Source: an uncultured Dehalococcoidales bacterium
GTDB lineage: Bacteria > Chloroflexota > Dehalococcoidia > GIF9 > UBA5629
Direction of reading: 5' to 3'
DNA length: 64,000 nucleotides
NCBI GenBank assembly: GCA_964545945.1
Contig: CAZJID010000002.1
Location: 1,515 to 65,514 of the forward strand
Shown here piece after piece: positions 1-64,000 of the stretch. Position numbers and translations under genes: made by a program. A model generated the notes under the pieces. That model had not been told where the DNA came from. It was given only the letters and a program-made list of their open reading frames with translations, and searched no databases. Position 1 is the first letter of the stretch. Every line of letters begins with the position of its first letter.

Positions 1-225
1 GAGCTGGTGGATGAAATCGTTAAAGTAACCAACGATGATGCCGGTGCCACAGCCAGAAGGTTAGCCAGGGAGGAGGGCATACTCGCTGGTATTTCTTCCG
101 GCGCTGCCGCCTGGGCGGCTTTAGAAGTTGCCAAAAGGCCGGAGAACAAGGGGAAATTGCTTGTGGTCATTTTGCCTGATACTGGCGAGCGTTATATATC
201 TACCTGGCTTTTTCAGGGGTTGTAA
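1..225 (+). CDS. Cysteine synthase family protein (CysK/CysM/MccA-like), C-terminal fragment; the 5' end lies outside the window
   Basis: Frame 1 is open from base 1, so the M at 7 is internal. The tail ...[13 protein letters not shown]...[19 protein letters not shown] matches the C-terminus of PLP-dependent O-acetylserine sulfhydrylases. Confidence 0.8.
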
Positions 226-248
226 TAATTTTATGACGGAGGTGGAAT

Positions 249-1391
249 ATGAGGTTTGAAACGTTGGCCATACACGCGGGGGAAAGGCCGGATAGGGCCT
301 TCGGTGCTGTCTCGACCCCTATATATCAGACATCTACCTTTGCCTTTGAGGACGTAGGTAAGACAAGAGGCTACGATTATTCTCGAACGGCCAATCCGAC
401 CAGAAAAGTTCTTGAGGATACCCTGGCCCAGCTCGAAGGGGGAATGGTGGGATTTGCTTTCGCTACCGGGATGGCGGCCGAGACAACGATAGTGCACATT
501 TTGAAGGCCGGTGACCATTTAATATCAGCCGACGACGTCTACGGAGGGACTTACAGGCTTTTTCGAGACGTAATGCCCGCGCTCGGCTTAGAAATCACCT
601 TTCTGAGAATGAACAGCAAACAGTCCCTCGAACAAGCCATAAAGCCAAATACCAGAATGATATGGATGGAGACACCATCGAATCCGTTGCTTAATATAAC
701 CGACATTGAGATGGTGGTGGATATAGCCAGAAAGCATAAAGTATTGACGGTAATAGATAACACCTTTGCCACGCCGTATTTTCTTCAACCTATCAAATTT
801 GGGGTTGACTTGGTTGTCCATTCCACTACCAAATACCTTAACGGGCATTGTGATGTCGTCGGCGGAGCCGTGGTCACTACTACGTCGGAATTATCCGATA
901 GAGTTCAATTTCTTCTAAATGCTATGGGTACCTGCGCCTCGCCTTTTGACTGCTGGCTGGTGCTGCGCGGAATTCAAACGTTGCCGCTACGGATGATGAA
1001 ACACGAGGAAAATGCCACGGCTGTAGCTGAATATCTTCAGAAACACAAGGTGGTCAGAAAAGTATATTTCCCCGGCATTAAAACTCATCCGGGCCATGAA
1101 ATCGCCAGAAGGCAGATGAAGGGCTTCGGCGGGATGGTTTCTTTTGAGTTACACGGCGGAAAGGAATCAGCTAATAAATTTCTTAAAAGATTGAATGTTT
1201 TTGAGGTAGCCGAATCACTGGGCGGTGCCGCTTCGCTGGCGGAGCATCCATCAACGATGAGCCATGCCTCTATGCCTGCCGATTATAGAAAGAAAATAGG
1301 CATTGGCGATGACCTGTTACGGTTATCGGTTGGACTGGAAAACATCGACGACTTGTTTGAGGATTTGGAACAGGCGCTCAACATCAAATAA
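249..1391 (+). CDS. Cys/Met-metabolism PLP-dependent enzyme (cystathionine gamma-synthase / gamma-lyase family, MetB/MccB-like)
   Basis: 380 aa. N-terminal TLAIHAG motif, PLP-lysine context VHSTTKYLNGH, and family-typical length. RBS GGAGG lies 6 nt upstream. It starts 23 nt after the cysK-like gene. Confidence 0.85.
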   Translation: MRFETLAIHAGERPDRAFGAVSTPIYQTSTFAFEDVGKTRGYDYSRTANPTRKVLEDTLAQLEGGMVGFAFATGMAAETTIVHILKAGDHLISADDVYGGTYRLFRDVMPALGLEITFLRMNSKQSLEQAIKPNTRMIWMETPSNPLLNITDIEMVVDIARKHKVLTVIDNTFATPYFLQPIKFGVDLVVHSTTKYLNGHCDVVGGAVVTTTSELSDRVQFLLNAMGTCASPFDCWLVLRGIQTLPLRMMKHEENATAVAEYLQKHKVVRKVYFPGIKTHPGHEIARRQMKGFGGMVSFELHGGKESANKFLKRLNVFEVAESLGGAASLAEHPSTMSHASMPADYRKKIGIGDDLLRLSVGLENIDDLFEDLEQALNIK

Positions 1392-1500
1392 AGGCTTAAT
1401 CCCCGAGATTCACCCGATTTTCACTTTCAATTCATAATATATTCACAGTCGACTGCTAACATTCTGGCGTTATGGGAACACAGACCAGGAAGGAGAGAAG

Positions 1501-2691
1501 ATGAAGCTATATCAGGTGGTCGTGAAAGACGTGATTAGAAGGAAGCGACGGGTCTTGTACGCCACTCTCGGTGTGGTTATAGGAACGGCGACGGTGGTCG
1601 GCATACTTACGGTTGCTCGCGCTGGCCAGGAGAGAATCTATAATCAGCTTGAGAAATACGGGCCAAATCTGGCAGTAGTACCGGCGATAAACAATCTCGA
1701 TATGAAGTTGGGCGACGTAAGTCTTGGCATGGTAACCGTTGGCGACAACTATGTTTCAGAAGATAAATTGCCGGAGATCAGGCAGATAGCCGATGGTGAA
1801 ATACGGAAGAAATTTAATATAGAAGACCAGGGAAACATTGCTACCATTGCTCCAGCTTTATATGTCAATACGAAAGTTGGAAACACATCGGTGATGGTGG
1901 TTGGCATAGACCCACAGGAGGAGATGAAAATAAAGACATGGTGGAGAGTTAATCAGGGGAAGTACCTGGAACGAAAAGACCAGGCCATAGTGGGTGCGAT
2001 CGCCGCAGAAATTTTGAATCTGAAAGTGGGAGACGTGGTCCCGCTTGATGGCACGAGTGTAACGGTCACCGGTATATTAGAAGAGACCGGTTCGAATGAC
2101 GACTATCAAATATTTGTTCCTATAGAAACCTTACAAAAAGCTGCTGGTAGGGAGGGGCTTGTGTCATCGATAGACATTCGAGCCCTGTGCAATGCCTGTC
2201 CGGTAGAAACCATAGCCGACAGCATTAATAAAGACATCCCCGGAGTCCGTGCGGTTGCCGTAAAACAGATTGCGGCTTCTGAAATGGGCATGATGGATAA
2301 GATGAATAAGTTCATGCTGACTCTGGCGGGAATCACTCTTGCTCTCGGCCTCTTTGGAGTGGTCAATACCATGATGACTTCGGTGAACGAGAGAATCAAA
2401 GATATCGGGATAATGAGGGCTGTAGGTGCGTCAAGAAGTCAAATAGTAAAAGCGTTTATTTATGAGGCCATCATAATCGGAATTATCGGAGGTATTTTAG
2501 GATACATGCTAGGCACGGTTCTAGCTTATTTGGTAGGGCCTCTGATATTTGAGGGTACGGCCGTTGCTCTTGTTCCCCAGTATTTTGCTCTGGCTCTGGT
2601 GCTGGCAGTCGCAGTAGCCGTGATTGCAACTGTATATCCGGCCTATCGAGCGACACAAATCAAAGTCGCAGATTCATTCAGGTCATTGTAA
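1501..2691 (+). CDS. ABC transporter permease, FtsX/MacB type (one N-terminal TM, ~230-aa extracytoplasmic domain, three C-terminal TMs)
   Basis: 396 aa. The topology is readable from hydrophobic segments. The C-terminal region ...ERIKDIGIMRAVGASRSQI... is typical of the FtsX-like permease family. RBS GGAAGGAGAG. Confidence 0.85.
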   Translation: MKLYQVVVKDVIRRKRRVLYATLGVVIGTATVVGILTVARAGQERIYNQLEKYGPNLAVVPAINNLDMKLGDVSLGMVTVGDNYVSEDKLPEIRQIADGEIRKKFNIEDQGNIATIAPALYVNTKVGNTSVMVVGIDPQEEMKIKTWWRVNQGKYLERKDQAIVGAIAAEILNLKVGDVVPLDGTSVTVTGILEETGSNDDYQIFVPIETLQKAAGREGLVSSIDIRALCNACPVETIADSINKDIPGVRAVAVKQIAASEMGMMDKMNKFMLTLAGITLALGLFGVVNTMMTSVNERIKDIGIMRAVGASRSQIVKAFIYEAIIIGIIGGILGYMLGTVLAYLVGPLIFEGTAVALVPQYFALALVLAVAVAVIATVYPAYRATQIKVADSFRSL

Positions 2692-2701
2692 AGGGGGTGA
2701 T

Positions 2702-3394
2702 ATGTTACAGCTAAAAGAAATATCAAAGGTTTATGGTGAGGGAGCGGGGCGAGTAGTTGCGCTGGATAAAATCTCATTCAGTGCAGACGAGGGGCATTTT
2801 GTAGCGGTGATGGGGCCTTCGGGAAGTGGCAAGAGTACATTTTTAAATATTATAGGCGGGTTGGACCGGCCTTCCAGTGGAGAAGTTCTTCTGGAGGGAG
2901 AGCGCATTGACAATCTGGGTGAAAACGATTTAGTCGATGTCAGGCGTGGGAAAATTGCCTATGTCTTTCAGCAGTACCATCTGCTGCCGTCACTTACCGC
3001 GCTCGAAAATGTGCTGCTGCCTCTGGTGTTTTGCGGTGCCAGTAGGGAGGAAAATAAGGCTTTAGAAATACTGGAGAAAGTCGGTCTGGGTAATAGAACA
3101 GGACATAAGCCGAGCCAGCTTAGCGGTGGTGAGCAACAGAGGGTAGCCATCGCCAGAGCTCTTGTTAGCAAGCCGTCGCTTATCCTGGCCGATGAACCAA
3201 CGGGCAACATGGACCGGAAAACCGGTGGTGAGATTATGCGATTGTTTGACCAACTCCATAACGAAGGCCATGGCATTATTATGGTTACTCACGACCCCGA
3301 GATAGCGGACTTCGCTAACTCCACGGTGTTTCTGCAAGATGGGAAGATCGTCAATGAAAGGCAAACCAAAATAAGGAGGCCACATAAAAGATGA
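2702..3394 (+). CDS. ABC transporter ATP-binding protein (MacB/LolD-like)
   Basis: Walker A GPSGSGKST, signature LSGGEQQR, Walker B LILADEPT. I moved the start to ATG 2702 (RBS AAGGGGGTGA at 2691-2700). The track start at 2624 would overlap the permease by 68 nt. Confidence 0.9.
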   Translation: MLQLKEISKVYGEGAGRVVALDKISFSADEGHFVAVMGPSGSGKSTFLNIIGGLDRPSSGEVLLEGERIDNLGENDLVDVRRGKIAYVFQQYHLLPSLTALENVLLPLVFCGASREENKALEILEKVGLGNRTGHKPSQLSGGEQQRVAIARALVSKPSLILADEPTGNMDRKTGGEIMRLFDQLHNEGHGIIMVTHDPEIADFANSTVFLQDGKIVNERQTKIRRPHKR

Positions 3395-3972
3395 GAAATA
3401 AGATCAGTCAGATTGTGCTTGTTCCTGTAGCCACTCTGGCCATTGCCGGGATCACGGTGTCTTGCAGTAGCTTGAATTACCTTGCGCCCGTGCCGGATAT
3501 TGAAGCAGGGAAGACAAAAACGTTTTTAGTGTCTGGACTATCTATAGATCCGGTAGAGGTTTATGCCCGGGACGAAGTAGTAATTACCGCCCGCGTCACA
3601 AATGTTACCACCATCGATGATACCTATGACGCCGAATTAAAAATAAACAATGATATAGAGGCTTCAGATAAAATACTGGTACCAGCGGGAAAGACTCAAA
3701 CTTTAACGTTTGCAATATTTAAAGACAAACCTGGAACTTATAAAGTAGCTCTGGGGCCGCTCGAGGGGCAGTTTGCAGTGGCAGAATCGACCGTGGCTGG
3801 GCCTGATAATCAGCTGCCTGCCGTACCTGCGCAGGCCGGCACCAGTTGCTGTGGAATTGGAGCGCAGGTATCGTCTGTTTCCCAAACCGGGGCTAGCTGC
3901 TGCGAGACAGGTGTTCAGAACAATCCAGCGACCCAGCCAAACCGTACCTACGGCTGCAGCTGTGGCAGATAG
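3391..3972 (+). CDS. Lipoprotein with a CARDB-like beta-sandwich domain and a 6-Cys C-terminal tail
   Basis: Signal peptide with Cys (...AGITVSCSS). The central segment resembles CARDB domains. The tail reads GTSCCGIGAQ...GASCCETG...YGCSCGR. The start ATG overlaps the ATPase stop (ATGA), which implies translational coupling. Confidence 0.7.
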   Translation: MRNKISQIVLVPVATLAIAGITVSCSSLNYLAPVPDIEAGKTKTFLVSGLSIDPVEVYARDEVVITARVTNVTTIDDTYDAELKINNDIEASDKILVPAGKTQTLTFAIFKDKPGTYKVALGPLEGQFAVAESTVAGPDNQLPAVPAQAGTSCCGIGAQVSSVSQTGASCCETGVQNNPATQPNRTYGCSCGR

Positions 3973-4085
3973 AAAATTGTTAATAAGGAGTTTGAAAAAA
4001 TGCGTATTTGAAACAGCTCGCGCGGTAGTTAGTAAGACTCAAATACTTGATATTGAATTGTAAATTATGAGGAGGTTAATAGATT

Positions 4086-4667
4086 ATGTTAAAGAAAATA
4101 GGAATAGGTTTCGCAGCTTTAATTCTGGCATTGATAGGTGTGTCATGTGCAAGTTCGACAGTAGTGCCTCAGACCACGGGAGCACAGCCGTCAGCATCTG
4201 CTCCTGCGCCGGCAGTGCCAGCATCGCCGGCAACAGAGGCAATCCAGGCGACGACTGAAAAGCCATCGGGCCCGATAAAAGCGAAGCTTATCGAAGCACA
4301 GATTGACGGTGATGCGGTCTCGATTCCCGTAAGCGATGTCGAGAGTGATTGGAACACGCAGTTTGCGATAGATTCGCCATCCGGTAAAATGAACTTTATG
4401 GCATACCTGTTAAAAAACAAGATTTACGTCAGGGCAGATGTCTGCCCCCCATGCCGGTCCATAGGCTATTCTCTGGACGGCAATACTCTGGTGTGCGACA
4501 GATGTGCCACTACTTTCAAAGCTGATACAGGCGATGGAGTCGCCGGAGCCTGCGTTGATTACCCCAAAGCATTAGTGCCGTACCAGATATCAAATGGTAA
4601 CATAGTAATGCAGCAGGCAGACCTTGTCACCGCCTACGAAAGCACTTTAAACCCCGGCTGGCCTTAG
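4086..4667 (+). CDS. Lipoprotein with a DUF2318-like Cys-rich (zinc-ribbon-like) domain
   Basis: Signal peptide with Cys (LALIGVSCAS) and a Pro/Ala-rich linker. The core YVRADVCPPCRSIGYSLDGNTLVCDRCATTF...GACVDYP resembles, from memory, the DUF2318 'Fe-S-containing protein' family. RBS GAGGAGG. Confidence 0.65.
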   Translation: MLKKIGIGFAALILALIGVSCASSTVVPQTTGAQPSASAPAPAVPASPATEAIQATTEKPSGPIKAKLIEAQIDGDAVSIPVSDVESDWNTQFAIDSPSGKMNFMAYLLKNKIYVRADVCPPCRSIGYSLDGNTLVCDRCATTFKADTGDGVAGACVDYPKALVPYQISNGNIVMQQADLVTAYESTLNPGWP

Positions 4668-4795
4668 AATCGTGAAGATGTGATTTTTCCCTTTCAAAAT
4701 TTAGGGCCGCTGCTTGCGTGTTTGGCAAATAGCAGGTATCTTATAACTATACGAACCGAACATTGAGGTAACTCCGACACAAAGAGAGGTGTAGT

Positions 4796-6028
4796 TTGGC
4801 GTATGCCACCGGTTTACGCTGCCGGAAATGCGGCCAGGAATACCCCTTACAACCGATAAGGGTCTGCGACTTTTGCCTTAGCCCGGTCGAGGTTATCTAC
4901 GACTATAAGGCCATGGCCCGTGGGCTGACCCGCCGGAAAATATCGGAAGGCCCGATTAGTATGTGGCGTTATCGCGACCTTTTACCGGTTGAAGGGGAGG
5001 ATATAATAGACATCGGCACCGGCTTCACTCCTCTGGTGAAAGCTGATAACCTGGGACGTAAGCTGGGGTTGGATAAGCTCTACATAAAGAATGACTGTCT
5101 GAATCCTAGCTACTCCTTCAAGGACAGGGCTGTTTCTGTTGCCGTAACTAGAGCCCGTGAGTTCGGTTTTGATACGGTAGCCTGTGCTTCCACCGGTAAT
5201 CTGGCTGCCAGTGTGGCCGCCCATGCGGCCAAGGCTAACATGAAAGCCTATGTTTTCGTCCCGGCCAATGTGGAACCTGGCAAACTGGTCGGCGTGGCCA
5301 TATATAATCCGAACCTGGTAACTGTTGACGGAAGCTATGACGACGTAAACCGCCTCTGTGCCGACGTAGCACAGAGATACAACTGGGGATTTATAAACAT
5401 AAACCTCCGGCCCTACTACGCGGAGGGCAGTAAAACGCTGGGGTTCGAAGTGGCCGAGCAGCTAGGATGGCAGCCGCCCGATTGTGTGGTGGCTCCAGCG
5501 GCTTCAGGCCTGCTTTTTACTCGTATCTGGAAGGGATTGCAAGAACTATCCACGTTAAAGCTCATGGGTCCGGTAAATACTCATATGTATCTTACTCAGG
5601 CTTCAGGCAGTTCGCCGATCGTCCATGCTTTTGAGGTCGGCACTCTTCATGTCCACCCGGTAACGCCGAAAACAATGGTGACCTCGATAGCCATCGGCAA
5701 TCCGGCAGACGGTTATTATGCTTTGATGGTGGCCAGACAGTCCGGTGGTGGGGCTTCCAGCGCTACCGACGGAGAAGCAATAGAAGGAATGAAATTGCTG
5801 GCACAGACTGAAGGTATTTTTGCTGAGGCCGCCGGTGGGGTTGTTATCGCTGGGCTTAAGAAGCTTGCTTCTGCCGGAGTCATAAAAAGGGATCAATTAA
5901 CGGTCGCATTTATCACAGGGGCAGGTCCCAGAACTCAGGAGATTGTAAAGGATATCGTCCATACTTACAACGTCCGACCAGATTTGAAATCATTCAATCA
6001 AGTGCTAGGACCTACAGGTTTGAAATAA
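4796..6028 (+). CDS. thrC: Threonine synthase family PLP enzyme with an N-terminal 4-Cys zinc ribbon
   Basis: 410 aa. PLP-lysine motif SYSFKDR and a GNLAAS segment. N-terminal CRKC...CDFC ribbon. TTG start at 4796 is preceded by AGAGAGGTG. The nearby ATG at 4801 is out of frame. Confidence 0.85.
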   Translation: MAYATGLRCRKCGQEYPLQPIRVCDFCLSPVEVIYDYKAMARGLTRRKISEGPISMWRYRDLLPVEGEDIIDIGTGFTPLVKADNLGRKLGLDKLYIKNDCLNPSYSFKDRAVSVAVTRAREFGFDTVACASTGNLAASVAAHAAKANMKAYVFVPANVEPGKLVGVAIYNPNLVTVDGSYDDVNRLCADVAQRYNWGFININLRPYYAEGSKTLGFEVAEQLGWQPPDCVVAPAASGLLFTRIWKGLQELSTLKLMGPVNTHMYLTQASGSSPIVHAFEVGTLHVHPVTPKTMVTSIAIGNPADGYYALMVARQSGGGASSATDGEAIEGMKLLAQTEGIFAEAAGGVVIAGLKKLASAGVIKRDQLTVAFITGAGPRTQEIVKDIVHTYNVRPDLKSFNQVLGPTGLK

Positions 6029-6076
6029 ACACGCCTATGAGTTAATCTTTATCACAGGTGAAGACAGGAGGACATA

Positions 6077-6319
6077 ATGGCTAAGCGACAGGTAATGTTC
6101 ACCTTTCCGCGTAAGCTAATCAAGGAACCCATAATTTATCAACTGTCTCGTAAATTTGAAATAGTGACTAACATACGTCGTGCGGACGTATCGGAGGATA
6201 GGGGCTGGGTGGTTCTGGAGTTGGAGGGTGGGGACAAGGAAATCGATGCCGGGATTGCCTGGGTCAAAGAGGAAGGGGTTAGAGTGGACCCTGTGGTTGG
6301 AGATATTATCGAAGGCTAG
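6077..6319 (+). CDS. Stand-alone NIL-domain protein (80 aa)
   Basis: The whole protein aligns by eye to the NIL / MetN-C2 domain pattern (...KEPIIYQLSRKFEIVTNIRRADV..GWVVLELEG...AWVKEEGVRVD). It ends ...GDIIEG. RBS AGGAGG. Confidence 0.75.
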   Translation: MAKRQVMFTFPRKLIKEPIIYQLSRKFEIVTNIRRADVSEDRGWVVLELEGGDKEIDAGIAWVKEEGVRVDPVVGDIIEG

Positions 6320-6322
6320 GAC

Positions 6323-7492
6323 ATGAGAAGAATATATCTGGACTACGCCGCGACCACACCGACACATCCTGACGTAATAAAGGCGATGTTGCCGTATTTT
6401 GATGAGTCGTTCGGTAACCCTTCCAGCATTCATTCGTATGGTCAGGAAGCGAGAGATGCCGTCGAACGCGCGCGAAGCAAAGTATCGGCTCTCATCGGGG
6501 CTAAAAACGAGGAGATTGTTTTTACAGGCAGCGGAACGGAGGCGGACAATTTTGCTCTGAAGGGAATAGCATTGTCTCGCCAGGGCAAAGGTAACCATAT
6601 TATCACCAGCTCTATCGAACATCACGCGGTTCTCGGGACGTGCAAATTTCTGGAGGGACAGGGGTTTTCGATTACTTATCTTCCGGTAGACGGATTCGGC
6701 ACGGTCAACCCCGCTGATGTTAAGAAAGCGCTTACCCACAAAACCATCCTGGTTTCCATCATGACCGCCAACAATGAATGCGGTACCATAGAACCCATAG
6801 CTGAAATAGGGGCTATTACCGGTGAGGCGGAGATTTATTTTCATTCCGATGCGGTGCAGGCCGTCGGACATATCCCCATAAATGTGCATGAATTCAAAGT
6901 TGACCTGCTGTCGATGTCGGCGCACAAACTTTACGGGCCTAAAGGCATGGGTGCCCTGTATATTAGAAAAGGCACCAGAATAAGCCAGTTTATGCACGGT
7001 GGAAGTCAGGAGAGAGGCAGGCGAGCCAGCACTGAGAACGTACCGGGCATCGTTGGTCTGGGAAAGGCCGCTGAGATAGCAAAGCAGGAAATGTCGGAAG
7101 AATCCGGCAAGTTGACTGCTCTTCGTGACCGGCTAATCGAAGGTATACTCACGGGTATCGAGTATACGCAGTTGAATGGCGACCCGGTTAAAAGGTTGCC
7201 CAACAATGTAAACGTCAGCATCAACTACGTCGAAGGTGAATCAGTCTTGTTAAACCTGGACCTGGAAGGAATCTGCGCCTCGACTGGCTCAGCATGCACC
7301 TCGGAGGACCTGGAACCGTCCCACGTTCTGGTGGCGATGGGACTACCGCATTTGCAGGCGCATAGCTCGTTGAGGTTCAGTCTGGGGAAATGGACTACCG
7401 AGGACGACATAAATAAGGTGCTGGATGTCCTGCCTGGAATAGTCTCCAAGCTCAGGGCTATGTCGCCCCTTATGAAGGCTGCTGGAAAGTAG
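6323..7492 (+). CDS. nifS: Cysteine desulfurase (class V aminotransferase, NifS/IscS type)
   Basis: 389 aa. Begins IYLDYAATTP, carries PLP-lysine SAHKLYGPKG and active-site loop SSGSACTS-like STGSACTSE. It starts 3 nt after the NIL gene stop. Confidence 0.9.
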   Translation: MRRIYLDYAATTPTHPDVIKAMLPYFDESFGNPSSIHSYGQEARDAVERARSKVSALIGAKNEEIVFTGSGTEADNFALKGIALSRQGKGNHIITSSIEHHAVLGTCKFLEGQGFSITYLPVDGFGTVNPADVKKALTHKTILVSIMTANNECGTIEPIAEIGAITGEAEIYFHSDAVQAVGHIPINVHEFKVDLLSMSAHKLYGPKGMGALYIRKGTRISQFMHGGSQERGRRASTENVPGIVGLGKAAEIAKQEMSEESGKLTALRDRLIEGILTGIEYTQLNGDPVKRLPNNVNVSINYVEGESVLLNLDLEGICASTGSACTSEDLEPSHVLVAMGLPHLQAHSSLRFSLGKWTTEDDINKVLDVLPGIVSKLRAMSPLMKAAGK

Positions 7493-7545
7493 CCGGCCTC
7501 AGTCTTTTTATATCTACTGACCTGTAAAGGAGGAGTGTGAACCCT

Positions 7546-8610
7546 ATGAGTTCGATGCCTGAAATAGGTAAGATTTCGCCTGATGTTTTTGAGAAGTTGA
7601 TATTGCCCCGCCTGGGTGCTAGGAACGACAAAATACTGGTAGGCCCGCAGAATGGCGTGGATGTCGGAATTGTGGAAATAGGTGACAAAGCGGTTTCATT
7701 TACCTGCGACCCGGTATTTATTGTGCCCGAATATGGATGGGAGAGGGCAGCTTGGTTTGCCATTCACATCATCGCCTCGGACTCGGTGACTGGAGGGCTC
7801 AAACCCAGCTTCTTGGCTATCGATCTGAACCTGCCAATGGAGATGACCCGTGAGCAACTGGAAACAGTGTGGAAGATCATGCACAGTGAATGCGTTAAAC
7901 TCGATATTTCAGTTATCACCGGACATACGGGAAGGTACGAGAACTGCCATTATCCAATGGTCGGTGGCGCGACGATGGTCGGCATTGGCAGTAAGGATGA
8001 GTACGTCACTCCCAAACTGGCTCGAGCTGGCGATAAGATAATCATTACCAAGGGCCCCGCCATTGAAGCCACCGGCATTTTTGCCACCATGTTTCCCGCT
8101 CTAATCGAACGTGAATTCGGTAAAGATTTTAATAAAAAAGCTCAGCAAATTTTCTATAAGATGTCGGTTGTCGATGACGCCATGACCGCAGTTGGTATCG
8201 GGGTAAGAGACAACGGTGTCACTGCCATGCACGATGCCACCGAGTGCGGTATATGGGGCGGACTGTACGAGATCGCACAGGCGGCCAACCTGGGGGTTAC
8301 GGTGGAAATGGAGAAGATAGTGGTCGAGGATTGCGTAACTGAAATATGCAAGTATTTTGGTATCGACCCCTATTCGTCCATCAGCGAGGGCACGCTTATC
8401 ATATCCTGCCGCGAGCATAAATCTCAGGCTATATTGGATGCTTTGTACGTGAAAGGTATTAAGGCTTCGGTTGTTGGTGAGTTGACCGAGCCAGGTCGGG
8501 GGATGGTACTGGTAAGAAGCGGGCGGGAAGGTGAGCTTAAACATCCGATAGTCGACCCGTTCTGGAGGGCGTTCTATGATGCTCTCCAGAAATATAGCGG
8601 TAACTCTTAA
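7546..8610 (+). CDS. AIR synthase-related protein (PurM/HypE/SelD/ThiL superfamily ATPase), function unknown
   Basis: About 354 aa. N-terminal ...GVDVGIVEIGDKAVSFTCDP and later ...SVITGHTGRY...MVGGATMVG are typical of PurM-superfamily N and C domains. ATG 7546 has better RBS spacing than the track GTG at 7537, so the start is uncertain by 9 nt. Confidence 0.8.
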   Translation: MSSMPEIGKISPDVFEKLILPRLGARNDKILVGPQNGVDVGIVEIGDKAVSFTCDPVFIVPEYGWERAAWFAIHIIASDSVTGGLKPSFLAIDLNLPMEMTREQLETVWKIMHSECVKLDISVITGHTGRYENCHYPMVGGATMVGIGSKDEYVTPKLARAGDKIIITKGPAIEATGIFATMFPALIEREFGKDFNKKAQQIFYKMSVVDDAMTAVGIGVRDNGVTAMHDATECGIWGGLYEIAQAANLGVTVEMEKIVVEDCVTEICKYFGIDPYSSISEGTLIISCREHKSQAILDALYVKGIKASVVGELTEPGRGMVLVRSGREGELKHPIVDPFWRAFYDALQKYSGNS

Positions 8611-8762
8611 GTTTTTCGACCGTAATTGTAAAGAATACTATAATTAGGACAAAATAAAGTATTTCGTCAATTTATTTTATATGTAGGGAAGATAAGTTTG
8701 TTGGCCAGAGTTATTAAGGTGGACGTTTAAGCGTAGGAGATAGCAAAAAGGTAGTGTGAGTT

Positions 8763-9551
8763 TTGGCTGAGGTAGAGCGTGTTCCCATACTGCGTTTTTC
8801 CGAGGATAATAAAGGGCGCGCCGATGACGTCGTTGTTCGGGAATCTCCGCTGACCATTATCCTGAATAATCAAGAGCTGGTGACCCTGCTTTGCACTCCG
8901 ATTCATCTTGATTACTTGGCAGTCGGTTTCCTGTCTTCTGAAGGGCTGCTTAAGAGCAAGGATGAAATCAACAAAATTACGGTGGATGAAAAGCGAGGCG
9001 TTATCCGCGTTGAGACCAAAGAGGAGACTAAGCAGGCAGTCGAGCTGGTGTTCAAGCGTCTGATTACGTCGGGCTGCGGGAGAGGTGCTTCCTTTTACAG
9101 CGCCGCCGATGCTACGAGACAAACTAAAGTGGAATCCAAAACAAGCATCTCGGCAGCTCAAGTTTTCGATCTGGTAAATGAGTTCCAGCACCGGTCACAG
9201 ATTTTCAGGACGACGGGTGGAGTCCACAGCGCTGCCTTATGCGATACCAGGAAAATTCTGATTTTCAGCGAAGATATAGGCCGCCACAATGCCATCGATA
9301 AGGTGTTCGGAGAATGTGTTTTGCAAAAGGTACCGACTGATGGACGGGTTATTCTAACCAGCGGACGGGTTTCTTCGGAGATATTGTTTAAGACGGCCAG
9401 AAGAAATATTCCTCTGCTTATCTCCAGGTCGGCGCCCACCGACATGGGTGTCAAATTGGCCAATGAATTGGGTGTTACGCTGATAGGTTTTGTCAGGGGT
9501 AAAAGGATGAATGTTTACGCTAACGACTGGAGGATAGTCAGCCATGGATAG
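8763..9551 (+). CDS. fdhD: Formate dehydrogenase accessory sulfurtransferase FdhD
   Basis: 262 aa. Family motifs: GFLSSEGL, SGCG(R)G, TGGVHSAAL, GRHNAIDK, LSGRVSSE. TTG 8763 is the first start after an in-frame stop. Confidence 0.85.
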   Translation: MAEVERVPILRFSEDNKGRADDVVVRESPLTIILNNQELVTLLCTPIHLDYLAVGFLSSEGLLKSKDEINKITVDEKRGVIRVETKEETKQAVELVFKRLITSGCGRGASFYSAADATRQTKVESKTSISAAQVFDLVNEFQHRSQIFRTTGGVHSAALCDTRKILIFSEDIGRHNAIDKVFGECVLQKVPTDGRVILTSGRVSSEILFKTARRNIPLLISRSAPTDMGVKLANELGVTLIGFVRGKRMNVYANDWRIVSHG

Positions 9552-10464
9552 ACAGCCGGAGCTAACCGGAAAAATTATGAAGTTGAAGAAAGAGCGCAAT
9601 GCCGTCATACTTGCCCATAACTATCAACTGGGTGAGATTCAAGATATAGCTGATTTCGTGGGGGATTCGCTCGACCTCAGCCAGAAGGCCGCCAAGACCG
9701 ATGCCGCCGTTATAGTTTTTTGCGGTGTTCATTTCATGGCGGAGACAGCCTCTATTCTTTGCCCAGATAAGACAGTACTACTTCCTGATGAACATGCGGG
9801 CTGCCCCATGGCCAACATGATAACTGCGCCACAGCTGCGTGACCGAAAAAAGGAGTATCCTGGGGCGCCGGTAGTTTGCTATATCAATTCATCGGCTGCG
9901 GTCAAGGCCGAATCGGATATTTGTTGTACCTCAGCCAACGCACTGGGGGTTGTGGAAAGCATAAACGCAGGTGAAATAATTTTTGTCCCCGACCAGTACC
10001 TCGGCCATTACGTCTCCACAAAAACCAGTAAAAAGCTGATCCTGTGGCCGGGCTTCTGTCCCACACACGCCAGGATAATGCCTGAGAATATCATAAAGCT
10101 AAGACATCAGTTTCCCGAGGCCAAGGTCGTAGTTCATCCCGAATGCAGGCCGGATGTCATAGCCTTGGCTGATGAGGTACTGAGCACCAGCGGGATGATA
10201 AAGTTTGCCGGAAGAGAAGACGTTAACGAGGTGATCGTGGGCACCGAAATGGGCATAATTCACCGACTAAATAAGGAGAACCCGGGGAAGAAGTTCATAC
10301 CGGTTTCGGAGCAGGCGATCTGCCCTAACATGAAGCTGATAACATTGGAGAAGGTCCTGTGGTCTCTGGAAGAGATGAGCCCCAAGGTAAAGGTGGCCGA
10401 AAAGGTTCGCGTAAAAGCCAAAGCCGCCGTGGACAGAATGCTGGCAGTAGGCAGGAGCGCATGA
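9544..10464 (+). CDS. nadA: Quinolinate synthase NadA
   Basis: 306 aa. ILAHNYQ, GVHFMAET, the CPM and HPEC cysteines, and the PNMK motif. The start overlaps the fdhD stop by 8 nt. Confidence 0.9.
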   Translation: MDRQPELTGKIMKLKKERNAVILAHNYQLGEIQDIADFVGDSLDLSQKAAKTDAAVIVFCGVHFMAETASILCPDKTVLLPDEHAGCPMANMITAPQLRDRKKEYPGAPVVCYINSSAAVKAESDICCTSANALGVVESINAGEIIFVPDQYLGHYVSTKTSKKLILWPGFCPTHARIMPENIIKLRHQFPEAKVVVHPECRPDVIALADEVLSTSGMIKFAGREDVNEVIVGTEMGIIHRLNKENPGKKFIPVSEQAICPNMKLITLEKVLWSLEEMSPKVKVAEKVRVKAKAAVDRMLAVGRSA

Positions 10465-10790
10465 AAGATACCGGCAAGATCGTCATCTTCGTTACTGCAA
10501 GCTCTGATGCCGAAGCCCATAAAATAGCCGACCTGCTACTGTCGAAGAGAAGGGCTGCCTGTGTAAACATAGTGCCCGCTGTGGAATCATCTTTCTGGTG
10601 GCAGGGGAAGTTAGATTCCGCCACGGAAAGCCTTCTCATCATTAAGACCAAAGCTTCTCTGTTACCTGAAATCGTTAAGCTGGTCAAAGCTGCGCATGGC
10701 TACGAAGTGCCCGAGATAGTTGCCATACCCATCATCGGCGGCAATGAAGATTACCTCAAATGGATAGATGCCGAAGTGACGGGTAGCTAA
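10461..10790 (+). CDS. cutA: Divalent-cation tolerance protein CutA
   Basis: I moved the start to ATG 10461, giving an ATGA overlap with the nadA stop. The sequence ...VIFVTASSDAEAHKIADLLLSKRRAACVNIVPAVESSFWWQGK...YEVPEI is CutA1-like. The 34-aa N-terminal extension in the track is a read-through inside nadA. Confidence 0.85.
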   Translation: MKDTGKIVIFVTASSDAEAHKIADLLLSKRRAACVNIVPAVESSFWWQGKLDSATESLLIIKTKASLLPEIVKLVKAAHGYEVPEIVAIPIIGGNEDYLKWIDAEVTGS

Positions 10791-10817
10791 GGCCCCCGCT
10801 TTAGTTCGTAGTGGTGA

Positions 10818-11822
10818 TTACTGTTTCGGCTGCCTCAGGAGATTCTGGTACAGGCTCCAGCTGACTATATAGGGAATGATATCGTAGCAGACTCTGAAAA
10901 GTATGACTGACAGTATGGCGGTGGTCAGGGGAATGCCCATCAGAGCGTAAATACCGGCCATTGAAGCTTCCTGTACGCCGAAGCCGCCCGGTACCATGGA
11001 GAGGTTGCCTGCCGTGATGCCTATGGTGAAACCTGTAATAAGAATATCGGGTTTTATGGTCTGCCCGAAAGCATAGAAGCAGAGCCACATAACAACCAGC
11101 ATGAAACCCCAGTAACCGACGATCAGTCCTAAAATAGTAAGAATGGCCGAAGGTCTGTTTCGTATAGCCCTCCATCCGAACGACAGGCTGTTATTGAAGG
11201 TGCTAAGAGAGAACATTATATCTTTATGCGCGACGAATTTGGATATCCGATTCAATGCACCTAATATGGGTGACCTTATCTTTCTGACAAAAATACTGAT
11301 GCTGGCCAGGATAATGAAAAAGGCCATAATTCCGGCGGAAAAGAGAGCGCCGGTTGATGCGCCTCCGTGTACAGTGCCGCTGATTACGAGATAGAGAAGG
11401 CCGACTAGTAGCAGAACCAGTAATACCAGCGCATTGAAATACGACTGATATATGGAAGCGGCGATAATCCGGGAAGTTTTTACACCGTAAGGTCGCAATA
11501 AGACAATCCGGATGGAGAGTCCCGCGGCGCCCGATAGAGCCAGTATGTTGTCCAACGCTATAGAGATATATCCTACCTCGAACAATTTCCATCGGCTGAC
11601 ATTGATTTGAAAGAGCCTGTTCGTTGCCACATAGGCCGACCCAAACGAAAAGTACGATATTACGGTAAACATTAGAGCTACGATGACCAGAAACCAGTTT
11701 GCGGCACCCATCACTCGGCGGACCTCTTGCCAGTCAAATGCAATTACAGCTGCACCGATTAGAAAAACGACTACGATGATGATAATTGAAACTTTCCGGC
11801 GGGACTGCATGTCTACATTCAT
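10818..11822 (-). CDS. Integral membrane protein, flippase-like / lysylphosphatidylglycerol-synthase TM-region family (UPF0104-like)
   Basis: 334 aa with about 8 hydrophobic helices. Family assignment is by overall pattern only. That it is coding is clear; the function is not. Confidence 0.6.
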   Translation of the reverse strand: MNVDMQSRRKVSIIIIVVVFLIGAAVIAFDWQEVRRVMGAANWFLVIVALMFTVISYFSFGSAYVATNRLFQINVSRWKLFEVGYISIALDNILALSGAAGLSIRIVLLRPYGVKTSRIIAASIYQSYFNALVLLVLLLVGLLYLVISGTVHGGASTGALFSAGIMAFFIILASISIFVRKIRSPILGALNRISKFVAHKDIMFSLSTFNNSLSFGWRAIRNRPSAILTILGLIVGYWGFMLVVMWLCFYAFGQTIKPDILITGFTIGITAGNLSMVPGGFGVQEASMAGIYALMGIPLTTAILSVILFRVCYDIIPYIVSWSLYQNLLRQPKQ

Positions 11823-11954
11823 ACTATAGCGTAGGGTAATGACAGTTCAAGTAATTTAAGCGGTTAAATGAAGCCTGACCGGGCCTGTTAGCCTGCATTG
11901 ATTTCTAATTGTGGTAAAATAGACTAAAATTTTGTTAGTCTGGTTAATATACAC

Positions 11955-12911
11955 ATGTCGACACCGTTTGTAAATGAACAAAAGAAGTTGCAGTTTAATT
12001 CGATTTCCTGTGGCAAATTGACCTGGGTTTATATAGAGAAGCCAAACCCACAGGACGTGCAATATCTTGCTGAACATTTCAAATTCAATCCTCTGAATCT
12101 GGATGACGTTTTAAGCCGTGTACAACGCCCGAAGATCGACGTATATCCGGACCACCTTTTCATTGTGCTGCATTTTCCGGTTTACAACAAAGAGAACAGA
12201 GTAACGACGCCGAGCGAAGTAGATATATTTATAGGTGAAACCTACATAGTTACTATTCATAAATCCGGTGACCTGAAACCTTTAGTTAAATTTTTTAACG
12301 AGTGCGATGTTGATGAGCGGACGTGTAAAGCGAATATGAGCAGGAGTTCGGGATTTCTCTTATATCATATACTGGACAGGCTGGTTAATTATTGTTTCCC
12401 CATTCTGGACAAAGTCGTCGACAATACGGAGAAGGTGGAGGACCTCATTTTTGCCAGGGCGGTTCCGGAGACAGTACGTGAAATATCGTTGATTCGCCGG
12501 GACCTCATCTCTTTCCGCCGCGTCATTCATCCTCAAGTTGCTGTATTCGAAGCGCTCGAGCGAGTGCAATACCCCTTCTTGAAAGAGGACCAGGATGTTT
12601 ACTTTGGCGATATAGCCGATCATATACGTAAGATTTGGGATAGCCTGGAAGACTGTAAGGAGGTAGTAGATGGTCTGGCTGATACCAGCAACTGGCTGAC
12701 TTCTCACCGGATTCAGGAAATAATGCGTGTGCTTACTATCGTTTTGACGATTATGGCACCGGCGACTCTTCTGGCCAGTATCTATGGCATGAATGTCCAT
12801 TTACCCGGCGGAGGTACGAAGGACTTTGTACCACTGCTAATAATCGTTATCATCATGCTCATGATTACGGGGTTCATGCTCTGGTTCTTTCACCGCAGAC
12901 GTTGGATCTAG
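11955..12911 (+). CDS. corA: Magnesium/cobalt transporter CorA
   Basis: 318 aa. C-terminal YGMNV signature followed by the second TM and a basic tail. Confidence 0.9.
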   Translation: MSTPFVNEQKKLQFNSISCGKLTWVYIEKPNPQDVQYLAEHFKFNPLNLDDVLSRVQRPKIDVYPDHLFIVLHFPVYNKENRVTTPSEVDIFIGETYIVTIHKSGDLKPLVKFFNECDVDERTCKANMSRSSGFLLYHILDRLVNYCFPILDKVVDNTEKVEDLIFARAVPETVREISLIRRDLISFRRVIHPQVAVFEALERVQYPFLKEDQDVYFGDIADHIRKIWDSLEDCKEVVDGLADTSNWLTSHRIQEIMRVLTIVLTIMAPATLLASIYGMNVHLPGGGTKDFVPLLIIVIIMLMITGFMLWFFHRRRWI

Positions 12912-12938
12912 AACCAGCCCAAGGCCAAGGCTTTCAAA

Positions 12939-13607
12939 ATGACTGTCTCTAATCGCTTCGTTATAGTAACAGGTCTCTTCATCACCTGCCTTATTACTTC
13001 CAATATTATTATTGCCAAACAAATAAGCATCGGCGGCATCGTTTTGCCAGCAGCTATAGTAATTTTCCCTCTGAGCTATATCATCGGCGATGTTCTAACC
13101 GAAGTATATGGCTACCGTCAGGCAAGGCGTGTAATCTGGCTTGGCTTTATATGTAACTTAATTGCGGTACTGGCTATCTGGTTAGGTAAAATATTGCCTC
13201 CGGCTCCGGTTTTCGATGCTCAGAATGCTTATGAGCGTATTTTGGGCAGCACCCCGCGTTTCCTGTTAGCCTCGTTTGCCGCATATCTCGCCGGTGAATT
13301 TACAAATTCAGTCGTATTGTCCAAGATGAAGATAATGACTAAGGGCAGGTGGCTGTGGACAAGGACTATCGGCTCAACATTGCTGGGACAGGGTGTCGAT
13401 ACGGTGGTCGTACTGGCAATAGCCTTTGTCGGCGTGCTGCCATTGTCCGTACTGGGAGTGATGATGTTTTTCCACTGGCTGTTTAAATGTATCTACGAGA
13501 CTGTGGCCACACCATTGACTTATGTTGTAGTGGGCTATTTGAAGCGTAAAGAGGGCGTTGACGTCTATGATCATGGAGTGAACTTTAATCCCTTGAGGGT
13601 TAGCTGA
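12939..13607 (+). CDS. yhhQ: Queuosine-precursor transporter (YhhQ / VUT, DUF165 family)
   Basis: 222 aa polytopic membrane protein. Motif FPLSYIIGDVLTEVYGY is typical of the family. Confidence 0.8.
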   Translation: MTVSNRFVIVTGLFITCLITSNIIIAKQISIGGIVLPAAIVIFPLSYIIGDVLTEVYGYRQARRVIWLGFICNLIAVLAIWLGKILPPAPVFDAQNAYERILGSTPRFLLASFAAYLAGEFTNSVVLSKMKIMTKGRWLWTRTIGSTLLGQGVDTVVVLAIAFVGVLPLSVLGVMMFFHWLFKCIYETVATPLTYVVVGYLKRKEGVDVYDHGVNFNPLRVS

Positions 13608-13628
13608 TGGCTGCAACCTGGATAAGCC

Positions 13629-14105
13629 GTGGAAATTAAGTTCATCGTCGATAATAATGTCGGCAAGCTGGCTAAGTGGTTAAGGATAATGGGCTACGAT
13701 GCTTTGCTCTTTTCCGGAGATGATGATGGTAAAATGGTAAAAATGGCTCTGGCACAGAACAGGGTGATTTTGACCAAGGATAGCCAGATAATGAAACGGC
13801 GATTGGTAACCAGCGGCAGACTTAGGGCGGTTCTAATCAGGGATGACGACATTAAGGTACAGTTGCAGCAAGTTGTTGAAACTTTGAACCTGGACTATCA
13901 TTTCGCCCCATTTTCCATTTGCCTGGAATGTAATCAACGGCTGCAAGAGAAGAATAAGGACGAAGTGAGAGAGTTAGTCCCTCCTTATGTTTTTAAGACA
14001 CAGAGCCTGTATATGGAATGTCCGTCCTGTCATAGGTTATACTGGCGTGGAACGCACTGGCAGGCTATGACCCGCGAGCTAGAAAAAATGGCCAAGGCGA
14101 AATGA
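13629..14105 (+). CDS. Mut7-C RNase domain (DUF82) protein, PIN-like plus a C-terminal zinc ribbon
   Basis: 158 aa. N-terminal FIVDNNVGKLAKWLRIMGYD and C-terminal CLECN...CPSCHRLYWRGTHW. GTG start. Confidence 0.75.
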   Translation: MEIKFIVDNNVGKLAKWLRIMGYDALLFSGDDDGKMVKMALAQNRVILTKDSQIMKRRLVTSGRLRAVLIRDDDIKVQLQQVVETLNLDYHFAPFSICLECNQRLQEKNKDEVRELVPPYVFKTQSLYMECPSCHRLYWRGTHWQAMTRELEKMAKAK

Positions 14106-14130
14106 CTGTGATGAAAGGAAGATTGAAATC

Positions 14131-15699
14131 ATGAAGGTTGTTACGGCGGAGCAGATGCGGGATATCGACCGCCGGGCTGCCGATGCCGGTTTGACCACGG
14201 AAATATTGATGGAGAACGCCGGACGGGCTGTCGCCGAGGAAATCAGGAAGATTATCGGAGGCGCTGCTGAAAAACGCATTCTGGTAATTGTCGGCCCCGG
14301 AAATAACGGCGGTGACGGGCTGGTAGCTGGTCGCCATCTTGCAGATTCCGGCGCTGAGGTAAGTATTTACCTTTGCTCCACGCGTCCGGAGGGTGATAAA
14401 AATCTGGCACTGGCACAGCAACATAAAATAATTATCGCTCAGGCTGACCAGGATAGTGATTTCGCCGGATTTAACAGCCTTTTAGGTTCTTCTGATTTAG
14501 TAATAGACGCGATATTCGGAACCGGCAAAAGCCGGGCGCTCGAAGGTGTTTTTAAGGAAGTAATGACCCGGGTCATAGCAGCGAAAGACAAGACTCCCGA
14601 GCTCCTGATAGTAGCTGTGGATATACCTTCCGGACTTGATGCCGATACCGGTGCTGTCGACCCGATCTGTCCCTATGCTGATGTTACTATTACCCTGGGT
14701 TATCCCAAGCCGGGGCTATTCAACTTCCCCGGTGCTGAAAGAGCTGGCAGGGTCATCATCACAGATATAGGTTTGCCGCCAAGTATGGGTGAGAATATTT
14801 CGACGGAGCTTATAACCGAGGACTGGGTTAAGTCAGTATTGCCGGCGCGCCCGGCCAGTGCCAATAAGGGCACTTTCGGAAAAGTACTGGTAGTAGCCGG
14901 CTCAATAAATTATATCGGAGCTGCCTATCTGGCCTGTATGGGTGCTGCCAGGGTGGGCGCCGGCCTGGTAACGCTATCTACAGCTTCAAGCCTGCAGCCG
15001 ATTCTGGCTGCTAAAATGACCGAGGTGACGTACGCTCCTCTACCTGAAGCTGAAGCAGGCATAATCGCCTCCAAGGCGGCATCTACTGTAAAACAGTGGT
15101 TGCCCGAGTACCAAGTCTTACTCTTGGGATGTGGCCTGGGACAGAAAGCCGCTGTCTCTGAATTCGTTAAGTCTCTATTGTTAGACCCCGGTAAGGCTCA
15201 ATTTCCAACCCTGGTTCTCGACGCTGACGCTTTGAATATATTAGCCAGGCTGCCAGATTGGTGGCAGAAGCTAAATCAGGATGTTATACTTACTCCACAC
15301 CCTGGTGAAATGGCCAGGCTGGCTGGAGTTGAGGTAGACGAGGTACAGCGCCGGCGCCTGGACATGGCAAGAAAAATGGCCGTCGAGTGGCAAAAGGTGG
15401 TTGTATTAAAGGGGGCATACACTATTGTGGCTGCATCTGATGGTCGGACTCGAATCAGTCAGTCAGCAAATCCCGGCCTGGCTTCGGCAGGCACGGGTGA
15501 CGTTCTCAGCGGCGTAATTGCAGGACTGGCGGCTCAAGGGCTGTCTCCATTCGATGCTGCAGCCTGTGGTGTCTTTCTGCACGCTCAATCCGGAGAAATG
15601 GTAATGGGGGAAATGGGTGATGCGGGAATGTTGGCAAGTGACCTTCTACCGGCCTTACCGAAAGTGATAAAGGGGATTAAACGAGGGGAAATATCCTAG
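14131..15699 (+). CDS. nnr: Bifunctional NAD(P)H-hydrate repair enzyme Nnr (epimerase + ADP-dependent dehydratase)
   Basis: 522 aa. The N-terminal YjeF_N domain (GPGNNGGDG) is followed by the carbohydrate-kinase-like C domain (KGTFGKVLVVAGS...GTGDVLSG). Confidence 0.9.
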   Translation: MKVVTAEQMRDIDRRAADAGLTTEILMENAGRAVAEEIRKIIGGAAEKRILVIVGPGNNGGDGLVAGRHLADSGAEVSIYLCSTRPEGDKNLALAQQHKIIIAQADQDSDFAGFNSLLGSSDLVIDAIFGTGKSRALEGVFKEVMTRVIAAKDKTPELLIVAVDIPSGLDADTGAVDPICPYADVTITLGYPKPGLFNFPGAERAGRVIITDIGLPPSMGENISTELITEDWVKSVLPARPASANKGTFGKVLVVAGSINYIGAAYLACMGAARVGAGLVTLSTASSLQPILAAKMTEVTYAPLPEAEAGIIASKAASTVKQWLPEYQVLLLGCGLGQKAAVSEFVKSLLLDPGKAQFPTLVLDADALNILARLPDWWQKLNQDVILTPHPGEMARLAGVEVDEVQRRRLDMARKMAVEWQKVVVLKGAYTIVAASDGRTRISQSANPGLASAGTGDVLSGVIAGLAAQGLSPFDAAACGVFLHAQSGEMVMGEMGDAGMLASDLLPALPKVIKGIKRGEIS

Positions 15700-15714
15700 A
15701 GATCGGTGAATAAT

Positions 15715-16488
15715 ATGCTGCTAGCCGTTGATATCGGCAATACTAATATAAATATCGGCGTATTCAATCGCGATAAGTTAAAGGCTACCTGGAGAATTGC
15801 TACCGGCGTTCATCGCATGCCGGACGAATATGCCAGTCTACTATTGCACCTTTTCGAGCACGAAGGCATTTCTGCTACTCAGATAACGGATGCTATCCTG
15901 TGCAGCGTGGTTCCCCCTCTGGCAGGCGTTTTTGAGGAGATGTGCCGCCATTACTTAAAGGTTGTTCCATTGCTGGTAGAAGCCGGCGTAAAGACAGGCG
16001 TACAAATAGCCATGGATAATCCTAGGGAGGTTGGTGCCGACCGCGTAGTAAATGCCGTAGCAGCTCATCACCTATACGGAGGTCCTGTAATCGTTATCGA
16101 TTTGGGCACAGCCACTACTTTCGACGCTGTATCCAAGGAGGGCGACTATCTCGGCGGAGCCATTGCCCCGGGAATTGCTATTGCGACGGAGGCTTTGTTT
16201 GCCAGGACTGCGGTGCTACCGCGGGTGGAGCTAACACATCCCAAACGGGCTATCGGGCGAAATACAGTGGATGCTATGCAATCAGGTATAGTATTTGGTT
16301 ACGCCAGCCTCATCGAAGGCATAGTAATCCGGATTCAACAGGAATTAGCGGGTAAGGCCAAGGTAGTGGCTACGGGAGGCTATGCCGACCTTCTGGCACG
16401 GGAAACCCCGGTAATAGAAGAGATAAACAGCGATTTGACTCTTACCGGCTTGCGTTTAATTTACGAGATGAACAAAAAGAAGGACTAA
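15715..16488 (+). CDS. coaX: Type III pantothenate kinase CoaX
   Basis: MLLAVDIGNTN... start typical of CoaX, plus GADR and DLGTATTFD motifs. ATG 15715 is preferred over the track GTG 15706 because GGTGA lies 5 nt upstream. Confidence 0.9.
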   Translation: MLLAVDIGNTNINIGVFNRDKLKATWRIATGVHRMPDEYASLLLHLFEHEGISATQITDAILCSVVPPLAGVFEEMCRHYLKVVPLLVEAGVKTGVQIAMDNPREVGADRVVNAVAAHHLYGGPVIVIDLGTATTFDAVSKEGDYLGGAIAPGIAIATEALFARTAVLPRVELTHPKRAIGRNTVDAMQSGIVFGYASLIEGIVIRIQQELAGKAKVVATGGYADLLARETPVIEEINSDLTLTGLRLIYEMNKKKD

Positions 16489-16491
16489 TAA

Positions 16492-17688
16492 ATGGGGCTG
16501 AAAGATAAGACTGTCGTGCTGGGCGTGAGCGGCAGTATAGCTGCTTATAAAGCCGTCGAACTGGCCAGCCAGCTGACTCAAGCCGGCGCTGGAGTAGATG
16601 TCATTATGACCCAGGCTGCCCAAGAGTTCATCACACCGCTTACATTCCGCAGCATTACCGGTTGTCCTGTGGTTACGGACATGTTCGAACTAAATTCGGA
16701 ATACAGTGTTGAACATGTAGCCCTGGCTGAAGCGGCCGATGTCGTAGTTATTGCTCCGGCGACTGCAGACATTATTGCCAGGATTGCTGCCGGTATGGCA
16801 GATGAGATGGTTAGCTGCACGGTGCTGGCGACAAAGGCACCCGTTATCATAGCACCCGCGATGCATACAGCTATGTATAAGAATCAGGTAACACAGGAAA
16901 ACCTATCCAAACTCAAAGCCCGCGGCTTTATCATCGTCGGGCCGGACTACGGCCGGCTAGCTTCACGGGGAGTTGGCCTGGGACGACTTGTCGATGTAAA
17001 TGAGATCCTGGGCACAATTTGTCAGGTTTTGGGCAGAAGTTGTGATTTAGCAGGAAGGCGGATTGTGGTTACTGCCGGTGGAACCCAGGAACCGCTTGAC
17101 CCGGTTCGCTGCTTGACCAATCGCTCTTCCGGAAAGATGGGTTATGCACTGGCTGAAGCCGCCAGAGACCGGGGCGCCAAAGTAGTTCTGGTAAGCGCTC
17201 CGGCGGCCCTCACTAAACCGGTTGGCATTGATATCGTGGCCGCCGATACCGCTCAGGACATGTATGAGGCGGTTAAAAAAACTGTCGTGAAATCTGATGC
17301 TCTGATAATGGCGGCGGCAGTGTCTGACTACCGGCCCAAGCGAGTATCCAAGGAAAAGATAAAGCGCGATCGAGCTGCCAGTATGAAGCTGGAACTCGAG
17401 AGGACGCCCGATATTCTTACGGAGGTAAAGGGGAAGTTTCTCAGAGTCGGTTTTGCTGCCGAGAGCGAAAATCTGGTGCCTAATGCTAAGAAAAAGCTGG
17501 AAAAGAAACGGCTTGACCTGGTCGTAGCCAATGACATTACGGTTAAAGGCAGCGGCATCGGGGCCGATAGCAATCAGGTGGTGATAATCGACCGCAAGGG
17601 TAAAGTTGAGAAACTGCCACTTTTACCCAAGCGCGAGGTAGCAGACAGGATTCTGGACAAGGTGGCCCAACTCTGGGGCAGCAAATAG
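16492..17688 (+). CDS. coaBC: Bifunctional phosphopantothenoylcysteine decarboxylase / phosphopantothenate-cysteine ligase
   Basis: 398 aa. Flavoprotein N-domain (GVSGSIAAYK, PAMHTAMY) followed by the DFP ligase domain (SSGKMG, AAAVSDY). Confidence 0.9.
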   Translation: MGLKDKTVVLGVSGSIAAYKAVELASQLTQAGAGVDVIMTQAAQEFITPLTFRSITGCPVVTDMFELNSEYSVEHVALAEAADVVVIAPATADIIARIAAGMADEMVSCTVLATKAPVIIAPAMHTAMYKNQVTQENLSKLKARGFIIVGPDYGRLASRGVGLGRLVDVNEILGTICQVLGRSCDLAGRRIVVTAGGTQEPLDPVRCLTNRSSGKMGYALAEAARDRGAKVVLVSAPAALTKPVGIDIVAADTAQDMYEAVKKTVVKSDALIMAAAVSDYRPKRVSKEKIKRDRAASMKLELERTPDILTEVKGKFLRVGFAAESENLVPNAKKKLEKKRLDLVVANDITVKGSGIGADSNQVVIIDRKGKVEKLPLLPKREVADRILDKVAQLWGSK

Positions 17689-17829
17689 GAGTATCACTGA
17701 AATCGCAAAATTGGCGGACAGACCTGAAGGTCTGTTCCTACTTAGATAAATAAATATTAGCTGGTAGTTGGAGGTTGGTGTGGTAGGCGACCCTGATGGG
17801 TCGCATTCTTTATAGCCGGGGTTTGTGAT

Positions 17830-20493
17830 ATGTCTGAAATTCCAAAAGCATACGAGCCTGCTGAAGTCGAACGGAAGTGGTATACGTTCTGGATGGACGG
17901 TGGCTACTTTACTCCTAAAATAGACCGTAAGAAGCAACCTTTCGTCATAATTATGCCGCCGCCTAATGTTACGGGTGAGCTTCATCTGGGACATGCCCTG
18001 ACGGCGGCTCTGGAAGACATAATGATACGATGGCACCGGATGAAAGGTGAGCCTGCCCTGTGGCTGCCCGGTGTTGACCATGCCGGTATTGCGACTCAGG
18101 TGATAGTAGAGCAAAAACTGGCCGAGGAAGGGCTTGACCGGCACAAGTTGGGCCGGGATAAGTTCGTCGAGCGCGTCTGGGAGTGGGTCCGCAAATCACG
18201 AAAATCAATAACATATCAGCATCAGAGGTTAGGGGCTTCCTGCGACTGGTCCCGCGAGCGATTTACGCTTGATGATGGACCCAGCCGGGCAGTGCGCACC
18301 GCTTTCGTGCGCTTGTACGATAAAGGCCTGATTTATAGAGGCGAGCGGATTATAAACTGGTGCCCCAGGTGCCAGACCGCACTTTCCGACCTTGAGGTCC
18401 AGCATAAAGATGTAACAGGCAACCTGTATTATTTTCGTTATCCTCTGGCTGATGGTGACGGATACGTTACCGTGGCCACTACACGGCCGGAGACCTATCT
18501 CGGCGATACGGCTGTGGCCGTGAATCCCGAGGACGAGCGCTTTAAGGCGCTGGTGGGCAAGAAAGCGGTGCTGCCCGTTATCGGCAGGGTGATTCCCATA
18601 ATAGCTGACAGTGCTGTCGACACTTCGTTCGGGACCGGCGCTGTCAAAATTACCCCGGCACATGACCCGGTCGACTTCGAGATATCGGAACGGCATAATT
18701 TGCCGATAATAAATATATTGAATCCTGACGGGACTATGAATGAACAGGCCTGCCCTTATGCCGGCCTGGACCGCTTTGTTTGTCGGCAAAGGGTGGTGGC
18801 TGATTTTGAAAAGGCAGGTCTTCTGGAAAAGATTGAGACGCATCATCATTCGGTGGGCCACTGCGGCCGCTGCCAGACGATGGTGGAACCCGAGGTCAGC
18901 AAGCAGTGGTTCGTTAAAACAGCACCGCTGGCAGAGAAAGCAATTAAGGGCGTAACCGACGGTCGGATTGCAATCGTCCCGGATCGCTTTACCAAGGTAT
19001 ACCTTAACTGGATGGAGAATATACGTGACTGGTGCATCAGCCGCCAATTGTGGTGGGGGCACCGTATCCCGGTGTGGTACTGCCCTAAATGCGATGAAAT
19101 GACGGTGTCTATTGAGAAACCCTCGACTTGCAGCCATTGCGATGCCACAGATATCGTACAGGACCCCGACGTGCTTGATACCTGGTTCAGCTCGGCGCTC
19201 TGGCCACACTCCACTTTGGGCTGGCCGGATGAGACCGAGGACTTGAAATATTTCTACCCGACATCGGTTATGGAGACAGGGTATGACATACTGTTCTTCT
19301 GGGTGGCACGGATGATCATGATGGGTCTGGAAGACACCGGTGATATCCCTTTCCACACCGTCTATCTGCACGGGTTGATTCGCGACGAGAAGGGCGAGAA
19401 GATGAGCAAGATGAAGGGAAATGTGCTGAATCCCAATGATGCCATAGATGAGTATGGGACCGACGCTCTTCGTTTTGCCGTGACCACCGGTACGTCACCG
19501 GGTAATGATATCAATCTTGGACCCCATCGGCTTGAGGCCGGCCGAAACTTTGCCAACAAGATGTGGAATGCGGCCAGATTCATCTTTCAAAGTCTCGAAT
19601 CTAATCCGCTCGAAAGCGAGGCGTTATCGAAAATAACCGAGAAGAAATCAAAACCGCCAGAAGACCGCTGGATTCTAAGCAGGCTGAATCGGCTTATCTT
19701 GAGCGTAGAAGATTTGATGTCTGGTTTCCAATTCGGCGAGGCTGAACGACAAATACACGACTTTTTCTGGGCTGAGTTCTGTGACTGGTATATCGAAATA
19801 GCCAAAATCCGGATGGCACGGTCTGATTTTTCGCCTTTGCCGATGCTGGCGTTTACATTGGATGCTGCGCTGCGCCTTCTCCATCCGTTTATGCCGTTCA
19901 TCACCGAGGAGCTGTGGCAGGGCTTGAAGCAGCGATTGCCCGAAGGTAGCCTGGATTCACCGTCAATTATTATTGCATCATACCCCACTGGAAATGAAAA
20001 GTTGATTGATGCTGAGGCCGAGGTGGTGATGGACACCGTTATAGAAATTATCCGTTCCATACGAAATTCCAGGGCTGAGCACAGGGTGGAAGCCGGTAAA
20101 TGGATTGAAGCCCGTGTCTATACCGATAGACTTCAGAGCGCCATATCCGAGAAGTCCGACGCTATAGAGACCTTAGCTAAAGCCAGGCCGCTGGCAATTT
20201 TAAACCGTACACAGCGCCAGGCCAAGGAAGAAAAGGCACTGGTCCTGGTATTAAAAGAAGCCGAGGTGGTCTTGCCCTGGGCAGGCATGGTTGATGTGGA
20301 CGCCGAGAGGAAGCGATTAGAGAACGAAATCAGCACCCTTAAGAATCAAATCGACCGGCTGGAGCAAAGGTTGAAAGATAAAGCTTTTGTGGCTAAGGCA
20401 CCGGCAGCGGTTGTGGATAAAGAGCGAGAAAAGCTTCAAAGCTTCAAAGATAAGCTGCTCAGGCTAAAACAAGAACTGACACAGCTCGGTTAA
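17830..20493 (+). CDS. valS: Valine--tRNA ligase
   Basis: 887 aa. HIGH variant (PNVTGELHLGH), KMSKS (KMSKMKG), editing domain and a C-terminal coiled coil. Confidence 0.95.
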   Translation: MSEIPKAYEPAEVERKWYTFWMDGGYFTPKIDRKKQPFVIIMPPPNVTGELHLGHALTAALEDIMIRWHRMKGEPALWLPGVDHAGIATQVIVEQKLAEEGLDRHKLGRDKFVERVWEWVRKSRKSITYQHQRLGASCDWSRERFTLDDGPSRAVRTAFVRLYDKGLIYRGERIINWCPRCQTALSDLEVQHKDVTGNLYYFRYPLADGDGYVTVATTRPETYLGDTAVAVNPEDERFKALVGKKAVLPVIGRVIPIIADSAVDTSFGTGAVKITPAHDPVDFEISERHNLPIINILNPDGTMNEQACPYAGLDRFVCRQRVVADFEKAGLLEKIETHHHSVGHCGRCQTMVEPEVSKQWFVKTAPLAEKAIKGVTDGRIAIVPDRFTKVYLNWMENIRDWCISRQLWWGHRIPVWYCPKCDEMTVSIEKPSTCSHCDATDIVQDPDVLDTWFSSALWPHSTLGWPDETEDLKYFYPTSVMETGYDILFFWVARMIMMGLEDTGDIPFHTVYLHGLIRDEKGEKMSKMKGNVLNPNDAIDEYGTDALRFAVTTGTSPGNDINLGPHRLEAGRNFANKMWNAARFIFQSLESNPLESEALSKITEKKSKPPEDRWILSRLNRLILSVEDLMSGFQFGEAERQIHDFFWAEFCDWYIEIAKIRMARSDFSPLPMLAFTLDAALRLLHPFMPFITEELWQGLKQRLPEGSLDSPSIIIASYPTGNEKLIDAEAEVVMDTVIEIIRSIRNSRAEHRVEAGKWIEARVYTDRLQSAISEKSDAIETLAKARPLAILNRTQRQAKEEKALVLVLKEAEVVLPWAGMVDVDAERKRLENEISTLKNQIDRLEQRLKDKAFVAKAPAAVVDKEREKLQSFKDKLLRLKQELTQLG

Positions 20494-20593
20494 CGGAAAT
20501 CATAAACTCCAAATATTATAAAATCCAATTTTTTCTTGATTTTAAGACTTGGAAATTGCGAGGCATACCGGGTAGTGAGAAAGAAGGTGATTT

Positions 20594-20830
20594 ATGCCAC
20601 ACGTGATCATAAAAATGCATCCCGGTAGGACGGATGCCCAGAAAAATAAACTGGCTCAAGCAATTACGGACGCTGTGACCAACATTGCCAGGTGTGAAGA
20701 TAAGTCAGTTTCAGTTGCCATAGAAGAGATCGCTCCTGAAGATTGGGCTGAAATAGTCTATAAGCCGGATATAATAGAAAAAGCAGAAACACTGGTCAAA
20801 AAACCGGGATATAATCCCTTCGAGGCATAG
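20594..20830 (+). CDS. 4-oxalocrotonate tautomerase family protein
   Basis: 78 aa starting MPHVIIKM (catalytic Pro1 after Met removal) with a beta-alpha-beta pattern. Confidence 0.8.
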   Translation: MPHVIIKMHPGRTDAQKNKLAQAITDAVTNIARCEDKSVSVAIEEIAPEDWAEIVYKPDIIEKAETLVKKPGYNPFEA

Positions 20831-20855
20831 CCAATCGTTGGCATCCGGGTTTTTT
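20798..20855. terminator. Putative bidirectional terminator between the convergent tautomerase and hypothetical genes
   Basis: AAAAAACCGGGAT (20798-20810) pairs with ATCCGGGTTTTTT (20843-20855), with one mismatch. It encloses a small GCCAA-tcg-TTGGC hairpin. The A-tract on the left and T-tract on the right fit termination on both strands. Confidence 0.5.
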
Positions 20856-20878
20856 ATTTAGAGCATAGAAACTAAGAT

Positions 20879-21610
20879 TCAGGATTTGGCGGCGCCATTC
20901 ATTGGTGGGTTTGGGGGTGTTGATTTCTTGGCTGCCAGATTTTGTTGCATTTTTAGCAGCGCTTTCTTGGTATCGCTGGCCACGCGGGACTTATCACTTT
21001 TTTTTATACGGTACTTAAATAGCCAGTAGGTAAATTCCTTCAGCTCGCTCAAAGTCGTGGATCTGCGTTTCCTGTACCTCTTTTCTTTCCTGAATTTATC
21101 GAGTAGCGCCTGCTGAGTATCGCCGTATATTCTGCGGTAGGCTCTATCTGGAATTTCTTCTCGCTTGTGCAGCCCAGGCGCCAGTGTTTCCTTTCTTATT
21201 TCATCGACCGCCGCCGCAATCAGGTTCTCTTCAACCAGGACGCCGTAGAGATAGTTGAGATAAGCCCGGTATTTAGCGGAGCCGATAAGCTTTTTAAATT
21301 CATCCTTGCCCAGCTCCACTGGCGGCATATCGAAAAACAGCAGATTTTCTCGCTCTTTTTCAGGAATATACTGTTTTATTTCGTCTGTGAGGCGCTCTGC
21401 CAGCAGCAACCAGTCGAAGGCTTCGCCGTCGATGAGATAGCGCCAATGTCGACCCTGATAGTCCTCTTCAGGGCTTTTCCACAGCTTGATGGCCTCGAGC
21501 AGTGTCAGGTACCAGTGCTTACCGCCGGCAACCGCAAGCTTGAGATGCTCGATTGCCCTCGCATCTTCTGCAGACATACCCGGAATTTTTTTAGCTTCCC
21601 TGGGAGACAT
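20879..21610 (-). CDS. Hypothetical protein (243 aa, highly charged, K/R-rich C-terminus)
   Basis: Long ORF co-directional with the upstream MBL gene, which it overlaps by 20 nt. I recognise no motif. An alternative start at M12 (21577) would remove the overlap. Confidence 0.6.
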   Translation of the reverse strand: MSPREAKKIPGMSAEDARAIEHLKLAVAGGKHWYLTLLEAIKLWKSPEEDYQGRHWRYLIDGEAFDWLLLAERLTDEIKQYIPEKERENLLFFDMPPVELGKDEFKKLIGSAKYRAYLNYLYGVLVEENLIAAAVDEIRKETLAPGLHKREEIPDRAYRRIYGDTQQALLDKFRKEKRYRKRRSTTLSELKEFTYWLFKYRIKKSDKSRVASDTKKALLKMQQNLAAKKSTPPNPPMNGAAKS

Positions 21611-22412
21611 TTCGATTAGCTGCCTTTAGATAGGATTTAATCAGGTTAAGCGATGAAAACTGCTGCTGCGTAAACTCGGCTAATTCGTATTCATTGCCGA
21701 ATATTTGTTTCACAATCTCGTCCGGAGATAGGCCTCTGTCATGCAGTTCCATGACTTTTTGTCCCAGTTCTTCGAGGTACTGCATCGACTGTTCTAACAC
21801 AGGTGTGGGTTCAGCCAATACTTTGCCCGGGGCAGGGAAAAGGAATCGCGGCTTCAGGTTCTTCACCTTTTGGAGGTCTGCTAGAATTTGCCGTATGTCG
21901 TTCATAGGGCGTATCGCTTTGGGGCGAGTACCTACGAACAAGTCGCCGCTGAATAACCAGCGGTGTTCCGGCTCAAAAAGACAGATGTGGTCACGGTCGT
22001 GGCCGGGCGTATAAACTACATCGAATCGAAAATTAGCCGTGATAACAGCATCGCCGATTTCCTTGACCTGGCTGGGTATGGGGTATCCCCAGACCTCTTC
22101 CTGATACGGGTAAAGGGTAGCCGGCTGATTGATTTTGTCGACGGCTAAGGGATGAGCGAAAAGCTCAACGCCGTATCTTTCTTTGAGCAGGGCATTGGCG
22201 GCAATATGGTCTTCATGGTAGTGGGTGTTAACCACCGTTTTCAAGCCCTTGTCTTTAAAAAACTCGGTTAATTCTTCAGCAGTGTATGCCGGCCCGCTAT
22301 CTATCAAGAGGCCGTCCACAAGGTAGGCGGAGACGGTAGCGTGAGGGCTGAAGTCTGGATAGCGGTACAGCTTTATCTGCGTTACCTGTTCATATTCGGC
22401 GGTGGCAATCAT
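21591..22412 (-). CDS. MBL-fold metallo-hydrolase
   Basis: 273 aa. HYHEDH (HxHxDH) motif and a later TPGH motif. It starts 1 nt after the polX stop. Confidence 0.8.
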   Translation of the reverse strand: MIATAEYEQVTQIKLYRYPDFSPHATVSAYLVDGLLIDSGPAYTAEELTEFFKDKGLKTVVNTHYHEDHIAANALLKERYGVELFAHPLAVDKINQPATLYPYQEEVWGYPIPSQVKEIGDAVITANFRFDVVYTPGHDRDHICLFEPEHRWLFSGDLFVGTRPKAIRPMNDIRQILADLQKVKNLKPRFLFPAPGKVLAEPTPVLEQSMQYLEELGQKVMELHDRGLSPDEIVKQIFGNEYELAEFTQQQFSSLNLIKSYLKAANRNVSQGS

Positions 22413-22413
22413 C

Positions 22414-24135
22414 TTAATTCTTCCTGAGAGAGGCCAGCATTTCTTTGGTAGACTTCGTGTTAAGTATATCTTTCGGCTGGCACCAGCCCCGGCGGGCTAT
22501 GCCGATGCCGAAGCGCATTAACTTCAGGTGGTCGGTGCGGTGAGAGTCGGTACCGATGACCAGCTTTACCCCCAGTTCGCGGGCCCGGTAAATGTGGATG
22601 TCTTTCAAATCGAGCCGGCTGGGCATGGCATTGATTTCCAGCGCTTTATTATATTTGATAGCCGCCCGGAAGACGGCTTCCAGGTCGACGGCAACAGGTT
22701 CTCTTTCACCGAGCAAACGGCAAGTAGGATGAGCTATGACATCGATATGCGGGTTTTCCAGAGCTCCCACGAGTCGGTTTGTTATCTGCTCTTCGGCTTG
22801 GTTCATAGCTGAGTGAATGGCGGCCACTACGACGTCAATGTCCGCCAGAATTTTATCAGGCAGGTCTATGCTGCCATCGGCGCGTATATCGACTTCCGTG
22901 CCGGTTAAGATACGAATTCCCTTAATTTTCTTATTTAGCCGACTGATTTCCTCTATTTGCTGCCGCAGCCGCTCCTCGGTTAAGCCGTGGGCGATGCCGC
23001 GCCCGGCCGAATGGTCGGTTATCGCCAGGTATTCGTAGCCAAGAGCTTTAGCGGCCTGGGCCATGTCTTCCAGAGAATCCTGGCCGTCGCTCCAGTCGGT
23101 ATGGGCGTGTATGTCTCCTTTTATGTCCGACAGTTCTATAAGTTTCGGGACACGGCCTTTCTCCGCCAGCTCTATCTCACCCCGGTCCTCCCGAATTTCG
23201 GGAGGTATATACTGCATACCCAGCCGTTTGTAGAAAGCTTCTTCGGTGGTGAATTTCTCCAGCTCGTTTGTCTTGCTGTCGGTTATGCCGTATTCGCTTA
23301 ACTTCAGGCCTTTTTTCTGTTCCTTGGTCCTCAGGGTAATATTGTGCTGCTTACTTCCAGTGAAGTACTGGAGTAGCGAGCCGAATGAGTCGTGCTCCAC
23401 CATTCTCAAATCGGCTTGAAGACCGCCGGGCAATATGACAGTGGCCTTCGTCGGTCCCTTGGCTACCACCTGTCGTATTTGCGGCAGGTTAACGAAAGCG
23501 TCTATGACATCCTCGGGATTGTCGGCTGTGCCCATAAGGTCGATATCGCCTACCGTCTCATGGAAGCGGCGCAGGCTGCCGGCGGCAGTCAGATTTTTTA
23601 CGCCGGGCAGCGGTCGCAGTGCATCCAGCACCTCATCTACAACAGGCAGGGCTTCGCCTATGGGTATGCGCTGGTCTTTGCGCCGCAGCGCCTGAATTTG
23701 TTGAAGTATGTTTTCTGCCGCCTTATCGCCGAGGCGGAACAGCTGGGCTACCCTTCCGTCCTCGATAGCTTTCTCCAGCTCTTCCACCGACTGTATTCCC
23801 AGTTCCGTAGAGAGCTTATTGGCCGTCTTGGGTCCGATGCCCGGTATTTCGAGCAGTGCGGTGATACCCTCGGGGAATCCTGCCTTAAGCTCTTCGTAAG
23901 CACCCAGTTTACCCGTATTTACCAGCTCGATGGTCTTTTTAGCTATGGCTTCACCCACGCCGGGTATCGACTGAAGGTCTTCGCCTTCCTCGAGCATGAT
24001 TTCAATTTCTTTGGGCAGGTAATCTATAGCCCGGGCCGCCCGCTGGTAAGCGCGAATCTTGAATTTGTTTTCGCCTTTGAGCTCCAGCAGGTCAGCCATG
24101 TCCTCGAAGACCTTGGCGATTTCAGTGTTTTTCAT
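22414..24135 (-). CDS. polX: DNA polymerase/3'-5' exonuclease PolX (Pol beta-like core + PHP domain)
   Basis: 573 aa. N-terminal HhH motifs (IPGVGEAIAKK, IPGIGPKTA), GSLRR...GDID nucleotidyltransferase motif, and a C-terminal PHP domain (GDIHAHTDWSDG ... GTDSH). Confidence 0.9.
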   Translation of the reverse strand: MKNTEIAKVFEDMADLLELKGENKFKIRAYQRAARAIDYLPKEIEIMLEEGEDLQSIPGVGEAIAKKTIELVNTGKLGAYEELKAGFPEGITALLEIPGIGPKTANKLSTELGIQSVEELEKAIEDGRVAQLFRLGDKAAENILQQIQALRRKDQRIPIGEALPVVDEVLDALRPLPGVKNLTAAGSLRRFHETVGDIDLMGTADNPEDVIDAFVNLPQIRQVVAKGPTKATVILPGGLQADLRMVEHDSFGSLLQYFTGSKQHNITLRTKEQKKGLKLSEYGITDSKTNELEKFTTEEAFYKRLGMQYIPPEIREDRGEIELAEKGRVPKLIELSDIKGDIHAHTDWSDGQDSLEDMAQAAKALGYEYLAITDHSAGRGIAHGLTEERLRQQIEEISRLNKKIKGIRILTGTEVDIRADGSIDLPDKILADIDVVVAAIHSAMNQAEEQITNRLVGALENPHIDVIAHPTCRLLGEREPVAVDLEAVFRAAIKYNKALEINAMPSRLDLKDIHIYRARELGVKLVIGTDSHRTDHLKLMRFGIGIARRGWCQPKDILNTKSTKEMLASLRKN

Positions 24136-24213
24136 CTGTATACGGATAGTATAGGACGGGCGGAAATTGTGTGCAATGGAGCACCATATGGGCTATGGCA
24201 GGTTACGAATATT

Positions 24214-26913
<2,700 letters not shown>

Positions 26914-26920
26914 GATTCTA

Positions 26921-27859
26921 TTACTCGAATAGTGCGCCGACGGACAGGCCGGTGTGGATGCGATGTATAGCTTCGCCGAAAAGCGGAGCTATGGATAGTA
27001 CGGTTATCTTATCAAGTTTCTTTTTACCATTGTTGGGCAATGTATCCGTAACCACAACCTCTTTAACCGGTGATTTGCTGATACGCTCGATAGCCGACCC
27101 GGAAAATACCGGGTGCGTGCAGCAGGAGTATACTTCAGTGGCTCCGTGTTCCAGCAGCGTCTCCACTGCTCCAACCAGAGAGCCGGCGGTGTCGATTTCA
27201 TCGTCGATGGTCAAAGCGCACATCCCCTCGACGTGGCCGATGATATCCAGTGTTTCCGTGGCGTCGTTATTGCCTATTCGCCTCTTTTCGATGATGGCCA
27301 GCCGGGCGTTAAGCTTGGATGCCATATCACGGGCGCGTGCAGATATACCGATATCAGTCGCAACCACTACAAGATTGTCGAGTTTTTTCTCCTTCCAGAA
27401 ATTACTCAGAATGAAGAGAGCAGTTAGCTCATCCACGGGTATATTAAAAAAGCCCTGAATTTGGGCGGCGTGCAAGTCCATGGTTAGTACACGATTGGCT
27501 CCAGCCGTTGTAAGCAGGTCGGCTATCAGTCTGGCGGTGATAGGCACTCTCGGCTGGTCTTTTTTGTCGGTCCGGCCGTAGGCGTAGAACGGTATAACCG
27601 CGGTTATCCTTCCGGCGGAGGCCCGCTTGAAGGCGTCAATCATAATGAGCAACTCCACGAGGTTTTTATTGACCGGTGAGGACAGCGGTTGAACCACAAA
27701 TATATCGCGTTCACGCACATTTTCCAAGATACGGACAAAGATGTTTTCATTGGTGAATTCAAAGACCTCGGCTTTGCCTAAAGGGATTTTCAGGTAGTCG
27801 CAGATCGCCTGTGCTAGCTTGGGATGGGCATTGCCGGTGAATACTTTGAGTTCATCCAT
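26921..27859 (-). CDS. prs: Ribose-phosphate pyrophosphokinase
   Basis: 312 aa. FxGNAHPxLA start, PFYAYGRTDKK, DLHAAQIQGFF, and DDEIDTAGS PRPP-binding motif. Confidence 0.95.
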   Translation of the reverse strand: MDELKVFTGNAHPKLAQAICDYLKIPLGKAEVFEFTNENIFVRILENVRERDIFVVQPLSSPVNKNLVELLIMIDAFKRASAGRITAVIPFYAYGRTDKKDQPRVPITARLIADLLTTAGANRVLTMDLHAAQIQGFFNIPVDELTALFILSNFWKEKKLDNLVVVATDIGISARARDMASKLNARLAIIEKRRIGNNDATETLDIIGHVEGMCALTIDDEIDTAGSLVGAVETLLEHGATEVYSCCTHPVFSGSAIERISKSPVKEVVVTDTLPNNGKKKLDKITVLSIAPLFGEAIHRIHTGLSVGALFE

Positions 27860-27886
27860 AAACCTCTCCCTTCATTTTGTGAAATA

Positions 27887-27915
27887 ATTATAGCACCAAA
27901 GAGGCAAAAATGTCC
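27887..27915 (-). promoter_or_regulatory. Putative prs promoter
   Basis: On the minus strand: GGACAT, 17 nt, TGC-TATAAT (extended -10). The TATAAT occupies 27892..27887, about 28 nt upstream of the prs ATG. Confidence 0.45.
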
Positions 27916-28041
27916 TAAAATTGAATCTTGTCAGCCTTGGAATTAAATCTTAAATTCGAATTTCCGCATCCTAAACAAAATTCAAATCACTAAATAACTA
28001 AAACAGTACGTTTTGAGCAGTGAGGGGCAGGTGCGCGCTGA

Positions 28042-28102
28042 AAAATGTAGTGCTGACCCTTTATGGCCAGTTCCCGAGGCTAAAGCCTCGGGGCTACATT
28101 TT
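28042..28102. other. Structured palindromic element in the prs/nth divergent intergenic region
   Basis: The outer stem AAAATGTAG (28042-28050) / CTACATTTT (28094-28102) encloses a perfect 8-bp hairpin CCCGAGGC-taaa-GCCTCGGG (28073-28092) and an imperfect CTGACC/GGCCAG pairing. A second hairpin TTGATCA...TGATCAA follows at 28101-28130. Confidence 0.4.
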
Positions 28103-28169
28103 GATCAAAGAACCGAGTAGCAATGATCAAACCATCGAATTTTATGCTTGGAAATTTTAAATTTGTATT

Positions 28170-28198
28170 TTAGGATTTACTGTTGTTGCCTGTATAAT
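28170..28198 (+). promoter_or_regulatory. Putative nth promoter (would give a leaderless or near-leaderless mRNA)
   Basis: TATAAT at 28193-28198 lies 6 nt before ATG 28205. There is a weak -35 TTAGGA 17 nt upstream, and no SD sequence between them. Confidence 0.4.
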
Positions 28199-28204
28199 AT
28201 TCAA

Positions 28205-28876
28205 ATGGCAGACATTGAGCGAATTTTGAAACTTTTGAGCGCTGAGTACGGGCAGAAAAGATGGCAGCGGAGGGAAAAGCCGATAGCTGTGCTGGTTCAG
28301 ACGATCCTTTCGCAGAATACGTCTGATAAAAATTCGCGGCCGGCTTTCGAGCGTCTCGTGAATATTTTTCCCAACTGGGACGAGATGGCCGCTGCCGGTG
28401 TAGATAAGATTTGTGAGGCTATTAAAACCGGTGGCCTGGGAGCAGTAAAAGCCAGATATATAAAGCAGGCTCTGCAGGAAATACGCAAACGGCAAGGGGC
28501 TTTCAACCTGGACTTTCTGAAGAATCTGTCTGTAGATGAAGCCAGAGAGTGGCTTATGCAATTGCCTGGAGTTGGCATGAAAACGGCGAGCGTTGTGTTG
28601 CTTTTTTCGCTGGGTATGCCGGCTATGCCGGTGGATACACACGTGTTCCGCGTAAGCAAAAGACTGGGGCTTGTCGATTCTAAAGTTACCGTGGAAAAAG
28701 CGCACAGGCTGCTGGAAAAACTCGTACCCCCCGACGATATCTACAAATCTCACATCTTGCTTATAGAGCACGGACGGAGAACATGTAAAGCACAGCGACC
28801 TCGCTGCACCACATGTGTCCTGGCCAGTTTGTGCCCTAGCTATGAGAAGTTCGTGGGGAAGAAATGGGCAGTCTGA
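28205..28876 (+). CDS. nth: Endonuclease III (HhH-GPD DNA glycosylase with a 4Fe-4S cluster)
   Basis: ILSQNTSD, LPGVGMKTA, and cluster CKAQRPRCTTCVLASLC. I moved the start to ATG 28205, because the upstream track extension (MEILNLYFRIYCCCLYNIQ) does not look coding. TATAAT sits 6 nt upstream of this ATG. Confidence 0.85.
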   Translation: MADIERILKLLSAEYGQKRWQRREKPIAVLVQTILSQNTSDKNSRPAFERLVNIFPNWDEMAAAGVDKICEAIKTGGLGAVKARYIKQALQEIRKRQGAFNLDFLKNLSVDEAREWLMQLPGVGMKTASVVLLFSLGMPAMPVDTHVFRVSKRLGLVDSKVTVEKAHRLLEKLVPPDDIYKSHILLIEHGRRTCKAQRPRCTTCVLASLCPSYEKFVGKKWAV

Positions 28877-30266
28877 CGATGAATTCTGTTCCTTTGCCCA
28901 ACCTGCTTTTGGCGTTGATGTCTCCACCGTGAGTCAGTACGATCTGCCTGGCAATAGCCAGACCGAGTCCGGCGCCGGCTTGACCAGTGGAAGCATCAGC
29001 TCTGTAAAAACGTTCGAAGATGTGCCTCATCTGCTCGGCCGGAATACCGGGGCCTGTATCCGCTATAGAGACCTCAATAAAATTGGAATTATTGTGTTGT
29101 GCCGTGATGCTAACATCACCGCCGGCGGGAGTGTGTTTCAAAGCGTTGTCCAGCAGGTTGCTGAAGACCTGTTCGAGACGGTCGATATCGCCTTTTACAG
29201 GCGGCAGACTCTCAAGGTCTTTTTTAAGAGTTACACCTTTTTCTTCGGCACGCATAATAAATATTTCGTAGCATTGCTCAAGCAGTTCTTTAACATCGAC
29301 GGCTTCCTTAACCATAGTTATCTGTCCTGATTCTAGTCTGGAAAACTCAAGCAGTTCCTCGACCAGCCGCATCATGCGCTTTGATTCGTCCTCAATTACG
29401 GTGGCCGCTTTAAGCTGCGCCTCCTTGCCCTTAGCTGTGCCGTCGACTATCGCCTGTGCAAACCCCTTGATGGAGGTTAGAGGACTTCTCAGTTCGTGGG
29501 AGACATCGGCAACAAAGTCGCGAAGCATCTGTTGGGAATGTTTGACCCGCTTGGACATCTGATTAAAGCTTTGGGCTAGCCCTTTTACCTCCCTGGGCCC
29601 GGCCACGGGTACCTCTTGTTCGTAGTTGCCCCTGGCAATCTCTTCGGCAGCTTTGGTTACTCGCCTGACTGGTACATAGACAGAGCGGGCGAGGACAACA
29701 GCTATAACTATGGAAACGGCCAGGGCGACGAGACCCGCCCAGAGAAACGGTTTCCCGAAATCGCTCCAGATGGCGAGTGCCTGGCCGCGAGGCACGGCCA
29801 GTACCAGAGTCGCCGGACTGGATGACCCGGGTATTCTGAATAGTCCGGCAACCGGCCGGGCAACGAATATGAACTTTTCGCCATCAGATGCACTATAAAT
29901 TCCGCGGTTGGATACTGACCCATTTTCGTGCAGTTGGGTAACATCAAGCCTGGAAGGTGGCGTCCAGGAGTCGCCGTCCGGTGTCGCCTGTTTTATTACG
30001 TTGCCTTCATCATCCAGCAAAAAGATATACGTTCCCGTTTCCTGCGAAATTTCCTCCAGATTAGACCATGCCTGGTTCAGGGTGACTTGTCCCCTGGCCG
30101 CGTTTCTAAACTGCACGTAGATAGGCAATGTGGTTTCAGCCAGATATGTTGTCGCCATTCTGTTTATCTGGTCGCCCAGTAAAACTACCAGCGAAGCCCC
30201 GACTATTCCCAGACACAGGACTATAATTAGGATGTAAGAAAGTACGAGGCGGGTTCGCAAGCTCAT
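28836..30266 (-). CDS. Sensor histidine kinase (2 TM, extracytoplasmic loop, HAMP, HisKA, HATPase_c)
   Basis: 476 aa. H-box SHELRSPLTSI, N-box LLDNALKHT, G-boxes DTGPGI and GAGLGLAI. Its 3' end overlaps the 3' end of nth by 41 nt. Confidence 0.9.
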   Translation of the reverse strand: MSLRTRLVLSYILIIVLCLGIVGASLVVLLGDQINRMATTYLAETTLPIYVQFRNAARGQVTLNQAWSNLEEISQETGTYIFLLDDEGNVIKQATPDGDSWTPPSRLDVTQLHENGSVSNRGIYSASDGEKFIFVARPVAGLFRIPGSSSPATLVLAVPRGQALAIWSDFGKPFLWAGLVALAVSIVIAVVLARSVYVPVRRVTKAAEEIARGNYEQEVPVAGPREVKGLAQSFNQMSKRVKHSQQMLRDFVADVSHELRSPLTSIKGFAQAIVDGTAKGKEAQLKAATVIEDESKRMMRLVEELLEFSRLESGQITMVKEAVDVKELLEQCYEIFIMRAEEKGVTLKKDLESLPPVKGDIDRLEQVFSNLLDNALKHTPAGGDVSITAQHNNSNFIEVSIADTGPGIPAEQMRHIFERFYRADASTGQAGAGLGLAIARQIVLTHGGDINAKSRLGKGTEFIVRLPISSPRTSHS

Positions 30267-30288
30267 ATTAAATCCCGGTAAATACCTT

Positions 30289-30978
30289 TCAACTTTTAGA
30301 CGCCTGAGATTGCAGTATCATTTTATAACCTATGCCCCGGACCGTTTCTATGGAAACGTTGGAGCCGCTTAATTTGTCGCGCAGGTGGTTAATATGTATG
30401 TCTACCGTCCGGGTTTCTCCGTAGTAGTCAGTTTCCCAGACTATCTCGAGAAGCCTGTCCCTGGTCAGAACTATTCCAAGGTTCTGGGCCAGAGTTGCCA
30501 GCAGGTCGAACTCTTTGGTCCTCAACCGAAGTTGCTGTCCATCTATTGTGGCTTCCCGCCGAGCGGGGTCGATTCGCAAACTTCCTACTTCAATGGCTTC
30601 GCCGGATTTTAGCCCTGCCTTGTAGCGGCGAAGGATAGCTTTTACTCTGGCCACCAGCTCTCTGGGATTAAACGGTTTCGTTATATAGTCATCGGCTCCA
30701 AGCTCAAGGCCGACTATCTTGTCCACATCTTCTTTCCGGGCGGTAAGCATGAGTATGGGCACATCGCTTTTCTTTCGTATCTGACGGCATACCTCGAAAC
30801 CATCCATGTCAGGCAGCATTAAGTCCAGCACGATAAGCGACGGCTTGCTGGTTACCATTTTGCTCAGAGCGTCACTGCCGTTGCCAACTCCTTCCACCTG
30901 ATATCCTTCTTGCTGCAGATAAAGTTTGGCAAGTTCGACGATATTAGGTTCGTCATCGATAACAAGTATGGTTGTCAT
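30289..30978 (-). CDS. OmpR-family response regulator
   Basis: 229 aa. Receiver domain (DDEP, DLMLPDMDG, K in ITKPF) followed by a winged-helix output domain (VDIHINHLRDK...RGIGY). Confidence 0.9.
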   Translation of the reverse strand: MTTILVIDDEPNIVELAKLYLQQEGYQVEGVGNGSDALSKMVTSKPSLIVLDLMLPDMDGFEVCRQIRKKSDVPILMLTARKEDVDKIVGLELGADDYITKPFNPRELVARVKAILRRYKAGLKSGEAIEVGSLRIDPARREATIDGQQLRLRTKEFDLLATLAQNLGIVLTRDRLLEIVWETDYYGETRTVDIHINHLRDKLSGSNVSIETVRGIGYKMILQSQASKS

Positions 30979-31251
30979 TTCTGGCCTTAAAAAGAGCTTC
31001 GATAATTATAGCTCAAAGCTTCTTAGTATGCTTATTACATAAAAGCGGGCAAGCCAGGCAAAGTCTGACCTCTTAACCTTTTGTATAAGTATACGCCGCT
31101 TTTCAGTTTAGCAGCGGAATGTTGTCGTGGTTTTGTGTATGCGTAAAATTTTAGTAAAAATTGCAGGGAGTAATATTACAAAGGATGTCAGTATGGAGCG
31201 CCTCTGACGATAACGGATTAAAGAGGTATGCAGTATATGATGGATGTCCGG

Positions 31252-32004
31252 CTATTTTTTGCGGCCGAAGGTGTAGGAACAGGCGGCAACCATACCTGCT
31301 GCAAAAAGAATTAGTATTAGAAACTCGATATATATCGGTAGTACGAAGTCGGACCCGCCAAAGGAGGCCCAGCGCAATACATCCACGCCGTAAGTTAGCG
31401 GGTTTATGTAGCTGAAACCTTTCAGCCACGTAGGCGCCGAAGTTAACGGAAACAGCGCTCCGCTGGTGAAGAACATAGGCATAATCACCAGGCTCATTAT
31501 GAAGTTGAAACCCTCCATGCTGGTCATCATTGAAGCAATGAGCAAGCCGACTGAGACGAGTCCGATTGAGATAATGACCATGGTCGGTAGCAGTAAAACA
31601 AATGATAGTGGCGGCAGGTGAACGCCAACAAGATATGAAAGAGGCAGCAACAACGCGCCCTGTATAAGGGCACTCGTTCCGCTGCCCAGTGCTTTACCTA
31701 TTACAATCGTAGGACGCGAGACGGGAGCCACTAGAATTTCCTTGAGAAATCCGAATTCTCTGTCCCAAATCACTGAAACCCCGGAAAAGACAGACGTAAA
31801 AAGAAGCGTCATACCTAGAATGCCGGGGAATATATAGGTCTGATAACTGAGTGCACCGGATACCTGTATGCCGCGGAGACCGCTTCCGAAAACAACCAAC
31901 CAGAGTAAGGGAAGTATCAGCGATGACAAAATACGTGACTTTTCGCGCCAGTACCTGAGTACTTCACGGTGCCATAGTCCGTAGATTTTTCTCAGGTCGC
32001 TCAT
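31252..32004 (-). CDS. ABC-2 type transporter permease
   Basis: 250 aa with 6 hydrophobic helices. It overlaps the upstream ATPase gene by 4 nt. Confidence 0.85.
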   Translation of the reverse strand: MSDLRKIYGLWHREVLRYWREKSRILSSLILPLLWLVVFGSGLRGIQVSGALSYQTYIFPGILGMTLLFTSVFSGVSVIWDREFGFLKEILVAPVSRPTIVIGKALGSGTSALIQGALLLPLSYLVGVHLPPLSFVLLLPTMVIISIGLVSVGLLIASMMTSMEGFNFIMSLVIMPMFFTSGALFPLTSAPTWLKGFSYINPLTYGVDVLRWASFGGSDFVLPIYIEFLILILFAAGMVAACSYTFGRKK

Positions 32005-32990
32005 CTGCCTGTCCTTATCATGAATTTTTTCATCGGCGACTCTGCTTCCTCAGCTCTTATATCGCGGCCGGTATAGTGCAGAAAGACATCATTTAATGTT
32101 GGGCGATGAACCGATACAGATTTGACTTCCACTCCGATAGCGGTGGCGATATTAACCAGCCTGGGTATCAGTTTCTCAGCATTGGGAACGGTCAATCTGA
32201 TAACATCTTTAGATAGCTCAACGCGGTGGTCGAATTTGAGTTCGTTTAATCTCGCCGCAAGCTTGTCGGACTGGCTTGAGGTGACCGTTATCACATCGCC
32301 TTTAAGGGCTGTTTTCAGATTCGATGGTGTGTCGATGACCTTGATTTTGCCGTAGTCGATTATGGCGATGCGCTGGCAGAGTTGGTCGGCCTCCTCCATA
32401 TAATGGGTTGTTAGGATAATCGTGATTTTAGTGGTTCTGGAAAGGTTTTCAATATATTCCCACAGGTGCTCCCGGGTTTGAGGGTCCAGTCCCAGAGTAG
32501 GTTCATCCAGGAAAAGCACGCTTGGGTGGTGGAGCAAGCCCCTGGCCAGCTCCAATCGTCTTCTCATGCCGCCCGAATATGTCTTCATGGCAGAATCAGC
32601 TCTATCTTCCAGACCAACCAGGTTCAACACTTCAGCTATTCGTTTTCTGGCTAATTCCGAGGGAACGTCATAGAGGCAGGCGTGAAGCTGCAGGTTCTCT
32701 CTGCCTGTCAGGCGGTCGTCAATACTCGGGTCTTGAAAAACGATGCCTATGCTGCGTCTTACCTTGGCAGACTGCTTCGATATGTTGAAGCCGTTCACGG
32801 TGGCGCTACCTGAAGAAGGATTAACTATAGTGCAAAGCATAGAAATCGTGGTCGTCTTGCCAGCACCGTTAGGGCCGAGCAACCCGAATACCTCGCCGTG
32901 GTCTACGGTAAGGTTCAACCTGTCAACTGCGGTAAGCGCGCCGTATTTTTTGGTTAAATCTCTGGTTTCGATAGCAAATTTCGGTTCCAT
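32001..32990 (-). CDS. ABC transporter ATP-binding protein (DrrA/CcmA-like, with a C-terminal extension)
   Basis: Walker A GPNGAGKTT, signature YSGGMRRR, Walker B LFLDEPT. Confidence 0.9.
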   Translation of the reverse strand: MEPKFAIETRDLTKKYGALTAVDRLNLTVDHGEVFGLLGPNGAGKTTTISMLCTIVNPSSGSATVNGFNISKQSAKVRRSIGIVFQDPSIDDRLTGRENLQLHACLYDVPSELARKRIAEVLNLVGLEDRADSAMKTYSGGMRRRLELARGLLHHPSVLFLDEPTLGLDPQTREHLWEYIENLSRTTKITIILTTHYMEEADQLCQRIAIIDYGKIKVIDTPSNLKTALKGDVITVTSSQSDKLAARLNELKFDHRVELSKDVIRLTVPNAEKLIPRLVNIATAIGVEVKSVSVHRPTLNDVFLHYTGRDIRAEEAESPMKKFMIRTGR

Positions 32991-33111
32991 GGAATTCTAC
33001 AATCCTTAATTATAAGAGTAAATAGCGTAAAAGTGCTAATTGCCCATAGGAGTTTGGGCTGCCAATGGGGTTTTGCCTTTTGTTTATTAAATGATGGTGC
33101 CAGGCGTGTAC

Positions 33112-34353
33112 CTAGTCTATCCCCGGTGCGGGAAAACGGCGGCATATGGCGGTTACTTGTTCAGCAATTTCTTTCTGGATCTTTTTATCCTTGGGGTCGG
33201 AAAGCACCTTCATAATAAATGAGGCTACCTGCTTCATTTCACCGGGGCCAAAACCTCTGGTAGTGGTAGCCGGCGTGCCCAGCCTGATGCCGCTGGTTAT
33301 CTGCGGTGACCTAGTTTCCCCCGGTATGGAGTTTCTATTAACCAGAATACCTGCGGCTTCAAGTGCTTCCTGCGCGACAATTCCGGTTATGCCCGTGGAG
33401 GTGAGGTCAGCGAGTATGAGATGGTTATCAGTACCACCTGAAACCAGACGCAAGCCATGCTGCTGAAGTTCGGCGGCCAGAGCCCCGGCATTCTCCAGTA
33501 CGGCTTTCTGATAAGTGACGAACTCAGGTTGCATGGCTTCGAAAAAGGCTATGGCTTTAGCGGCTATAACATGCATCAACGGGCCACCCTGCATAGTAGG
33601 AAAAACTGCCGAGTCTATTCGTGAGGCCAATTCGTGCTTACACAAAATAAAGCCGCTGCGAGGACCACGGAGGGTCTTATGAGTTGACGAGGTAACTATT
33701 TGCGCATGAGGTACAGGTGAAGGGTGTAATTTTGTGGCTACCAGTCCGGCCAGGTGGGCCATATCTGCCACAAGCAGCGCACCGGCGGCGTCAGCTATCC
33801 TGCTAAAACGGGCAAAATCAATGGTTCGGGGATAAGCGCTGGCACCGCAGACGATAAGCTTCGGCTTGTGTTCTATGGCCAGTTTTTCTACTTCGTCGTA
33901 GTCGAGCCTTTCTGTTTCGGGGTTCAGTCCATAAGGGATAAATTTATACCATTTACCGGAAAAATTGGCCGGTGCGCCGTGAGTTAGATGGCCGCCGTGG
34001 CTCAGGCTCATTCCCATGACGGTATCGCCCGGTTCGATAGTTGCGAAATAGGTTGCCATGTTGGCTTGACTGCCGCTGTGGGGCTGAACATTGGCATGTT
34101 CGGCGTTGAACAGTTTCTCAGCGCGTTCGATGGCCAGGCTTTCGATAGCATCTATATTAGGACAGCCGGCGTAGTAGCGCCGGTTGGGATAACCTTCGGC
34201 GTATTTGTTAGTTAGTATCGAGCCCTGAGCATCAAGTACGGCCCGGCTGGCATAATTTTCAGCGGCAATAAGATTAATAGTGTCTTTTTGCCGCTTTGCT
34301 TCCAGTTCCAGAAACCGCTCGATTTCGGTATCTTGTTTGGGGTTAATAGACAA
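33112..34353 (-). CDS. glyA: Serine hydroxymethyltransferase
   Basis: 413 aa. LIAAENY, PLP-lysine [12 protein letters not shown], and [14 protein letters not shown] start with GGAG 7 nt upstream. Confidence 0.95.
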
Positions 34354-34378
34354 TTTTGATCTCCAGAAGGTTTAGAGA

Positions 34379-34407
34379 ATAATACCACCACCTTAGATTG
34401 AGGTCAA
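34379..34407 (-). promoter_or_regulatory. Putative glyA promoter
   Basis: On the minus strand: TTGACC (34407..34402), 17 nt, TATTAT (34384..34379), about 25 nt upstream of the glyA TTG start. Confidence 0.45.
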
Positions 34408-34475
34408 CAGATTAGCCGGTATTACACGCGGCTATAAAAATAGATACTTGCGAAGGGCACCAAATTATCTTCTGT

Positions 34476-36023
34476 CTAGTCCATGGCAGTTGTGGATTGA
34501 GTGCCTTTCTGACGGCCAAATGGAAAGAATAAAGCCGGTAATACACCAACAGAGATGATTATGGCAGCTATAAAATATTCCGCCTGAAAGGCGGCTACGG
34601 AGGCTCTTAAATTAGCCAGCAGATAAAGCACGTAAATAGCTGTCTGTCTGGCTGCTTCCAATGTCTGGCCTGCCTGCATAAGTATAACTTGCACCGTGGA
34701 AACTAATTGCATTGTATGGGGAGAACTGGGGGTAAATGTTTGTGAAATAATAGCCAGATTTGTTTTTTGAAAATTCGTGAGCATAGTGGCAAATATGGCA
34801 ATACCCAGCGAGGCGAAAACGGTTCGGCTAACATTCATAATTGAAGACGCCTGCGCTGTCATTTTTTGTTCTACTGAAGCCAGAGCATATGTCATTACCG
34901 GCATCATAGCCAGGCCAATTCCCATACTTCTTATGAAAAGCATCAGTCTCAGGAGATTGTCCGGCGTGGTTACATCTATTGTACGCATCCAAAAAGTGGC
35001 TGCACCCGCAATGATTAATCCTGCCACAACTGGCACCTTCGGCCCTATCCTGTCGTAGAGATGTCCACCTAAAGGCATGGTAACAATTGAGCCGAGTACT
35101 GCGGGGAGCATCAGTATTCCTGTTTCCAGTGCGGTCAGGCCCCTAACGTTCTGTAGAAAAAGCGGTAATAAAAAAATAATTGAAAAGAGGCCAATGGTGG
35201 TAACAAAATTCAATCCTGTAGCCAGGGAGAAGCCCCTGCTTTTGAATATATGAAGATCGAGCATCGGCTGCTCTGCCCGTAGTTCCATTACAATCCAGAT
35301 TAGTAGGCTAATCGTTCCCATAACCAAGAAGCCCACTATGCGAATATTACTCCATCCTAAGGTGGGTGCATAAGAAAGGGCATAGAGAAGCGTACTGAAG
35401 CCGATAGCTGCTAGTGCGAATCCTCTGTAATCGAAGCCAGCGGGCATACTTGGTGTCTCCTGAATCCAGGCCAGGCCTAGAACAATGGCTACAAGTACTA
35501 CGGGCACATTCACATAGAAACACATGCGCCAGGATATATCGGTTACTAGAAAACCGCCAAGAGTCGGACCGAAGGCGGGTGCGAGCATTAATGGGATGCC
35601 GAAGATAGCCATGGCTGTGCCGCGTTGATTTACCGGTACATTGAGGAAAAGGAGAGTCATGGCTATCGGACTAAGAAGCCCACCAGCAAGACCCTGCAAT
35701 ATTCGGAATACTATCAGTGAGTCAGCGTTCCAGGAGATGCCGCATAGAATTGACCCAAACAAGAAACTAGCCTGGCTAAGCAAGAAGACCCTTTTGGTAC
35801 CGAACCGGCTACATAAAAAAGCAGCCGCCGGCGTGGTAATCGCTGTTGCCATTAAATAAGCAGAAATAACAAGTTGAGCATGGTCTGTAGGAACATTGAA
35901 AACCGCTATTATGTGAGGTAAGGCAATGTTCATTATGGTTTGGTCGAGGATGACCATAAAGGTGCCGGCTACGGCAACGAGTAGTATCTTCCATTCGGTG
36001 GTCTGTGCGGAGTTCTGTGCCAT
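34476..36023 (-). CDS. MFS transporter, DHA2 (EmrB/QacA, 14-TM) family
   Basis: 515 aa with about 14 helices. N-terminal ...VILDQTIMNIALP... is typical of EmrB-like exporters. Confidence 0.9.
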   Translation of the reverse strand: MAQNSAQTTEWKILLVAVAGTFMVILDQTIMNIALPHIIAVFNVPTDHAQLVISAYLMATAITTPAAAFLCSRFGTKRVFLLSQASFLFGSILCGISWNADSLIVFRILQGLAGGLLSPIAMTLLFLNVPVNQRGTAMAIFGIPLMLAPAFGPTLGGFLVTDISWRMCFYVNVPVVLVAIVLGLAWIQETPSMPAGFDYRGFALAAIGFSTLLYALSYAPTLGWSNIRIVGFLVMGTISLLIWIVMELRAEQPMLDLHIFKSRGFSLATGLNFVTTIGLFSIIFLLPLFLQNVRGLTALETGILMLPAVLGSIVTMPLGGHLYDRIGPKVPVVAGLIIAGAATFWMRTIDVTTPDNLLRLMLFIRSMGIGLAMMPVMTYALASVEQKMTAQASSIMNVSRTVFASLGIAIFATMLTNFQKTNLAIISQTFTPSSPHTMQLVSTVQVILMQAGQTLEAARQTAIYVLYLLANLRASVAAFQAEYFIAAIIISVGVLPALFFPFGRQKGTQSTTAMD

Positions 36024-36038
36024 CGTAGTTTTTTACAG

Positions 36039-36761
36039 CTACCTTGTAGTTATCTTTACTTCCACTGAGGTTCCGGGAATGAGGATGTAGTTACCCGGGT
36101 TCTCTATCGTGATCTTTACGGGTACAACCTGAGCTATCTTGATAAAATTAGTTGTGGTATTGTTCGGAGGAATAATTGAGAACATTCCTGCGGTAGCGGC
36201 CGCGATACCTTCCACATGTCCTTTCAGATTGGCCCCGCCAAGGCTGTCAACAGCAATTTCCACATCTTGCCCCGGCTTTATTCGATATATATCCGTCTCA
36301 GTTATGTTAGCTAAAACCCACGTCTCGGAGATGTCATACACGGTTACTATCGGTTGACCCGCATTGATCACAGCACCCGGATATGTCCAGACCGCAGCCA
36401 CATAACCATTAACCGGTGATTCAATGCTGCTGCGACCTATCGGTATGTCTTTTAATCCCTGCATGTTAACCGGGTTGTCTGATCGAGGCGTGCCAACAAC
36501 AGCAATTCTCTGCCCCTTTTCAACATAGCTACCGTAGTCAGCCTCAAGGCTGATTATCTGGCAGGGTGCCAGTGCACCAACAGATATAAGTGGGCCAGAT
36601 ATACTGGCATTGCTCGTACTCACATATTTGTAGCTCTGATACCAGAGATAAGAGCCGATAGCAGCGGCTGCTATAACAAAGATTAAAGCAGTGAAGAAAA
36701 TAATTTTACCGGTCCTGGAAGAGAGCATTGATTTTATTCTGCCGCTCATTTTATTTGCCAT
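36039..36761 (-). CDS. HlyD-family membrane fusion protein (short, EmrA-like)
   Basis: N-terminal TM followed by barrel-sandwich and beta-barrel segments. I moved the start to ATG 36761 (GGAGG 8 nt upstream). The track TTG at 36776 lies inside that RBS. Confidence 0.8.
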   Translation of the reverse strand: MANKMSGRIKSMLSSRTGKIIFFTALIFVIAAAAIGSYLWYQSYKYVSTSNASISGPLISVGALAPCQIISLEADYGSYVEKGQRIAVVGTPRSDNPVNMQGLKDIPIGRSSIESPVNGYVAAVWTYPGAVINAGQPIVTVYDISETWVLANITETDIYRIKPGQDVEIAVDSLGGANLKGHVEGIAAATAGMFSIIPPNNTTTNFIKIAQVVPVKITIENPGNYILIPGTSVEVKITTR

Positions 36762-36787
36762 AACATACGCCTCCAATAAATAGGTCG

Positions 36788-38467
36788 TTACTTAGCACTA
36801 TTAAGTGACCTGATGGGAGTATTGCCTGTTTCAAGCAATACTTTTTCACCTTCGTTTAGGCCCGATAAGATTTCGGTTTGAGTTAGGCTTTGCAAGCCAA
36901 CTTGCACCTGCCTCTGTTCTATTTGACCTACCATATCTTCTTTGATTACGTAGACCCAATATTCGTTGTCCTGAACGTGCAAGGCATCGTTGGGTACAAG
37001 TAAGACATCGGTACGTTTATCAACCAGTATCTCGGCCGTAGCCGTCAGTCCGCCTGTAAGATATTGAGCCGCCTCCGGACCCAGAGCAATCTCGACCTTG
37101 TAGGTACCCGTCCCGGTTTGTAATGTTCCGAAAGGTGAAATGAATTGTACCCGGCCGTCGAACGTTTTACCGGGGAAAGCATCGACAAGGACGGTTGCTT
37201 TCTGGCCCTTGGAGACTTTACCTACGTCGATTTCATCGACTACACCCGTCATGGTAACGGCATGCGTGTCCGCCAACTTCAGCACGTAAACATCGATTGG
37301 CAGCCCGGTTGCCGAGTATCTCTGTGTTATCATGTCGCCTTCGTGCAGGTTTACATCTACGATTTCACCATCGAACGGCGCCAGAAGCTCCGTCTTGAGC
37401 AGCACCTGCTTAGCGCGGTCGAGGTTAATGAGAGCGTTCTGGATATTTATGCTGTAGTCACGCTCGGCCTTCAGATTAAGTCCCTGGCGATAGGTTGATA
37501 CGTTTTCCTGCAGCACTTTATCGCCTAGTTCGAGGTCATGTATAACGATTTGGAGTGTTTCGCTGAGCTTTAAAGAGTCAATGTCCTCGGAGCCAGCCAT
37601 TTGTTTGGCTTCTTCAAGTTTAGAGAGCGCTTCGTTTATGATGGTGAAGCCGGTGCAGGTGTCAGGGCATGTATATGCAGCTGGCGAGTGAGTAATTCGC
37701 TGAACGACCGAATGGGTTAGAGTCATATCATTTGAAAGGGATTGCAGCAGCTTATCGGCCTGGCCGTAATTTCCTTGGCCAATTTGGTCCAGTATTATCG
37801 ATATTCTATCGGCCTCGTTGGTCAGCTTCGTGATAGCAGTATCTGCGTCGTAGCTTTCGACAGTCTGCTCTGTATATTCATTGAGCTCACTTCTCAGGCT
37901 GCCGTATTCGGGGTCTGTATAAACATTCTTAGCGGCTTCGATATCAAATTTGGCCATAACTATTTGTGAGGCCGCCTGCTCATAGTCATCCTGGGACAAT
38001 AACGATTGCGCTTTCTGTATCTCGGTGGTCGCGAATTCGAACCGGTACAAAGCTACGGCATCGCTATAGAAAGACGGTGCCCTCACAGTGCCGCAACAGA
38101 CGGTCTGCACTACGTTGTTTATGGCCAGTTCCAGTGCATATTGTGCCGACTCCGTGGCCATCCTCTGTGTGGCATCATCTAACTTGGCCAGCAAAGCCCC
38201 CGCTTTTACAGAATCACCTTTCTTAACATAAATCTTTTCAATTCTGGCACTGTAAGGGGGAGTGAACATAGTAGTATCGAAATAGACGTTGACGGCAACG
38301 GGCATTTCAATATACCCGTTCGCCTCTACTTTAACTTCAAGGTTGCCCTTTTGGACAGTAGCTATTGTTTGCATTTCAGTAACTGGTTTGTTGGAGGCAC
38401 AGCCCGTCATTGCCATTGAAATCAAAAGCAGGCCGGACAAAATTATGCTGTACTGCTTTGTGGTCAT
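36788..38467 (-). CDS. Membrane fusion (HlyD/MacA-like) lipoprotein with an unusually long helical insert
   Basis: Lipobox AMTGC. Lipoyl-like halves (IEKIYVKKGDSVKAGALLAKLD ... LLAPFDGEIVDVNLHEGDMI) are separated by about 250 aa of helical sequence containing VCCG and CPDTC. I moved the start to ATG 38467 (GAGGGAGG 8 nt upstream). Confidence 0.75.
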   Translation of the reverse strand: MTTKQYSIILSGLLLISMAMTGCASNKPVTEMQTIATVQKGNLEVKVEANGYIEMPVAVNVYFDTTMFTPPYSARIEKIYVKKGDSVKAGALLAKLDDATQRMATESAQYALELAINNVVQTVCCGTVRAPSFYSDAVALYRFEFATTEIQKAQSLLSQDDYEQAASQIVMAKFDIEAAKNVYTDPEYGSLRSELNEYTEQTVESYDADTAITKLTNEADRISIILDQIGQGNYGQADKLLQSLSNDMTLTHSVVQRITHSPAAYTCPDTCTGFTIINEALSKLEEAKQMAGSEDIDSLKLSETLQIVIHDLELGDKVLQENVSTYRQGLNLKAERDYSINIQNALINLDRAKQVLLKTELLAPFDGEIVDVNLHEGDMITQRYSATGLPIDVYVLKLADTHAVTMTGVVDEIDVGKVSKGQKATVLVDAFPGKTFDGRVQFISPFGTLQTGTGTYKVEIALGPEAAQYLTGGLTATAEILVDKRTDVLLVPNDALHVQDNEYWVYVIKEDMVGQIEQRQVQVGLQSLTQTEILSGLNEGEKVLLETGNTPIRSLNSAK

Positions 38468-38508
38468 ATCGTGTACCTCCCTCAAAAGTTAGTTTGCAAA
38501 AGCGCTCA

Positions 38509-38970
38509 TTACAAGATTGTTTCTTCTCTTTGGAGCTCCGCGGCCCTGACCAGGGCACGGAGACCTTGTGCCACCGTATCGAGTTCGTCTGTACTGAGAT
38601 GAGTCAGTATACGGTACAAATGCGTGGTTCTGTTCTCTCTTAGTTTTGCCAGCAATGCCTTCCCCTTTTTCGTCGCCTGTAGAAGCTGCATGCGGCGGTC
38701 TTCGGGATTCTCCCGCCGCGTTACCATTCCCTGTTCTACCAGACGGTCAACGATTCTGGTCACATCCGGCGGAGTGACTCCCAAGGCACTCGCCAGCTTT
38801 TTGAAATTCGTGCTGCCTTCGGAGTCGATAAAGAACAAGCTTTTCAGTTGTACGATGGTCAAATTCAATTCCATCCAAGCTTCAGGAGCATATTGCCCCA
38901 GCGCATGGCTCATTTGTTGTAGCCTAATGATTTCTTTGGTCAGTTCAACTCTACTTGCTGTCGATTTCAT
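38509..38970 (-). CDS. MarR-family transcriptional regulator
   Basis: Winged HTH (LASALGVTPPDVTRIVDRLVEQGMVTRRENPEDRR). It is the first gene of the marR-MFP-MFP-MFS string. The start is probably ATG 38970 (AAGGA upstream) rather than TTG 38985. Confidence 0.9.
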   Translation of the reverse strand: MKSTASRVELTKEIIRLQQMSHALGQYAPEAWMELNLTIVQLKSLFFIDSEGSTNFKKLASALGVTPPDVTRIVDRLVEQGMVTRRENPEDRRMQLLQATKKGKALLAKLRENRTTHLYRILTHLSTDELDTVAQGLRALVRAAELQREETIL

Positions 38971-39155
38971 TGGTTCCTTAGGCAATCACAAGAAAACGTT
39001 TTACATTTGATTAATAGTTTAGAATATGTTATCGAAAACTTCAATACCTGAATGCAGGTAGTCGACAAACTGCATTTAGTATACAGACCAGGCGCTTGCG
39101 AAAGTACTGGTGCTCGTATATACTTTGTCTACTTTGCCTTAAGGAGAGAATTGCC

Positions 39156-39551
39156 TTGAACACACGCATACGCAGGGCTTGTTTCGGGTTGGTTGCAGCT
39201 TTACTAATATTACAGAGTGCCTGCCTCGTTAATACCGGACTTGGAACCGATAAGACGCTGGGTATATCGGACATTGAAGCCAGTACTATGAACGTTTATC
39301 CTAGGGGCGCTTCCGATATAACGTGTGTTGTAACTGCGCCCCAGGGTGATTCAATCCAATATAAGTGGTCATCGGACGGCGGTATCCTGACAGGTGACGG
39401 GCCTAGTGTCCGCTGGCAGGCGCCGAATGATTACGGGGACTATCACGTGATGGTCACAGCCAGTGATAACAACGGAAACAGTGATCAAGCTGTTTTGACG
39501 CTGAGCGTGGTGCCGAGACCGGTCAGACACTGTTGCGGTAAAACGTTCTAA
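39156..39551 (+). CDS. Small lipoprotein with one PKD/Ig-like repeat and a C-terminal HCCGKTF
   Basis: The TTG 39156 start follows AAGGAGAG, and the track's upstream 20 aa do not look coding. Lipobox-like LILQSAC. The repeat ...QYKWSSDGGILTGDGPSVRWQAPNDYGDYHVMVTASDNNGN... is homologous to the repeats in the 40036 gene. Confidence 0.65.
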   Translation: MNTRIRRACFGLVAALLILQSACLVNTGLGTDKTLGISDIEASTMNVYPRGASDITCVVTAPQGDSIQYKWSSDGGILTGDGPSVRWQAPNDYGDYHVMVTASDNNGNSDQAVLTLSVVPRPVRHCCGKTF

Positions 39552-39595
39552 CGGAACCCTGTGTGCTTTTGGGGTGTTTCTGATTGGGTAATTCG

Positions 39596-39958
39596 ATGAG
39601 ATCTAAAGCTATAATTGCCATATTAATCTTGTCTGTTCTCATTGCTGGTTATGGCTGTGGCAGCCAGGGAGGCGGCTTAAAGATTCTTAGCCAGGATATG
39701 ACCGTGCGCGAGTTCTCCGGCAGCTCGTCTCAAAGCATGGCTGTGGTTCACGGTAGAGCTCAGAATATAAAGAATGTCATTATTAATTCAGCTACTATTA
39801 ACGTTAATTTCTATGATAAGGATAAAAAGATTATAGCTACAGGTTCTGCAGTAAAACAGAATTTGCAGCCGGGAGAGACTTGGGACTTCAGCATTCAGAC
39901 TGTCGGTCCCGATGCCTGGAAAATAGTAAGTTACGATATTGTCGTCATTGTAGAGTAA
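39596..39958 (+). CDS. FxLYD-domain-like lipoprotein
   Basis: Signal peptide with Cys (LIAGYGCGS). The core ...INVNFYDKDKKIIATGSAVKQNLQPGETWDFSI... matches, from memory, the FxLYD domain pattern. An alternative TTG start exists at 39584. Confidence 0.6.
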   Translation: MRSKAIIAILILSVLIAGYGCGSQGGGLKILSQDMTVREFSGSSSQSMAVVHGRAQNIKNVIINSATINVNFYDKDKKIIATGSAVKQNLQPGETWDFSIQTVGPDAWKIVSYDIVVIVE

Positions 39959-40035
39959 CGGTTGCTTACGAACTCTATTCTATGTTGTCGGAAGCACTGG
40001 CTTTTGATATCCTTAAATTTAGGAGGTGAGTTGAG

Positions 40036-41205
40036 ATGAAACGTCATATCAGTGCCCTTAGTATCCTGTTGGTAATGTTCTCTGTTGCGGCAATAGCAGG
40101 AGTTGCTTGTGGAGGGGGGACAACCCAACCACCAGCACCGACCGGCAATCAACCGCCGGTAATTGTAAGTCTGGCAGCCGAAAGCCAGCAGCTTTACCCT
40201 TCGGGTCATACAGAGATTCAATGCGTTGCCCAGGATGCAGATAACGACCGCTTAAACTTTACATGGTCAGCCACAGGCGGCAATTTCAGCGGTTCCGGAC
40301 CAATCGTTGACTGGCAAGCCCCACCAAATTATGGTACGTATACGATAACAGCCGCGGTTGACGATGGCAAAGGTGGCTCAACGCAAGGCACTGTGGATAT
40401 AACTGTTGGGGCTAATCAATCACCAATTATCTCCAGCTTGACAGCTAACCCATCGGGGGTAATTAGCGGGGGCAGTGCTTTGATCACCTGTATAGCCAGC
40501 GACCCAGATGGTGACGTAGTAAGATATAGCTGGTCGGTGAGTGGAGGCAGCATCACAGGTGTCGGTAACAAAGTGACATGGCTTGCATCCGGTAAAAGTG
40601 GCAGCTATATCATTACTGTGGTTGTCAATGACGGAAAAGGCGGTGAAACAACGGGCAACGTAACAGTCACGGTGGGATCTACAATGAATACGGTGACTTT
40701 CCAGCCAGTAGCCCAAGAGACCGGCACTGTAGATTCAAACGGCGATAAAGACACTTCCCGGACGATAGCCGGCGATGATTCAAACGATGTAGGCTATCAT
40801 GCTTATTGGAGTTATGACGTCTTTAGCATGGCGGGTAAATACGTGCAAGATGCTCGGCTGAAGTTTACTACGAGGAGTGTAGTCGGCGACCCATTCTCCA
40901 GTGTAACCGGGCTTGGGGGGCTGCGATTTTGGAAAGTCAACTATGGTGATAAGTTGCCCAGTTTCAGCTACAGCGGGAGCAACCTAATTCATGTTCCTCT
41001 TCAGACCAAAGCGCCGACCGAGATAGATGTTACACAAGAGATGGTCAATATTGCCGCTGCTGCGAGTACCCGTTTCCAGGTTGAAGCTTTGTTCCCTAAC
41101 AGGACAAGTAACGGGAACCGTGTTGCTGAGTTTATTGATTGGTCAGATGTAGTCCTTGAAGTTACCTATTCGGAAAGCATACCGAACTCTCCCGATGGCT
41201 ACTAG
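40036..41205 (+). CDS. Lipoprotein with two tandem PKD/Ig-like repeats and an unknown ~180-aa C-terminal domain
   Basis: RBS AGGAGGTGA; signal peptide with Cys. There are two internal repeats: ...LNFTWSATGGNFSGSGPIVDWQAPPNYGTYTITAAVDDGKGG... and ...VRYSWSVSGGSITGVGNKVTWLASGKSGSYIITVVVNDGKGG... Confidence 0.7.
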   Translation: MKRHISALSILLVMFSVAAIAGVACGGGTTQPPAPTGNQPPVIVSLAAESQQLYPSGHTEIQCVAQDADNDRLNFTWSATGGNFSGSGPIVDWQAPPNYGTYTITAAVDDGKGGSTQGTVDITVGANQSPIISSLTANPSGVISGGSALITCIASDPDGDVVRYSWSVSGGSITGVGNKVTWLASGKSGSYIITVVVNDGKGGETTGNVTVTVGSTMNTVTFQPVAQETGTVDSNGDKDTSRTIAGDDSNDVGYHAYWSYDVFSMAGKYVQDARLKFTTRSVVGDPFSSVTGLGGLRFWKVNYGDKLPSFSYSGSNLIHVPLQTKAPTEIDVTQEMVNIAAAASTRFQVEALFPNRTSNGNRVAEFIDWSDVVLEVTYSESIPNSPDGY

Positions 41206-41231
41206 GGTCCTCCTTCAATAATATGATTCAC

Positions 41232-41260
41232 GAGGCGGCTTGCGGCCGCCTCACTTGTTT
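41232..41260 (+). terminator. Putative intrinsic terminator after the 40036..41205 lipoprotein gene
   Basis: GAGGCGGC-ttgcg-GCCGCCTC forms a perfect 8-bp GC-rich stem. It is followed by ACTTGTTT, a weak U-tract. Confidence 0.5.
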
Positions 41261-41267
41261 ATTGATT

Positions 41268-41296
41268 TTGACATATTCTTGATATAGTGGTAAATT
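41268..41296 (+). promoter_or_regulatory. Putative sigma-70-type promoter of hrcA-grpE-dnaK
   Basis: TTGACA (41268-41273), 17-nt spacer, TAAATT (41291-41296). The predicted transcription start falls at the left edge of CIRCE. Confidence 0.55.
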
Positions 41297-41303
41297 ATAG
41301 TAG

Positions 41304-41330
41304 TTAGCAGTCATGGAGGGCGAGTGCTAA
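41304..41330 (+). promoter_or_regulatory. CIRCE operator (HrcA binding site)
   Basis: TTAGCAGTC-N9-GAGTGCTAA, with one mismatch to the consensus TTAGCACTC-N9-GAGTGCTAA. It lies immediately upstream of hrcA-grpE-dnaK. Confidence 0.9.
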
Positions 41331-41332
41331 AA

Positions 41333-42364
41333 ATGCTCAAAGGTTTAACTTCGAGAAGAGAAGCTGTACTGAAAATTATCGTCAGTGAATATATTGATAC
41401 GGCAGTCCCGGTTGCTTCAGAAACAATTTTTCGAAATTACAAACTTGGGGTTAGCCCGGCGACCATTCGTAATGATATGGCCTACCTTGAAGCGGAGGGC
41501 TATATCGCCCGACCTCACACCTCAGCAGGCAGTGTGCCACTGGATAAAGGTTACCGTAATTATGTGGAATCATTGACAAAAAAAACTGAACTTAGCCTGC
41601 AAGAACAAGACAGGATACGTAAACTTTTCCGTGAGGTCGAAAAGGAATTCGAGAAGTGGTTGAAGCTGGCGGCGGCTATATCTGCCAGCCTTGCCAAAAA
41701 TGCGGCTCTGGTTACTTTGCCGAAGCCGAGACAGTGCCGGTTCAAACATCTTGAACTTGTGGTCTTACAGGAATCTATGGCCTTGATGGTTTTGGTACTT
41801 AGCCAGGCGATTTTAAAGCGGCAGCTTTTATCTTTCCAGGTGCCAATGACTCAGGAACGGTTGACTACCATGTCCAACAGGTTGAATGCCGTTTTGGCGG
41901 GTCTAACAAGTTCTGAGGTTTTGGCAAAAAAATTGGACCTGCCTTCGGAAGAGGCTCAGGTGGCTGACACGGTAGTCGATATGATGTCTGCTGAAGACGA
42001 GTTGGAATATGAGCAGCCTTATCTAGAGGGTTTGCGATTGATGCTGGGACAGCCGGAGTTTACCGCAAAAGACCGGATGTTGAGCATCATGGAACTTATG
42101 GAAACCGGGGACTGGCTTAGCTCGGCTATAGGCCGACGCGCACATGATTTTGGTGTGCAGGTAGTAATAGGTGAAGAGAACCGTAATGAGACATTGCGGG
42201 ATTTAAGTCTGGTTTTCTGCCGTTACGGCATCCCTGACCGGATTGGAGGCACCATCGGCATTATCGGTCCTACCCGTATGAATTATCGCAGGGCGATTTC
42301 TACGGTCGACTACATATCCGGTATATTGAGCAATTTATTAGCCAGCGTTAGTACAAACGATTAG
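41333..42364 (+). CDS. hrcA: Heat-inducible transcription repressor HrcA
   Basis: LTSRREAVLKIIVSEYI... N-terminal winged helix, family-typical length, CIRCE operator directly upstream, grpE-dnaK downstream. I moved the start to ATG 41333. The track GTG at 41324 lies inside the CIRCE right arm. Confidence 0.9.
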   Translation: MLKGLTSRREAVLKIIVSEYIDTAVPVASETIFRNYKLGVSPATIRNDMAYLEAEGYIARPHTSAGSVPLDKGYRNYVESLTKKTELSLQEQDRIRKLFREVEKEFEKWLKLAAAISASLAKNAALVTLPKPRQCRFKHLELVVLQESMALMVLVLSQAILKRQLLSFQVPMTQERLTTMSNRLNAVLAGLTSSEVLAKKLDLPSEEAQVADTVVDMMSAEDELEYEQPYLEGLRLMLGQPEFTAKDRMLSIMELMETGDWLSSAIGRRAHDFGVQVVIGEENRNETLRDLSLVFCRYGIPDRIGGTIGIIGPTRMNYRRAISTVDYISGILSNLLASVSTND

Positions 42365-42382
42365 ATTTCAATTTAGGAGGCT

Positions 42383-42973
42383 TTGTTGGCTGAAGAGGAT
42401 AGAAATACGTTTGAGGATAAGGTGTCTGACAGAATTGACTCGCAGGATGCGGAATCTTTAGCGCAATTGCTGGCAGAGGAGAAGGATAAAGCCGAAAAAT
42501 ATTTAGCCAACTGGCAGAGGTCCGAGGCGGATTTCAGAAACTTCAAAACACGGGAGGAGCAAGAAAAAAAGGACCTGATTCACTGGGCTAATTCCACCCT
42601 GGTCTGTGATATATTGCCAGTACTTGATGCTTTTGACCGTGCTTTCGAAGGGGTTCCACCTGACGACAATAATCTGAGCTGGATTAACGGCTTCAGGCAG
42701 ATTCAGAAAATGCTCTTGGATGTTTTGAGTAAGCACGGGGTGACAGAGCTAAAATGCGTTGGTGAGATGTTCGACCCGAGCCGGCATGAAGCTGTAATTC
42801 AGCAGGATGGCGATGAAGGGCTGGTGCTCGGTGAGATCCGAAAAGGGTACATGATGAAAGACAAATTGATTCGCGCTCCTCAGGTGTCGGTGGGCAAAGG
42901 TGGTCAAACACCGAATCCTGAAGCCGACAAAGAACCTGGTGAAAATTCGGTAAACGAAACCGGGGCGGAATAG
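42383..42973 (+). CDS. grpE: Nucleotide exchange factor GrpE
   Basis: 196 aa. RxxADFxNFKxR motif (RSEADFRNFKTR), FDPxxHEA (FDPSRHEAV), and the C-terminal beta-domain. TTG start at 42383 or 42386. Confidence 0.9.
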   Translation: MLAEEDRNTFEDKVSDRIDSQDAESLAQLLAEEKDKAEKYLANWQRSEADFRNFKTREEQEKKDLIHWANSTLVCDILPVLDAFDRAFEGVPPDDNNLSWINGFRQIQKMLLDVLSKHGVTELKCVGEMFDPSRHEAVIQQDGDEGLVLGEIRKGYMMKDKLIRAPQVSVGKGGQTPNPEADKEPGENSVNETGAE

Positions 42974-43012
42974 TGAGAATAATGAAAAATATATTATGTG
43001 AAGGAGGGTGTT

Positions 43013-44920
43013 ATGGCTAAGGCATTAGGTATTGATTTAGGAACTACATTCAGTCTGGTGGCGATTATCGAAGGTGGTGAGCCTAAGATAATCCCCAATG
43101 CTGAAGGGGAGAGACTTACACCTTCGGTCGTAGCTATTGATAAAAAAGGTGAACGGCTGGTGGGATTGCTGGCCAAACGGCAGGCAATTACCAATCCAGA
43201 TAATACTATTTTCAGCGTGAAACGATTGATGGGGCGGAAATTCAAAGACGATGAAGTCCAGTTTGATATAAAGCGTTTACCTTATAAAATAGTCGAAGCC
43301 AGCAATGGTGATGCTTGGGTGGTCATGGGTGGGAAGCAATACAGCCCACCTGAGATCTCGGCTATGATTCTGCAAAAACTGAAAATCGATGCTGAAGCTT
43401 ACCTGGGCGAAAAGGTTGCCGATGCGGTAATTACAGTACCGGCCTATTTTAACGATAGTCAGCGCCAAGCTACTAAGGATGCAGGCGCGATTGCCGGATT
43501 AAATGTTATCCGTATTGTAAATGAGCCGACAGCTTCGGCTTTGGCCTACGGGCTGGATAAAAAGGGGGAGGAAACCATCGCTGTCTACGACCTAGGCGGC
43601 GGCACGTTCGATGTTTCCATACTCGAGCTCGGCGAAGGCCAGTTCCAGGTTAAGTCAACCAATGGTGATACTCACCTGGGTGGCGATGATATCGACCAGA
43701 GAATCATTGACTGGCTGTGCGATGAATTTAAGAAGGAATCGGGTGTGGACTTGAAACAGGACAGAATGGCTTTGCAGCGATTAAAGGATGCTGCTGAGAA
43801 AGCCAAGCGCGAGTTATCCACAGTCGGCCAGACAGACATAAATTTACCTTTCATCACGGCCGACGCTTCCGGGCCTAAGCACATGAATATTAATCTGACA
43901 CGCGCCAAACTTGAGCAGTTATCCATGGACTTGCTGGAAAGGAGCATTGAGCCCTGCCGCAAAGCTCTAGATGACGCGAAACTCACCACGGCTAAAATAA
44001 CCGACGTGATTCTGGTCGGCGGGCAGACGAGAATGCCCAAGGTCCAAGACATGGTGCGCCAGTTTTTCGGTAAAGAGCCAATTAAAGGCGTTAATCCCGA
44101 TGAGGTTGTGGCGCTGGGTGCAGCTATCCAGGCAGGTGTGATTAAGGGAGACGTGAAAGACATCCTCCTGCTTGACGTTACTCCGCTTACTTTAAGCATA
44201 GAAACTTTGGGCGGAGTAGCCACGCCGCTTATCCCGCGAAATACTACTATCCCCACGTCCAAGAGCCAGGTATTCAGTACGGCGGCCGATAATCAACCGA
44301 GCGTGGAAATACATGTACTGCAGGGCGAGAGACCTATGGCTACTGACAACCGGACATTGGGGCGTTTTATGCTTGACGGTATATTGCCTGCCCCGAGAGG
44401 TGTTCCTCAGATTGAGGTTAGCTTTGATATAAGTGCCGACGGCATTCTGGATGTCAAGGCACAGGACAAGGGTACCGGTAAGGAACAGAAAATCAGGATC
44501 ACTGCTTCCAGCGGTCTGAATAAGGACGAAGTAGAGAAAATGCGAAGAGATGCTGAGTCACATGCTGCTGATGATGCCAGGAAGAGGGAAGAAGTGGAGG
44601 CTCGAAACGCAGCTGATACACTCGTTTATACTGCCGAACGAACGCTGAGAGAGCAGGGCGATAAGATACCGGCCGACCTAAAACAGGAATTGGAAGGGAA
44701 AATTACCGCTGTTCGCTCGGCTCTCCAGGGCACGGATGCAAACTATATGCGGAGTTCCACGGAGGACTTATCAAACACAATGCAAAAAATAGGCTCTGCG
44801 GTTTATCAACAACCGGGTGCTCCGCCTCCTCCAGGAGGAGATTCGCAAGAGCAAGGTCCCGGTGCGCCTCCGGGTGGCAGCGAGGAAGGTACAGTGGAAG
44901 GTGAATTCAGAGAGGTGTAA
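43013..44920 (+). CDS. dnaK: Molecular chaperone DnaK (Hsp70)
   Basis: [15 protein letters not shown] and [11 protein letters not shown] motifs, with a G/P-rich tail. ATG 43013 has GAAGGAGGG upstream. The 5-aa track extension is unlikely. Confidence 0.95.
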
Positions 44921-44948
44921 AGCGTAGTCTGACTTACTTAGATGTCGG

Positions 44949-44990
44949 GTGGCGGGCCGGTATACTTGGAAATTGGTCCGCCGCTTTTTT
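44949..44990 (+). terminator. Intrinsic terminator after dnaK
   Basis: GTGGCGGGCC ... GGTCCGCCGC forms a 10-bp stem with two G-U pairs and a 16-nt loop, followed by TTTTTT. Confidence 0.65.
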
Positions 44991-45082
44991 ATCTAGTAAG
45001 GTTATCTACTATTTTGAATTGACAGCATATACGGAAATCAATAATATGTGCGTTAAAACAGCAAGCGGGGAGGTCTAATCTT

Positions 45083-45235
45083 ATGGCGAAGAAAAACATA
45101 GTGATAAGCGGTGTAGTAGCCGGCATAATAGCTATAGTTGCCGGAGCTTTGATTTTATTTAATTTTTTACCGCTTAACATCGTGGTCGGCATCTTCCTTA
45201 TCGTATGGGGCGTACTGGCACTAATAAATAAATAG
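45083..45235 (+). CDS. Small membrane protein, DUF3096-like (50 aa); not in the ORF track
   Basis: My own translation: MAKKNIVISGVVAGIIAIVAGALILFNFLPLNIVVGIFLIVWGVLALINK. It has two TM helices, RBS GGGGAGG about 10 nt upstream, and a paralog 80 nt downstream. Confidence 0.55.
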   Translation: MAKKNIVISGVVAGIIAIVAGALILFNFLPLNIVVGIFLIVWGVLALINK

Positions 45236-45314
45236 CAATCCGCATTTCGCGCAAAGACAAAAAACGCTGTTCCGGCATCCGTGGGACCGATTATGGTAAA
45301 AGGGAGATGTATGA

Positions 45315-45476
45315 GTGCCTTCGATTACCATACCCCAGATAAGCGGGCTGGTAATGGGAATAATAGCCCTTATCTTCGGTATTATCGTTATGATTTCCCC
45401 CAAAATATTGAATTATCTAGTAGGAATATATCTGATAATAGTCGGCATATGGGCTGTATTTCAGGCTGTAACTTAA
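45315..45476 (+). CDS. Small membrane protein, DUF3096-like (53 aa); not in the ORF track
   Basis: My own translation from GTG 45315: MPSITIPQISGLVMGIIALIFGIIVMISPKILNYLVGIYLIIVGIWAVFQAVT. RBS GGGAGA upstream. It is clearly paralogous to 45083..45235. The start is uncertain (internal ATG at 45354). Confidence 0.55.
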   Translation: MPSITIPQISGLVMGIIALIFGIIVMISPKILNYLVGIYLIIVGIWAVFQAVT

Positions 45477-45549
45477 CAAGAAAGACCTTCTTGTATCCCT
45501 ATGTGAGAGACTTGCCTAAGCGCGGGACCAAGAGAAAAACAAAACGAGA

Positions 45550-46833
45550 CTAATAAACTCGCTCGTCAACTATCAGCTTGTGCCATTCGGGAATAACCCC
45601 TTTGGCTACAAAATCAACTTTGTCGACCTTAATTCTTAAAGCCTCACTCACTACTTGGTTCAACTCATTCGCCAGCTTTTCCCTGTCAATGCCTTCTTCA
45701 GTCTTGAGTTCTACTTTTAGTGTCAAGTCGTCCCGGGTACCTGGCCTGGTTACCACCGCCTGATATTGAGCAACCTGTGGGAACTTAGCCATTGCGGGCT
45801 CAAGCTGCCGTGGGTGAATAAACATGCCTCTAGTTCTGACGGCATCACCTACTCTGCCTAGAAGGCGCGTTATCCGAGGAGAAGTCCGGCCGCAGGGGCA
45901 GGGCTCATCTATTAGACCGGCAAGGTCTCCGGTGCCGAAGCGTATCAATGGGTAAATCTCATCGATCGGGGTCACCACTATTTCACCCACCTCCCCGGGC
46001 TCAACCGGTTTCCCGGTTTCGTAACTAATCATCTCCAATATTACGCCCTCGGCGATATGCATGCCGTTTTTGGCGCTACATTCAAAAGCTATCAGCCCAA
46101 CATCAGCCGTTCCATACATGTCTCCGGTAGCAATGCCGTACTTTTCCTCTACTGTTTTCCTTATCGGACCGCCGCCCATCTCTCCTCCAATGACAGCCAG
46201 CCTGAGATTAAAATCTTTACGGATATCTAGACCCATCTCCTCAGCCTTAGTAATGATATTCATGAAAAAGCCCGTGGAGCCGGCAAATCCGGTGGCTCTA
46301 AGTTGATGCATGACCTGGACCTGTAGTTCGGTATTACCAACGCCCGTGGGTATAACCGTGGCCCCGGCTCGCCTTAGTGCCTCATCAATCATGAGCCCAG
46401 CTGGCACAAGGTTATACATCCAGGTATTGACTACAATATCGTTTTTACCAAAACCCACAGACTTCACCAGGTAAACATGCCTCTGCCAGAAGGTTTCACT
46501 GGAATGGTGTGGGTCATAAATTGGGCCGGGTGAAACGTACACCCTTTCCAGTTCGGTTATGGGTACCGTGACCAATCCCCCGAGAGGCGGGTTGGCTTTA
46601 TATAAATCGACCAGTTCATCTTTTCTAAGCGGTGGCAAGTCCTCGAGATCTCGAATGCCAGCTACTTTTGAGGGTGTTATTTTTGCCTTATCGAACCTGG
46701 CTCTATTTGCTGGAGATTTTTCATAAGCATAAGAGGCCAGCCATTTAAGTTGCTCATCTAGAACCTTTTGCCTGTCCTTGGCTGGCATTTTTTCCATTAC
46801 TTCAAATGGGGGCAAAGAATTATTTATTTTCAC
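45550..46833 (-). CDS. Phenylacetate-CoA ligase (PaaK / F390-synthetase, COG1541) family protein, divergent; paralog 1
   Basis: 427 aa. PaaK-like motifs: PLIRFGTGDL, CPCGRTSPRI..LGRVGDAVRTRGMFIHP, and a C-terminal K..VDER. The expected Ser/Thr/Gly-rich P-loop is replaced by VSPGPIYDP. GTG start with GGTGAGGAGAG upstream. Confidence 0.8.
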   Translation of the reverse strand: MKINNSLPPFEVMEKMPAKDRQKVLDEQLKWLASYAYEKSPANRARFDKAKITPSKVAGIRDLEDLPPLRKDELVDLYKANPPLGGLVTVPITELERVYVSPGPIYDPHHSSETFWQRHVYLVKSVGFGKNDIVVNTWMYNLVPAGLMIDEALRRAGATVIPTGVGNTELQVQVMHQLRATGFAGSTGFFMNIITKAEEMGLDIRKDFNLRLAVIGGEMGGGPIRKTVEEKYGIATGDMYGTADVGLIAFECSAKNGMHIAEGVILEMISYETGKPVEPGEVGEIVVTPIDEIYPLIRFGTGDLAGLIDEPCPCGRTSPRITRLLGRVGDAVRTRGMFIHPRQLEPAMAKFPQVAQYQAVVTRPGTRDDLTLKVELKTEEGIDREKLANELNQVVSEALRIKVDKVDFVAKGVIPEWHKLIVDERVY

Positions 46834-46883
46834 TGTCTCACTCTCCTCACCTGATAAAAATAAGATATAGATAGGAGTTCAGG

Positions 46884-48158
46884 CTAATAAACCCTTTCAT
46901 CTACAATCTGTTTGGCGTTTTTGGGAATACTACCGCCCGCGACGAAATCTATTCGGTCAAACTTGACCTTACATACCTCTCTGAAACTCTTGTCCAGATT
47001 ACCCTGCAGCTTCTCCCTATCAACAGATTTATCAACCAGCTCAACTTTAAGAAGCATTTCATCCCTGTTCTGTGGACGGGTCACCACGAGCTGATATTTA
47101 CTGATCTCTGGAAATCTGGCAATGACTTCGTCCGTTTGCTTAGGATGAACAAACATACCGCGTACCCTGACTGCCTCACCGGACCTTCCCATAATTTTAG
47201 GTAATCGCGGGGTTGTTCGTCCACAGTCGCAGGGTTCGTCCACCATCATTGATAAGTCACCCGTACCGAACCGTATTAAAGGATAAACGTCGTCAAAGGG
47301 AGTAACCACTATCTCCCCAATCTCTCCAGGCTCAAGCTGTTTCCCTGTCACGGGATCTACTATCTCAATTATAGCATCTGCAGTTATGTGCATGCCGGAC
47401 TGTTTTTCGCACCCCGTGGCCACGGTACCAACATCCGCAGTAGCATACATGTCTCCACCCATACATAAAATGCCATATTTTTCCTGAAACAGTTTACGTA
47501 GAGATTCACCACCCATTTCTCCACCGACCATTGCCCATTTTAGATTAAAGTCTTTTTTAAAGTTGTAACCCATCTCCTCAGCTTTGTCGATAATTATCTT
47601 CAGAAAACTGGGCGTACCCACAAATCCGTTTACCTTAAGATCGCGCATGACCTGTACCTGGAGCTCCGTGTTCCCAGTACCCATAGGGACGACCGTAAAT
47701 CCCATATTCCTAAGCAACTTGTCGACTCCAAGACCCGCAGGAGTCACATGATAAGACCATGTATTCATTACTATCTGTCCCTTGCCGAAGTCGGGTCCCA
47801 TCCCGCCACCTGCGCCGAAGCCTCTTTTGCGCTGCGGATCGTAGATTGGGCCAGGAGATTGATATATTCTCTCCAGGCTATCCATAGGAACTGCAAGATA
47901 GCCACCAAAAGGAGGATTAGCCTTTTGCAGGGCGATCAGGTCATCCTTTCTTACCATTGGTATCTTTTCTAGATCCTTGGCTGTGCGGATATCCTCTGGT
48001 TTGACTCCAGCTTTATCAAAGCGTTCCTTTACCGCTGGCGCCCTTTCATAGGAATAAGCGATTATTTCACGCATCCTTTCTTCGAGGTGTTTTTGTCTCT
48101 CTTTTGGAGCCATTCTCTCTAACTCATGTGGTAAAGGTCTCGACTTTTTGTTTTCCAT
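46884..48158 (-). CDS. PaaK-family ligase-like protein; paralog 2
   Basis: 424 aa, with the same motifs as paralog 1 (QSPGPIYDP, PLIRFGTGDL, CDCGRTTPRL). By eye most residues are identical to paralog 3. Confidence 0.8.
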   Translation of the reverse strand: MENKKSRPLPHELERMAPKERQKHLEERMREIIAYSYERAPAVKERFDKAGVKPEDIRTAKDLEKIPMVRKDDLIALQKANPPFGGYLAVPMDSLERIYQSPGPIYDPQRKRGFGAGGGMGPDFGKGQIVMNTWSYHVTPAGLGVDKLLRNMGFTVVPMGTGNTELQVQVMRDLKVNGFVGTPSFLKIIIDKAEEMGYNFKKDFNLKWAMVGGEMGGESLRKLFQEKYGILCMGGDMYATADVGTVATGCEKQSGMHITADAIIEIVDPVTGKQLEPGEIGEIVVTPFDDVYPLIRFGTGDLSMMVDEPCDCGRTTPRLPKIMGRSGEAVRVRGMFVHPKQTDEVIARFPEISKYQLVVTRPQNRDEMLLKVELVDKSVDREKLQGNLDKSFREVCKVKFDRIDFVAGGSIPKNAKQIVDERVY

Positions 48159-48274
48159 ATTTAATTTTCTCCCTGGCTACTACAGGATATCCTCACAACC
48201 CCTACACCCTTGATTTACTTGCCTTTTTATAGCCACCGTACTATAAACTATGCCAATACTTTCAGCTAGATACA

Positions 48275-48308
48275 AAAGTACTAGATCAAGCTGACAAGTT
48301 AGTACTTT
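48275..48308. repeat. 9-bp perfect inverted repeat between PaaK-like paralogs 3 and 2
   Basis: AAAGTACTA (48275-48283), 16 nt, TAGTACTTT (48300-48308). Confidence 0.5.
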
Positions 48309-48359
48309 AGCAACAAAGAGCCTGCAATAGCAAAACTACCTATCAATTCTCCTGTCGAC

Positions 48360-49682
48360 CTAGTACTTCCTCTTGTCAATAATATGTTTAGCATCTTCCG
48401 GAATGGAGCCACTATCCACAAGCTCGAGTCGATCGAACCTGACTTTGCACACGTCTTTGAAAGCCTTATCCAAGTCGTTCTTTAATTTGTCCTTTTCTAC
48501 AGGCATATGTATCTCCGCCCGTTCCGTACCTAACCTGAATGCTTCCTTATGTTTGACGCCGAGTTCAATCTTGAGAACCATCTCGTCTCTGTCCTCTGGG
48601 CGAGTCACTACCAGTTGATATCGTCGGATATCCGGGAATCTGGCAATTACCTCATCTGACTGCTTGGGATGGACAAACATACCTCGTACTCTGACCGCCT
48701 CACCTGACCTCCCTAAAATTTTGGTTAATCTTGGCGTTGTTCTTCCACAGCCACAGGGTTCGTCGACCATCATCGATAAGTCACCTGTGGCAAACCTAAT
48801 CAAGGGGTAAACCTCATCGAATGGTGTAACCACGACCTCGCCTTCCTCGCCTGGGCCAAGTTGTTTTCCTGTTACGGAGTCTACTATTTCCACTACGGCA
48901 TCCGCAGTTATGTGCATGCCGGATTGCTTGTCGCATCCGGTTGCTACTGTGCCCACATCTGCAGTAGCATAGGCATCGCCACCCATACAAAAAATACCAT
49001 AGCTATCCTGGAACAATTTCCTCAATGGTTCACCACCCATTTCACCGCTCACCATAGCCCACTTTAAGTTGAAGTCTTTTTTAAAGTTGTACCCCATTTC
49101 CTCAGCTTTATCGATAATTATCTTTAGAAAACTGGGAGTCCCGACGAAACCATGTACCTTCAGGTCTCGCATGACCTGTACCTGGAGTTCGGTATTACCC
49201 GTACCCATAGGGACGACCGTGAACCCCATATTTCTGAGCAGCTGATCCACTCCTAGACCCGCGGGAGTTATGTGATAAGACCAGGTATTCATTACTATTT
49301 GCCCTTTGCCGAAGTCGGGTCCCATTCCGCCACCTGCGCCGAAGCCTCTTTTGCGCTGCGGATCGTAGATTGGGCCAGGCGACTGATATATTCTCTCCAG
49401 ACTGTCCATAGGAACTGCAAGGTAGCCGCCGAAGGGAGGATCGGCTTTTTGCAAAGCAATCAGGTCATCCTTTCTCAATAGTGGGATCTTTTCTAAATCT
49501 TTAACTATGCGAATATCTTCAGGCTTTATTCCGGCCTTACGGAAGCGTTCCTTGACCGCCGGAGCCTTATCATATGCGTACGCGATTATTTCCCTCATCC
49601 TTTCTTCCAGATGCTTTTGTCTTTCTTTAGAGGGCATTCTCTCTAATTCATGCGGTAAAGGTCTCGACTCTTTCTTTTCCAT
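48360..49682 (-). CDS. PaaK-family ligase-like protein; paralog 3 (carries a ~16-aa C-terminal insertion)
   Basis: 440 aa. It is near-identical to paralog 2 over the first ~360 residues, then carries the insert ...GVKHKEAFRLGTERAEIHMPVE... relative to paralog 2. Confidence 0.8.
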   Translation of the reverse strand: MEKKESRPLPHELERMPSKERQKHLEERMREIIAYAYDKAPAVKERFRKAGIKPEDIRIVKDLEKIPLLRKDDLIALQKADPPFGGYLAVPMDSLERIYQSPGPIYDPQRKRGFGAGGGMGPDFGKGQIVMNTWSYHITPAGLGVDQLLRNMGFTVVPMGTGNTELQVQVMRDLKVHGFVGTPSFLKIIIDKAEEMGYNFKKDFNLKWAMVSGEMGGEPLRKLFQDSYGIFCMGGDAYATADVGTVATGCDKQSGMHITADAVVEIVDSVTGKQLGPGEEGEVVVTPFDEVYPLIRFATGDLSMMVDEPCGCGRTTPRLTKILGRSGEAVRVRGMFVHPKQSDEVIARFPDIRRYQLVVTRPEDRDEMVLKIELGVKHKEAFRLGTERAEIHMPVEKDKLKNDLDKAFKDVCKVRFDRLELVDSGSIPEDAKHIIDKRKY

Positions 49683-49949
49683 GTTTGCCTCCCTGCCAGA
49701 CTCAATCTGGACGTAATTATGCCCGATTCATTTAATCTCCGCAAGATTCAGTGATATTCGAACTTCGTACAAAAGGGAACAAACTAATCTTTATTGAGCT
49801 TGATATGAAAGAAGTAAAAAGGTATAGTCATATTATCAGCAGGTCACTTACTTAAAAGAAACTAATGGGGGAATTAGCTAAATTGGCCTCAAGCCCGCTG
49901 AACCGGCCACTATCTCGAAAAAGTATTAATAAATTGACAGGAAAGATGT

Positions 49950-51392
49950 ATGCGCTTTAACAATCTCAGTGTCTCATACCGCCGTACAAAAATAGTCTGT
50001 ACGATAGGTCCTGGAACCAGTTCGCCATCAATTATGATGCAGCTACTCAGAGCCGGAATGGATGTGGCCAGAATTAACTTCTCACATGGATCACCAAAAG
50101 AACACATTGGTTATATAAAGGCTCTGCGTCAAGCAGCGAAAAAAGCCAATCTGCCACTGGCGATAATGCAAGACCTACCGGGGCCAAAAAACAGGACCGG
50201 AAAGCTAAAGAGTGGTACCGCCAATCTTGAGGCAAATGCTGATTTCGTTCTAACCACCCAGCAGATTCTCGGAGATAAGCACAAAGTGTCCGTAGGCTTA
50301 CCGGAGTTACCGAGCCTTGTAAAGCCCGGAGATACGATATTCCTTGATGATGGTGCCATTGAACTGAAGGTAATGTCCGCCGGAAACACAGAGGTCAGCT
50401 GCAAGATAAAAACAGGAGGCATTCTAGCCGAGGATAAAGGTGTCAATATTCCCGGCATCACGTGGGATTCTTCAACAATAACACAAGAAGATTGGGAGCA
50501 TCTTCGTTTTGGTCTGAAATATGATGTGGACCTCGTAGCTCTCTCTTTCATAAGAGAAGCTGACGACATACTCAAGGTGCGCAGTTTTATTAAGAAAAAG
50601 AAAACGTCGGCAGCACTTATAGCTAAAATTGAGAGGCGTGAAGCCCTAAATAATCTGGATGAGATACTCGAGGTAGCTGATGGTGCTATGGTAGCCCGTG
50701 GCGACCTTGGCGTAGAAATTCCTATACAACGTGTACCCATAGTTCAAAAGGAAATCATCCAGAAGTGCAACCGCCTGGGTAAGCCGGTAATCGTCGCCAC
50801 CCAGATGCTCGAGTCCATGGTGCATTCTCTTCGGCCTACAAGGGCCGAGGTTACAGATGTGGCCAATGCCATCTTTGATGGTGCCGATGCTCTCATGCTG
50901 TCGGAGGAAACCGCTATCGGTAACTATCCTATAGAGAGCTTATCTATGATGGCGCAGATTGCTCTGGAAGCGGAGGCGGCAATACCGTACGAAGACCTCC
51001 TGACTAATAAAGGCAAAGACCTTGAACCCCAAACGGATGATGCTATCAGTTATGCTGCTTGCCATGCTGCACATCAACTTTGTGCAGCAGCCATTATTGC
51101 TTTTACCTCGTCGGGAAGCACTGCCCGTCGCGTCGCTAAATATCGCCCGGGCGTACCGATTCTGGCTATTACCCCAAGTACTACAACACAAAGACAGTTG
51201 GCGATATCTTGGGGAGTACGCGCTTTTCAAATTCCGGAGCCATCAAAAATATCCACACTTTTCACCCGGGGAGCCAGAGTAGCCAAAAAGGAAGGCTACG
51301 CTCTGGAAGATGACCTGGTTGTGATTACCGGCGGCGTGCCTATAGGCATTTCGGGAAGCACTAATCTTTTGAAAGTAGAGCGTGTTCAATGA
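49950..51392 (+). CDS. pyk: Pyruvate kinase
   Basis: 480 aa. RRTKIVCTIGP, MVARGDLGVEIP, ATQMLESM, and a C-terminal regulatory domain. Confidence 0.95.
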   Translation: MRFNNLSVSYRRTKIVCTIGPGTSSPSIMMQLLRAGMDVARINFSHGSPKEHIGYIKALRQAAKKANLPLAIMQDLPGPKNRTGKLKSGTANLEANADFVLTTQQILGDKHKVSVGLPELPSLVKPGDTIFLDDGAIELKVMSAGNTEVSCKIKTGGILAEDKGVNIPGITWDSSTITQEDWEHLRFGLKYDVDLVALSFIREADDILKVRSFIKKKKTSAALIAKIERREALNNLDEILEVADGAMVARGDLGVEIPIQRVPIVQKEIIQKCNRLGKPVIVATQMLESMVHSLRPTRAEVTDVANAIFDGADALMLSEETAIGNYPIESLSMMAQIALEAEAAIPYEDLLTNKGKDLEPQTDDAISYAACHAAHQLCAAAIIAFTSSGSTARRVAKYRPGVPILAITPSTTTQRQLAISWGVRAFQIPEPSKISTLFTRGARVAKKEGYALEDDLVVITGGVPIGISGSTNLLKVERVQ

Positions 51393-52318
51393 TTGCCACC
51401 GTAACTTTAAATCCTAGCCTGGATAGAACGGTTACGGTAGAGGAACTGGTTTTGGATGAGGCCAATCGATGGACCAGCTTACGCCGAGACCCGGGCGGCA
51501 AAGGAATTAACGTTTCCAGGGTCATCCATGAGCTTGGAGGAAAAACAGTTGCTTACGGTTTTATGGGCGGGATAGACGGCGAAACATTAAGGCACCTACT
51601 TCGACATCAGGGCGTACCGTTTGATTTCACTCCAATCACCGGAGAAATCCGGAGCAACTTTATAATCGCCGACTTAGACACCTGTCGCCAGACAAGAATA
51701 GAAGCCCCCGGGCCTCATATTATGAGACACGAACTGCAAAAACTGGTGCAAAAAATAAGGCATATCAGCCCGAAACCTGCCTACCTGGTATTCGCCGGCA
51801 GTGTCCCGCCAGCGGTACCCGATGATATCTACCATCAGCTTATAGAGTCAGCTAAAAACAACGGTATAAAAACAGTGCTAGATTCGGACAACAAATGGCT
51901 GAAAGAAGGAATAAAGGCTAAACCCAATGTTATTAAACCGAACGTGCACGAAGTTGAAGAATTGCTTGAAACACGTCTGGGAAGCGAAGCAGCGATTGTT
52001 GAGGCACTTAAGCGATTGATTGGCGGGGGCATCGAAATCGCGGTTATCTCAAGGGGTAAACAAGGATTGATAGCCACCGATGGCGAGCAAATTTTAAAAG
52101 CTGTACCCCCGGAGGTAGAAGTCTGTAGCACGGTTGGCGCCGGCGACTCGGCCATTGCTGGCCTCGTCCTTAAACTAAACGAAGGGGCTGGCTTGGAAGA
52201 GGCGTGCCGCTGGGCAACAGCTGCTGGGACAGCTGCTACATTAACACCTGGTACTGAACTGTGTCAGCGAGAGGATGTAGAAAAACTGCTTCTCAGGGTC
52301 AAGATAAAAAAACTTTAA
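51389..52318 (+). CDS. pfkB: PfkB-family sugar-phosphate kinase (1-phosphofructokinase / 6-phosphofructokinase-2 / tagatose-6-P kinase group)
   Basis: 309 aa. Begins TVTLNPSLDRT, then GGKGINVS and the C-terminal GAGDS motif. Its start overlaps the pyk stop by 4 nt. Confidence 0.85.
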   Translation: MIATVTLNPSLDRTVTVEELVLDEANRWTSLRRDPGGKGINVSRVIHELGGKTVAYGFMGGIDGETLRHLLRHQGVPFDFTPITGEIRSNFIIADLDTCRQTRIEAPGPHIMRHELQKLVQKIRHISPKPAYLVFAGSVPPAVPDDIYHQLIESAKNNGIKTVLDSDNKWLKEGIKAKPNVIKPNVHEVEELLETRLGSEAAIVEALKRLIGGGIEIAVISRGKQGLIATDGEQILKAVPPEVEVCSTVGAGDSAIAGLVLKLNEGAGLEEACRWATAAGTAATLTPGTELCQREDVEKLLLRVKIKKL

Positions 52319-52389
52319 CTGATTATTTTATTTCGAGCAACTGCGTCTAACTTTTGAGAGCCAAAGAACTTGTCGATATAAATCTCCAA

Positions 52390-53022
52390 TCAATCCGTCA
52401 AACGAGTTTTCAACTCACGCAGGCTTGCCAGCGAGTTTTCGTTATTCAGCCGTTGTTCTCTATCAAGATGAAGAGCACGAATACCTATCTGGCTGGGCGC
52501 AATAAAATCAAATTGCCAGTTATCGCCAATGTGAACTATCTGTCCGGGTTTCACCTGTTGGGTCTGGCAAATCTGGGTATAAAACTCGGGCGTTTTCAAC
52601 TGCCGATAATCGCTAATTGAGGAATAAACATTGGAAAAATAAGGCCGGATGTCTTTTAGAAGAAAATGAAGAAAATCTCTCGATGAACCTGAAGACGCAA
52701 TCAGTTTGTAACCTTCTGCGAGGGAGGCAAGAACCTCTTTCACTTCAGGATAGTAGCTTATTCGATTCTGACATTTCAGCATTACCTGTGCGGGTTTCCC
52801 CAAACCAAGCTTGTTAAACCAGTATCTAATATCATACCATTCCAATCTCTGGTCGCCGACCTTGCGGTATTCCCCCTCAACTACCTCCTTGGCTTGCTCG
52901 ATATTGATGCCGTTTTCTTCGGCATATCGTTCAGGAATAGCTTCGAACCAGACGGCATAGCTGAAATCTGTCGTCACCAGTGTACCTTCGACATCAAAAG
53001 AAATAACCTTTATTTCGTCCAT
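52390..53022 (-). CDS. HAD-superfamily hydrolase
   Basis: 210 aa. Motif I reads FDVEGTL (DxExT rather than DxDxT). A later SSGS and HIGDNWQFD (motif IV) are present. It is the last gene of the cyclase operon, after a 34-nt gap. Confidence 0.75.
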   Translation of the reverse strand: MDEIKVISFDVEGTLVTTDFSYAVWFEAIPERYAEENGINIEQAKEVVEGEYRKVGDQRLEWYDIRYWFNKLGLGKPAQVMLKCQNRISYYPEVKEVLASLAEGYKLIASSGSSRDFLHFLLKDIRPYFSNVYSSISDYRQLKTPEFYTQICQTQQVKPGQIVHIGDNWQFDFIAPSQIGIRALHLDREQRLNNENSLASLRELKTRLTD

Positions 53023-53056
53023 CTGAGAGTTCCCTGGGAAGAAGTAAGAGCATATA

Positions 53057-54874
53057 TTAGCTTAAGCCGACCACTCTGTACACAGAAACCGTTTCTGTCT
53101 TCCCTTTATACGACTGTGGTTCCAATTCCTCCACCTGTACGTAATCCGCCACCTGGCTATAGGTCTCGGAACCGATCCAGACCTCACCACCGGGAGCAGC
53201 CGAACAGATTCGTGAGGCCAGATTGACGGCATCGCCGATGACTGTATACTCGGCACGCCCCGTGGAACCTACGTTGCCAACTAACGCGCTACCGGTATTT
53301 ATACCAATTCCAAACTGCACTCGACGCAATAATGGAGCATCTCGCTGTAGCTCAAGAATCGCTTTTTGAACCTCCCAGGCAGCTTTCACAGCCAGCTTGG
53401 CATGGTCCGGCTGATATTGTGGTGCATTCCACACAGCCATCACGTTGTCACCGGCAAACTTGTTAATCATGCCACCATTGTCAATAAGACGCTCAATTAT
53501 GATCGACAAATAATTATTGAGCATATTAACGACGTCCCCCGGTGGCATCTGTTCACAAATCTCAGTAAAGCCCCTTATATCAGCGAAGAGAACTGTAACC
53601 ATTCGCTGCTCGCCACCGAGTTCAAGTTTTCCACTGTCGGCCATCTGGAGAATCTCTGTTGCTACCTGTGGTGAGACATACCTTCCAAACAGTCTTCTTA
53701 TGAGCTGTCTGTCGGACTGCTCAGCAGTAACTACACAAAAGATGTTGGTAACGTAAGCCACAGGCAATAGCATTAGTGGATACAGAACGTTCATGATGTA
53801 ACCATTATCGAAGGCTAGGAAAACAGATAGTAGGTATCCGGCAAATAGGCCTAGCACCAGTACGCCACCCCATTTGAGTTTCAAATGAGGTAAGGCCAGC
53901 CCCGTAACAATTACCAGAAACAACATGACCAGGAGGGTCGTACTCATACCGGCCTCTATTAAAAAGCGCTGCCTGAGAATGGTATCAATCGCATTGGCAT
54001 GTATCCACACTCCCGGCATCCTTTTAGTTGAAACAGGGGTTCGCCAGGCGTCTGATTCGCCGGTGGCCGTCATGCCAACCAGGACTATCTTGTGTTTAAC
54101 AACAGAGGGATCGAAGTCACCGGCAATAATATCCCCGTAAGAAATCTGAACATAACTCTCGGTACTTGAAATAAAATTTATCCGAAGGCTACCGGAGTCA
54201 TCAACCGGGATATCACGGTCGAGGAGATGAAGCACATCATCTTGTACCGAGTATTCTTGTGGCAATGTTTTGGAGAACAAAACATGTAGGATGGATAATG
54301 TAAAAGCAGGGTAAGTCTGCCCTGAACTATCGTTGGCAATCAAAGGCAGTCGGCGTACTATACCGTCGCCATCGACAAGTATATTGGCATGGCCCTGACT
54401 GATACTCGATTTTTGCAGGAGTTCCGTCGGCAGCAAGAATTGCTCATAAGTGATAATACCATTCTTTGTGGGTAAGGCATCAGCACCCACTACCGGCAAT
54501 ACTACATTGCCGGCATTCTCGATTGCCTCCGCCAGGACCGGGTCGTCAGCCGAAGCATCGGCGAAAAGAACATCAAGGCCGATCACTCCGGCCCCAGCTT
54601 TGCTTAAATTATCGATAGCTTGAGCATGAAGTTTACGTGGCCACTCAGACCATTTACCATAAGTATTCAGCGTAGCGTCATCAACACCCACTATGACTAT
54701 ATTAGGTGAAGGTGGTTCAGGTACAAATAACTGGTCGACAAGCCACCAATTAATACTGGTAAAAGGCTGTATAAAGACAGCCAGCAAGGTAAAGAGGAAT
54801 CCTACGGCGATTACTATACCGGACTGAGTGAGCAGTCGTTTCCGGCGACGGCCTATCTTAATAGAAAATGGCAT
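53057..54874 (-). CDS. CHASE2-sensor class III adenylate/guanylate cyclase
   Basis: 605 aa. One N-terminal TM, a ~270-aa extracytoplasmic CHASE2-like region, three TMs, then the cyclase domain (VTVLFADIRGFT...KFAGDNVMAVW...GINTGSALVGNVGS..EYTVIGDAVNLASR). Confidence 0.85.
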   Translation of the reverse strand: MPFSIKIGRRRKRLLTQSGIVIAVGFLFTLLAVFIQPFTSINWWLVDQLFVPEPPSPNIVIVGVDDATLNTYGKWSEWPRKLHAQAIDNLSKAGAGVIGLDVLFADASADDPVLAEAIENAGNVVLPVVGADALPTKNGIITYEQFLLPTELLQKSSISQGHANILVDGDGIVRRLPLIANDSSGQTYPAFTLSILHVLFSKTLPQEYSVQDDVLHLLDRDIPVDDSGSLRINFISSTESYVQISYGDIIAGDFDPSVVKHKIVLVGMTATGESDAWRTPVSTKRMPGVWIHANAIDTILRQRFLIEAGMSTTLLVMLFLVIVTGLALPHLKLKWGGVLVLGLFAGYLLSVFLAFDNGYIMNVLYPLMLLPVAYVTNIFCVVTAEQSDRQLIRRLFGRYVSPQVATEILQMADSGKLELGGEQRMVTVLFADIRGFTEICEQMPPGDVVNMLNNYLSIIIERLIDNGGMINKFAGDNVMAVWNAPQYQPDHAKLAVKAAWEVQKAILELQRDAPLLRRVQFGIGINTGSALVGNVGSTGRAEYTVIGDAVNLASRICSAAPGGEVWIGSETYSQVADYVQVEELEPQSYKGKTETVSVYRVVGLS

Positions 54875-54912
54875 AACTAATAGTTTTATTTAAACCATAT
54901 AAGGAAACAGGG

Positions 54913-56115
54913 CTAACGGAATGTAATCCTGACTTCCTCAAGCTCTGGAGTTTCGCATAGAATTGCAGTACTGAGAAAAGCCTTATATTTTATATAGCGG
55001 TTTCCATTATGCCCCGGCCAGATATTTGTACCACTGGTTTCATAATAAGTGGTGGGACTGCCATCCGGACCAACAAAATTCCATGTAGAGTTGTCACTAT
55101 TTGTGGCTATTTGGAATTTAAGCTCAGTTAATCCAGGAGTGTCACCATCCCAGGAGATAGTGCCGAACACAGCGGCATGGCCACAATCATGGCTGCTGGA
55201 TTCCAGCGTACCTGTTGGGTAACAGATGGTAGATTCCACCCCTTTACTTATTAGCAACATCACTGTGCCGTTGCCACCACCGACATCAACCACCGTCACA
55301 TTTTCAGTGGTTCCGCCATCAAAATCTTCTACCGTAGTTTGAGTCCAAGTTTGTAGTGGCAACTGGGGAACACTAGTTGGAAGAGGTGGGGACACTTGGA
55401 TTATGACTGGAGGTGCAGCAGAACGTGCGGATGAAGCCGACGAGGATGGTTGATTTATTACCTCATGGGGTGGCAATATCGGCGGCAGCGGTACCGGCTT
55501 GGGCGTGCTAGGCACGTGCGAAGGGACAATGATGATATAGTATCCAGTTGGAATACAGACCTCTTTTCCTTGACCTATGCCGCACCATCGGCCTTCGATA
55601 TTTGTTATTTTAGTAGTACCGTCATTATCCACCTCGACATCTCCCACACTGCCCCTGACCACCGCAGCTCCAGCCGGAGTCTCAATCTCATAATTAGAAG
55701 CCGGGTCAACCAGTTTCTCAACCCTGCTTCTTGTGGTTCCTATCTCTTGCTGTAATTTGATTAAAGTCGAATTACCTGCCTCAGCGATACCCAGTTCACT
55801 GACACCTATCTCGGTATTTGCTGCCAGCTCTATAGTGCTCCCTTCGAAAAAGGTGATAATGGCATTAGAACCGGGGCCTGTCCTTATATGGTCATTCTCT
55901 TCCAGGGACATTCCGGGAGCTGCGGCAGTCCATGTGCTGGTACCTGCCTTTAAAACAGAAACATCTCCTGTGACTGAAGAAATTGTTGTTGGTGTACCGG
56001 GGGACTTGAATGATGTTGCAGCACCATGTCCTGGCTGTTCGCCACAGCCAATCAAACCAAATACTGACAGCGCAATGATAAAAACCAGGGCCGACGCCGA
56101 CTTTGATATTTTCAT
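54913..56115 (-). CDS. FecR-domain lipoprotein with a Pro-rich linker and an unknown C-terminal beta-rich domain
   Basis: Lipobox GLIGC and RBS AGGAGG. The N-terminal half (VSVLKAGTSTW..A..GMSLEENDHIRTGPGSNAIITFFEGS) is FecR-like. The start overlaps the MBL gene stop by 4 nt. Confidence 0.75.
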   Translation of the reverse strand: MKISKSASALVFIIALSVFGLIGCGEQPGHGAATSFKSPGTPTTISSVTGDVSVLKAGTSTWTAAAPGMSLEENDHIRTGPGSNAIITFFEGSTIELAANTEIGVSELGIAEAGNSTLIKLQQEIGTTRSRVEKLVDPASNYEIETPAGAAVVRGSVGDVEVDNDGTTKITNIEGRWCGIGQGKEVCIPTGYYIIIVPSHVPSTPKPVPLPPILPPHEVINQPSSSASSARSAAPPVIIQVSPPLPTSVPQLPLQTWTQTTVEDFDGGTTENVTVVDVGGGNGTVMLLISKGVESTICYPTGTLESSSHDCGHAAVFGTISWDGDTPGLTELKFQIATNSDNSTWNFVGPDGSPTTYYETSGTNIWPGHNGNRYIKYKAFLSTAILCETPELEEVRITFR

Positions 56116-56930
56116 TTCCTGGCCTCCTTGCTCTTGCTATTATATCCCCCGGATAAAATTCCGGATGATGGTTCATTGCTCTTCTTTGGAGTTATGGCTT
56201 CAAACAGCATTTTGGAATCTTGCATTAGCGTTTTGGCATAAACTACTGCTTGCTTTATATCTTGTTCCGGAGCATAGGAGATTCGTCCGTGACCGGGACA
56301 CATTTCAACAATTCTTAGAGTGCTCAAACGCTGTAGAGAATTGACATAGTCGCTTATATTACCGGAGGTAGCGATTTCCGACAATGTGCCATTGGCAAAC
56401 ACAGTGTCTCCAGAGAAAAGCAACCGTTCGTTAGGTTCGTACACGCAGATACACCCCGACGTATGTCCCGGAGTATGAATCACCCTGAGCTCATAGTTGC
56501 CCAGAGCGATAAGGGCATCATCCTCCAGCCATAAGTGCGCATAAAACGGCTTGCTTGCTGTATCGTGATATTTGGTCAGAGTCACAAATTCATCCTGTAA
56601 CTCAATCTTATTAGCCGCCAGACGATGAGCAGCTATTACTGCTGTTTTAAAGAAGAAAGCAGCTGCTCCGATGTGGTCAAAGTGCTCATGAGTTAATACA
56701 ACCAGGTCAATGTCTTCCAACTTCAACCCCATCTGCTTAAAGCATTCTACCAAATTATGGTGATTGGAGCTTATCCCTGTATCAATGAGGACGTTCTTGT
56801 CCCAACCTCGTATCAAATAGACGTGGCTCCCGGGTTTTTCACCCAGAAGCTGATATATGCCAGCCTTTACCTCCACAATCCTGGGATCGCTATGACCCTT
56901 GGAATGTTTTTCAGGCTTAGCTACGGTCAT
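56112..56930 (-). CDS. MBL-fold metallo-hydrolase
   Basis: 272 aa. THEHFDH (HxHxDH) and TPGHTSG motifs. It starts 2 nt after the stop of the cNMP-binding gene. Confidence 0.8.
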   Translation of the reverse strand: MTVAKPEKHSKGHSDPRIVEVKAGIYQLLGEKPGSHVYLIRGWDKNVLIDTGISSNHHNLVECFKQMGLKLEDIDLVVLTHEHFDHIGAAAFFFKTAVIAAHRLAANKIELQDEFVTLTKYHDTASKPFYAHLWLEDDALIALGNYELRVIHTPGHTSGCICVYEPNERLLFSGDTVFANGTLSEIATSGNISDYVNSLQRLSTLRIVEMCPGHGRISYAPEQDIKQAVVYAKTLMQDSKMLFEAITPKKSNEPSSGILSGGYNSKSKEARK

Positions 56931-56932
56931 GG

Positions 56933-57226
56933 TTATCGACTACCGGTTAGGGTTTTATTGGCTTCCCTGAGCTGTCGACACAGCTTGCCCATCACCACCA
57001 GAGCAAAGTCGGGCTGCTGGCGAAGCAGATAGGTAAACTTGCTCTTGTCAAGAACTAAAAGTTGAGTATCGTCTTGTTCGGCTATCGCAGTGGCCGAACG
57101 GGGACTGTCATCGACCAGAGCCATCTCACCAAAAAAGTCACCTGTCTCAACAATCGCAAGCAATTTATTATGTTTGGCAGTATCTGTCCTGTAAAGGGCT
57201 ACCTTACCCGAGTAAACAATATACAT
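56933..57226 (-). CDS. Cyclic-nucleotide-binding domain protein; 5' end unresolved (possible frameshift, see findings)
   Basis: MYIVYSGKV...GDFFGEMALVDDSPRSATA is the core of a cNMP-binding beta-barrel. A further 33 in-frame codons upstream (to 57325) encode ...YQKAEIIFSENSPGKE, which belongs to the same domain. That stretch contains no ATG, GTG or TTG. Confidence 0.65.
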   Translation of the reverse strand: MYIVYSGKVALYRTDTAKHNKLLAIVETGDFFGEMALVDDSPRSATAIAEQDDTQLLVLDKSKFTYLLRQQPDFALVVMGKLCRQLREANKTLTGSR

Positions 57227-57448
57227 TTCTTTACCGGGACTATTTTCAGAAAAAATAATCTCCGCCTTTTGATACGTCTTAACTAGCTTTTCTAAAATGG
57301 CAGCCCCCGGGTCATTTACGGGTAATTATACCCAAGCAATTATATCATCTACGTCAATAGAGGAATTACTCTGAAAATCATTAGCGCCAGGTTCTCATAA
57401 AAATGGGAAAATTGCCAGTTAGTAAAGCCGAAGCTATAATTAAGAGCT

Positions 57449-58606
57449 ATGACAACGCAAAGCTTGGCAGCGCGGTCTTTTGAGCTGGGGCCGATAAGGC
57501 CTCCCAGCGAAGCTTATTCGCTGCTTATAAGAGCCACCAGAAACTGTCCCTGGAATAGATGTCAGTTCTGCCCAGTTTACAAGGGACAGAGGTTTGAATT
57601 GAGACCGGCTGATGACGTGATAAAAGATGTAGAATCGGCAAAAGCAATCGCCGGGGAAATAAAAGAGCTGGCCTGGAAATTGGGGCACGGAGACCAATTT
57701 AGGAATGTAGCCGGTACCATCTACAGCAACTATCAACATAATGCCGCTATCTGTAACGTAGCTTTGTGGCTCTGGGCAGGTGGTAGTTCTGCGTTTCTCC
57801 AGGATGCCAACACCCTTATTATGAGAACTCCCGATTTGGTCAAAATAGTTTTATCTTTAAGGCAGAATTTCCCACAGTTGACCCGGATAACCTCTTACGC
57901 GCGTTCTAAAACCGCCGCCAAAAAGTCAGTGGAAGAGCTGAAAGATCTCAAAGATGCCGGCCTTTCCCGGCTACATATCGGGATGGAAAGCGGCTCTGAC
58001 CTCGTGCTCCGTTATATGGACAAGGGGGTTATTGCCGATGAGCATATTGCAGGTGGTAAAAAGATAAAAGAGGCGGGTATTTCGTTGTGCGAATACATGA
58101 TGCCCGGACTTGGTGGAAGAAAGATGTCATCAGACCATGTAAAAGGCACAGCTAACGTGCTTAACCAGATCGACCCTGACCATATCAGGCTGCGGACGCT
58201 TCACATTCATCAGGGCATTCCTCTGTGGTCGAAGTTAGAAGCCGGCGATTTCGAAATCCAGACCGAAGATGAAGTAGTAGAAGAAATCGGCAAATTCATC
58301 GAAAGACTGGAAGTCACCAGCGAGCTAAAAAGTGACCACATATTAAACTTGTTGCCCGAGGTAGAAGGTAAATTCCCCGAGGCAAAATCAGCCTGCCTGG
58401 CCGTAATCAACAGATACCTGGCCCTATCGGTACAGGATAAGCTAAACTTCAGACTGGGCAGAAGAGCCGGTTACTATGAAAAACTGGATGACCTTTACGA
58501 TACACGTAGGTATCAGAAAGTCGATGAAGCCATCCAGCACATTACTTCGGAAGCCCCGGATTGCATTGATGAAGTTATTCTGCAGCTAAAGGCCGGCTTT
58601 ATTTAA
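57449..58606 (+). CDS. Radical SAM protein (Cx4Cx2C cluster motif), function unknown
   Basis: 385 aa. N-terminal GPIRPPSEA..SLLIRATRNCPWNRCQFCPVY, then a later GLSRLHIGMESGSD TIM-barrel motif. Confidence 0.8.
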   Translation: MTTQSLAARSFELGPIRPPSEAYSLLIRATRNCPWNRCQFCPVYKGQRFELRPADDVIKDVESAKAIAGEIKELAWKLGHGDQFRNVAGTIYSNYQHNAAICNVALWLWAGGSSAFLQDANTLIMRTPDLVKIVLSLRQNFPQLTRITSYARSKTAAKKSVEELKDLKDAGLSRLHIGMESGSDLVLRYMDKGVIADEHIAGGKKIKEAGISLCEYMMPGLGGRKMSSDHVKGTANVLNQIDPDHIRLRTLHIHQGIPLWSKLEAGDFEIQTEDEVVEEIGKFIERLEVTSELKSDHILNLLPEVEGKFPEAKSACLAVINRYLALSVQDKLNFRLGRRAGYYEKLDDLYDTRRYQKVDEAIQHITSEAPDCIDEVILQLKAGFI

Positions 58607-58739
58607 AATAGGTCATCATGTCAAATAAAGGTTTTTTGAACCTCAACCGCTTCAAGTCAGGGAAATCCATAAAACAGCAAAACAAAAGAAGCGCAGGGAA
58701 AAGTCGAAATAAGCCAGCGAAATTAAGAAAGGCGAGTAG

Positions 58740-60464
58740 ATGAGAAAGTTAATAATCGTTTTTTCAGTTATTCTGGTATTAATTATCTCGATTGCAGGTT
58801 GTATTAATGGCAATACAGTTAGAGATGTCTTCATAGAGGGGGAATCAGGAGGTGATGCCGAGACATTGAACTGGATTCTGGCAGCCGACGCCACTTCTTT
58901 CAGTTATGCCGGGCATACCGTGGATTCTCTGGCTACCTACGATAATCAGTTGAATATACAGCTTCGCTGTCTGGCCAAAGATATAGAGGTTTCTCCCGAC
59001 GGCCTGATTTACACCATGACCATAAGAGACGACCTTAAATGGAGTAACGGCTCCCAAGTCACAGCTGATGATTATGTATATACCTTGAAAAACCTCATGT
59101 TTTCGAATTGGCTTAATTATCCGTACAAAAGCGACTGGCAAGAACAGGTTGACGGTAAAACCGTCTTTGTCACACCGGAAGTAGTGAACGACACAACCTT
59201 TACCATCACCCGCCAGACTGTTTATCCCGAGTTTATCTATACCATTTATAGCTTAACGCCTTACCCAGAATATATAGCCACAAAATACGAAGGTAATGTT
59301 GAAGCTTTTACGCAAGCGCCGGAGTTTAACAACCTGAGTTACACAGGTAACCTTGGACCTTATAAATTTAAAGAATGGTTGCGCAATGACAGGTTTGTAG
59401 TGGAGCGGAATCCTGACTATTATCTGGGCAAAGACATCGGCGCTCCATATTTTAGTCAGTATATTGTCAAATTATTCAATACTTCGGCCACAAGGCAAGC
59501 CGCTCTGGAAGCAGGCGATATTACATCCACAGGAATCGAGCCGGCCGAGGTAAATAAATTCAGGTCGATGCCCGACATTAACGTATACACTATTCCTACC
59601 AGAGGCTATACCTTATTGGCTTATAACCAGAGGGCTAATGGCTGGGAAGGGCTGAAGAACAAAAAAGTAAGACAGGCTCTGTCAATGGCCATAAGCAAAC
59701 AGACAATCAGTCAGACAATTTTCCTCGGCTTTGCTGAGCCGGCTTATAGCTTTATCCCGGCTACTTCCCCTTGGTATACAGATGAAGACGTGGCCAAATA
59801 CGGAATTGGAGATTTGTTCGATGCACAGAAAGCTGCTGAAATTCTTTATGAAGCTGGGTATGGAACCAAAGATAACAAAGGCAACATAAAAGTCACCAAC
59901 AAAGACGGTACTCCGCTTCACTTGGTTCTGGCTCTCAATTCAGGTAGCAAGCCTGCTGAGGATATGGCCTTCTCCATACGCAAGAACCTTTTAGACCTGG
60001 GCATTGAAACCGAAATCAAACTGGTACCTTGGGCTACTCTTCTAAACCAGTATGTTATGAACACAGTTCCGGGCTCGAACCAGGAGCCGGCCTACAATAA
60101 CGGTCCCGAGGCAATAAGCGAGGAGCCTTGGGATTTTATCTTAATGGGGTTTAGTACTGATTTGCTGGCTCCGTCGGGAAGTCACGTCTTCTTCGCCACG
60201 GACGGTGGCCTAAACTTCAACGGTTACTCGAATCGCGAAGTGGATGGGTTGTTCAATCGTGCACGGTCAAAAGAGGCGTTGGATACGAACGACAGAAAGC
60301 AAATCTATGCTGAACTATCACAGGTGCTGTCCGATGAACAGCCGGTAGATTTTTTGGTTTTTGGCCGGGCCAACGTCGGTTTCCAGAAAAACGTACAGGG
60401 CATTGAACCGGGTATAAATATGGGTTATAACTACTATCTGTGGCATTTTGGATCTGTAGAGTGA
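58740..60464 (+). CDS. ABC transporter substrate-binding lipoprotein, family 5 (peptide/nickel, OppA/DppA-like)
   Basis: 574 aa with lipobox SIAGC. The length and motifs (...KWSNGSQVTADDYVYT..., ...ERNPDYY...) are typical of SBP_bac_5. Confidence 0.85.
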   Translation: MRKLIIVFSVILVLIISIAGCINGNTVRDVFIEGESGGDAETLNWILAADATSFSYAGHTVDSLATYDNQLNIQLRCLAKDIEVSPDGLIYTMTIRDDLKWSNGSQVTADDYVYTLKNLMFSNWLNYPYKSDWQEQVDGKTVFVTPEVVNDTTFTITRQTVYPEFIYTIYSLTPYPEYIATKYEGNVEAFTQAPEFNNLSYTGNLGPYKFKEWLRNDRFVVERNPDYYLGKDIGAPYFSQYIVKLFNTSATRQAALEAGDITSTGIEPAEVNKFRSMPDINVYTIPTRGYTLLAYNQRANGWEGLKNKKVRQALSMAISKQTISQTIFLGFAEPAYSFIPATSPWYTDEDVAKYGIGDLFDAQKAAEILYEAGYGTKDNKGNIKVTNKDGTPLHLVLALNSGSKPAEDMAFSIRKNLLDLGIETEIKLVPWATLLNQYVMNTVPGSNQEPAYNNGPEAISEEPWDFILMGFSTDLLAPSGSHVFFATDGGLNFNGYSNREVDGLFNRARSKEALDTNDRKQIYAELSQVLSDEQPVDFLVFGRANVGFQKNVQGIEPGINMGYNYYLWHFGSVE

Positions 60465-60524
60465 GCATGCTCTCAGAATGTAAACTATTTCCCACCAATA
60501 CCACGTAAGTAATATTCTGCAATC

Positions 60525-61502
60525 ATGGGCAAAAGCTGGCTCAGCAGTTATATCATTAAGAGGCTCCTGTACTCGATAATCATCGCCTGGGGCATACTGA
60601 CCATCACTTTTATTCTGGTCAGGGTCGGGCCCAACTCACCAGCCGATAAATATCTGGCAAACGTTGCTGCCAGAGGTGGCGACCCGGCACAGGTGACGGC
60701 CGCAATCAATGCCCGGTACGGCCTGGACAAGCCTATATACATACAATACTTCAACTACATGGGGAACCTGCTACATGGCAATTGGGGGTGGTCCTTTAGC
60801 ACCTCGATGCCGGTAATGGAGCTAATTGAAACCCACTGGATTTACTCCTTTCAGCTCATACTGTTAAGTACTATTTTTGCAGCTATTCTCGGCTTGCTCA
60901 TCGGTATTTATTCGGCAGTTAAACAGTATACAAAGGCGGACTATACCTTCACCTTTCTATCTTTCGTTGGCATATCGGTGCCTAACTTCTGGCTCGGCAT
61001 CATGCTTATCCTCATTTTTTCAGTTCACTTCGGAATATTCAAGACTTACTACGACACCACCTTACCTCTGTTTTCAGTTGATAACCTAAAGGCGCTGGTG
61101 CTCCCCGTAATAACTCTGGGCACCGGAATGTTAGCCGGCTATGTCAGGTATACCAGGTCAGCTATGCTGGATAATTTGAAGAAGACCTTTGTTACCACGG
61201 CTCGAGCTAAAGGCCTGCCGGAACGAACCGTCATAGGTAAACACGTCTTCAGGAATGCGCTGCTGCCCCTGGTTACTATAATAATGTTCGACCTCGGCAG
61301 CATCGTTTTCGGCGGCGCCTATCTCACCGAGATTATCTTCGGCATTCCGGGACTCGGGCAAGTGTCCTTTAATGCTATTTTCGCCAACGATTATGCAGTG
61401 GTAGTAGCGGTCACTCTAATCGGTACCTTTATGGTACTGCTGGTCAATCTTGTCACGGATATTAGTTACACCTATCTTGACCCGAGGATTAGATATGCCT
61501 GA
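60525..61502 (+). CDS. ABC transporter permease (OppB/DppB-like)
   Basis: 325 aa. N-terminal YIIKRLL and the EAA-like loop ...FVTTARAKGLPERTVIGKHVFRNAL... Confidence 0.9.
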   Translation: MGKSWLSSYIIKRLLYSIIIAWGILTITFILVRVGPNSPADKYLANVAARGGDPAQVTAAINARYGLDKPIYIQYFNYMGNLLHGNWGWSFSTSMPVMELIETHWIYSFQLILLSTIFAAILGLLIGIYSAVKQYTKADYTFTFLSFVGISVPNFWLGIMLILIFSVHFGIFKTYYDTTLPLFSVDNLKALVLPVITLGTGMLAGYVRYTRSAMLDNLKKTFVTTARAKGLPERTVIGKHVFRNALLPLVTIIMFDLGSIVFGGAYLTEIIFGIPGLGQVSFNAIFANDYAVVVAVTLIGTFMVLLVNLVTDISYTYLDPRIRYA

Positions 61503-62457
61503 TAACTCACTGAATAATTCCAAGGGAATCGGACCGCGCATGTCTAACAACACGAGTCTAATTAATTATTACTGGCAAAGGACAAGACGAAACAAGCTGG
61601 CCGTCTTTGGTCTGGCTTTCATTATTTTTTTAGTTTTGCTGGCATTGATCGGTCCTTTTTTTACCGGTGACCCGACGGCGGCTAATTTCGACGAAACAGA
61701 AATTCCACCGGTCGGCTTCGCCACCGAGCAGTCCACGTATAACATACAGACGGACCAATTCGTTACTAAAGAAATACATGGAACCTGGAAACATCCTCTG
61801 GGCACGGACAGTAAAGGTCGCGACATGCTGGCGATGGTAATATCCGGAGCCAGAATATCTCTGCTGGTAGGGCTAATTGCCACCGGTATAGCCATAATAC
61901 TGGGGACCATTATCGGCGTCCTGTCAGCTTACCTCGGAAGCTGGGTGGACAACGTTTTGATGAGATTCACCGATATCATGATGACTTTCCCCTTTTTCCT
62001 GCTTCTGGTACTTATAGTCTCTATATATGGTCCGAGTCTGGCTATTATAGTACTGGCAATCGGACTGACCGGCTGGACGGGTGCTGCCAGGCTGATTAGA
62101 AGTGAATCTCTGTCGCTGAGGACTAGAGAGTTTATTGCCGCCGCCAAAGTCCAGGGCGCCAGCGATAACAGAGTAGTCTTTCGCCATCTCATACCCAATG
62201 TCATCAGTCTGATTATTGTCCTCGCCACTTTAGCCATCCCGGGAGTAATCCTGGCCGAAGCAGCTCTGAGCTTTATCGGCCTCGGCGACCCTACCAAGAC
62301 TAGCTGGGGAATAATCCTGGAATCGGGGCAACATACCCTTGACAATGCACCCTGGGTAGCTATAGTACCGGGAGTTATGATCTTTCTCACAGTCCTGGCA
62401 TTTAACTTTTTAGGTGACGGCTTAAGAGATGCTTTCGACCCCAAAAGCAACGTATAG
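61495..62457 (+). CDS. ABC transporter permease (OppC/DppC-like)
   Basis: BPD_transp_1 loop ...FIAAAKVQGASDNRVVFRHLIPN... I moved the start to ATG 61495, which overlaps the upstream stop by 8 nt. The track start 61450 lies inside oppB. Confidence 0.9.
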   Translation: MPDNSLNNSKGIGPRMSNNTSLINYYWQRTRRNKLAVFGLAFIIFLVLLALIGPFFTGDPTAANFDETEIPPVGFATEQSTYNIQTDQFVTKEIHGTWKHPLGTDSKGRDMLAMVISGARISLLVGLIATGIAIILGTIIGVLSAYLGSWVDNVLMRFTDIMMTFPFFLLLVLIVSIYGPSLAIIVLAIGLTGWTGAARLIRSESLSLRTREFIAAAKVQGASDNRVVFRHLIPNVISLIIVLATLAIPGVILAEAALSFIGLGDPTKTSWGIILESGQHTLDNAPWVAIVPGVMIFLTVLAFNFLGDGLRDAFDPKSNV

Positions 62458-62459
62458 GC

Positions 62460-63434
62460 ATGCAGATGAATGATGTGATATTCAGGGTCAGCGACCTTAA
62501 GACCTACTTCTTCACCCGTCGGGGCGTGGTCAAAGCGGTCGATGGAGTTGAATTCGAACTCAGGGGTGGAGAGTGCCTCTGCCTCGTCGGTGAATCCGGC
62601 TGCGGCAAGACGGTCACGGCACTGTCCATTTTACGTCTGTTCGATAGCCCGCCCGGGAAAATAGTGGAAGGGCAAATAAGCTACAGCAGCTTGGACCTTA
62701 CCAAATGCCCTTCAAAACAAATGAGACACATTAGAGGCAAGGACATCGCTATAGTCTTTCAGGAAGCGCAATCGGCATTGAATCCCGTATTAACCATAGG
62801 TGACCAGATAATGGAGCAGATAAAGCTTCATCTACCTCTGGACCATAACCACATCAAGGCCAGGGCCATAAAATTACTCAGTGATACTGGAATACCCTCA
62901 CCAGAAAAAGTCATGAGCTATTACCCGCATCAGCTGTCGGGCGGTATGAAACAAAGGGTTCTGATAGCCATGGGTTTGTCCTGCGACCCGAAGATTTTGA
63001 TAGCCGACGAACCGACTACGGCGGTAGATGTCACCATAAAAGCTCAAATACTCGACATATTTCGTGATTTAAAGAAGCAGAGACAGATGTCTACACTCTT
63101 TATAACGCACGACCTGGCTGTGGTGGCTGAAATAGGCGACCGCGCAGTGGTCATGTACGGCGGCAAAGACGTTGAAACGGCGCCGGTCTCGGAAATAATC
63201 GCCAACCCGAAGCATCCTTATACCGTCGGGCTAATCGAATGTTTGCCAGATGCTTCCAGATCCGCGGGCCGTCTGACGTCGATTCCGGGAACGACACCCA
63301 ACCCTGTAGAAATGCCAGAAGGCTGCACTTTCCATCCCAGATGTCCTAAGGTAATGAACATATGTAGCAAACAAGAACCGATAAAAACAATAATTTCAGA
63401 CGGGCATTCTGTGAGCTGTCACTTATACTCATGA
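62460..63434 (+). CDS. ABC transporter ATP-binding protein (OppD/DppD-like)
   Basis: Walker A GESGCGKT, signature LSGGMKQR, Walker B LIADEPTT, and a C-terminal oligopeptide-type extension (HPYT..L...P). Confidence 0.9.
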   Translation: MQMNDVIFRVSDLKTYFFTRRGVVKAVDGVEFELRGGECLCLVGESGCGKTVTALSILRLFDSPPGKIVEGQISYSSLDLTKCPSKQMRHIRGKDIAIVFQEAQSALNPVLTIGDQIMEQIKLHLPLDHNHIKARAIKLLSDTGIPSPEKVMSYYPHQLSGGMKQRVLIAMGLSCDPKILIADEPTTAVDVTIKAQILDIFRDLKKQRQMSTLFITHDLAVVAEIGDRAVVMYGGKDVETAPVSEIIANPKHPYTVGLIECLPDASRSAGRLTSIPGTTPNPVEMPEGCTFHPRCPKVMNICSKQEPIKTIISDGHSVSCHLYS

Positions 63435-64000
63435 AAAATCATAAGCTGCTGGAAATTAAAGACCTGAAGAAGTATTACCCGGTAACGGCCGGCCTCTTTT
63501 CCAGACAGGTCGGAGACATAAAAGCCGTGGACGGGGTGACTTTTGATATCATGGAGAAGGAAGTACTCGGGCTCGTCGGAGAATCAGGTTGCGGTAAGTC
63601 GACTCTGGGCAAGACCATCCCCCGGCTGGAGGAACCGACCGACGGTAAAATCCTGTACAGGGGCAATGATATCGCCCTCCTGAACAAAAAAGGACTCAAG
63701 GAATTTAGAAGAGAAATTCAACTGATATTCCAGGACCCCGATGCCTCCCTCGACCCGAGGATGACTGTTGGCGATTCTGTATCCGAGCCTCTGGTTATAC
63801 ATAGTATGGGAGATGACAAAGAGCGAAGCCGAAGAGTTGCCGAGCTTATGGAGCAGGTTGGCTTGGAGGCTGGACAGGCTGGCCTTTATCCACATGAGTT
63901 CAGCGGCGGTCAGAAACAGCGCATCGGCATCGCCCGTGCCCTGGCCATGAATCCCCGACTCATCATCGCCGATGAACCCGTAAGCGCACTGGATGTATCC
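63431..64000 (+). CDS. ABC transporter ATP-binding protein (OppF/DppF-like), 3'-truncated by the window edge; not in the ORF track
   Basis: My own translation from ATG 63431 (ATGA overlap with the oppD stop): MKNHKLLEIKDLKKYYP...GESGCGKSTLGK...FSGGQKQRIGIARAL...IIADEPVSALDVS. The frame stays open to base 64000. Confidence 0.85.
   Translation, partial: MKNHKLLEIKDLKKYYPVTAGLFSRQVGDIKAVDGVTFDIMEKEVLGLVGESGCGKSTLGKTIPRLEEPTDGKILYRGNDIALLNKKGLKEFRREIQLIFQDPDASLDPRMTVGDSVSEPLVIHSMGDDKERSRRVAELMEQVGLEAGQAGLYPHEFSGGQKQRIGIARALAMNPRLIIADEPVSALDVS

Follow-up and report, generated by a model that had tools for sequence, protein, structure and literature searches.

Positions 1501-4667 of the window (the whole 64,000-nucleotide stretch of DNA analysed here, from an uncultured member of the Dehalococcoidia with a 1.96-Mb, 94% complete genome) hold four genes, encoding a MacB/FtsX-type permease, an ATPase, a lipoprotein with a Cys-rich tail (lipoprotein A) and a DUF2318 lipoprotein (lipoprotein B), and this module is a variant of the already known, uncharacterised Fet accessory type. 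Its conserved unit is the permease, the ATPase and the DUF2318 protein, while the tail lipoprotein is an accessory that can be exchanged for others. The role that we favour, and rate at somewhat better than an even chance, is that of a Fet-accessory-type, Cys-lined surface module that hands a thiophilic ligand among surface cysteines.

Organization and distribution of the cassette

A sequence-only reading of this DNA had described the permease, the ATPase, an ATGA (3391-3394) in which the start of lipoprotein A overlaps the ATPase stop, the Cys motifs, and a 113-nt gap (3973-4085) between the two lipoprotein genes, and these statements on gene order and sequence all hold. In the Dehalococcoidia, the permease and ATPase genes lie directly 5' of the DUF2318 gene in 49 of the 52 loci that were informative, i.e., that had sufficient upstream sequence. 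The module occurs in only ~10% of Dehalococcoidia genomes and is therefore no integral part of Cys or Fe-S synthesis. Given that a genome of the same family (G181) runs the identical operon without these genes, with the cystathionine gamma-synthase/lyase family (CGS) gene followed directly by the ThrC-like gene, the four genes behave as a cassette. A free-standing copy of all four is present at locus L089, and in several lineages the module lies beside an Rrf2 regulator alone or beside NifS, without cys genes.

The permease, the ATPase and their Fet counterparts

The permease (396 aa; 1501..2691, + strand) matches PF12704 (MacB_PCD, 72.6 bits) and PF02687 (FtsX, 76 bits), and a hydropathy scan places TM1 at residues 18-36, followed by an ectodomain of ~234 aa and three C-terminal TM segments. 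With TM1, the ectodomain, the FtsX domain and a partner NBD it belongs to the MacB-type (type VII) ABC transporters (MacAB-TolC, LolCDE, FtsEX, HrtBA), with which it has in common the four-TM permease, the large TM1-TM2 ectodomain and the cytoplasmic ATPase, and which act on outer-face partners or substrates by mechanotransmission. Its scores lie far under the cut-offs of the NCBIfam equivalogs MacB (70 against 966 bits), lolCE (69 against 362) and FtsX (34-48 against 225-255), and, in contrast to the known transporters of this type, the cassette has no membrane-fusion protein, has Cys-rich lipoproteins as partners and bears a CxxC in the ectodomain.

This CxxC is a CNAC (Cys230 and Cys233; 2188..2199, + strand) within a RALCxxCP motif; the two residues are the sole cysteines of the window permease, and both are kept in 57 of 57 Dehalococcoidia permeases. 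The invariance of the ectodomain CxxC had no place in the sequence-only reading. Overall the permease is 87% identical to its orthologue at locus L001, a conservation equal to that of the operon's biosynthetic enzymes.

The ATPase gene (230 aa; 2702..3394, + strand; PF00005, 127 bits) begins 10 nt 3' of the permease gene, the ATG at 2702 being taken as the start and candidate starts at 2699 and 2624 rejected. The protein is MacB/LolD/FtsE-like without a sensor extension; it scores 235 bits against the NCBIfam MacB model and 229 bits against LolD, each under the equivalog cut-off, and 194 bits as FetD-like.

A link to the Campylobacter cj1658-1665 locus had been drawn from the outset, and comparison with the Fet system bears it out. 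The best match in the genome to both FetB and FetC of E. coli pVR50B is the window permease (94 and 91 bits, with other FtsX permeases at or below 50), which aligns with them over its full length at 27% identity (E=1e-35), and the five DUF2318 cysteines of lipoprotein B align with cysteines of E. coli FetA. By these scores and alignments the window permease is the specific FetB/FetC counterpart. The FetMP-FetABCDEF system (cj1658-1665 / CJJ81176_1649-1656, with the E. coli pVR50B homologue) has in common with the cassette the DUF2318 Cys motif, the FtsX/MacB-type permease(s) with MacB_PCD and a separate ABC ATPase in the operon, and thiol-active accessory proteins beside them.

The cassette had also been called stripped-down, an apt description on several counts. 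Fet includes FetM (FTR1) and FetP (P19), whereas neither FTR1 (PF03239) nor P19 (PF10634) was found in the 94%-complete genome or in 80 related loci. FetA joins an 8-TM domain to DUF2318 and YHS (459 aa in E. coli), whereas the window DUF2318 is a free lipoprotein of 193 aa with a single hydrophobic segment, at the N-terminus, and without YHS; and Fet pairs FetB with FetC, where the window and related loci have a single permease gene. There are further differences. The ectodomain CxxC is complete in the window permease, whereas E. coli FetB has the first Cys only and FetC neither. The Fet accessories FetE and FetF are TlpA-type thioredoxins, which the window cassette lacks, having instead a beta-sandwich with a vicinal-Cys tail. 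Fet is controlled by a Fur box, whereas for the cassette an Rrf2 operator and direct repeats were found, and placement in a Cys/Met/Fe-S operon likewise sets the cassette apart from Fet.

The DUF2318 lipoprotein

Lipoprotein B (193 aa; 4086..4667, + strand) consists of a signal peptide with a lipobox (...IGVSC21), a low-complexity linker and a DUF2318/FtrD-like domain, and Cys21 is invariant among homologues; with Lgt (two copies) and LspA encoded in the genome, it has, like lipoprotein A, the marks of a bacterial lipoprotein. The assignment of this fourth gene to DUF2318, at first made from the sequence alone, was confirmed by HMM: residues 93-182 match PF10080 (DUF2318, present name FtrD-like; 52 bits, cut-off 26.3), and the genome has this one copy only. 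Its CPPC-x13-CDRC-x15-C motif spans residues 120-156 (nt 4443-4553, + strand), with the cysteines at CPPC 120-123, CDRC 137-140 and C156, and all five are invariant in 17 diverse homologues. The spacing agrees with the CxxC-x13-CxxC-x14/15-C motif published for Cj 1651/FetA (PMC6083913). No PDB relative of the DUF2318 domain was found, one weak PDB match falling on a zinc-ribbon protein, and a Prok-RING match was also seen.

DUF2318 proteins also occur in the CsoR copper regulon of gut Firmicutes, as membrane proteins and as HMA-DsbD_2-DUF2318 proteins (PMC4938975). These have in common with lipoprotein B the identical extracytoplasmic Cys-rich domain and a metal-homeostasis setting; they come with CsoR, HMA or DsbD_2, whereas the window module has none of these and has a MacB-type partner instead.

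The Cys-tail lipoprotein and the accessory slot

Lipoprotein A (193 aa; 3391..3972, + strand) begins with a signal peptide and lipobox (...ITVSC25), whose Cys25 is invariant among homologues, and has a predicted beta-sandwich core (residues 43-132, nt 3517-3786) and a tail predicted to be disordered (residues 148-193, nt 3832-3969) with cysteines at 153/154 (SCCG), 170/171 (SCCE) and 189/191 (GCSCGR). In an alignment-based AF2 model the pLDDT is above 90 in the core and below 50 in the tail. The CARDB-like fold proposed earlier stands in part: an Ig/Fn3-like beta-sandwich is predicted, with the Fn3-like domain of GH3 glycosidases as the best Foldseek PDB matches, whereas the window protein has no Pfam match and no match to CARDB (PF07705) at E<=0.1. 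Within the family, 13 of 68 members match CARDB weakly (E<1) and 32 of 68 match fn3_5, and one relative (P0194) has a CARDB score of 22.7, exactly the cut-off.

All 71 homologues of lipoprotein A lie on Dehalococcoidia-type metagenome contigs. The tail is kept in these relatives: each of the 68 that were aligned has CC or CxC within its final 8 residues, and none of the 68 has a cysteine in the beta-sandwich core. The C-terminal residue is Arg in at least 64 of the 68, CCGY ends occurring in two among those listed, and the tails contain 1 to 5 CC repeats.

Sister lineages have other Cys-bearing proteins in place of the tail protein. The slot holds CC-tail beta-sandwich proteins in 15 loci, thioredoxin-like proteins in 10, extra DUF2318 copies ending ..CCR in 7 and PKD proteins ending CSAC in 6. 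In the thioredoxin-like proteins, which recall FetE/FetF, the resolving Cys is gone (CxxS) and an FCGCC cluster has been added. The window itself encodes relatives of the PKD type elsewhere: a PKD-like lipoprotein ending RHCCGKTF (39096..39551, + strand; PKD, 24.4 bits) is homologous to PKD/Big_9 proteins found 3' of DUF2318 in the modules of six other genomes, and a phmmer search started from the PKD protein in the L042 module gave 141 bits for 40036-41205 and 66 bits for 39096-39551. The module-linked copies end in VVPCSACxFG. As had been pointed out, CCG recurs in exported proteins of the window, as HCCGKTF at the end of the 39096-39551 protein and as VCCG in a 565-aa protein, the MFP; the excess of CC dipeptides genome-wide is only ~1.6-fold (178 observed, 111 expected).

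Short C-terminal Cys arms are familiar from the large thioredoxin reductases (SCCS/GCUG), from MerA (a vicinal Cys pair) and from SoxY (GGCGG-COOH), where they carry electrons, Hg(II) or sulfur from site to site. The window arm is similarly a flexible peptide with one or two cysteines near the carboxyl end; it has no homology to these arms, sits on an Ig-like lipoprotein, is repeated 1-5x and almost always ends in Arg.

Operon context and control

Directly 5' of the permease lies the CGS-family gene (249..1391, + strand; PF01053, 520 bits), itself preceded by cysK (1-225), and directly 3' of the cassette, co-directional with it, lie genes for a ThrC-like PLP enzyme, a NIL protein, NifS (587 bits against the NifS equivalog, cut-off 531) and a PurM/HypE-like protein (4796..8610, + strand); a consensus scan found no terminators in the intergenic gaps. 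A CGS-family gene adjoins the 5' side of the permease in 17 loci, the cassette stands between cysK/CGS and ThrC-like/NIL genes in 15-17, and the operon of relatives also holds NifU. Further 5' on contig C2, outside the window, is an Rrf2 regulator with the Cys pattern C-x7-C-x5-C and CymR as its best NCBIfam match (127 bits); its conserved operator, TGTTGAC-N7-GTCAACA, is at the operon head.

The gap before the permease holds a putative cassette promoter (1409..1462, + strand), made up of a 4x direct repeat TTCAY with an 11-bp period (1409, 1420, 1431 and 1442) and a -10-like TAACAT (1457-1462). The repeats are kept in the same gap at loci L001, L003 and L007-L011, and the 1.96-Mb genome has just 3 loci with three of them in a row, where ~0.03 would be expected. 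Judged by these elements, regulation is twofold, with the Rrf2 operator at the operon head and the direct-repeat promoter before the permease. Neither the Rrf2-controlled Cys/Met/Fe-S operon position nor the cassette's own repeat promoter had been remarked on in the sequence-only reading.

Four loci have OmpR-family two-component systems next to the module, and in L015, L045 and L076 homologous 4x 11-bp repeats (ATTCTAA) stand 5' of the permease, directly after such a system. The closest models for these three are the heavy-metal systems cztRS/copRS, with scores under the NCBIfam cut-offs and other families nearly as high; the flanking kinases have a sensor ectodomain of ~150 aa. The TTCAY repeat promoter is also found at a second MacB-type ABC operon and at a secreted subtilisin-like protease, a distribution that a general envelope regulon would explain as well as a metal regulon would.

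Proposed function and alternatives

In the mechanism that we favour, the host would be a single-membrane bacterium in which a homodimeric MacB-type permease, driven by its ATPase, would cycle the CxxC-bearing ectodomain, with the two lipoproteins tethered beside it. DUF2318 would provide a zinc-ribbon- or rubredoxin-like four-Cys site plus a fifth Cys, and lipoprotein A a beta-sandwich with a flexible vicinal-Cys arm ending ...C(x)CGR. Metal binding by the cysteines, the order of hand-over, the ligand itself and the direction in which it moves are all inferred: the arm would catch a thiophilic metal ion and pass it to DUF2318 and the permease CxxC, and ATP-driven mechanotransmission would move or release it.

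One candidate ligand is iron, as Fe(II) or as an Fe-S species, which would supply the Fe-S and cysteine machinery encoded in the same transcript; the other is a Cu(I)-class metal, which would endanger that machinery. Within the metal reading we give the two about equal weight. Iron is hinted at by the iron sensitivity of C. jejuni fetA, fetB, fetC and fetD mutants (PMC10783030) and by the position of NifS, with NifU in relatives, behind a Cys-bearing Rrf2 regulator and a conserved operator. Hints of a Cu-class metal are the CsoR-regulon DUF2318 proteins, the CopA neighbours, the cztRS/copRS-like two-component systems and the YHS domain of FetA; the CopA-type ATPase lies directly 3' of DUF2318 in L035 and L047, and the restriction of this adjacency to 2-3 loci counts against the Cu-class reading.

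Several points weigh against the favoured reading. The genome has FeoB, and an iron-supply role is therefore not obviously needed; the module has no recognisable channel, the genome no FTR1, and we know of no MacB-type transporter that imports anything. The low frequency of the module among Dehalococcoidia genomes and the sharing of its repeat promoter also count against it.

An inward version of the same chain, in which surface vicinal-Cys "fishing lines" would strip Fe-S or sulfide-bound trace metal from sulfidic surroundings and pass it to DUF2318 and then to the CxxC motor, for delivery into the cell to the cysteine and Fe-S cluster machinery, is a harvesting device that we consider rather improbable.

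Given the location of the cassette between cysK/CGS and ThrC-like/NIL genes in 15-17 loci, it was also reasonable to consider sulfur capture, with surface cysteines carrying sulfane sulfur in persulfide or polysulfide form, or reducing external disulfides, and the sulfide equivalents passing to CysK and the ThrC-like homocysteine synthase. The CymR match of the regulator is consistent with this proposal, as is the absence of a NIR_SIR sulfite reductase from the genome, which implies that reduced sulfur must be acquired, and the arm would swing in the manner of the Cys arm of SoxY, whose C-terminal GGCGG the G-C-x-C-G-R end of the flexible tail resembles. On the other hand, H2S is freely membrane-permeant and no machine is obviously needed for it, DUF2318 relatives elsewhere are tied to iron and copper loci and not to sulfur oxidation or assimilation, and no rhodanese, Sud or Sox-type partner is present. 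Moreover, the modules of several lineages lack cys genes and the G181 operon works without the cassette, and on balance sulfur capture seems to us unlikely.

We are similarly doubtful of a pure thiol-disulfide relay, in which reducing equivalents would be supplied or removed at the surface, as proposed for FetBCD/FetA/FetEF, with the arm a redox shuttle like SCCS/GCUG and no metal transported. The CxxC motifs on the permease and DUF2318 and the thioredoxin-like accessories in 10 loci are in keeping with it, as is the Campylobacter model of FetE/F as redox partners fed via FetA and FetBCD (PMC10783030). However, CxxS and FCGCC are atypical of a simple oxidoreductase, the cassette lacks a CcdA/DsbD-type electron conduit or a reductant source, and the CPxC...CxxC spacing of DUF2318 resembles a metal-binding knuckle pair, in line with its weak zinc-ribbon PDB match and its Prok-RING match.

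Finally, a general MacB/YknYZ/Bce-like pump for envelope stress or peptide efflux with the lipoproteins as unrelated passengers, although it would fit the shared repeat promoter and the OmpR-family systems at four loci, is very improbable given the near-constant DUF2318 gene 3' of this permease type (49/52), the invariant ectodomain CxxC, a permease that is FetB/C-like and unlike the genome's other FtsX permeases, and kinase ectodomains unlike Bce-type intramembrane sensors.

Implications

FetABCDEF is needed by Campylobacter for iron-limited growth and is present in many pathogens. The Dehalococcoidia cassette reduces the Fet system to its minimum, with one permease, one ATPase and one soluble, lipid-anchored DUF2318 domain, and its lack of an FTR1 channel and of P19 shows that these three proteins function in their own right. 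Both the CxxC that never varies in the permease ectodomain and the exchangeable Cys arms at the accessory C-termini suggest that our favoured surface module works through a chain of thiol sites. Its small soluble domains are expressible and suited to analysis of metal content and redox chemistry, and the Rrf2-controlled Cys/Met/Fe-S operon provides a testable physiological frame. The harvesting device, if true, would give the type VII ABC transporters their first role directed at uptake and would account for the activity of FetA-D in pathogens.

The cassette and its two lipoproteins

The source genome of the window comprises 1.96 Mb at 94% completeness; its relatives carry the label Dehalococcoidia or Chloroflexota, and close ones occur at peat and sediment sites. 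The cassette consists of four co-directional genes. The first (1501-2691) encodes a MacB/FtsX-type permease (PF12704, 72.6 bits; PF02687, 76 bits) with one N-terminal and three C-terminal transmembrane segments and an ectodomain of about 234 residues. The second, beginning at ATG 2702, encodes an ABC ATPase of 230 residues, the same length as its homologues; the gene for lipoprotein A (3391-3972) starts within the ATGA that closes the ATPase gene, and that for lipoprotein B (4086-4667) follows after a gap of 113 nt. Each lipoprotein begins with a signal peptide, and its lipobox cysteine does not vary among homologues; Lgt and LspA are encoded in the genome. The details that the sequence-only reading had given for this region were all correct.

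The same reading had assigned the fourth gene to DUF2318, and the assignment was borne out by HMM search (PF10080, now FtrD-like; 52 bits, cut-off 26.3). The cysteines of lipoprotein B (C120-C123, C137-C140 and C156) are invariant in 17 diverse homologues, and the spacing from C120 to C156 matches the published DUF2318 motif, CxxC-x13-CxxC-x14/15-C (PMC6083913).

Lipoprotein A had been likened to CARDB. What stands of this is a weak kinship, in that 13 of 68 family members match CARDB at E<1 and one relative lies exactly at the cut-off, but the window protein itself had no match in Pfam or NCBIfam. An AF2 model built with an alignment of 68 homologues (without it pLDDT was only 37.5) predicts a beta-sandwich at residues 43-132 with pLDDT >90, and a tail that is disordered from about residue 138. 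Foldseek placed the sandwich nearest to the Fn3-like domain of GH3 glycosidases, and sequence and profile searches of the PDB with both lipoproteins returned chance-level matches only. The sandwich is a common building block: its profile finds 7129 representative proteins (E<=0.001), many of them multi-copy, with up to 19 copies in tandem. Among these matches are very large surface proteins such as P0196, one of them having 19 copies in 2602 residues.

Relation to the Fet system

A link to the Campylobacter Fet locus (cj1658-1665) had been proposed in the sequence-only reading, and it is upheld by comparison with a Fet cluster from E. coli, that of plasmid pVR50B, which is among the homologues given in PMC6083913. 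That cluster encodes, in order, FTR1, P19, a membrane protein with DUF2318 and YHS domains (FetA), two FtsX permeases, an ATPase and a TlpA-type thioredoxin. Searched with FetB and with FetC, the genome gives the window permease as its highest-scoring protein each time (94 and 91 bits, against 50 or fewer for the five other FtsX-type permeases), the BLASTP identity is 27% across the full length (E=1e-35), and the DUF2318 cysteines of lipoprotein B align with those of FetA.

The description of the module as stripped-down was also apt. Neither FTR1 nor P19 was found in the 94%-complete genome or in 80 related loci, and the iron channel, P19, the membrane and YHS domains of FetA and the second permease are all confined to the Fet side of the comparison; FeoB is present in the genome. 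Given the Fet matches and the missing FTR1 and P19, the cassette is a reduced relative of FetA(domain)-FetB/C-FetD.

DUF2318 has been stated to map almost always to FTR1/P19 clusters, and the published Fet survey spans six phyla, Chloroflexi not among them (PMC6083913). Our literature search found no paper on a Dehalococcoidia cassette variant, and the DUF2318 domain had no tblastn match among the plasmids of PLSDB. In C. jejuni, deletion of fetA, fetB, fetC or fetD causes iron-dependent growth defects, the biochemical role being unknown (PMC10783030). The cassette is a variant of this Fet-type kind.

The conserved unit and its accessory slot

Scanning a single genome for each species gave 80 loci, all from Dehalococcoidia or Chloroflexota MAGs bar two contigs binned as ANME-2. 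The loci were annotated with the window proteins as queries; their genes were called as the longest ORFs, and the start may be misplaced in some. In 49 of the 52 loci with enough upstream sequence, DUF2318 comes directly after the permease and ATPase. The accessory slot, held in the window by lipoprotein A, is filled in only 28 loci, and its contents vary. A CC-tail beta-sandwich is present in 15 loci, and 10 have a beta-sandwich with a fused thioredoxin-like domain; 7 carry additional DUF2318 paralogues, which end in SCCR, RCCTR or SCCGP, and 6 have PKD/Big_9 proteins located after DUF2318. Because the trio is near-constant and the slot variable, we take the conserved unit to be permease, ATPase and DUF2318; the tail lipoprotein belongs to a set of several interchangeable proteins that carry a cysteine pair at the C-terminus. 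Evolutionary rates are unequal among the parts. Identity to the related locus L001 is 87% for the permease, 83% for the ATPase, 76% for the DUF2318 lipoprotein and 66% for the tail lipoprotein, with the biosynthetic enzymes of the operon at 84-91%.

Upstream of the window, on contig C2, lie an Rrf2 regulator and cysK, and the full order is Rrf2, cysK, CGS, the four cassette genes, ThrC-like, NIL, NifS, PurM/HypE-like, FdhD, NadA and CutA. The order from Rrf2 to CutA recurs in relatives, in some with cysE and NifU added. Genes for cysteine biosynthesis (cys) lie upstream of the cassette in 22 of 52 loci and Rrf2 in 24 of 52, while NifS or NifU lies downstream in 23 of 58. Rrf2 immediately precedes the permease in six loci, and in five with this arrangement (L059, L060, L062, L069 and L072) the ATPase is followed by DUF2318 copies only; one locus is a stand-alone four-gene operon. 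The ThrC-like enzyme, which has an N-terminal zinc ribbon, the 80-residue NIL protein, NifS and the PurM/HypE-like protein (4796-8610) travel together in most loci.

Of 301 genomes sampled from the class, just 29 contain DUF2318, and genome G181, from the same family, encodes CysE-CGS-ThrC-like-NIL-NifS without the cassette, the CGS and ThrC-like genes being 14 nt apart. This marks the module as an optional cassette, outside the biosynthetic pathway proper. The G181 locus (L099) offers a natural empty site for comparison. Permease, ATPase and DUF2318 are also present on the two contigs assigned to ANME-2 cluster archaeon bins (L056 and L079), and no permease comes closer to E. coli FetB than that of L079 (146 bits); their occurrence there could reflect mis-binning or lateral transfer.

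Cysteine sites

The survey of lipoprotein A in relatives showed that the cysteine-rich end is kept: the sandwich is free of cysteine in all 68 homologues, and every one of them has CC or CxC within the last eight residues. The final residue is arginine in at least 64 of the 68, and among the endings listed the two exceptions are both CCGY. The usual endings are GCGCCGR and GCCGR, the window copy having GCSCGR, and they are preceded by none to four SCCG-type repeats. TRF found no tandem repeat in the tail DNA of the window gene; the homologue in locus L003 has four near-perfect peptide repeats in its tail. The distinctive part of lipoprotein A is the tail, not the sandwich.

The permease has two cysteines in all, both in the ectodomain within the motif RALCxxCP, which each of the 57 Dehalococcoidia permeases retains without change. 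Of the two cysteines E. coli FetB keeps only the first, and FetC has neither. By predicted topology, cysteine is present on every outward face of the module.

The thioredoxin-like accessory proteins (L005:6479-7378, L014, L025, L036, L053, L054, L057 and others) are often fused to a beta-sandwich of the lipoprotein A type. They have lost the second cysteine of the canonical CxxC (GCSPS, GCSSR and GCSxS-like sites) and gained an invariant FCGCC about 37 residues after it; an ordinary CxxC is retained in one L015 paralogue and in E. coli FetE. The proteins with CxxS and FCGCC look like an undescribed variant of the TlpA family.

Two further CC motifs noted in the sequence-only reading, in the product of 39096-39551 and in a 565-residue protein, are both present. 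Its side remark on these proteins has some substance, since the product of 39096-39551 (ending RHCCGKTF), like that of 40036-41205, is a PKD/Big_9 lipoprotein homologous to the module-linked PKD proteins that directly follow DUF2318 in six other genomes and end in VVPCSACxFG. As a genome-wide oddity of exported proteins, CC was dropped, its enrichment being only 1.6-fold. A third PKD-type copy, at C43:11098-11799 of the same genome, has the ending VLCCGKG. An 899-residue protein (24214-26913, minus strand) ends in CPCGSGKKYKHCCGR, which by eye resembles the zinc-binding C-terminus of SecA, and this would explain one of the ten C-terminal CC proteins in the genome.

Regulatory elements

A palindrome with the consensus TGTTGAC-N7-GTCAACA immediately follows the -10 box in a promoter of the form TTGACA-17-TATACT. 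This Rrf2 operator is conserved across Dehalococcoidia loci, scoring at least 10 of 14 consensus positions in 23 of 24 and lying 31-43 nt ahead of the Rrf2 start codon in 21 of the 24 examined. The genome's own site, TGTTGAT-N7-CTATACA, lies at C2:312-336, some 1.2 kb upstream of window base 1. It is the top PWM match in the genome, the same site having helped to build the matrix; the next-best matches fall within genes or ahead of unrelated genes. A second operator within the operon was sought and not found, the sole strong genomic site being that upstream of Rrf2. The nearest NCBIfam models of the regulator, which has the cysteine triad C-x7-C-x5-C, are CymR at 127 bits and IscR at 100 bits, neither of which reaches the cut-off. 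A search of window 1-12000 against Rfam gave no RNA family, and a scan of the intergenic gaps found no terminator-like site.

The 109-nt gap before the permease contains four TTCAY repeats with an 11-bp period followed by TAACAT (1409-1462), and the repeats are kept in the closest relatives. Only three sites in the genome have three repeats in succession, where about 0.03 would be expected. Besides the array at 1409-1452, such triple TTCAY-N6 arrays lie ahead of a second MacB-type operon (C3:21978-25793, minus strand), encoding a 429-residue permease, an ATPase, a 174-residue cysteine-free thioredoxin-fold-like lipoprotein and a 396-residue permease, and ahead of a secreted subtilisin-like protease (C65:8914-10134, minus strand). 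Together these units look like a small envelope regulon. A Pho-box reading was rejected, as the pst/pho genes are without repeats, and none of the five OmpR-family genes has repeats in its own promoter that would mark it as the cognate response regulator. In L015, L045 and L076 a closely similar array of four 11-bp repeats lies between the permease gene and the genes of an OmpR-family two-component system immediately upstream. The best NCBIfam models for this system are the heavy-metal types cztR/copR and cztS/copS, below cut-off.

Candidate ligands and proposed mechanism

We lean, by a small measure, towards reading the cassette as an ATP-driven system of the Fet-accessory type, with a series of thiol sites at the cell surface handling a thiophilic metal. 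The cysteine arm would pass its cargo to DUF2318 and this in turn to the CxxC of the permease. The analysis shows the homology, the conserved cysteines, the synteny, the cassette behaviour and the promoter elements; the ligand, the direction and the order of hand-over are what we infer here.

Within the thiophilic-metal reading we rank Fe(II)/Fe-S and Cu(I)-class ligands about equal. Iron is suggested by the iron phenotype, the only one known for homologues (PMC10783030), and by the NifS/NifU and Fe-S-type Rrf2 genes in the operon. A copper-class soft metal is suggested by the CsoR copper regulon of gut Firmicutes, which includes DUF2318 proteins, in some cases as fusions with HMA and DsbD_2 (PMC4938975), by the YHS domain of FetA and by the heavy-metal-like character of the flanking two-component systems. 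It is suggested also by L035 and L047, where a P1B ATPase of the CopA type that has two HMA domains (L035:1401-3881, L047:648-3104; TIGR01511, 570 bits versus 397) lies on the same strand directly downstream of DUF2318, and by the vicinal CC, CxC and CxxC sites, which are classical soft-metal ligands. MacB-type transporters are known solely as expulsion or mechanotransmission devices, which argues against simple import.

The position of the cassette between cysK/CGS and the ThrC-like/NIL pair, and the absence of sulfite reductase from the genome, would fit a role in the capture of sulfane sulfur, which we nevertheless consider unlikely. No better in our estimate is a pure thiol-disulfide relay among the conserved cysteines. 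That the module is a generic envelope pump with the lipoprotein genes as passengers seems very improbable.

The main value of the cassette is as a minimal, soluble-domain model of the Fet accessory proteins.

Follow-up and report, generated by a model that had tools for sequence, protein, structure and literature searches.

We found that the locus starting at position 4796 of the window (the whole 64-kb stretch of DNA analysed) comprises two adjacent units, which we read, with somewhat better than even confidence, as a MetM-type enzyme with a methionine-sensing NIL partner, followed by a NifS-centred set. As judged from its sequence and gene context, the ThrC-like enzyme of the first unit is most likely a MetM-type O-phosphohomoserine homocysteine synthase. 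By analogy with MetN, the small NIL protein encoded next to it is probably its methionine-sensing regulatory subunit, and not MetO. NifS, the PurM-like protein, FdhD and NadA form a separate, variable, NifS-centred sulfur-handling set.

Gene order at the locus

The first-pass annotation described four co-directional genes encoding a ThrC-like enzyme, a NIL protein, a cysteine desulfurase and a PurM-like protein. The open reading frames agree with this and with the positions first read: all four are on the plus strand, separated by gaps of 48, 3 and 44 nt (the last one 53 nt if counted to the ATG at 7546, where homologues of the PurM-like protein start). The genes considered are the following.

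7-225, plus strand: CysK C-terminal fragment, an upstream sulfur amino-acid gene in the same gene string
249-1391, plus strand: CGS/MetB-like Cys/Met PLP enzyme (PF01053, E=2.7e-156)
1501-2691, plus strand: MacB/FtsX permease (MacB_PCD/FtsX, named from relatives' orthologues)
2624-3394, plus strand: ORF for an ABC ATPase (ABC_tran, named from relatives' orthologues)
3391-3972, plus strand: Cys-rich lipoprotein-like ORF, from the ORF list
4086-4667, plus strand: FtrD-like lipoprotein (Pfam FtrD-like match)
4796-6028, plus strand: ThrC-like fold-type II PLP enzyme, 410 aa, TTG start (PF00291, E=7e-69)
6077-6319, plus strand: stand-alone NIL protein, 80 aa (PF09383, 53.5 bits, cutoff 24)
6323-7492, plus strand: NifS-type cysteine desulfurase, 389 aa (TIGR03402, 587 bits, cutoff 530.75)
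7537-8610, plus strand: PurM-superfamily protein, 357 aa, GTG start, AIRS and AIRS_C domains
8763-9551, plus strand: FdhD sulfurtransferase for molybdenum cofactor sulfuration (PF02634, E=3.9e-84; TIGR00129, 218.6 bits, cutoff 140.9)
9544-10464, plus strand: NadA quinolinate synthase, its start overlapping the FdhD stop (PF02445 in relatives' orthologues)
10461-10790, after NadA: CutA (PF03091, CutA1, in relatives' orthologues)

The cysK-like/metB-like pair noticed earlier upstream is indeed present. In NCBIfam, its second member comes closest to models for cystathionine gamma-synthase and gamma-lyase, falling slightly short of every cutoff; this CGS-like neighbour could be another homocysteine route. 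In relatives, the gene string opens with Rrf2-CysK-(CysE)-CGS, and CGS often directly abuts the ThrC-like gene. The block 1501-4667 is an insertion separating the two; it also occurs in relatives L008, L012, L013, L015, L024, L030 and L052, and is missing or differently placed in others. Searching the 64-kb window with tblastn revealed no ThiS, ThiF, JAB, TusA, HcyBio, NifU or MOSC, and Pfam scans of the larger ORFs in the rest of the window found neither a rhodanese nor a second thrC, in keeping with the initial statement that the window has no E1 and no rhodanese. No riboswitch was found upstream in the window.

The ThrC-like/NIL/NifS arrangement far exceeds chance, since the ThrC-like gene lies directly upstream of the NIL gene in 74 of the 80 Dehalococcoidia species-level genomes of our census and NifS comes next after NIL in 30 of 36 window-type loci. 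The latter are termed type-A (n=36) hereafter, and the ThiS-type loci type-B (n=35).

Sequence and family of the ThrC-like enzyme

The ThrC-like enzyme contains an N-terminal Zn ribbon (C9-x2-C12...C24-x2-C27, about 4820-4876) and its PLP lysine is K109 (5120-5122), in the motif SYSFKDR. The ribbon had been regarded as an extra feature, a view that does not stand because the NCBIfam threonine-synthase models PRK08197, PRK05638, PRK08329 and PRK06450 already match from residues 2-7. The protein passes the threonine synthase model TIGR00260 (275.8 bits, cutoff 167) and scores under the cutoff of PRK08197 (285 vs 303 bits). It shares 34-40% identity with solved threonine synthases, about 50% with a Planctomycete enzyme adjoining ThiS-NIL and ThiF, and about 47% with an enzyme of the actinomycete Nonomuraea (locus L153). 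This last locus was chosen by its architecture as a proxy for the characterised S. albulus MetM. It consists of a SAM riboswitch (RF00162, 68.7 bits vs 44.4), the ThrC-like gene and a ThiS-like gene, with no NIL gene in the locus, a layout that matches the one published for metM-metO. This ThrC-homologue route to homocysteine was described only in 2024. According to the GapMind 2026 preprint, MetO belongs to the ThiS/MoaD-type carriers and relies on MoeZ and Mec.

The family has a remodelled active-site signature, reading NPSYSFKDR (canonical ThrC, NPTGSFKDR) in the PLP-lysine segment, STGNL (STGNT), NINLRPYYAEGSKT (NSVNPxR[IL]EGQKT) and PAASG (PVGNAG). It is common to the window, Planctomycete and Nonomuraea enzymes and to at least 90% of 82 family members, and departs from the five solved ThrCs at Thermus T88, S155, N157, R160, Q164 and G187-N188-A189. 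Residues kept in all five are replaced (T88 by L, S155 by N, R160 by Y and N188 by S). Functional roles were reportedly assigned to Thermus ThrC residues by Omi in 2003 and Murakawa in 2011. The earlier idea that this ThrC homologue converts O-phosphohomoserine to homocysteine is thus backed by the sister-lineage context (see below), the 47% identity to the Nonomuraea enzyme and the common signature.

The NIL protein and its neighbours across genomes

All 35 type-B loci have a gene for a 91-aa ThiS-family (ThiS/MoaD-type) protein next to NIL on its downstream side; a ThiS gene takes this place in 1 of 36 type-A loci. The two type-B proteins examined by Pfam and alignment (L065 and L077) end in PAVAGG. 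These two loci and L081 also carry a ThiS-ThiF E1, L065 and L077 additionally a Prok-JAB peptidase, and L077 a CysM-like enzyme. Furthermore, ThiS-NIL fusions (237 proteins, with an internal ...PAIAGG retained) occur in Planctomycetota and other phyla beside the same ThrC-like enzyme, their neighbours being the Zn-ribbon ThrC-like gene plus ThiF, JAB, TusA or a cysteine desulfurase (Planctomycete MAG locus L148 and two further MAG loci, L150 and L151/L152). JAB-NIL fusion proteins were also found, and metagenome loci with a G+C of 0.47 to 0.72 show the order ThrC-like, ThiS, NIL. Since NIL stands beside a genuine ThiS-GG carrier in 35 sister genomes and is fused to one elsewhere, it is an additional component and no substitute, which contradicts the first-pass proposal that it is the MetO-type small partner.

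The NIL protein itself is also unlike a MetO-type carrier. Its 80 residues include no cysteine, its C-terminus (GDIIEG) ends in E-G and not in G-G, and its AF2 model (pLDDT 90.5) shows a beta-alpha-beta-beta-alpha-beta fold with an 8-residue disordered tail, and not a beta-grasp. Among PDB folds, it is most similar to MetN C2 domains (TM 0.79-0.85), one of them in the selenomethionine-soaked structure 3tuz, and its N-I-R motif has the conserved Asn. The C-terminal tail is equally conserved in type-B loci, beside the true carrier, and in NIL proteins outside sulfur contexts, where it can end in Ser, which argues against its being a carrier tail. From the fold and by analogy, we infer that the NIL protein binds methionine; in M. 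acetivorans, the L-ASST ferredoxin subunit has a NIL domain to which a preprint ascribes methionine binding and a regulatory role. A more distant NIL clade is found in unrelated gene contexts, and the ligand of the domain need not be methionine. Given the lack of cysteine, the MetN C2 fold and the co-occurrence with the real carrier, we favour what was initially offered as a fallback, namely that NIL is a Met-sensing regulator.

NifS starts 3 nt past the NIL stop codon; the gap is 0-5 nt in 25 of the type-A loci where NifS comes first after NIL, and NifS occurs in 0 of 35 type-B loci. Its designation as a plausible sulfur source is supported, the Planctomycete locus L148 having a cysteine desulfurase as well, and NifS is possibly the ultimate source. 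No model identified the PurM-like protein as HypE, ThiL or SelD (84, 62 and 47 bits for cutoffs of 251.6, 184 and 125, respectively). HypE was the nearest, and is also the top PDB sequence match (2z1e, E=1.6e-17, profile). The protein has neither a C-terminal Cys nor an N-terminal Cys/Sec-x-x-Lys, and its AF2 model (pLDDT 51.6) is too low for use. Of the 36 type-A loci, 22 have its gene no further than 6.5 kb from NIL, as against none of the 35 type-B loci. Neither the Planctomycete locus nor L151/L152 nor the actinomycete locus carries the gene, and where a type-A locus extends far enough downstream, it is missing in about 40% of cases, with ThrC-like/NIL kept. It immediately follows NIL in L022, L027, L031 and L033, and co-travels with NifS, NifU and MOSC rather than with ThrC-like/NIL. 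The four genes can thus not be taken as one cassette, and the activating role suggested for the PurM-like protein is drawn from adjacency only.

The FdhD-NadA-CutA synteny is kept in type-A loci. In relatives, MOSC precedes FdhD and the NifS set also contains NifU, MOSC, Thi4, MnmA or MoeB/MoaD, its content and order differing from genome to genome. A MoeB-MoaD pair is found in one type-A gene string (L079), which indicates that classical carriers exist in such genomes.

Proposed mechanism and competing explanations

In the first unit, the ThrC-like enzyme would bind O-phosphohomoserine on PLP, eliminate phosphate and add sulfur at C-gamma to form homocysteine, whereas threonine synthase adds water at C-beta. 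In Dehalococcoides, HomK supplies O-phosphohomoserine. In sister lineages, sulfur would come from a ThiS/MoaD-type carrier (MetO) bearing a C-terminal thiocarboxylate, with a ThiF/MoeZ-type E1 charging this carrier and a JAB peptidase responsible for its processing. NIL would be a dedicated third partner on the MetN-C2 fold, most likely sensing methionine and, when this is plentiful, either throttling the enzyme or limiting how readily it reaches the carrier. The second unit, which also takes in CutA, would pass sulfur from cysteine on to Fe-S clusters, molybdenum cofactor and other acceptors. In the lineage of the window, the NifS set sits where sister lineages have carrier genes, so that the ThrC-like enzyme may draw its sulfur from a carrier whose gene lies elsewhere, from free sulfide or from NifS.

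It is conceivable, though unlikely, that the ThrC-like enzyme does serve the organism as its threonine synthase. The NIL sensor would then set the threonine/methionine split of O-phosphohomoserine, and the methionine branch would fall to the adjacent CGS-like enzyme. The model here is plant threonine synthase, which is activated by SAM. The TIGR00260 score, the lack of a further thrC within the window, the CGS-like gene adjoining the ThrC-like one in many type-A loci and the methionine-binding MetN C2 fold of NIL would all fit. Moreover, HomK makes O-phosphohomoserine in Dehalococcoides, for which a DUF39 route to homocysteine has been reported, and HcyBio/DUF39 lies about 10 kb from the locus in L008, whose NIL is 99% identical to the window's, so that such genomes may already have a way to make homocysteine. 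However, the association of the family with ThiS, ThiF, JAB, TusA and sulfite reductase (Planctomycete MAG, L150, L151/L152) and the SAM riboswitch of the actinomycete homologue would make no sense for threonine, residues conserved throughout the five solved ThrCs are systematically replaced, and hom and thrB are absent as neighbours.

We give very little credence to the relay first proposed, in which NIL is the sulfur carrier, the PurM-like protein activates its C-terminal Gly carboxylate and NifS sulfur passes via a NIL thiocarboxylate to the ThrC-like enzyme, NIL and PurM-like standing in for ThiS and ThiF. PurM-superfamily enzymes use ATP to activate oxygens, ThiS and NifS/PurM-like are mutually exclusive after NIL, PurM-like directly follows NIL in four loci, and the NIL tail is conserved, predicted disordered and Gly-ended. 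Against this stand the equal conservation of the tail beside true carriers and in the non-sulfur clade, the E-G end, the absence of a beta-grasp fold and of cysteine, the type-A loci that keep ThrC-like/NIL without PurM-like, and the MoeB-MoaD pair of L079. It is also improbable that NIL, beside a MetM-type enzyme, is no sensor but helps carrier and enzyme meet as a structural adaptor or chaperone, for instance as a cleavable C-terminal cap keeping ThiS-GG inert until JAB processing, or as a docking subunit binding the Zn ribbon of the enzyme. The ThiS-NIL fusions do place NIL after an intact ...AGG, where a removable extension would be, JAB-NIL fusions occur, and a tail that is both conserved and disordered hints at contact with another protein. 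Yet type-A genomes retain NIL without a neighbouring carrier, the fold and the N-I-R Asn indicate a small-molecule ligand, as for MetN, and the actinomycete locus does without NIL.

A methionine-sensing NIL partner would exert in these bacteria the control that actinomycetes achieve with a SAM riboswitch before metM. If the source genome has no second, canonical thrC, the ThrC-like enzyme must make threonine. A small, methionine-sensor-like NIL partner of a ThrC-like enzyme went unnoticed before.

Gene content of the window

The first-pass annotation had described a run of four co-directional genes in this part of the window. Searches with Pfam and NCBIfam models confirmed the positions and domains of all four:

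4796-6028, + strand: ThrC-like enzyme, 410 aa, TTG start
6077-6319, + strand: NIL protein, 80 aa
6323-7492, + strand: NifS, 389 aa
7537-8610, + strand: PurM-like protein, 357 aa, GTG start; homologues start at ATG 7546

The gaps between them are 48, 3 and 44 nt (53 nt for the last one if counted from the ATG of the PurM-like gene). The ThrC-like enzyme has a PALP domain (PF00291, E=7e-69) preceded by an N-terminal Cys4 ribbon, the second ORF encodes a NIL domain and no further domain, NifS scored 587 bits with TIGR03402 (equivalog cutoff, 530.75), and the PurM-like protein contains the AIRS and AIRS_C domains. FdhD, NadA and CutA lie 3' of the PurM-like gene. On the 5' side of the ThrC-like gene come a fragment of CysK, a CGS/MetB-like gene, an ABC/MacB transporter and a pair of lipoprotein-like ORFs. 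This pair follows the ABC transporter and precedes the ThrC-like gene; one (3391-3972) had no Pfam match and has a Cys-rich C-terminus (...SCCGIGAQ...SCCETG...GCSCGR), and the other (4086-4667) is FtrD-like (PF10080).

Pfam scans of the larger ORFs in the rest of the window did not reveal a second thrC, and neither hom nor thrB was found in the 64 kb. With tblastn, no HcyBio, ThiS, ThiF, JAB, TusA, NifU or MOSC was detected anywhere in the 64 kb, and genes for MetO, MoeZ and Mec were likewise missing from it. No Rfam family matched positions 1-12000 at E<=1. Elsewhere in the window, the - strand carries three tandem paralogues of about 425-440 aa with AMP-binding and AMP-binding_C_2 domains (phenylacetate-CoA-ligase-like; 45550-49682) and a CHASE2-adenylate/guanylate cyclase gene that adjoins a FecR-domain gene and a metallo-beta-lactamase-fold gene (53057-56115), a cluster that may be a signalling module.

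The ThrC-like enzyme and the MetM family

The MetM/MetO pathway named in the first-pass annotation proved to be real: this thiocarboxylate pathway was described in Streptomyces albulus (Hasebe et al. 2024, Appl Environ Microbiol 90:e01247-24), and is summarised in two secondary sources, a GapMind 2026 preprint and PMC12172450. According to the preprint, MetO is a sulfur carrier on which the ligase MoeZ and the hydrolase Mec act, while MetM is a threonine-synthase homologue that is often misannotated. PMC12172450 places a SAM riboswitch upstream of S. albulus metM and a metO-like sulfur-carrier gene next to cyanobacterial metM homologues. From these descriptions, MetO is a ThiS/MoaD-type carrier and not a NIL protein.

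The window's enzyme passed the thrC model TIGR00260 (275.8 bits; cutoff, 167.1) and fell below the cutoff of PRK08197 (285.3 bits vs 303). Cysteate synthase was rejected as its identity (68.7 bits vs a cutoff of 324.9). It shares with canonical ThrC the fold, the PLP lysine (K109 in SFKDR, aligned with Thermus K61) and the equivalent of N154. About 50% of its residues, ribbon included, are identical to those of the enzyme from a Planctomycete MAG, compared with 34-40% for solved threonine synthases. A tblastn search of a plasmid collection identified a homologue in Nonomuraea gerenzanensis (46.6% identity over 98% of the query), on an 11.85-Mb record that is in effect a chromosome. At this actinomycete locus (L153), a SAM riboswitch (RF00162, 68.7 bits vs 44.4) is immediately 5' of the ThrC-like ORF and a 91-aa ThiS-like ORF ending in PAVAGG immediately 3' of it, without any NIL; this is the published metM-metO architecture. 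We used L153, picked by this layout, as a proxy for MetM in place of the S. albulus sequence. The window's enzyme is 47% identical to this proxy, which was chosen by architecture, and 28-39% identical to five solved ThrCs (PDB 2zsj, 6cgq, 1uim, 2d1f and 1e5x) in the alignment.

We aligned 82 NIL-linked ThrC-like enzymes with these five solved ThrCs and then added the homologues from Nonomuraea, a Haloarcula plasmid and a Chlorohelix plasmid. Four regions set the family apart from canonical ThrC:

Sequence motifs of the NIL-linked/MetM-like family and of canonical ThrC
Region; NIL-linked/MetM-like family; canonical ThrC
PLP lysine motif; NP[ST]x(not G)SFKDR; NPTGSFKDR
Asn loop; STGNL; STGNT
Phosphate-site region; N[IV]N[LM]RP[YF]YAEGSKT; NSVNPxR[IL]EGQKT
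Next loop; PxA[SG]G; PVGNAGN

The signature is common to the window, Planctomycete and Nonomuraea enzymes. Apart from the Gly lost from the NPTGSFKDR motif, the NIL-linked family differs from canonical ThrC by an insertion of 7-8 residues and by the replacement of Thermus positions T88, S155, N157, R160, Q164 and 187-189 (including N188). T88, S155, R160 and N188, which do not vary among the solved ThrCs and which we take to be residues around the ThrC substrate and phosphate site, correspond to L136, N203, Y208 and S237 in the window and are replaced in at least 90% of the 82 family members. The replaced positions reportedly include phosphate-binding residues that underlie the product-assisted addition of water. 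The Zn ribbon was ruled out as a marker of MetM: the Haloarcula and Chlorohelix plasmid homologues have the ribbon and lack the signature, and the matches of several NCBIfam ThrC models to the protein also start at its first residues.

The signature and the gene context indicate that the window's enzyme is likely to belong to the MetM family. The proposal that it is MetM-type, made in the first-pass annotation, therefore holds, from the signature, the likeness to L153 and the context in sister lineages. Its substrate is very probably O-phosphohomoserine, as for canonical ThrC, and this compound is available in this class of bacteria through HomK. Unlike canonical ThrC, the enzyme is found in a context of sulfur metabolism and not of hom/thrB. 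No second thrC was present in the approximately 2 Mb of loci fetched from other genomes, which is uninformative because every one of these loci was anchored on NIL.

The proposed homocysteine route may be one of several here, with a CGS-like gene adjoining and HcyBio (DUF39) near the NIL gene of L008. In this locus, whose NIL protein is 99% identical to that of the window, HcyBio (PF01837, DUF39/COG1900) lies at 19766-20243, about 10 kb 3' of the NIL gene; the window, which has no HcyBio, departs from L008 after CutA. The DUF39 homocysteine route is therefore probably present in the window's lineage as well.

Neighbours of NIL genes in other genomes

One genome per GTDB species was scanned with a NIL alignment (A3); at least 599 stretches matched, and 596 of them could be confirmed. 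Among these, the 80 best loci (NIL identity, 63-93%) all came from Dehalococcoidia/Chloroflexota, because the close set A3 was used rather than the diverse 35-sequence set A2. The ORFs called there were assigned by BLASTP comparison with reference proteins. A ThrC-like gene was directly 5' of NIL in 74 of these 80 best loci (among at least 596). The six others comprised two contig ends, one ThrC-like fragment, one locus where nothing was detected and two with a CysM-like gene (L029 and L044). As the census was anchored on NIL, it indicates that NIL nearly always has a ThrC-like neighbour and does not show the converse. The gene preceding NIL in L029 (6660-7862) and L044 (6740-7933) encodes a CysK/CysM-like PLP enzyme of about 400 aa with a C-terminal TusA-like domain (...CGYICPISK...), and NIL can thus pair with a cysteine-synthase-type enzyme bearing its own carrier domain.

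Two mutually exclusive patterns were observed 3' of NIL: type A, the window's kind, in 36 loci including the window, and type B in 35. Nine loci showed neither.

Type A and type B loci
Feature; type A; type B
Gene right after NIL; NifS 30, PurM-like 4, NifU 2; 91-aa ThiS-family gene 35
ThrC-like identity to window; 59-89%; 54-62%
NifS nearby; 33/36; 0/35
PurM-like within 6.5 kb; 22/36; 0/35

In type A, NifS keeps close to NIL, with a spacing of 0-5 nt in 25 of 30 cases, and heads a changing set of sulfur-acceptor genes. NifU, MOSC, FdhD and NadA vary in presence, and the inserts include a sulfide-dependent Thi4 thiazole synthase (L060, L041, L044 and L029), a gene recognised by sequence as probable MnmA (L041) and a BzdQ-like activase (L022 and L031); a MoeB-MoaD pair belongs to the gene string of L079. 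A conserved 51-aa ORF and a 144-aa MOSC gene separate PurM-like from FdhD in L004-L007 and L010 (e.g. L010 11156-11816); both are absent from the window, where there are only 152 nt between 8610 and 8763. The block formed by MacB, the ABC gene, the ORF without Pfam match and the FtrD-like ORF recurs in several type-A loci, where it occupies the same position; it may encode a transporter related to metals.

The type-B ThiS genes of L065 and L077, the two examined, end in PAVAGG. A ThiS-ThiF fusion E1 is also encoded at L065, L077 and L081, a Prok-JAB peptidase at L065 and L077, and a CysM-like enzyme at L077. In L065, a Pterin_bind gene (PF00809; 10108-10953) directly follows ThrC-like, NIL, ThiS, E1 and JAB; it may encode a methyltransferase linking homocysteine to methionine synthesis.

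Outside this census, the Planctomycete locus L148 contains the Zn-ribbon ThrC-like enzyme, a ThiS-NIL fusion, ThiF and then a cysteine desulfurase family protein. The order in L150 is ThiS, PALP, ThiF, ThrC-like, sulfite reductase, TusA, ThiS-NIL, PALP, ThiF; in L151 and L152 it is ThrC-like, TusA, ThiS-NIL, JAB; and in metagenome loci with a G+C of 0.47 to 0.72 it is ThrC-like, ThiS, NIL. All 35 type-B loci have an adjacent ThiS/MoaD-type carrier ending in Gly-Gly, and so do L150, L151/L152 and the loci of the Planctomycete and the actinomycete; there is none in the window's 64 kb.

The closest 50%-identity cluster representatives included fusions of NIL with ThiS (P0376, P0288 and P0274) and with Prok-JAB (P0318 and P0385), tandem NIL-NIL, NIL-GNAT and GFO/IDH/MocA-NIL proteins (the latter an oxidoreductase fusion, P0357), and a ThrC-like enzyme whose C-terminus continues into NIL (P0252). 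The ThiS-NIL family comprises 237 proteins, in which an internal ...PAIAGG is followed by a linker and the NIL domain; the Gly-Gly end of the carrier can therefore be exposed only after cleavage. Such C-terminally extended carriers needing JAB processing have a parallel in HcyS-Ala. A metagenome scan with P0325 mainly disclosed a more distant, high-GC NIL clade with other neighbours (HemQ-like, APH, the ammonium transporter Amt and GlnD). Its members (L091-L131, e.g. L092 5990-7231) have a similar protein end, ...EGDVVAG; in L092, NIL forms the end of an ORF of 413 aa, and no Pfam family matched the N-terminal part of this ORF. The occurrence of this clade in unrelated contexts makes NIL a general module, as ACT domains are.

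Roles of the NIL protein, NifS and the PurM-like protein

As we read it, the locus encodes a homocysteine synthase of the MetM type that has a so far unreported NIL partner and that, in the window's lineage, lacks an adjacent carrier. It resembles MetM/MetO in having a PLP enzyme which is homologous to ThrC and goes under the name of threonine synthase in routine annotation, in the active-site signature common to the window enzyme and the SAM-riboswitch-linked actinomycete homologue, and in the sister Dehalococcoidia, the Planctomycetota and an actinomycete, where the same enzyme family adjoins a carrier ending in Gly-Gly together with a ThiF/MoeZ-type E1 and a JAB/Mec-type peptidase. It differs in the absence of MetO, MoeZ and Mec from the 64 kb and of a SAM riboswitch from positions 1-12000, in having NifS and PurM-like after NIL, in the carrier's place, and in its invariant extra partner, NIL, which the GapMind preprint and PMC12172450 do not mention. 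The type-B set of carrier, E1, JAB and fold-type II PLP enzyme also resembles CysO-CysM-MoeZ-Mec of M. tuberculosis and HcyS-HcyD-HcyF-MetY of Wolinella succinogenes, but the acceptor is ThrC-like instead of CysM or MetY, and NIL is not part of these pathways as described.

The NIL protein scored 53.5 bits with PF09383 (cutoff, 24). Its AF2 model (pLDDT 90.5) shows a beta-alpha-beta-beta-alpha-beta arrangement with a ferredoxin/ACT-like fold and an unstructured 8-residue tail. The best PDB matches found by Foldseek with this model were MetN C2 domains, including a selenomethionine-soaked form (TM 0.79-0.85), and no beta-grasp structure was among the matches; N32, the Asn of the N-I-x motif, is aligned between the NIL protein and MetN. 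The C-terminus is ...IIEG and not Gly-Gly. The tail ...GD[IVL][IVM][EQD]G ends 79 of 80 NIL proteins, of type A and type B alike, and a similar end, sometimes with Ser, is found in the clade from unrelated contexts, which makes the terminal Gly a family feature and not the signature of a carrier. Since NIL contains no cysteine, it cannot carry a persulfide either.

The suggestion that NIL is a MetO-like partner of the enzyme was thus not borne out: MetO is a ThiS/MoaD-type carrier, whereas the NIL protein has the MetN C2 fold, without Gly-Gly. A role as ThiS/MoaD/MetO-type carrier is also at odds with the lack of ThiF in the window and with the genuine Gly-Gly ThiS that stands beside NIL in type B or is fused to it. 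NIL is the methionine-binding trans-inhibition domain of MetN. In L-ASST's ferredoxin subunit, it has been described in a preprint as methionine-binding and regulatory. Moreover, the actinomycete locus L153 has a SAM riboswitch and no NIL, whereas the window has NIL and no riboswitch. The roles in MetN and L-ASST, together with this contrast, favour a methionine-gated regulatory partner. By analogy, we lean towards this function for the NIL protein, which would then serve, at the level of protein, as the counterpart of the actinomycete SAM riboswitch. The fallback claim of the first-pass annotation, a methionine-sensing regulator of the ThrC-like enzyme, accordingly stands as the favoured reading, based on the MetN C2 fold and on analogy. 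The main alternative is an adaptor or cap role. Like the NIL domains of MetN and of the L-ASST NIL-ferredoxin (MA1822), with which it shares Pfam family and fold, the protein is tied to a methionine-acquisition system; unlike them, it partners a PLP enzyme and is free-standing (80 aa) or, in other phyla, fused to a ThiS carrier or JAB, and its conserved acidic tail ...GDI[IV]EG is absent from MetN.

A different proposal was that the four genes form one sulfur relay. The window's lineage would have dispensed with the classical carrier/E1 pair and the MetM-type enzyme would receive its sulfur from the neighbouring genes: NifS would provide a persulfide, and the PurM-like protein would use ATP for activating the acceptor, either the C-terminal Gly of NIL or sulfide. 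The distribution of the PurM-like gene does not bear this out. No type-B, Planctomycete, L151/L152 or actinomycete locus has it, and it is also missing from about 40% of the type-A loci with enough downstream sequence. The protein, a two-domain AIRS/AIRS_C protein like HypE, SelD and ThiL, missed all three family cutoffs by a wide margin (HypE 84.2/251.6, ThiL 62/184 and SelD 47/125 bits). Its profile aligns over the full length with HypE 2z1e (E=1.6e-17), but it lacks the PRIC-type cysteine of HypE (C-terminus ...QKYSGNS) and the Cys/Sec-x-x-Lys of SelD (N-terminal loop EIGKISP, without cysteine), and TGDT is replaced by TGHT; its AF2 model had a pLDDT of 51.6. We consider it very improbable that a carrier-less route operates with the PurM-like protein as a functional analogue of a ThiF-type E1.

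NifS is most naturally read as a cysteine desulfurase that serves these small-genome anaerobes in general. Sulfur may plausibly pass from NifS to the homocysteine enzyme as well, because a desulfurase is also found in the Planctomycete locus L148. In L001-L003 (81% NIL identity), NifS and PurM-like appear frameshifted while ThrC-like, NIL and NifU are intact, which hints that NifS and PurM-like work together, independently of the ThrC-like/NIL pair; the frameshifts may reflect either joint decay or an assembly error. In L001 (8247-9458 and 9834-10891), NifS is split into 89 + 277 aa and PurM-like into 164 + 244 aa in different frames; in L001-L003 the NIL start overlaps the ThrC-like stop, and the same contig is found in the NCBI, JGI and ENA assemblies. 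In L013, NifS and PurM-like occur twice in tandem (8248-10532 and 10609-12914). We did not count this in favour of a functional pair, since the copies show 100% identity over 2274 nt and are probably an assembly artefact, or else a very recent duplication. The pairing of NifS with a PurM-family protein recalls the NifS-like lyases that feed SelD. Our best guess, from context, is that the PurM-like protein uses ATP for a step in the trafficking of sulfur or selenium linked to NifS.

The O-phosphohomoserine/thiocarboxylate route has been known only since 2024, in Streptomyces. Judged by the present locus and its relatives, Dehalococcoidia commonly possess the enzyme family, which also occurs in one or more Planctomycete MAG, in other MAG lineages and in an actinomycete; the NIL partner is encoded in at least 596 species genomes. 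The existence of a carrier-less variant bears on the sulfur donor of MetM-type enzymes in sulfidic anaerobes; the PurM-like protein, if it were indeed an analogue of ThiF-type E1, would represent a new sulfur route to such an enzyme. The NCBIfam model names the enzyme threonine synthase. This label distorts the metabolism reconstructed for uncultured Chloroflexota, predicted auxotrophies for methionine and threonine included. The invariant NIL partner, free, carrier-fused or JAB-fused, suggests how the pathway may be feedback-controlled where there is no SAM riboswitch. More likely than the carrier-less relay is a general role for NIL, across several phyla, as a methionine-gated third subunit of MetM-type synthases. 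If true, this role would bring MetNI import, DUF39/L-ASST and MetM under one sensor domain.
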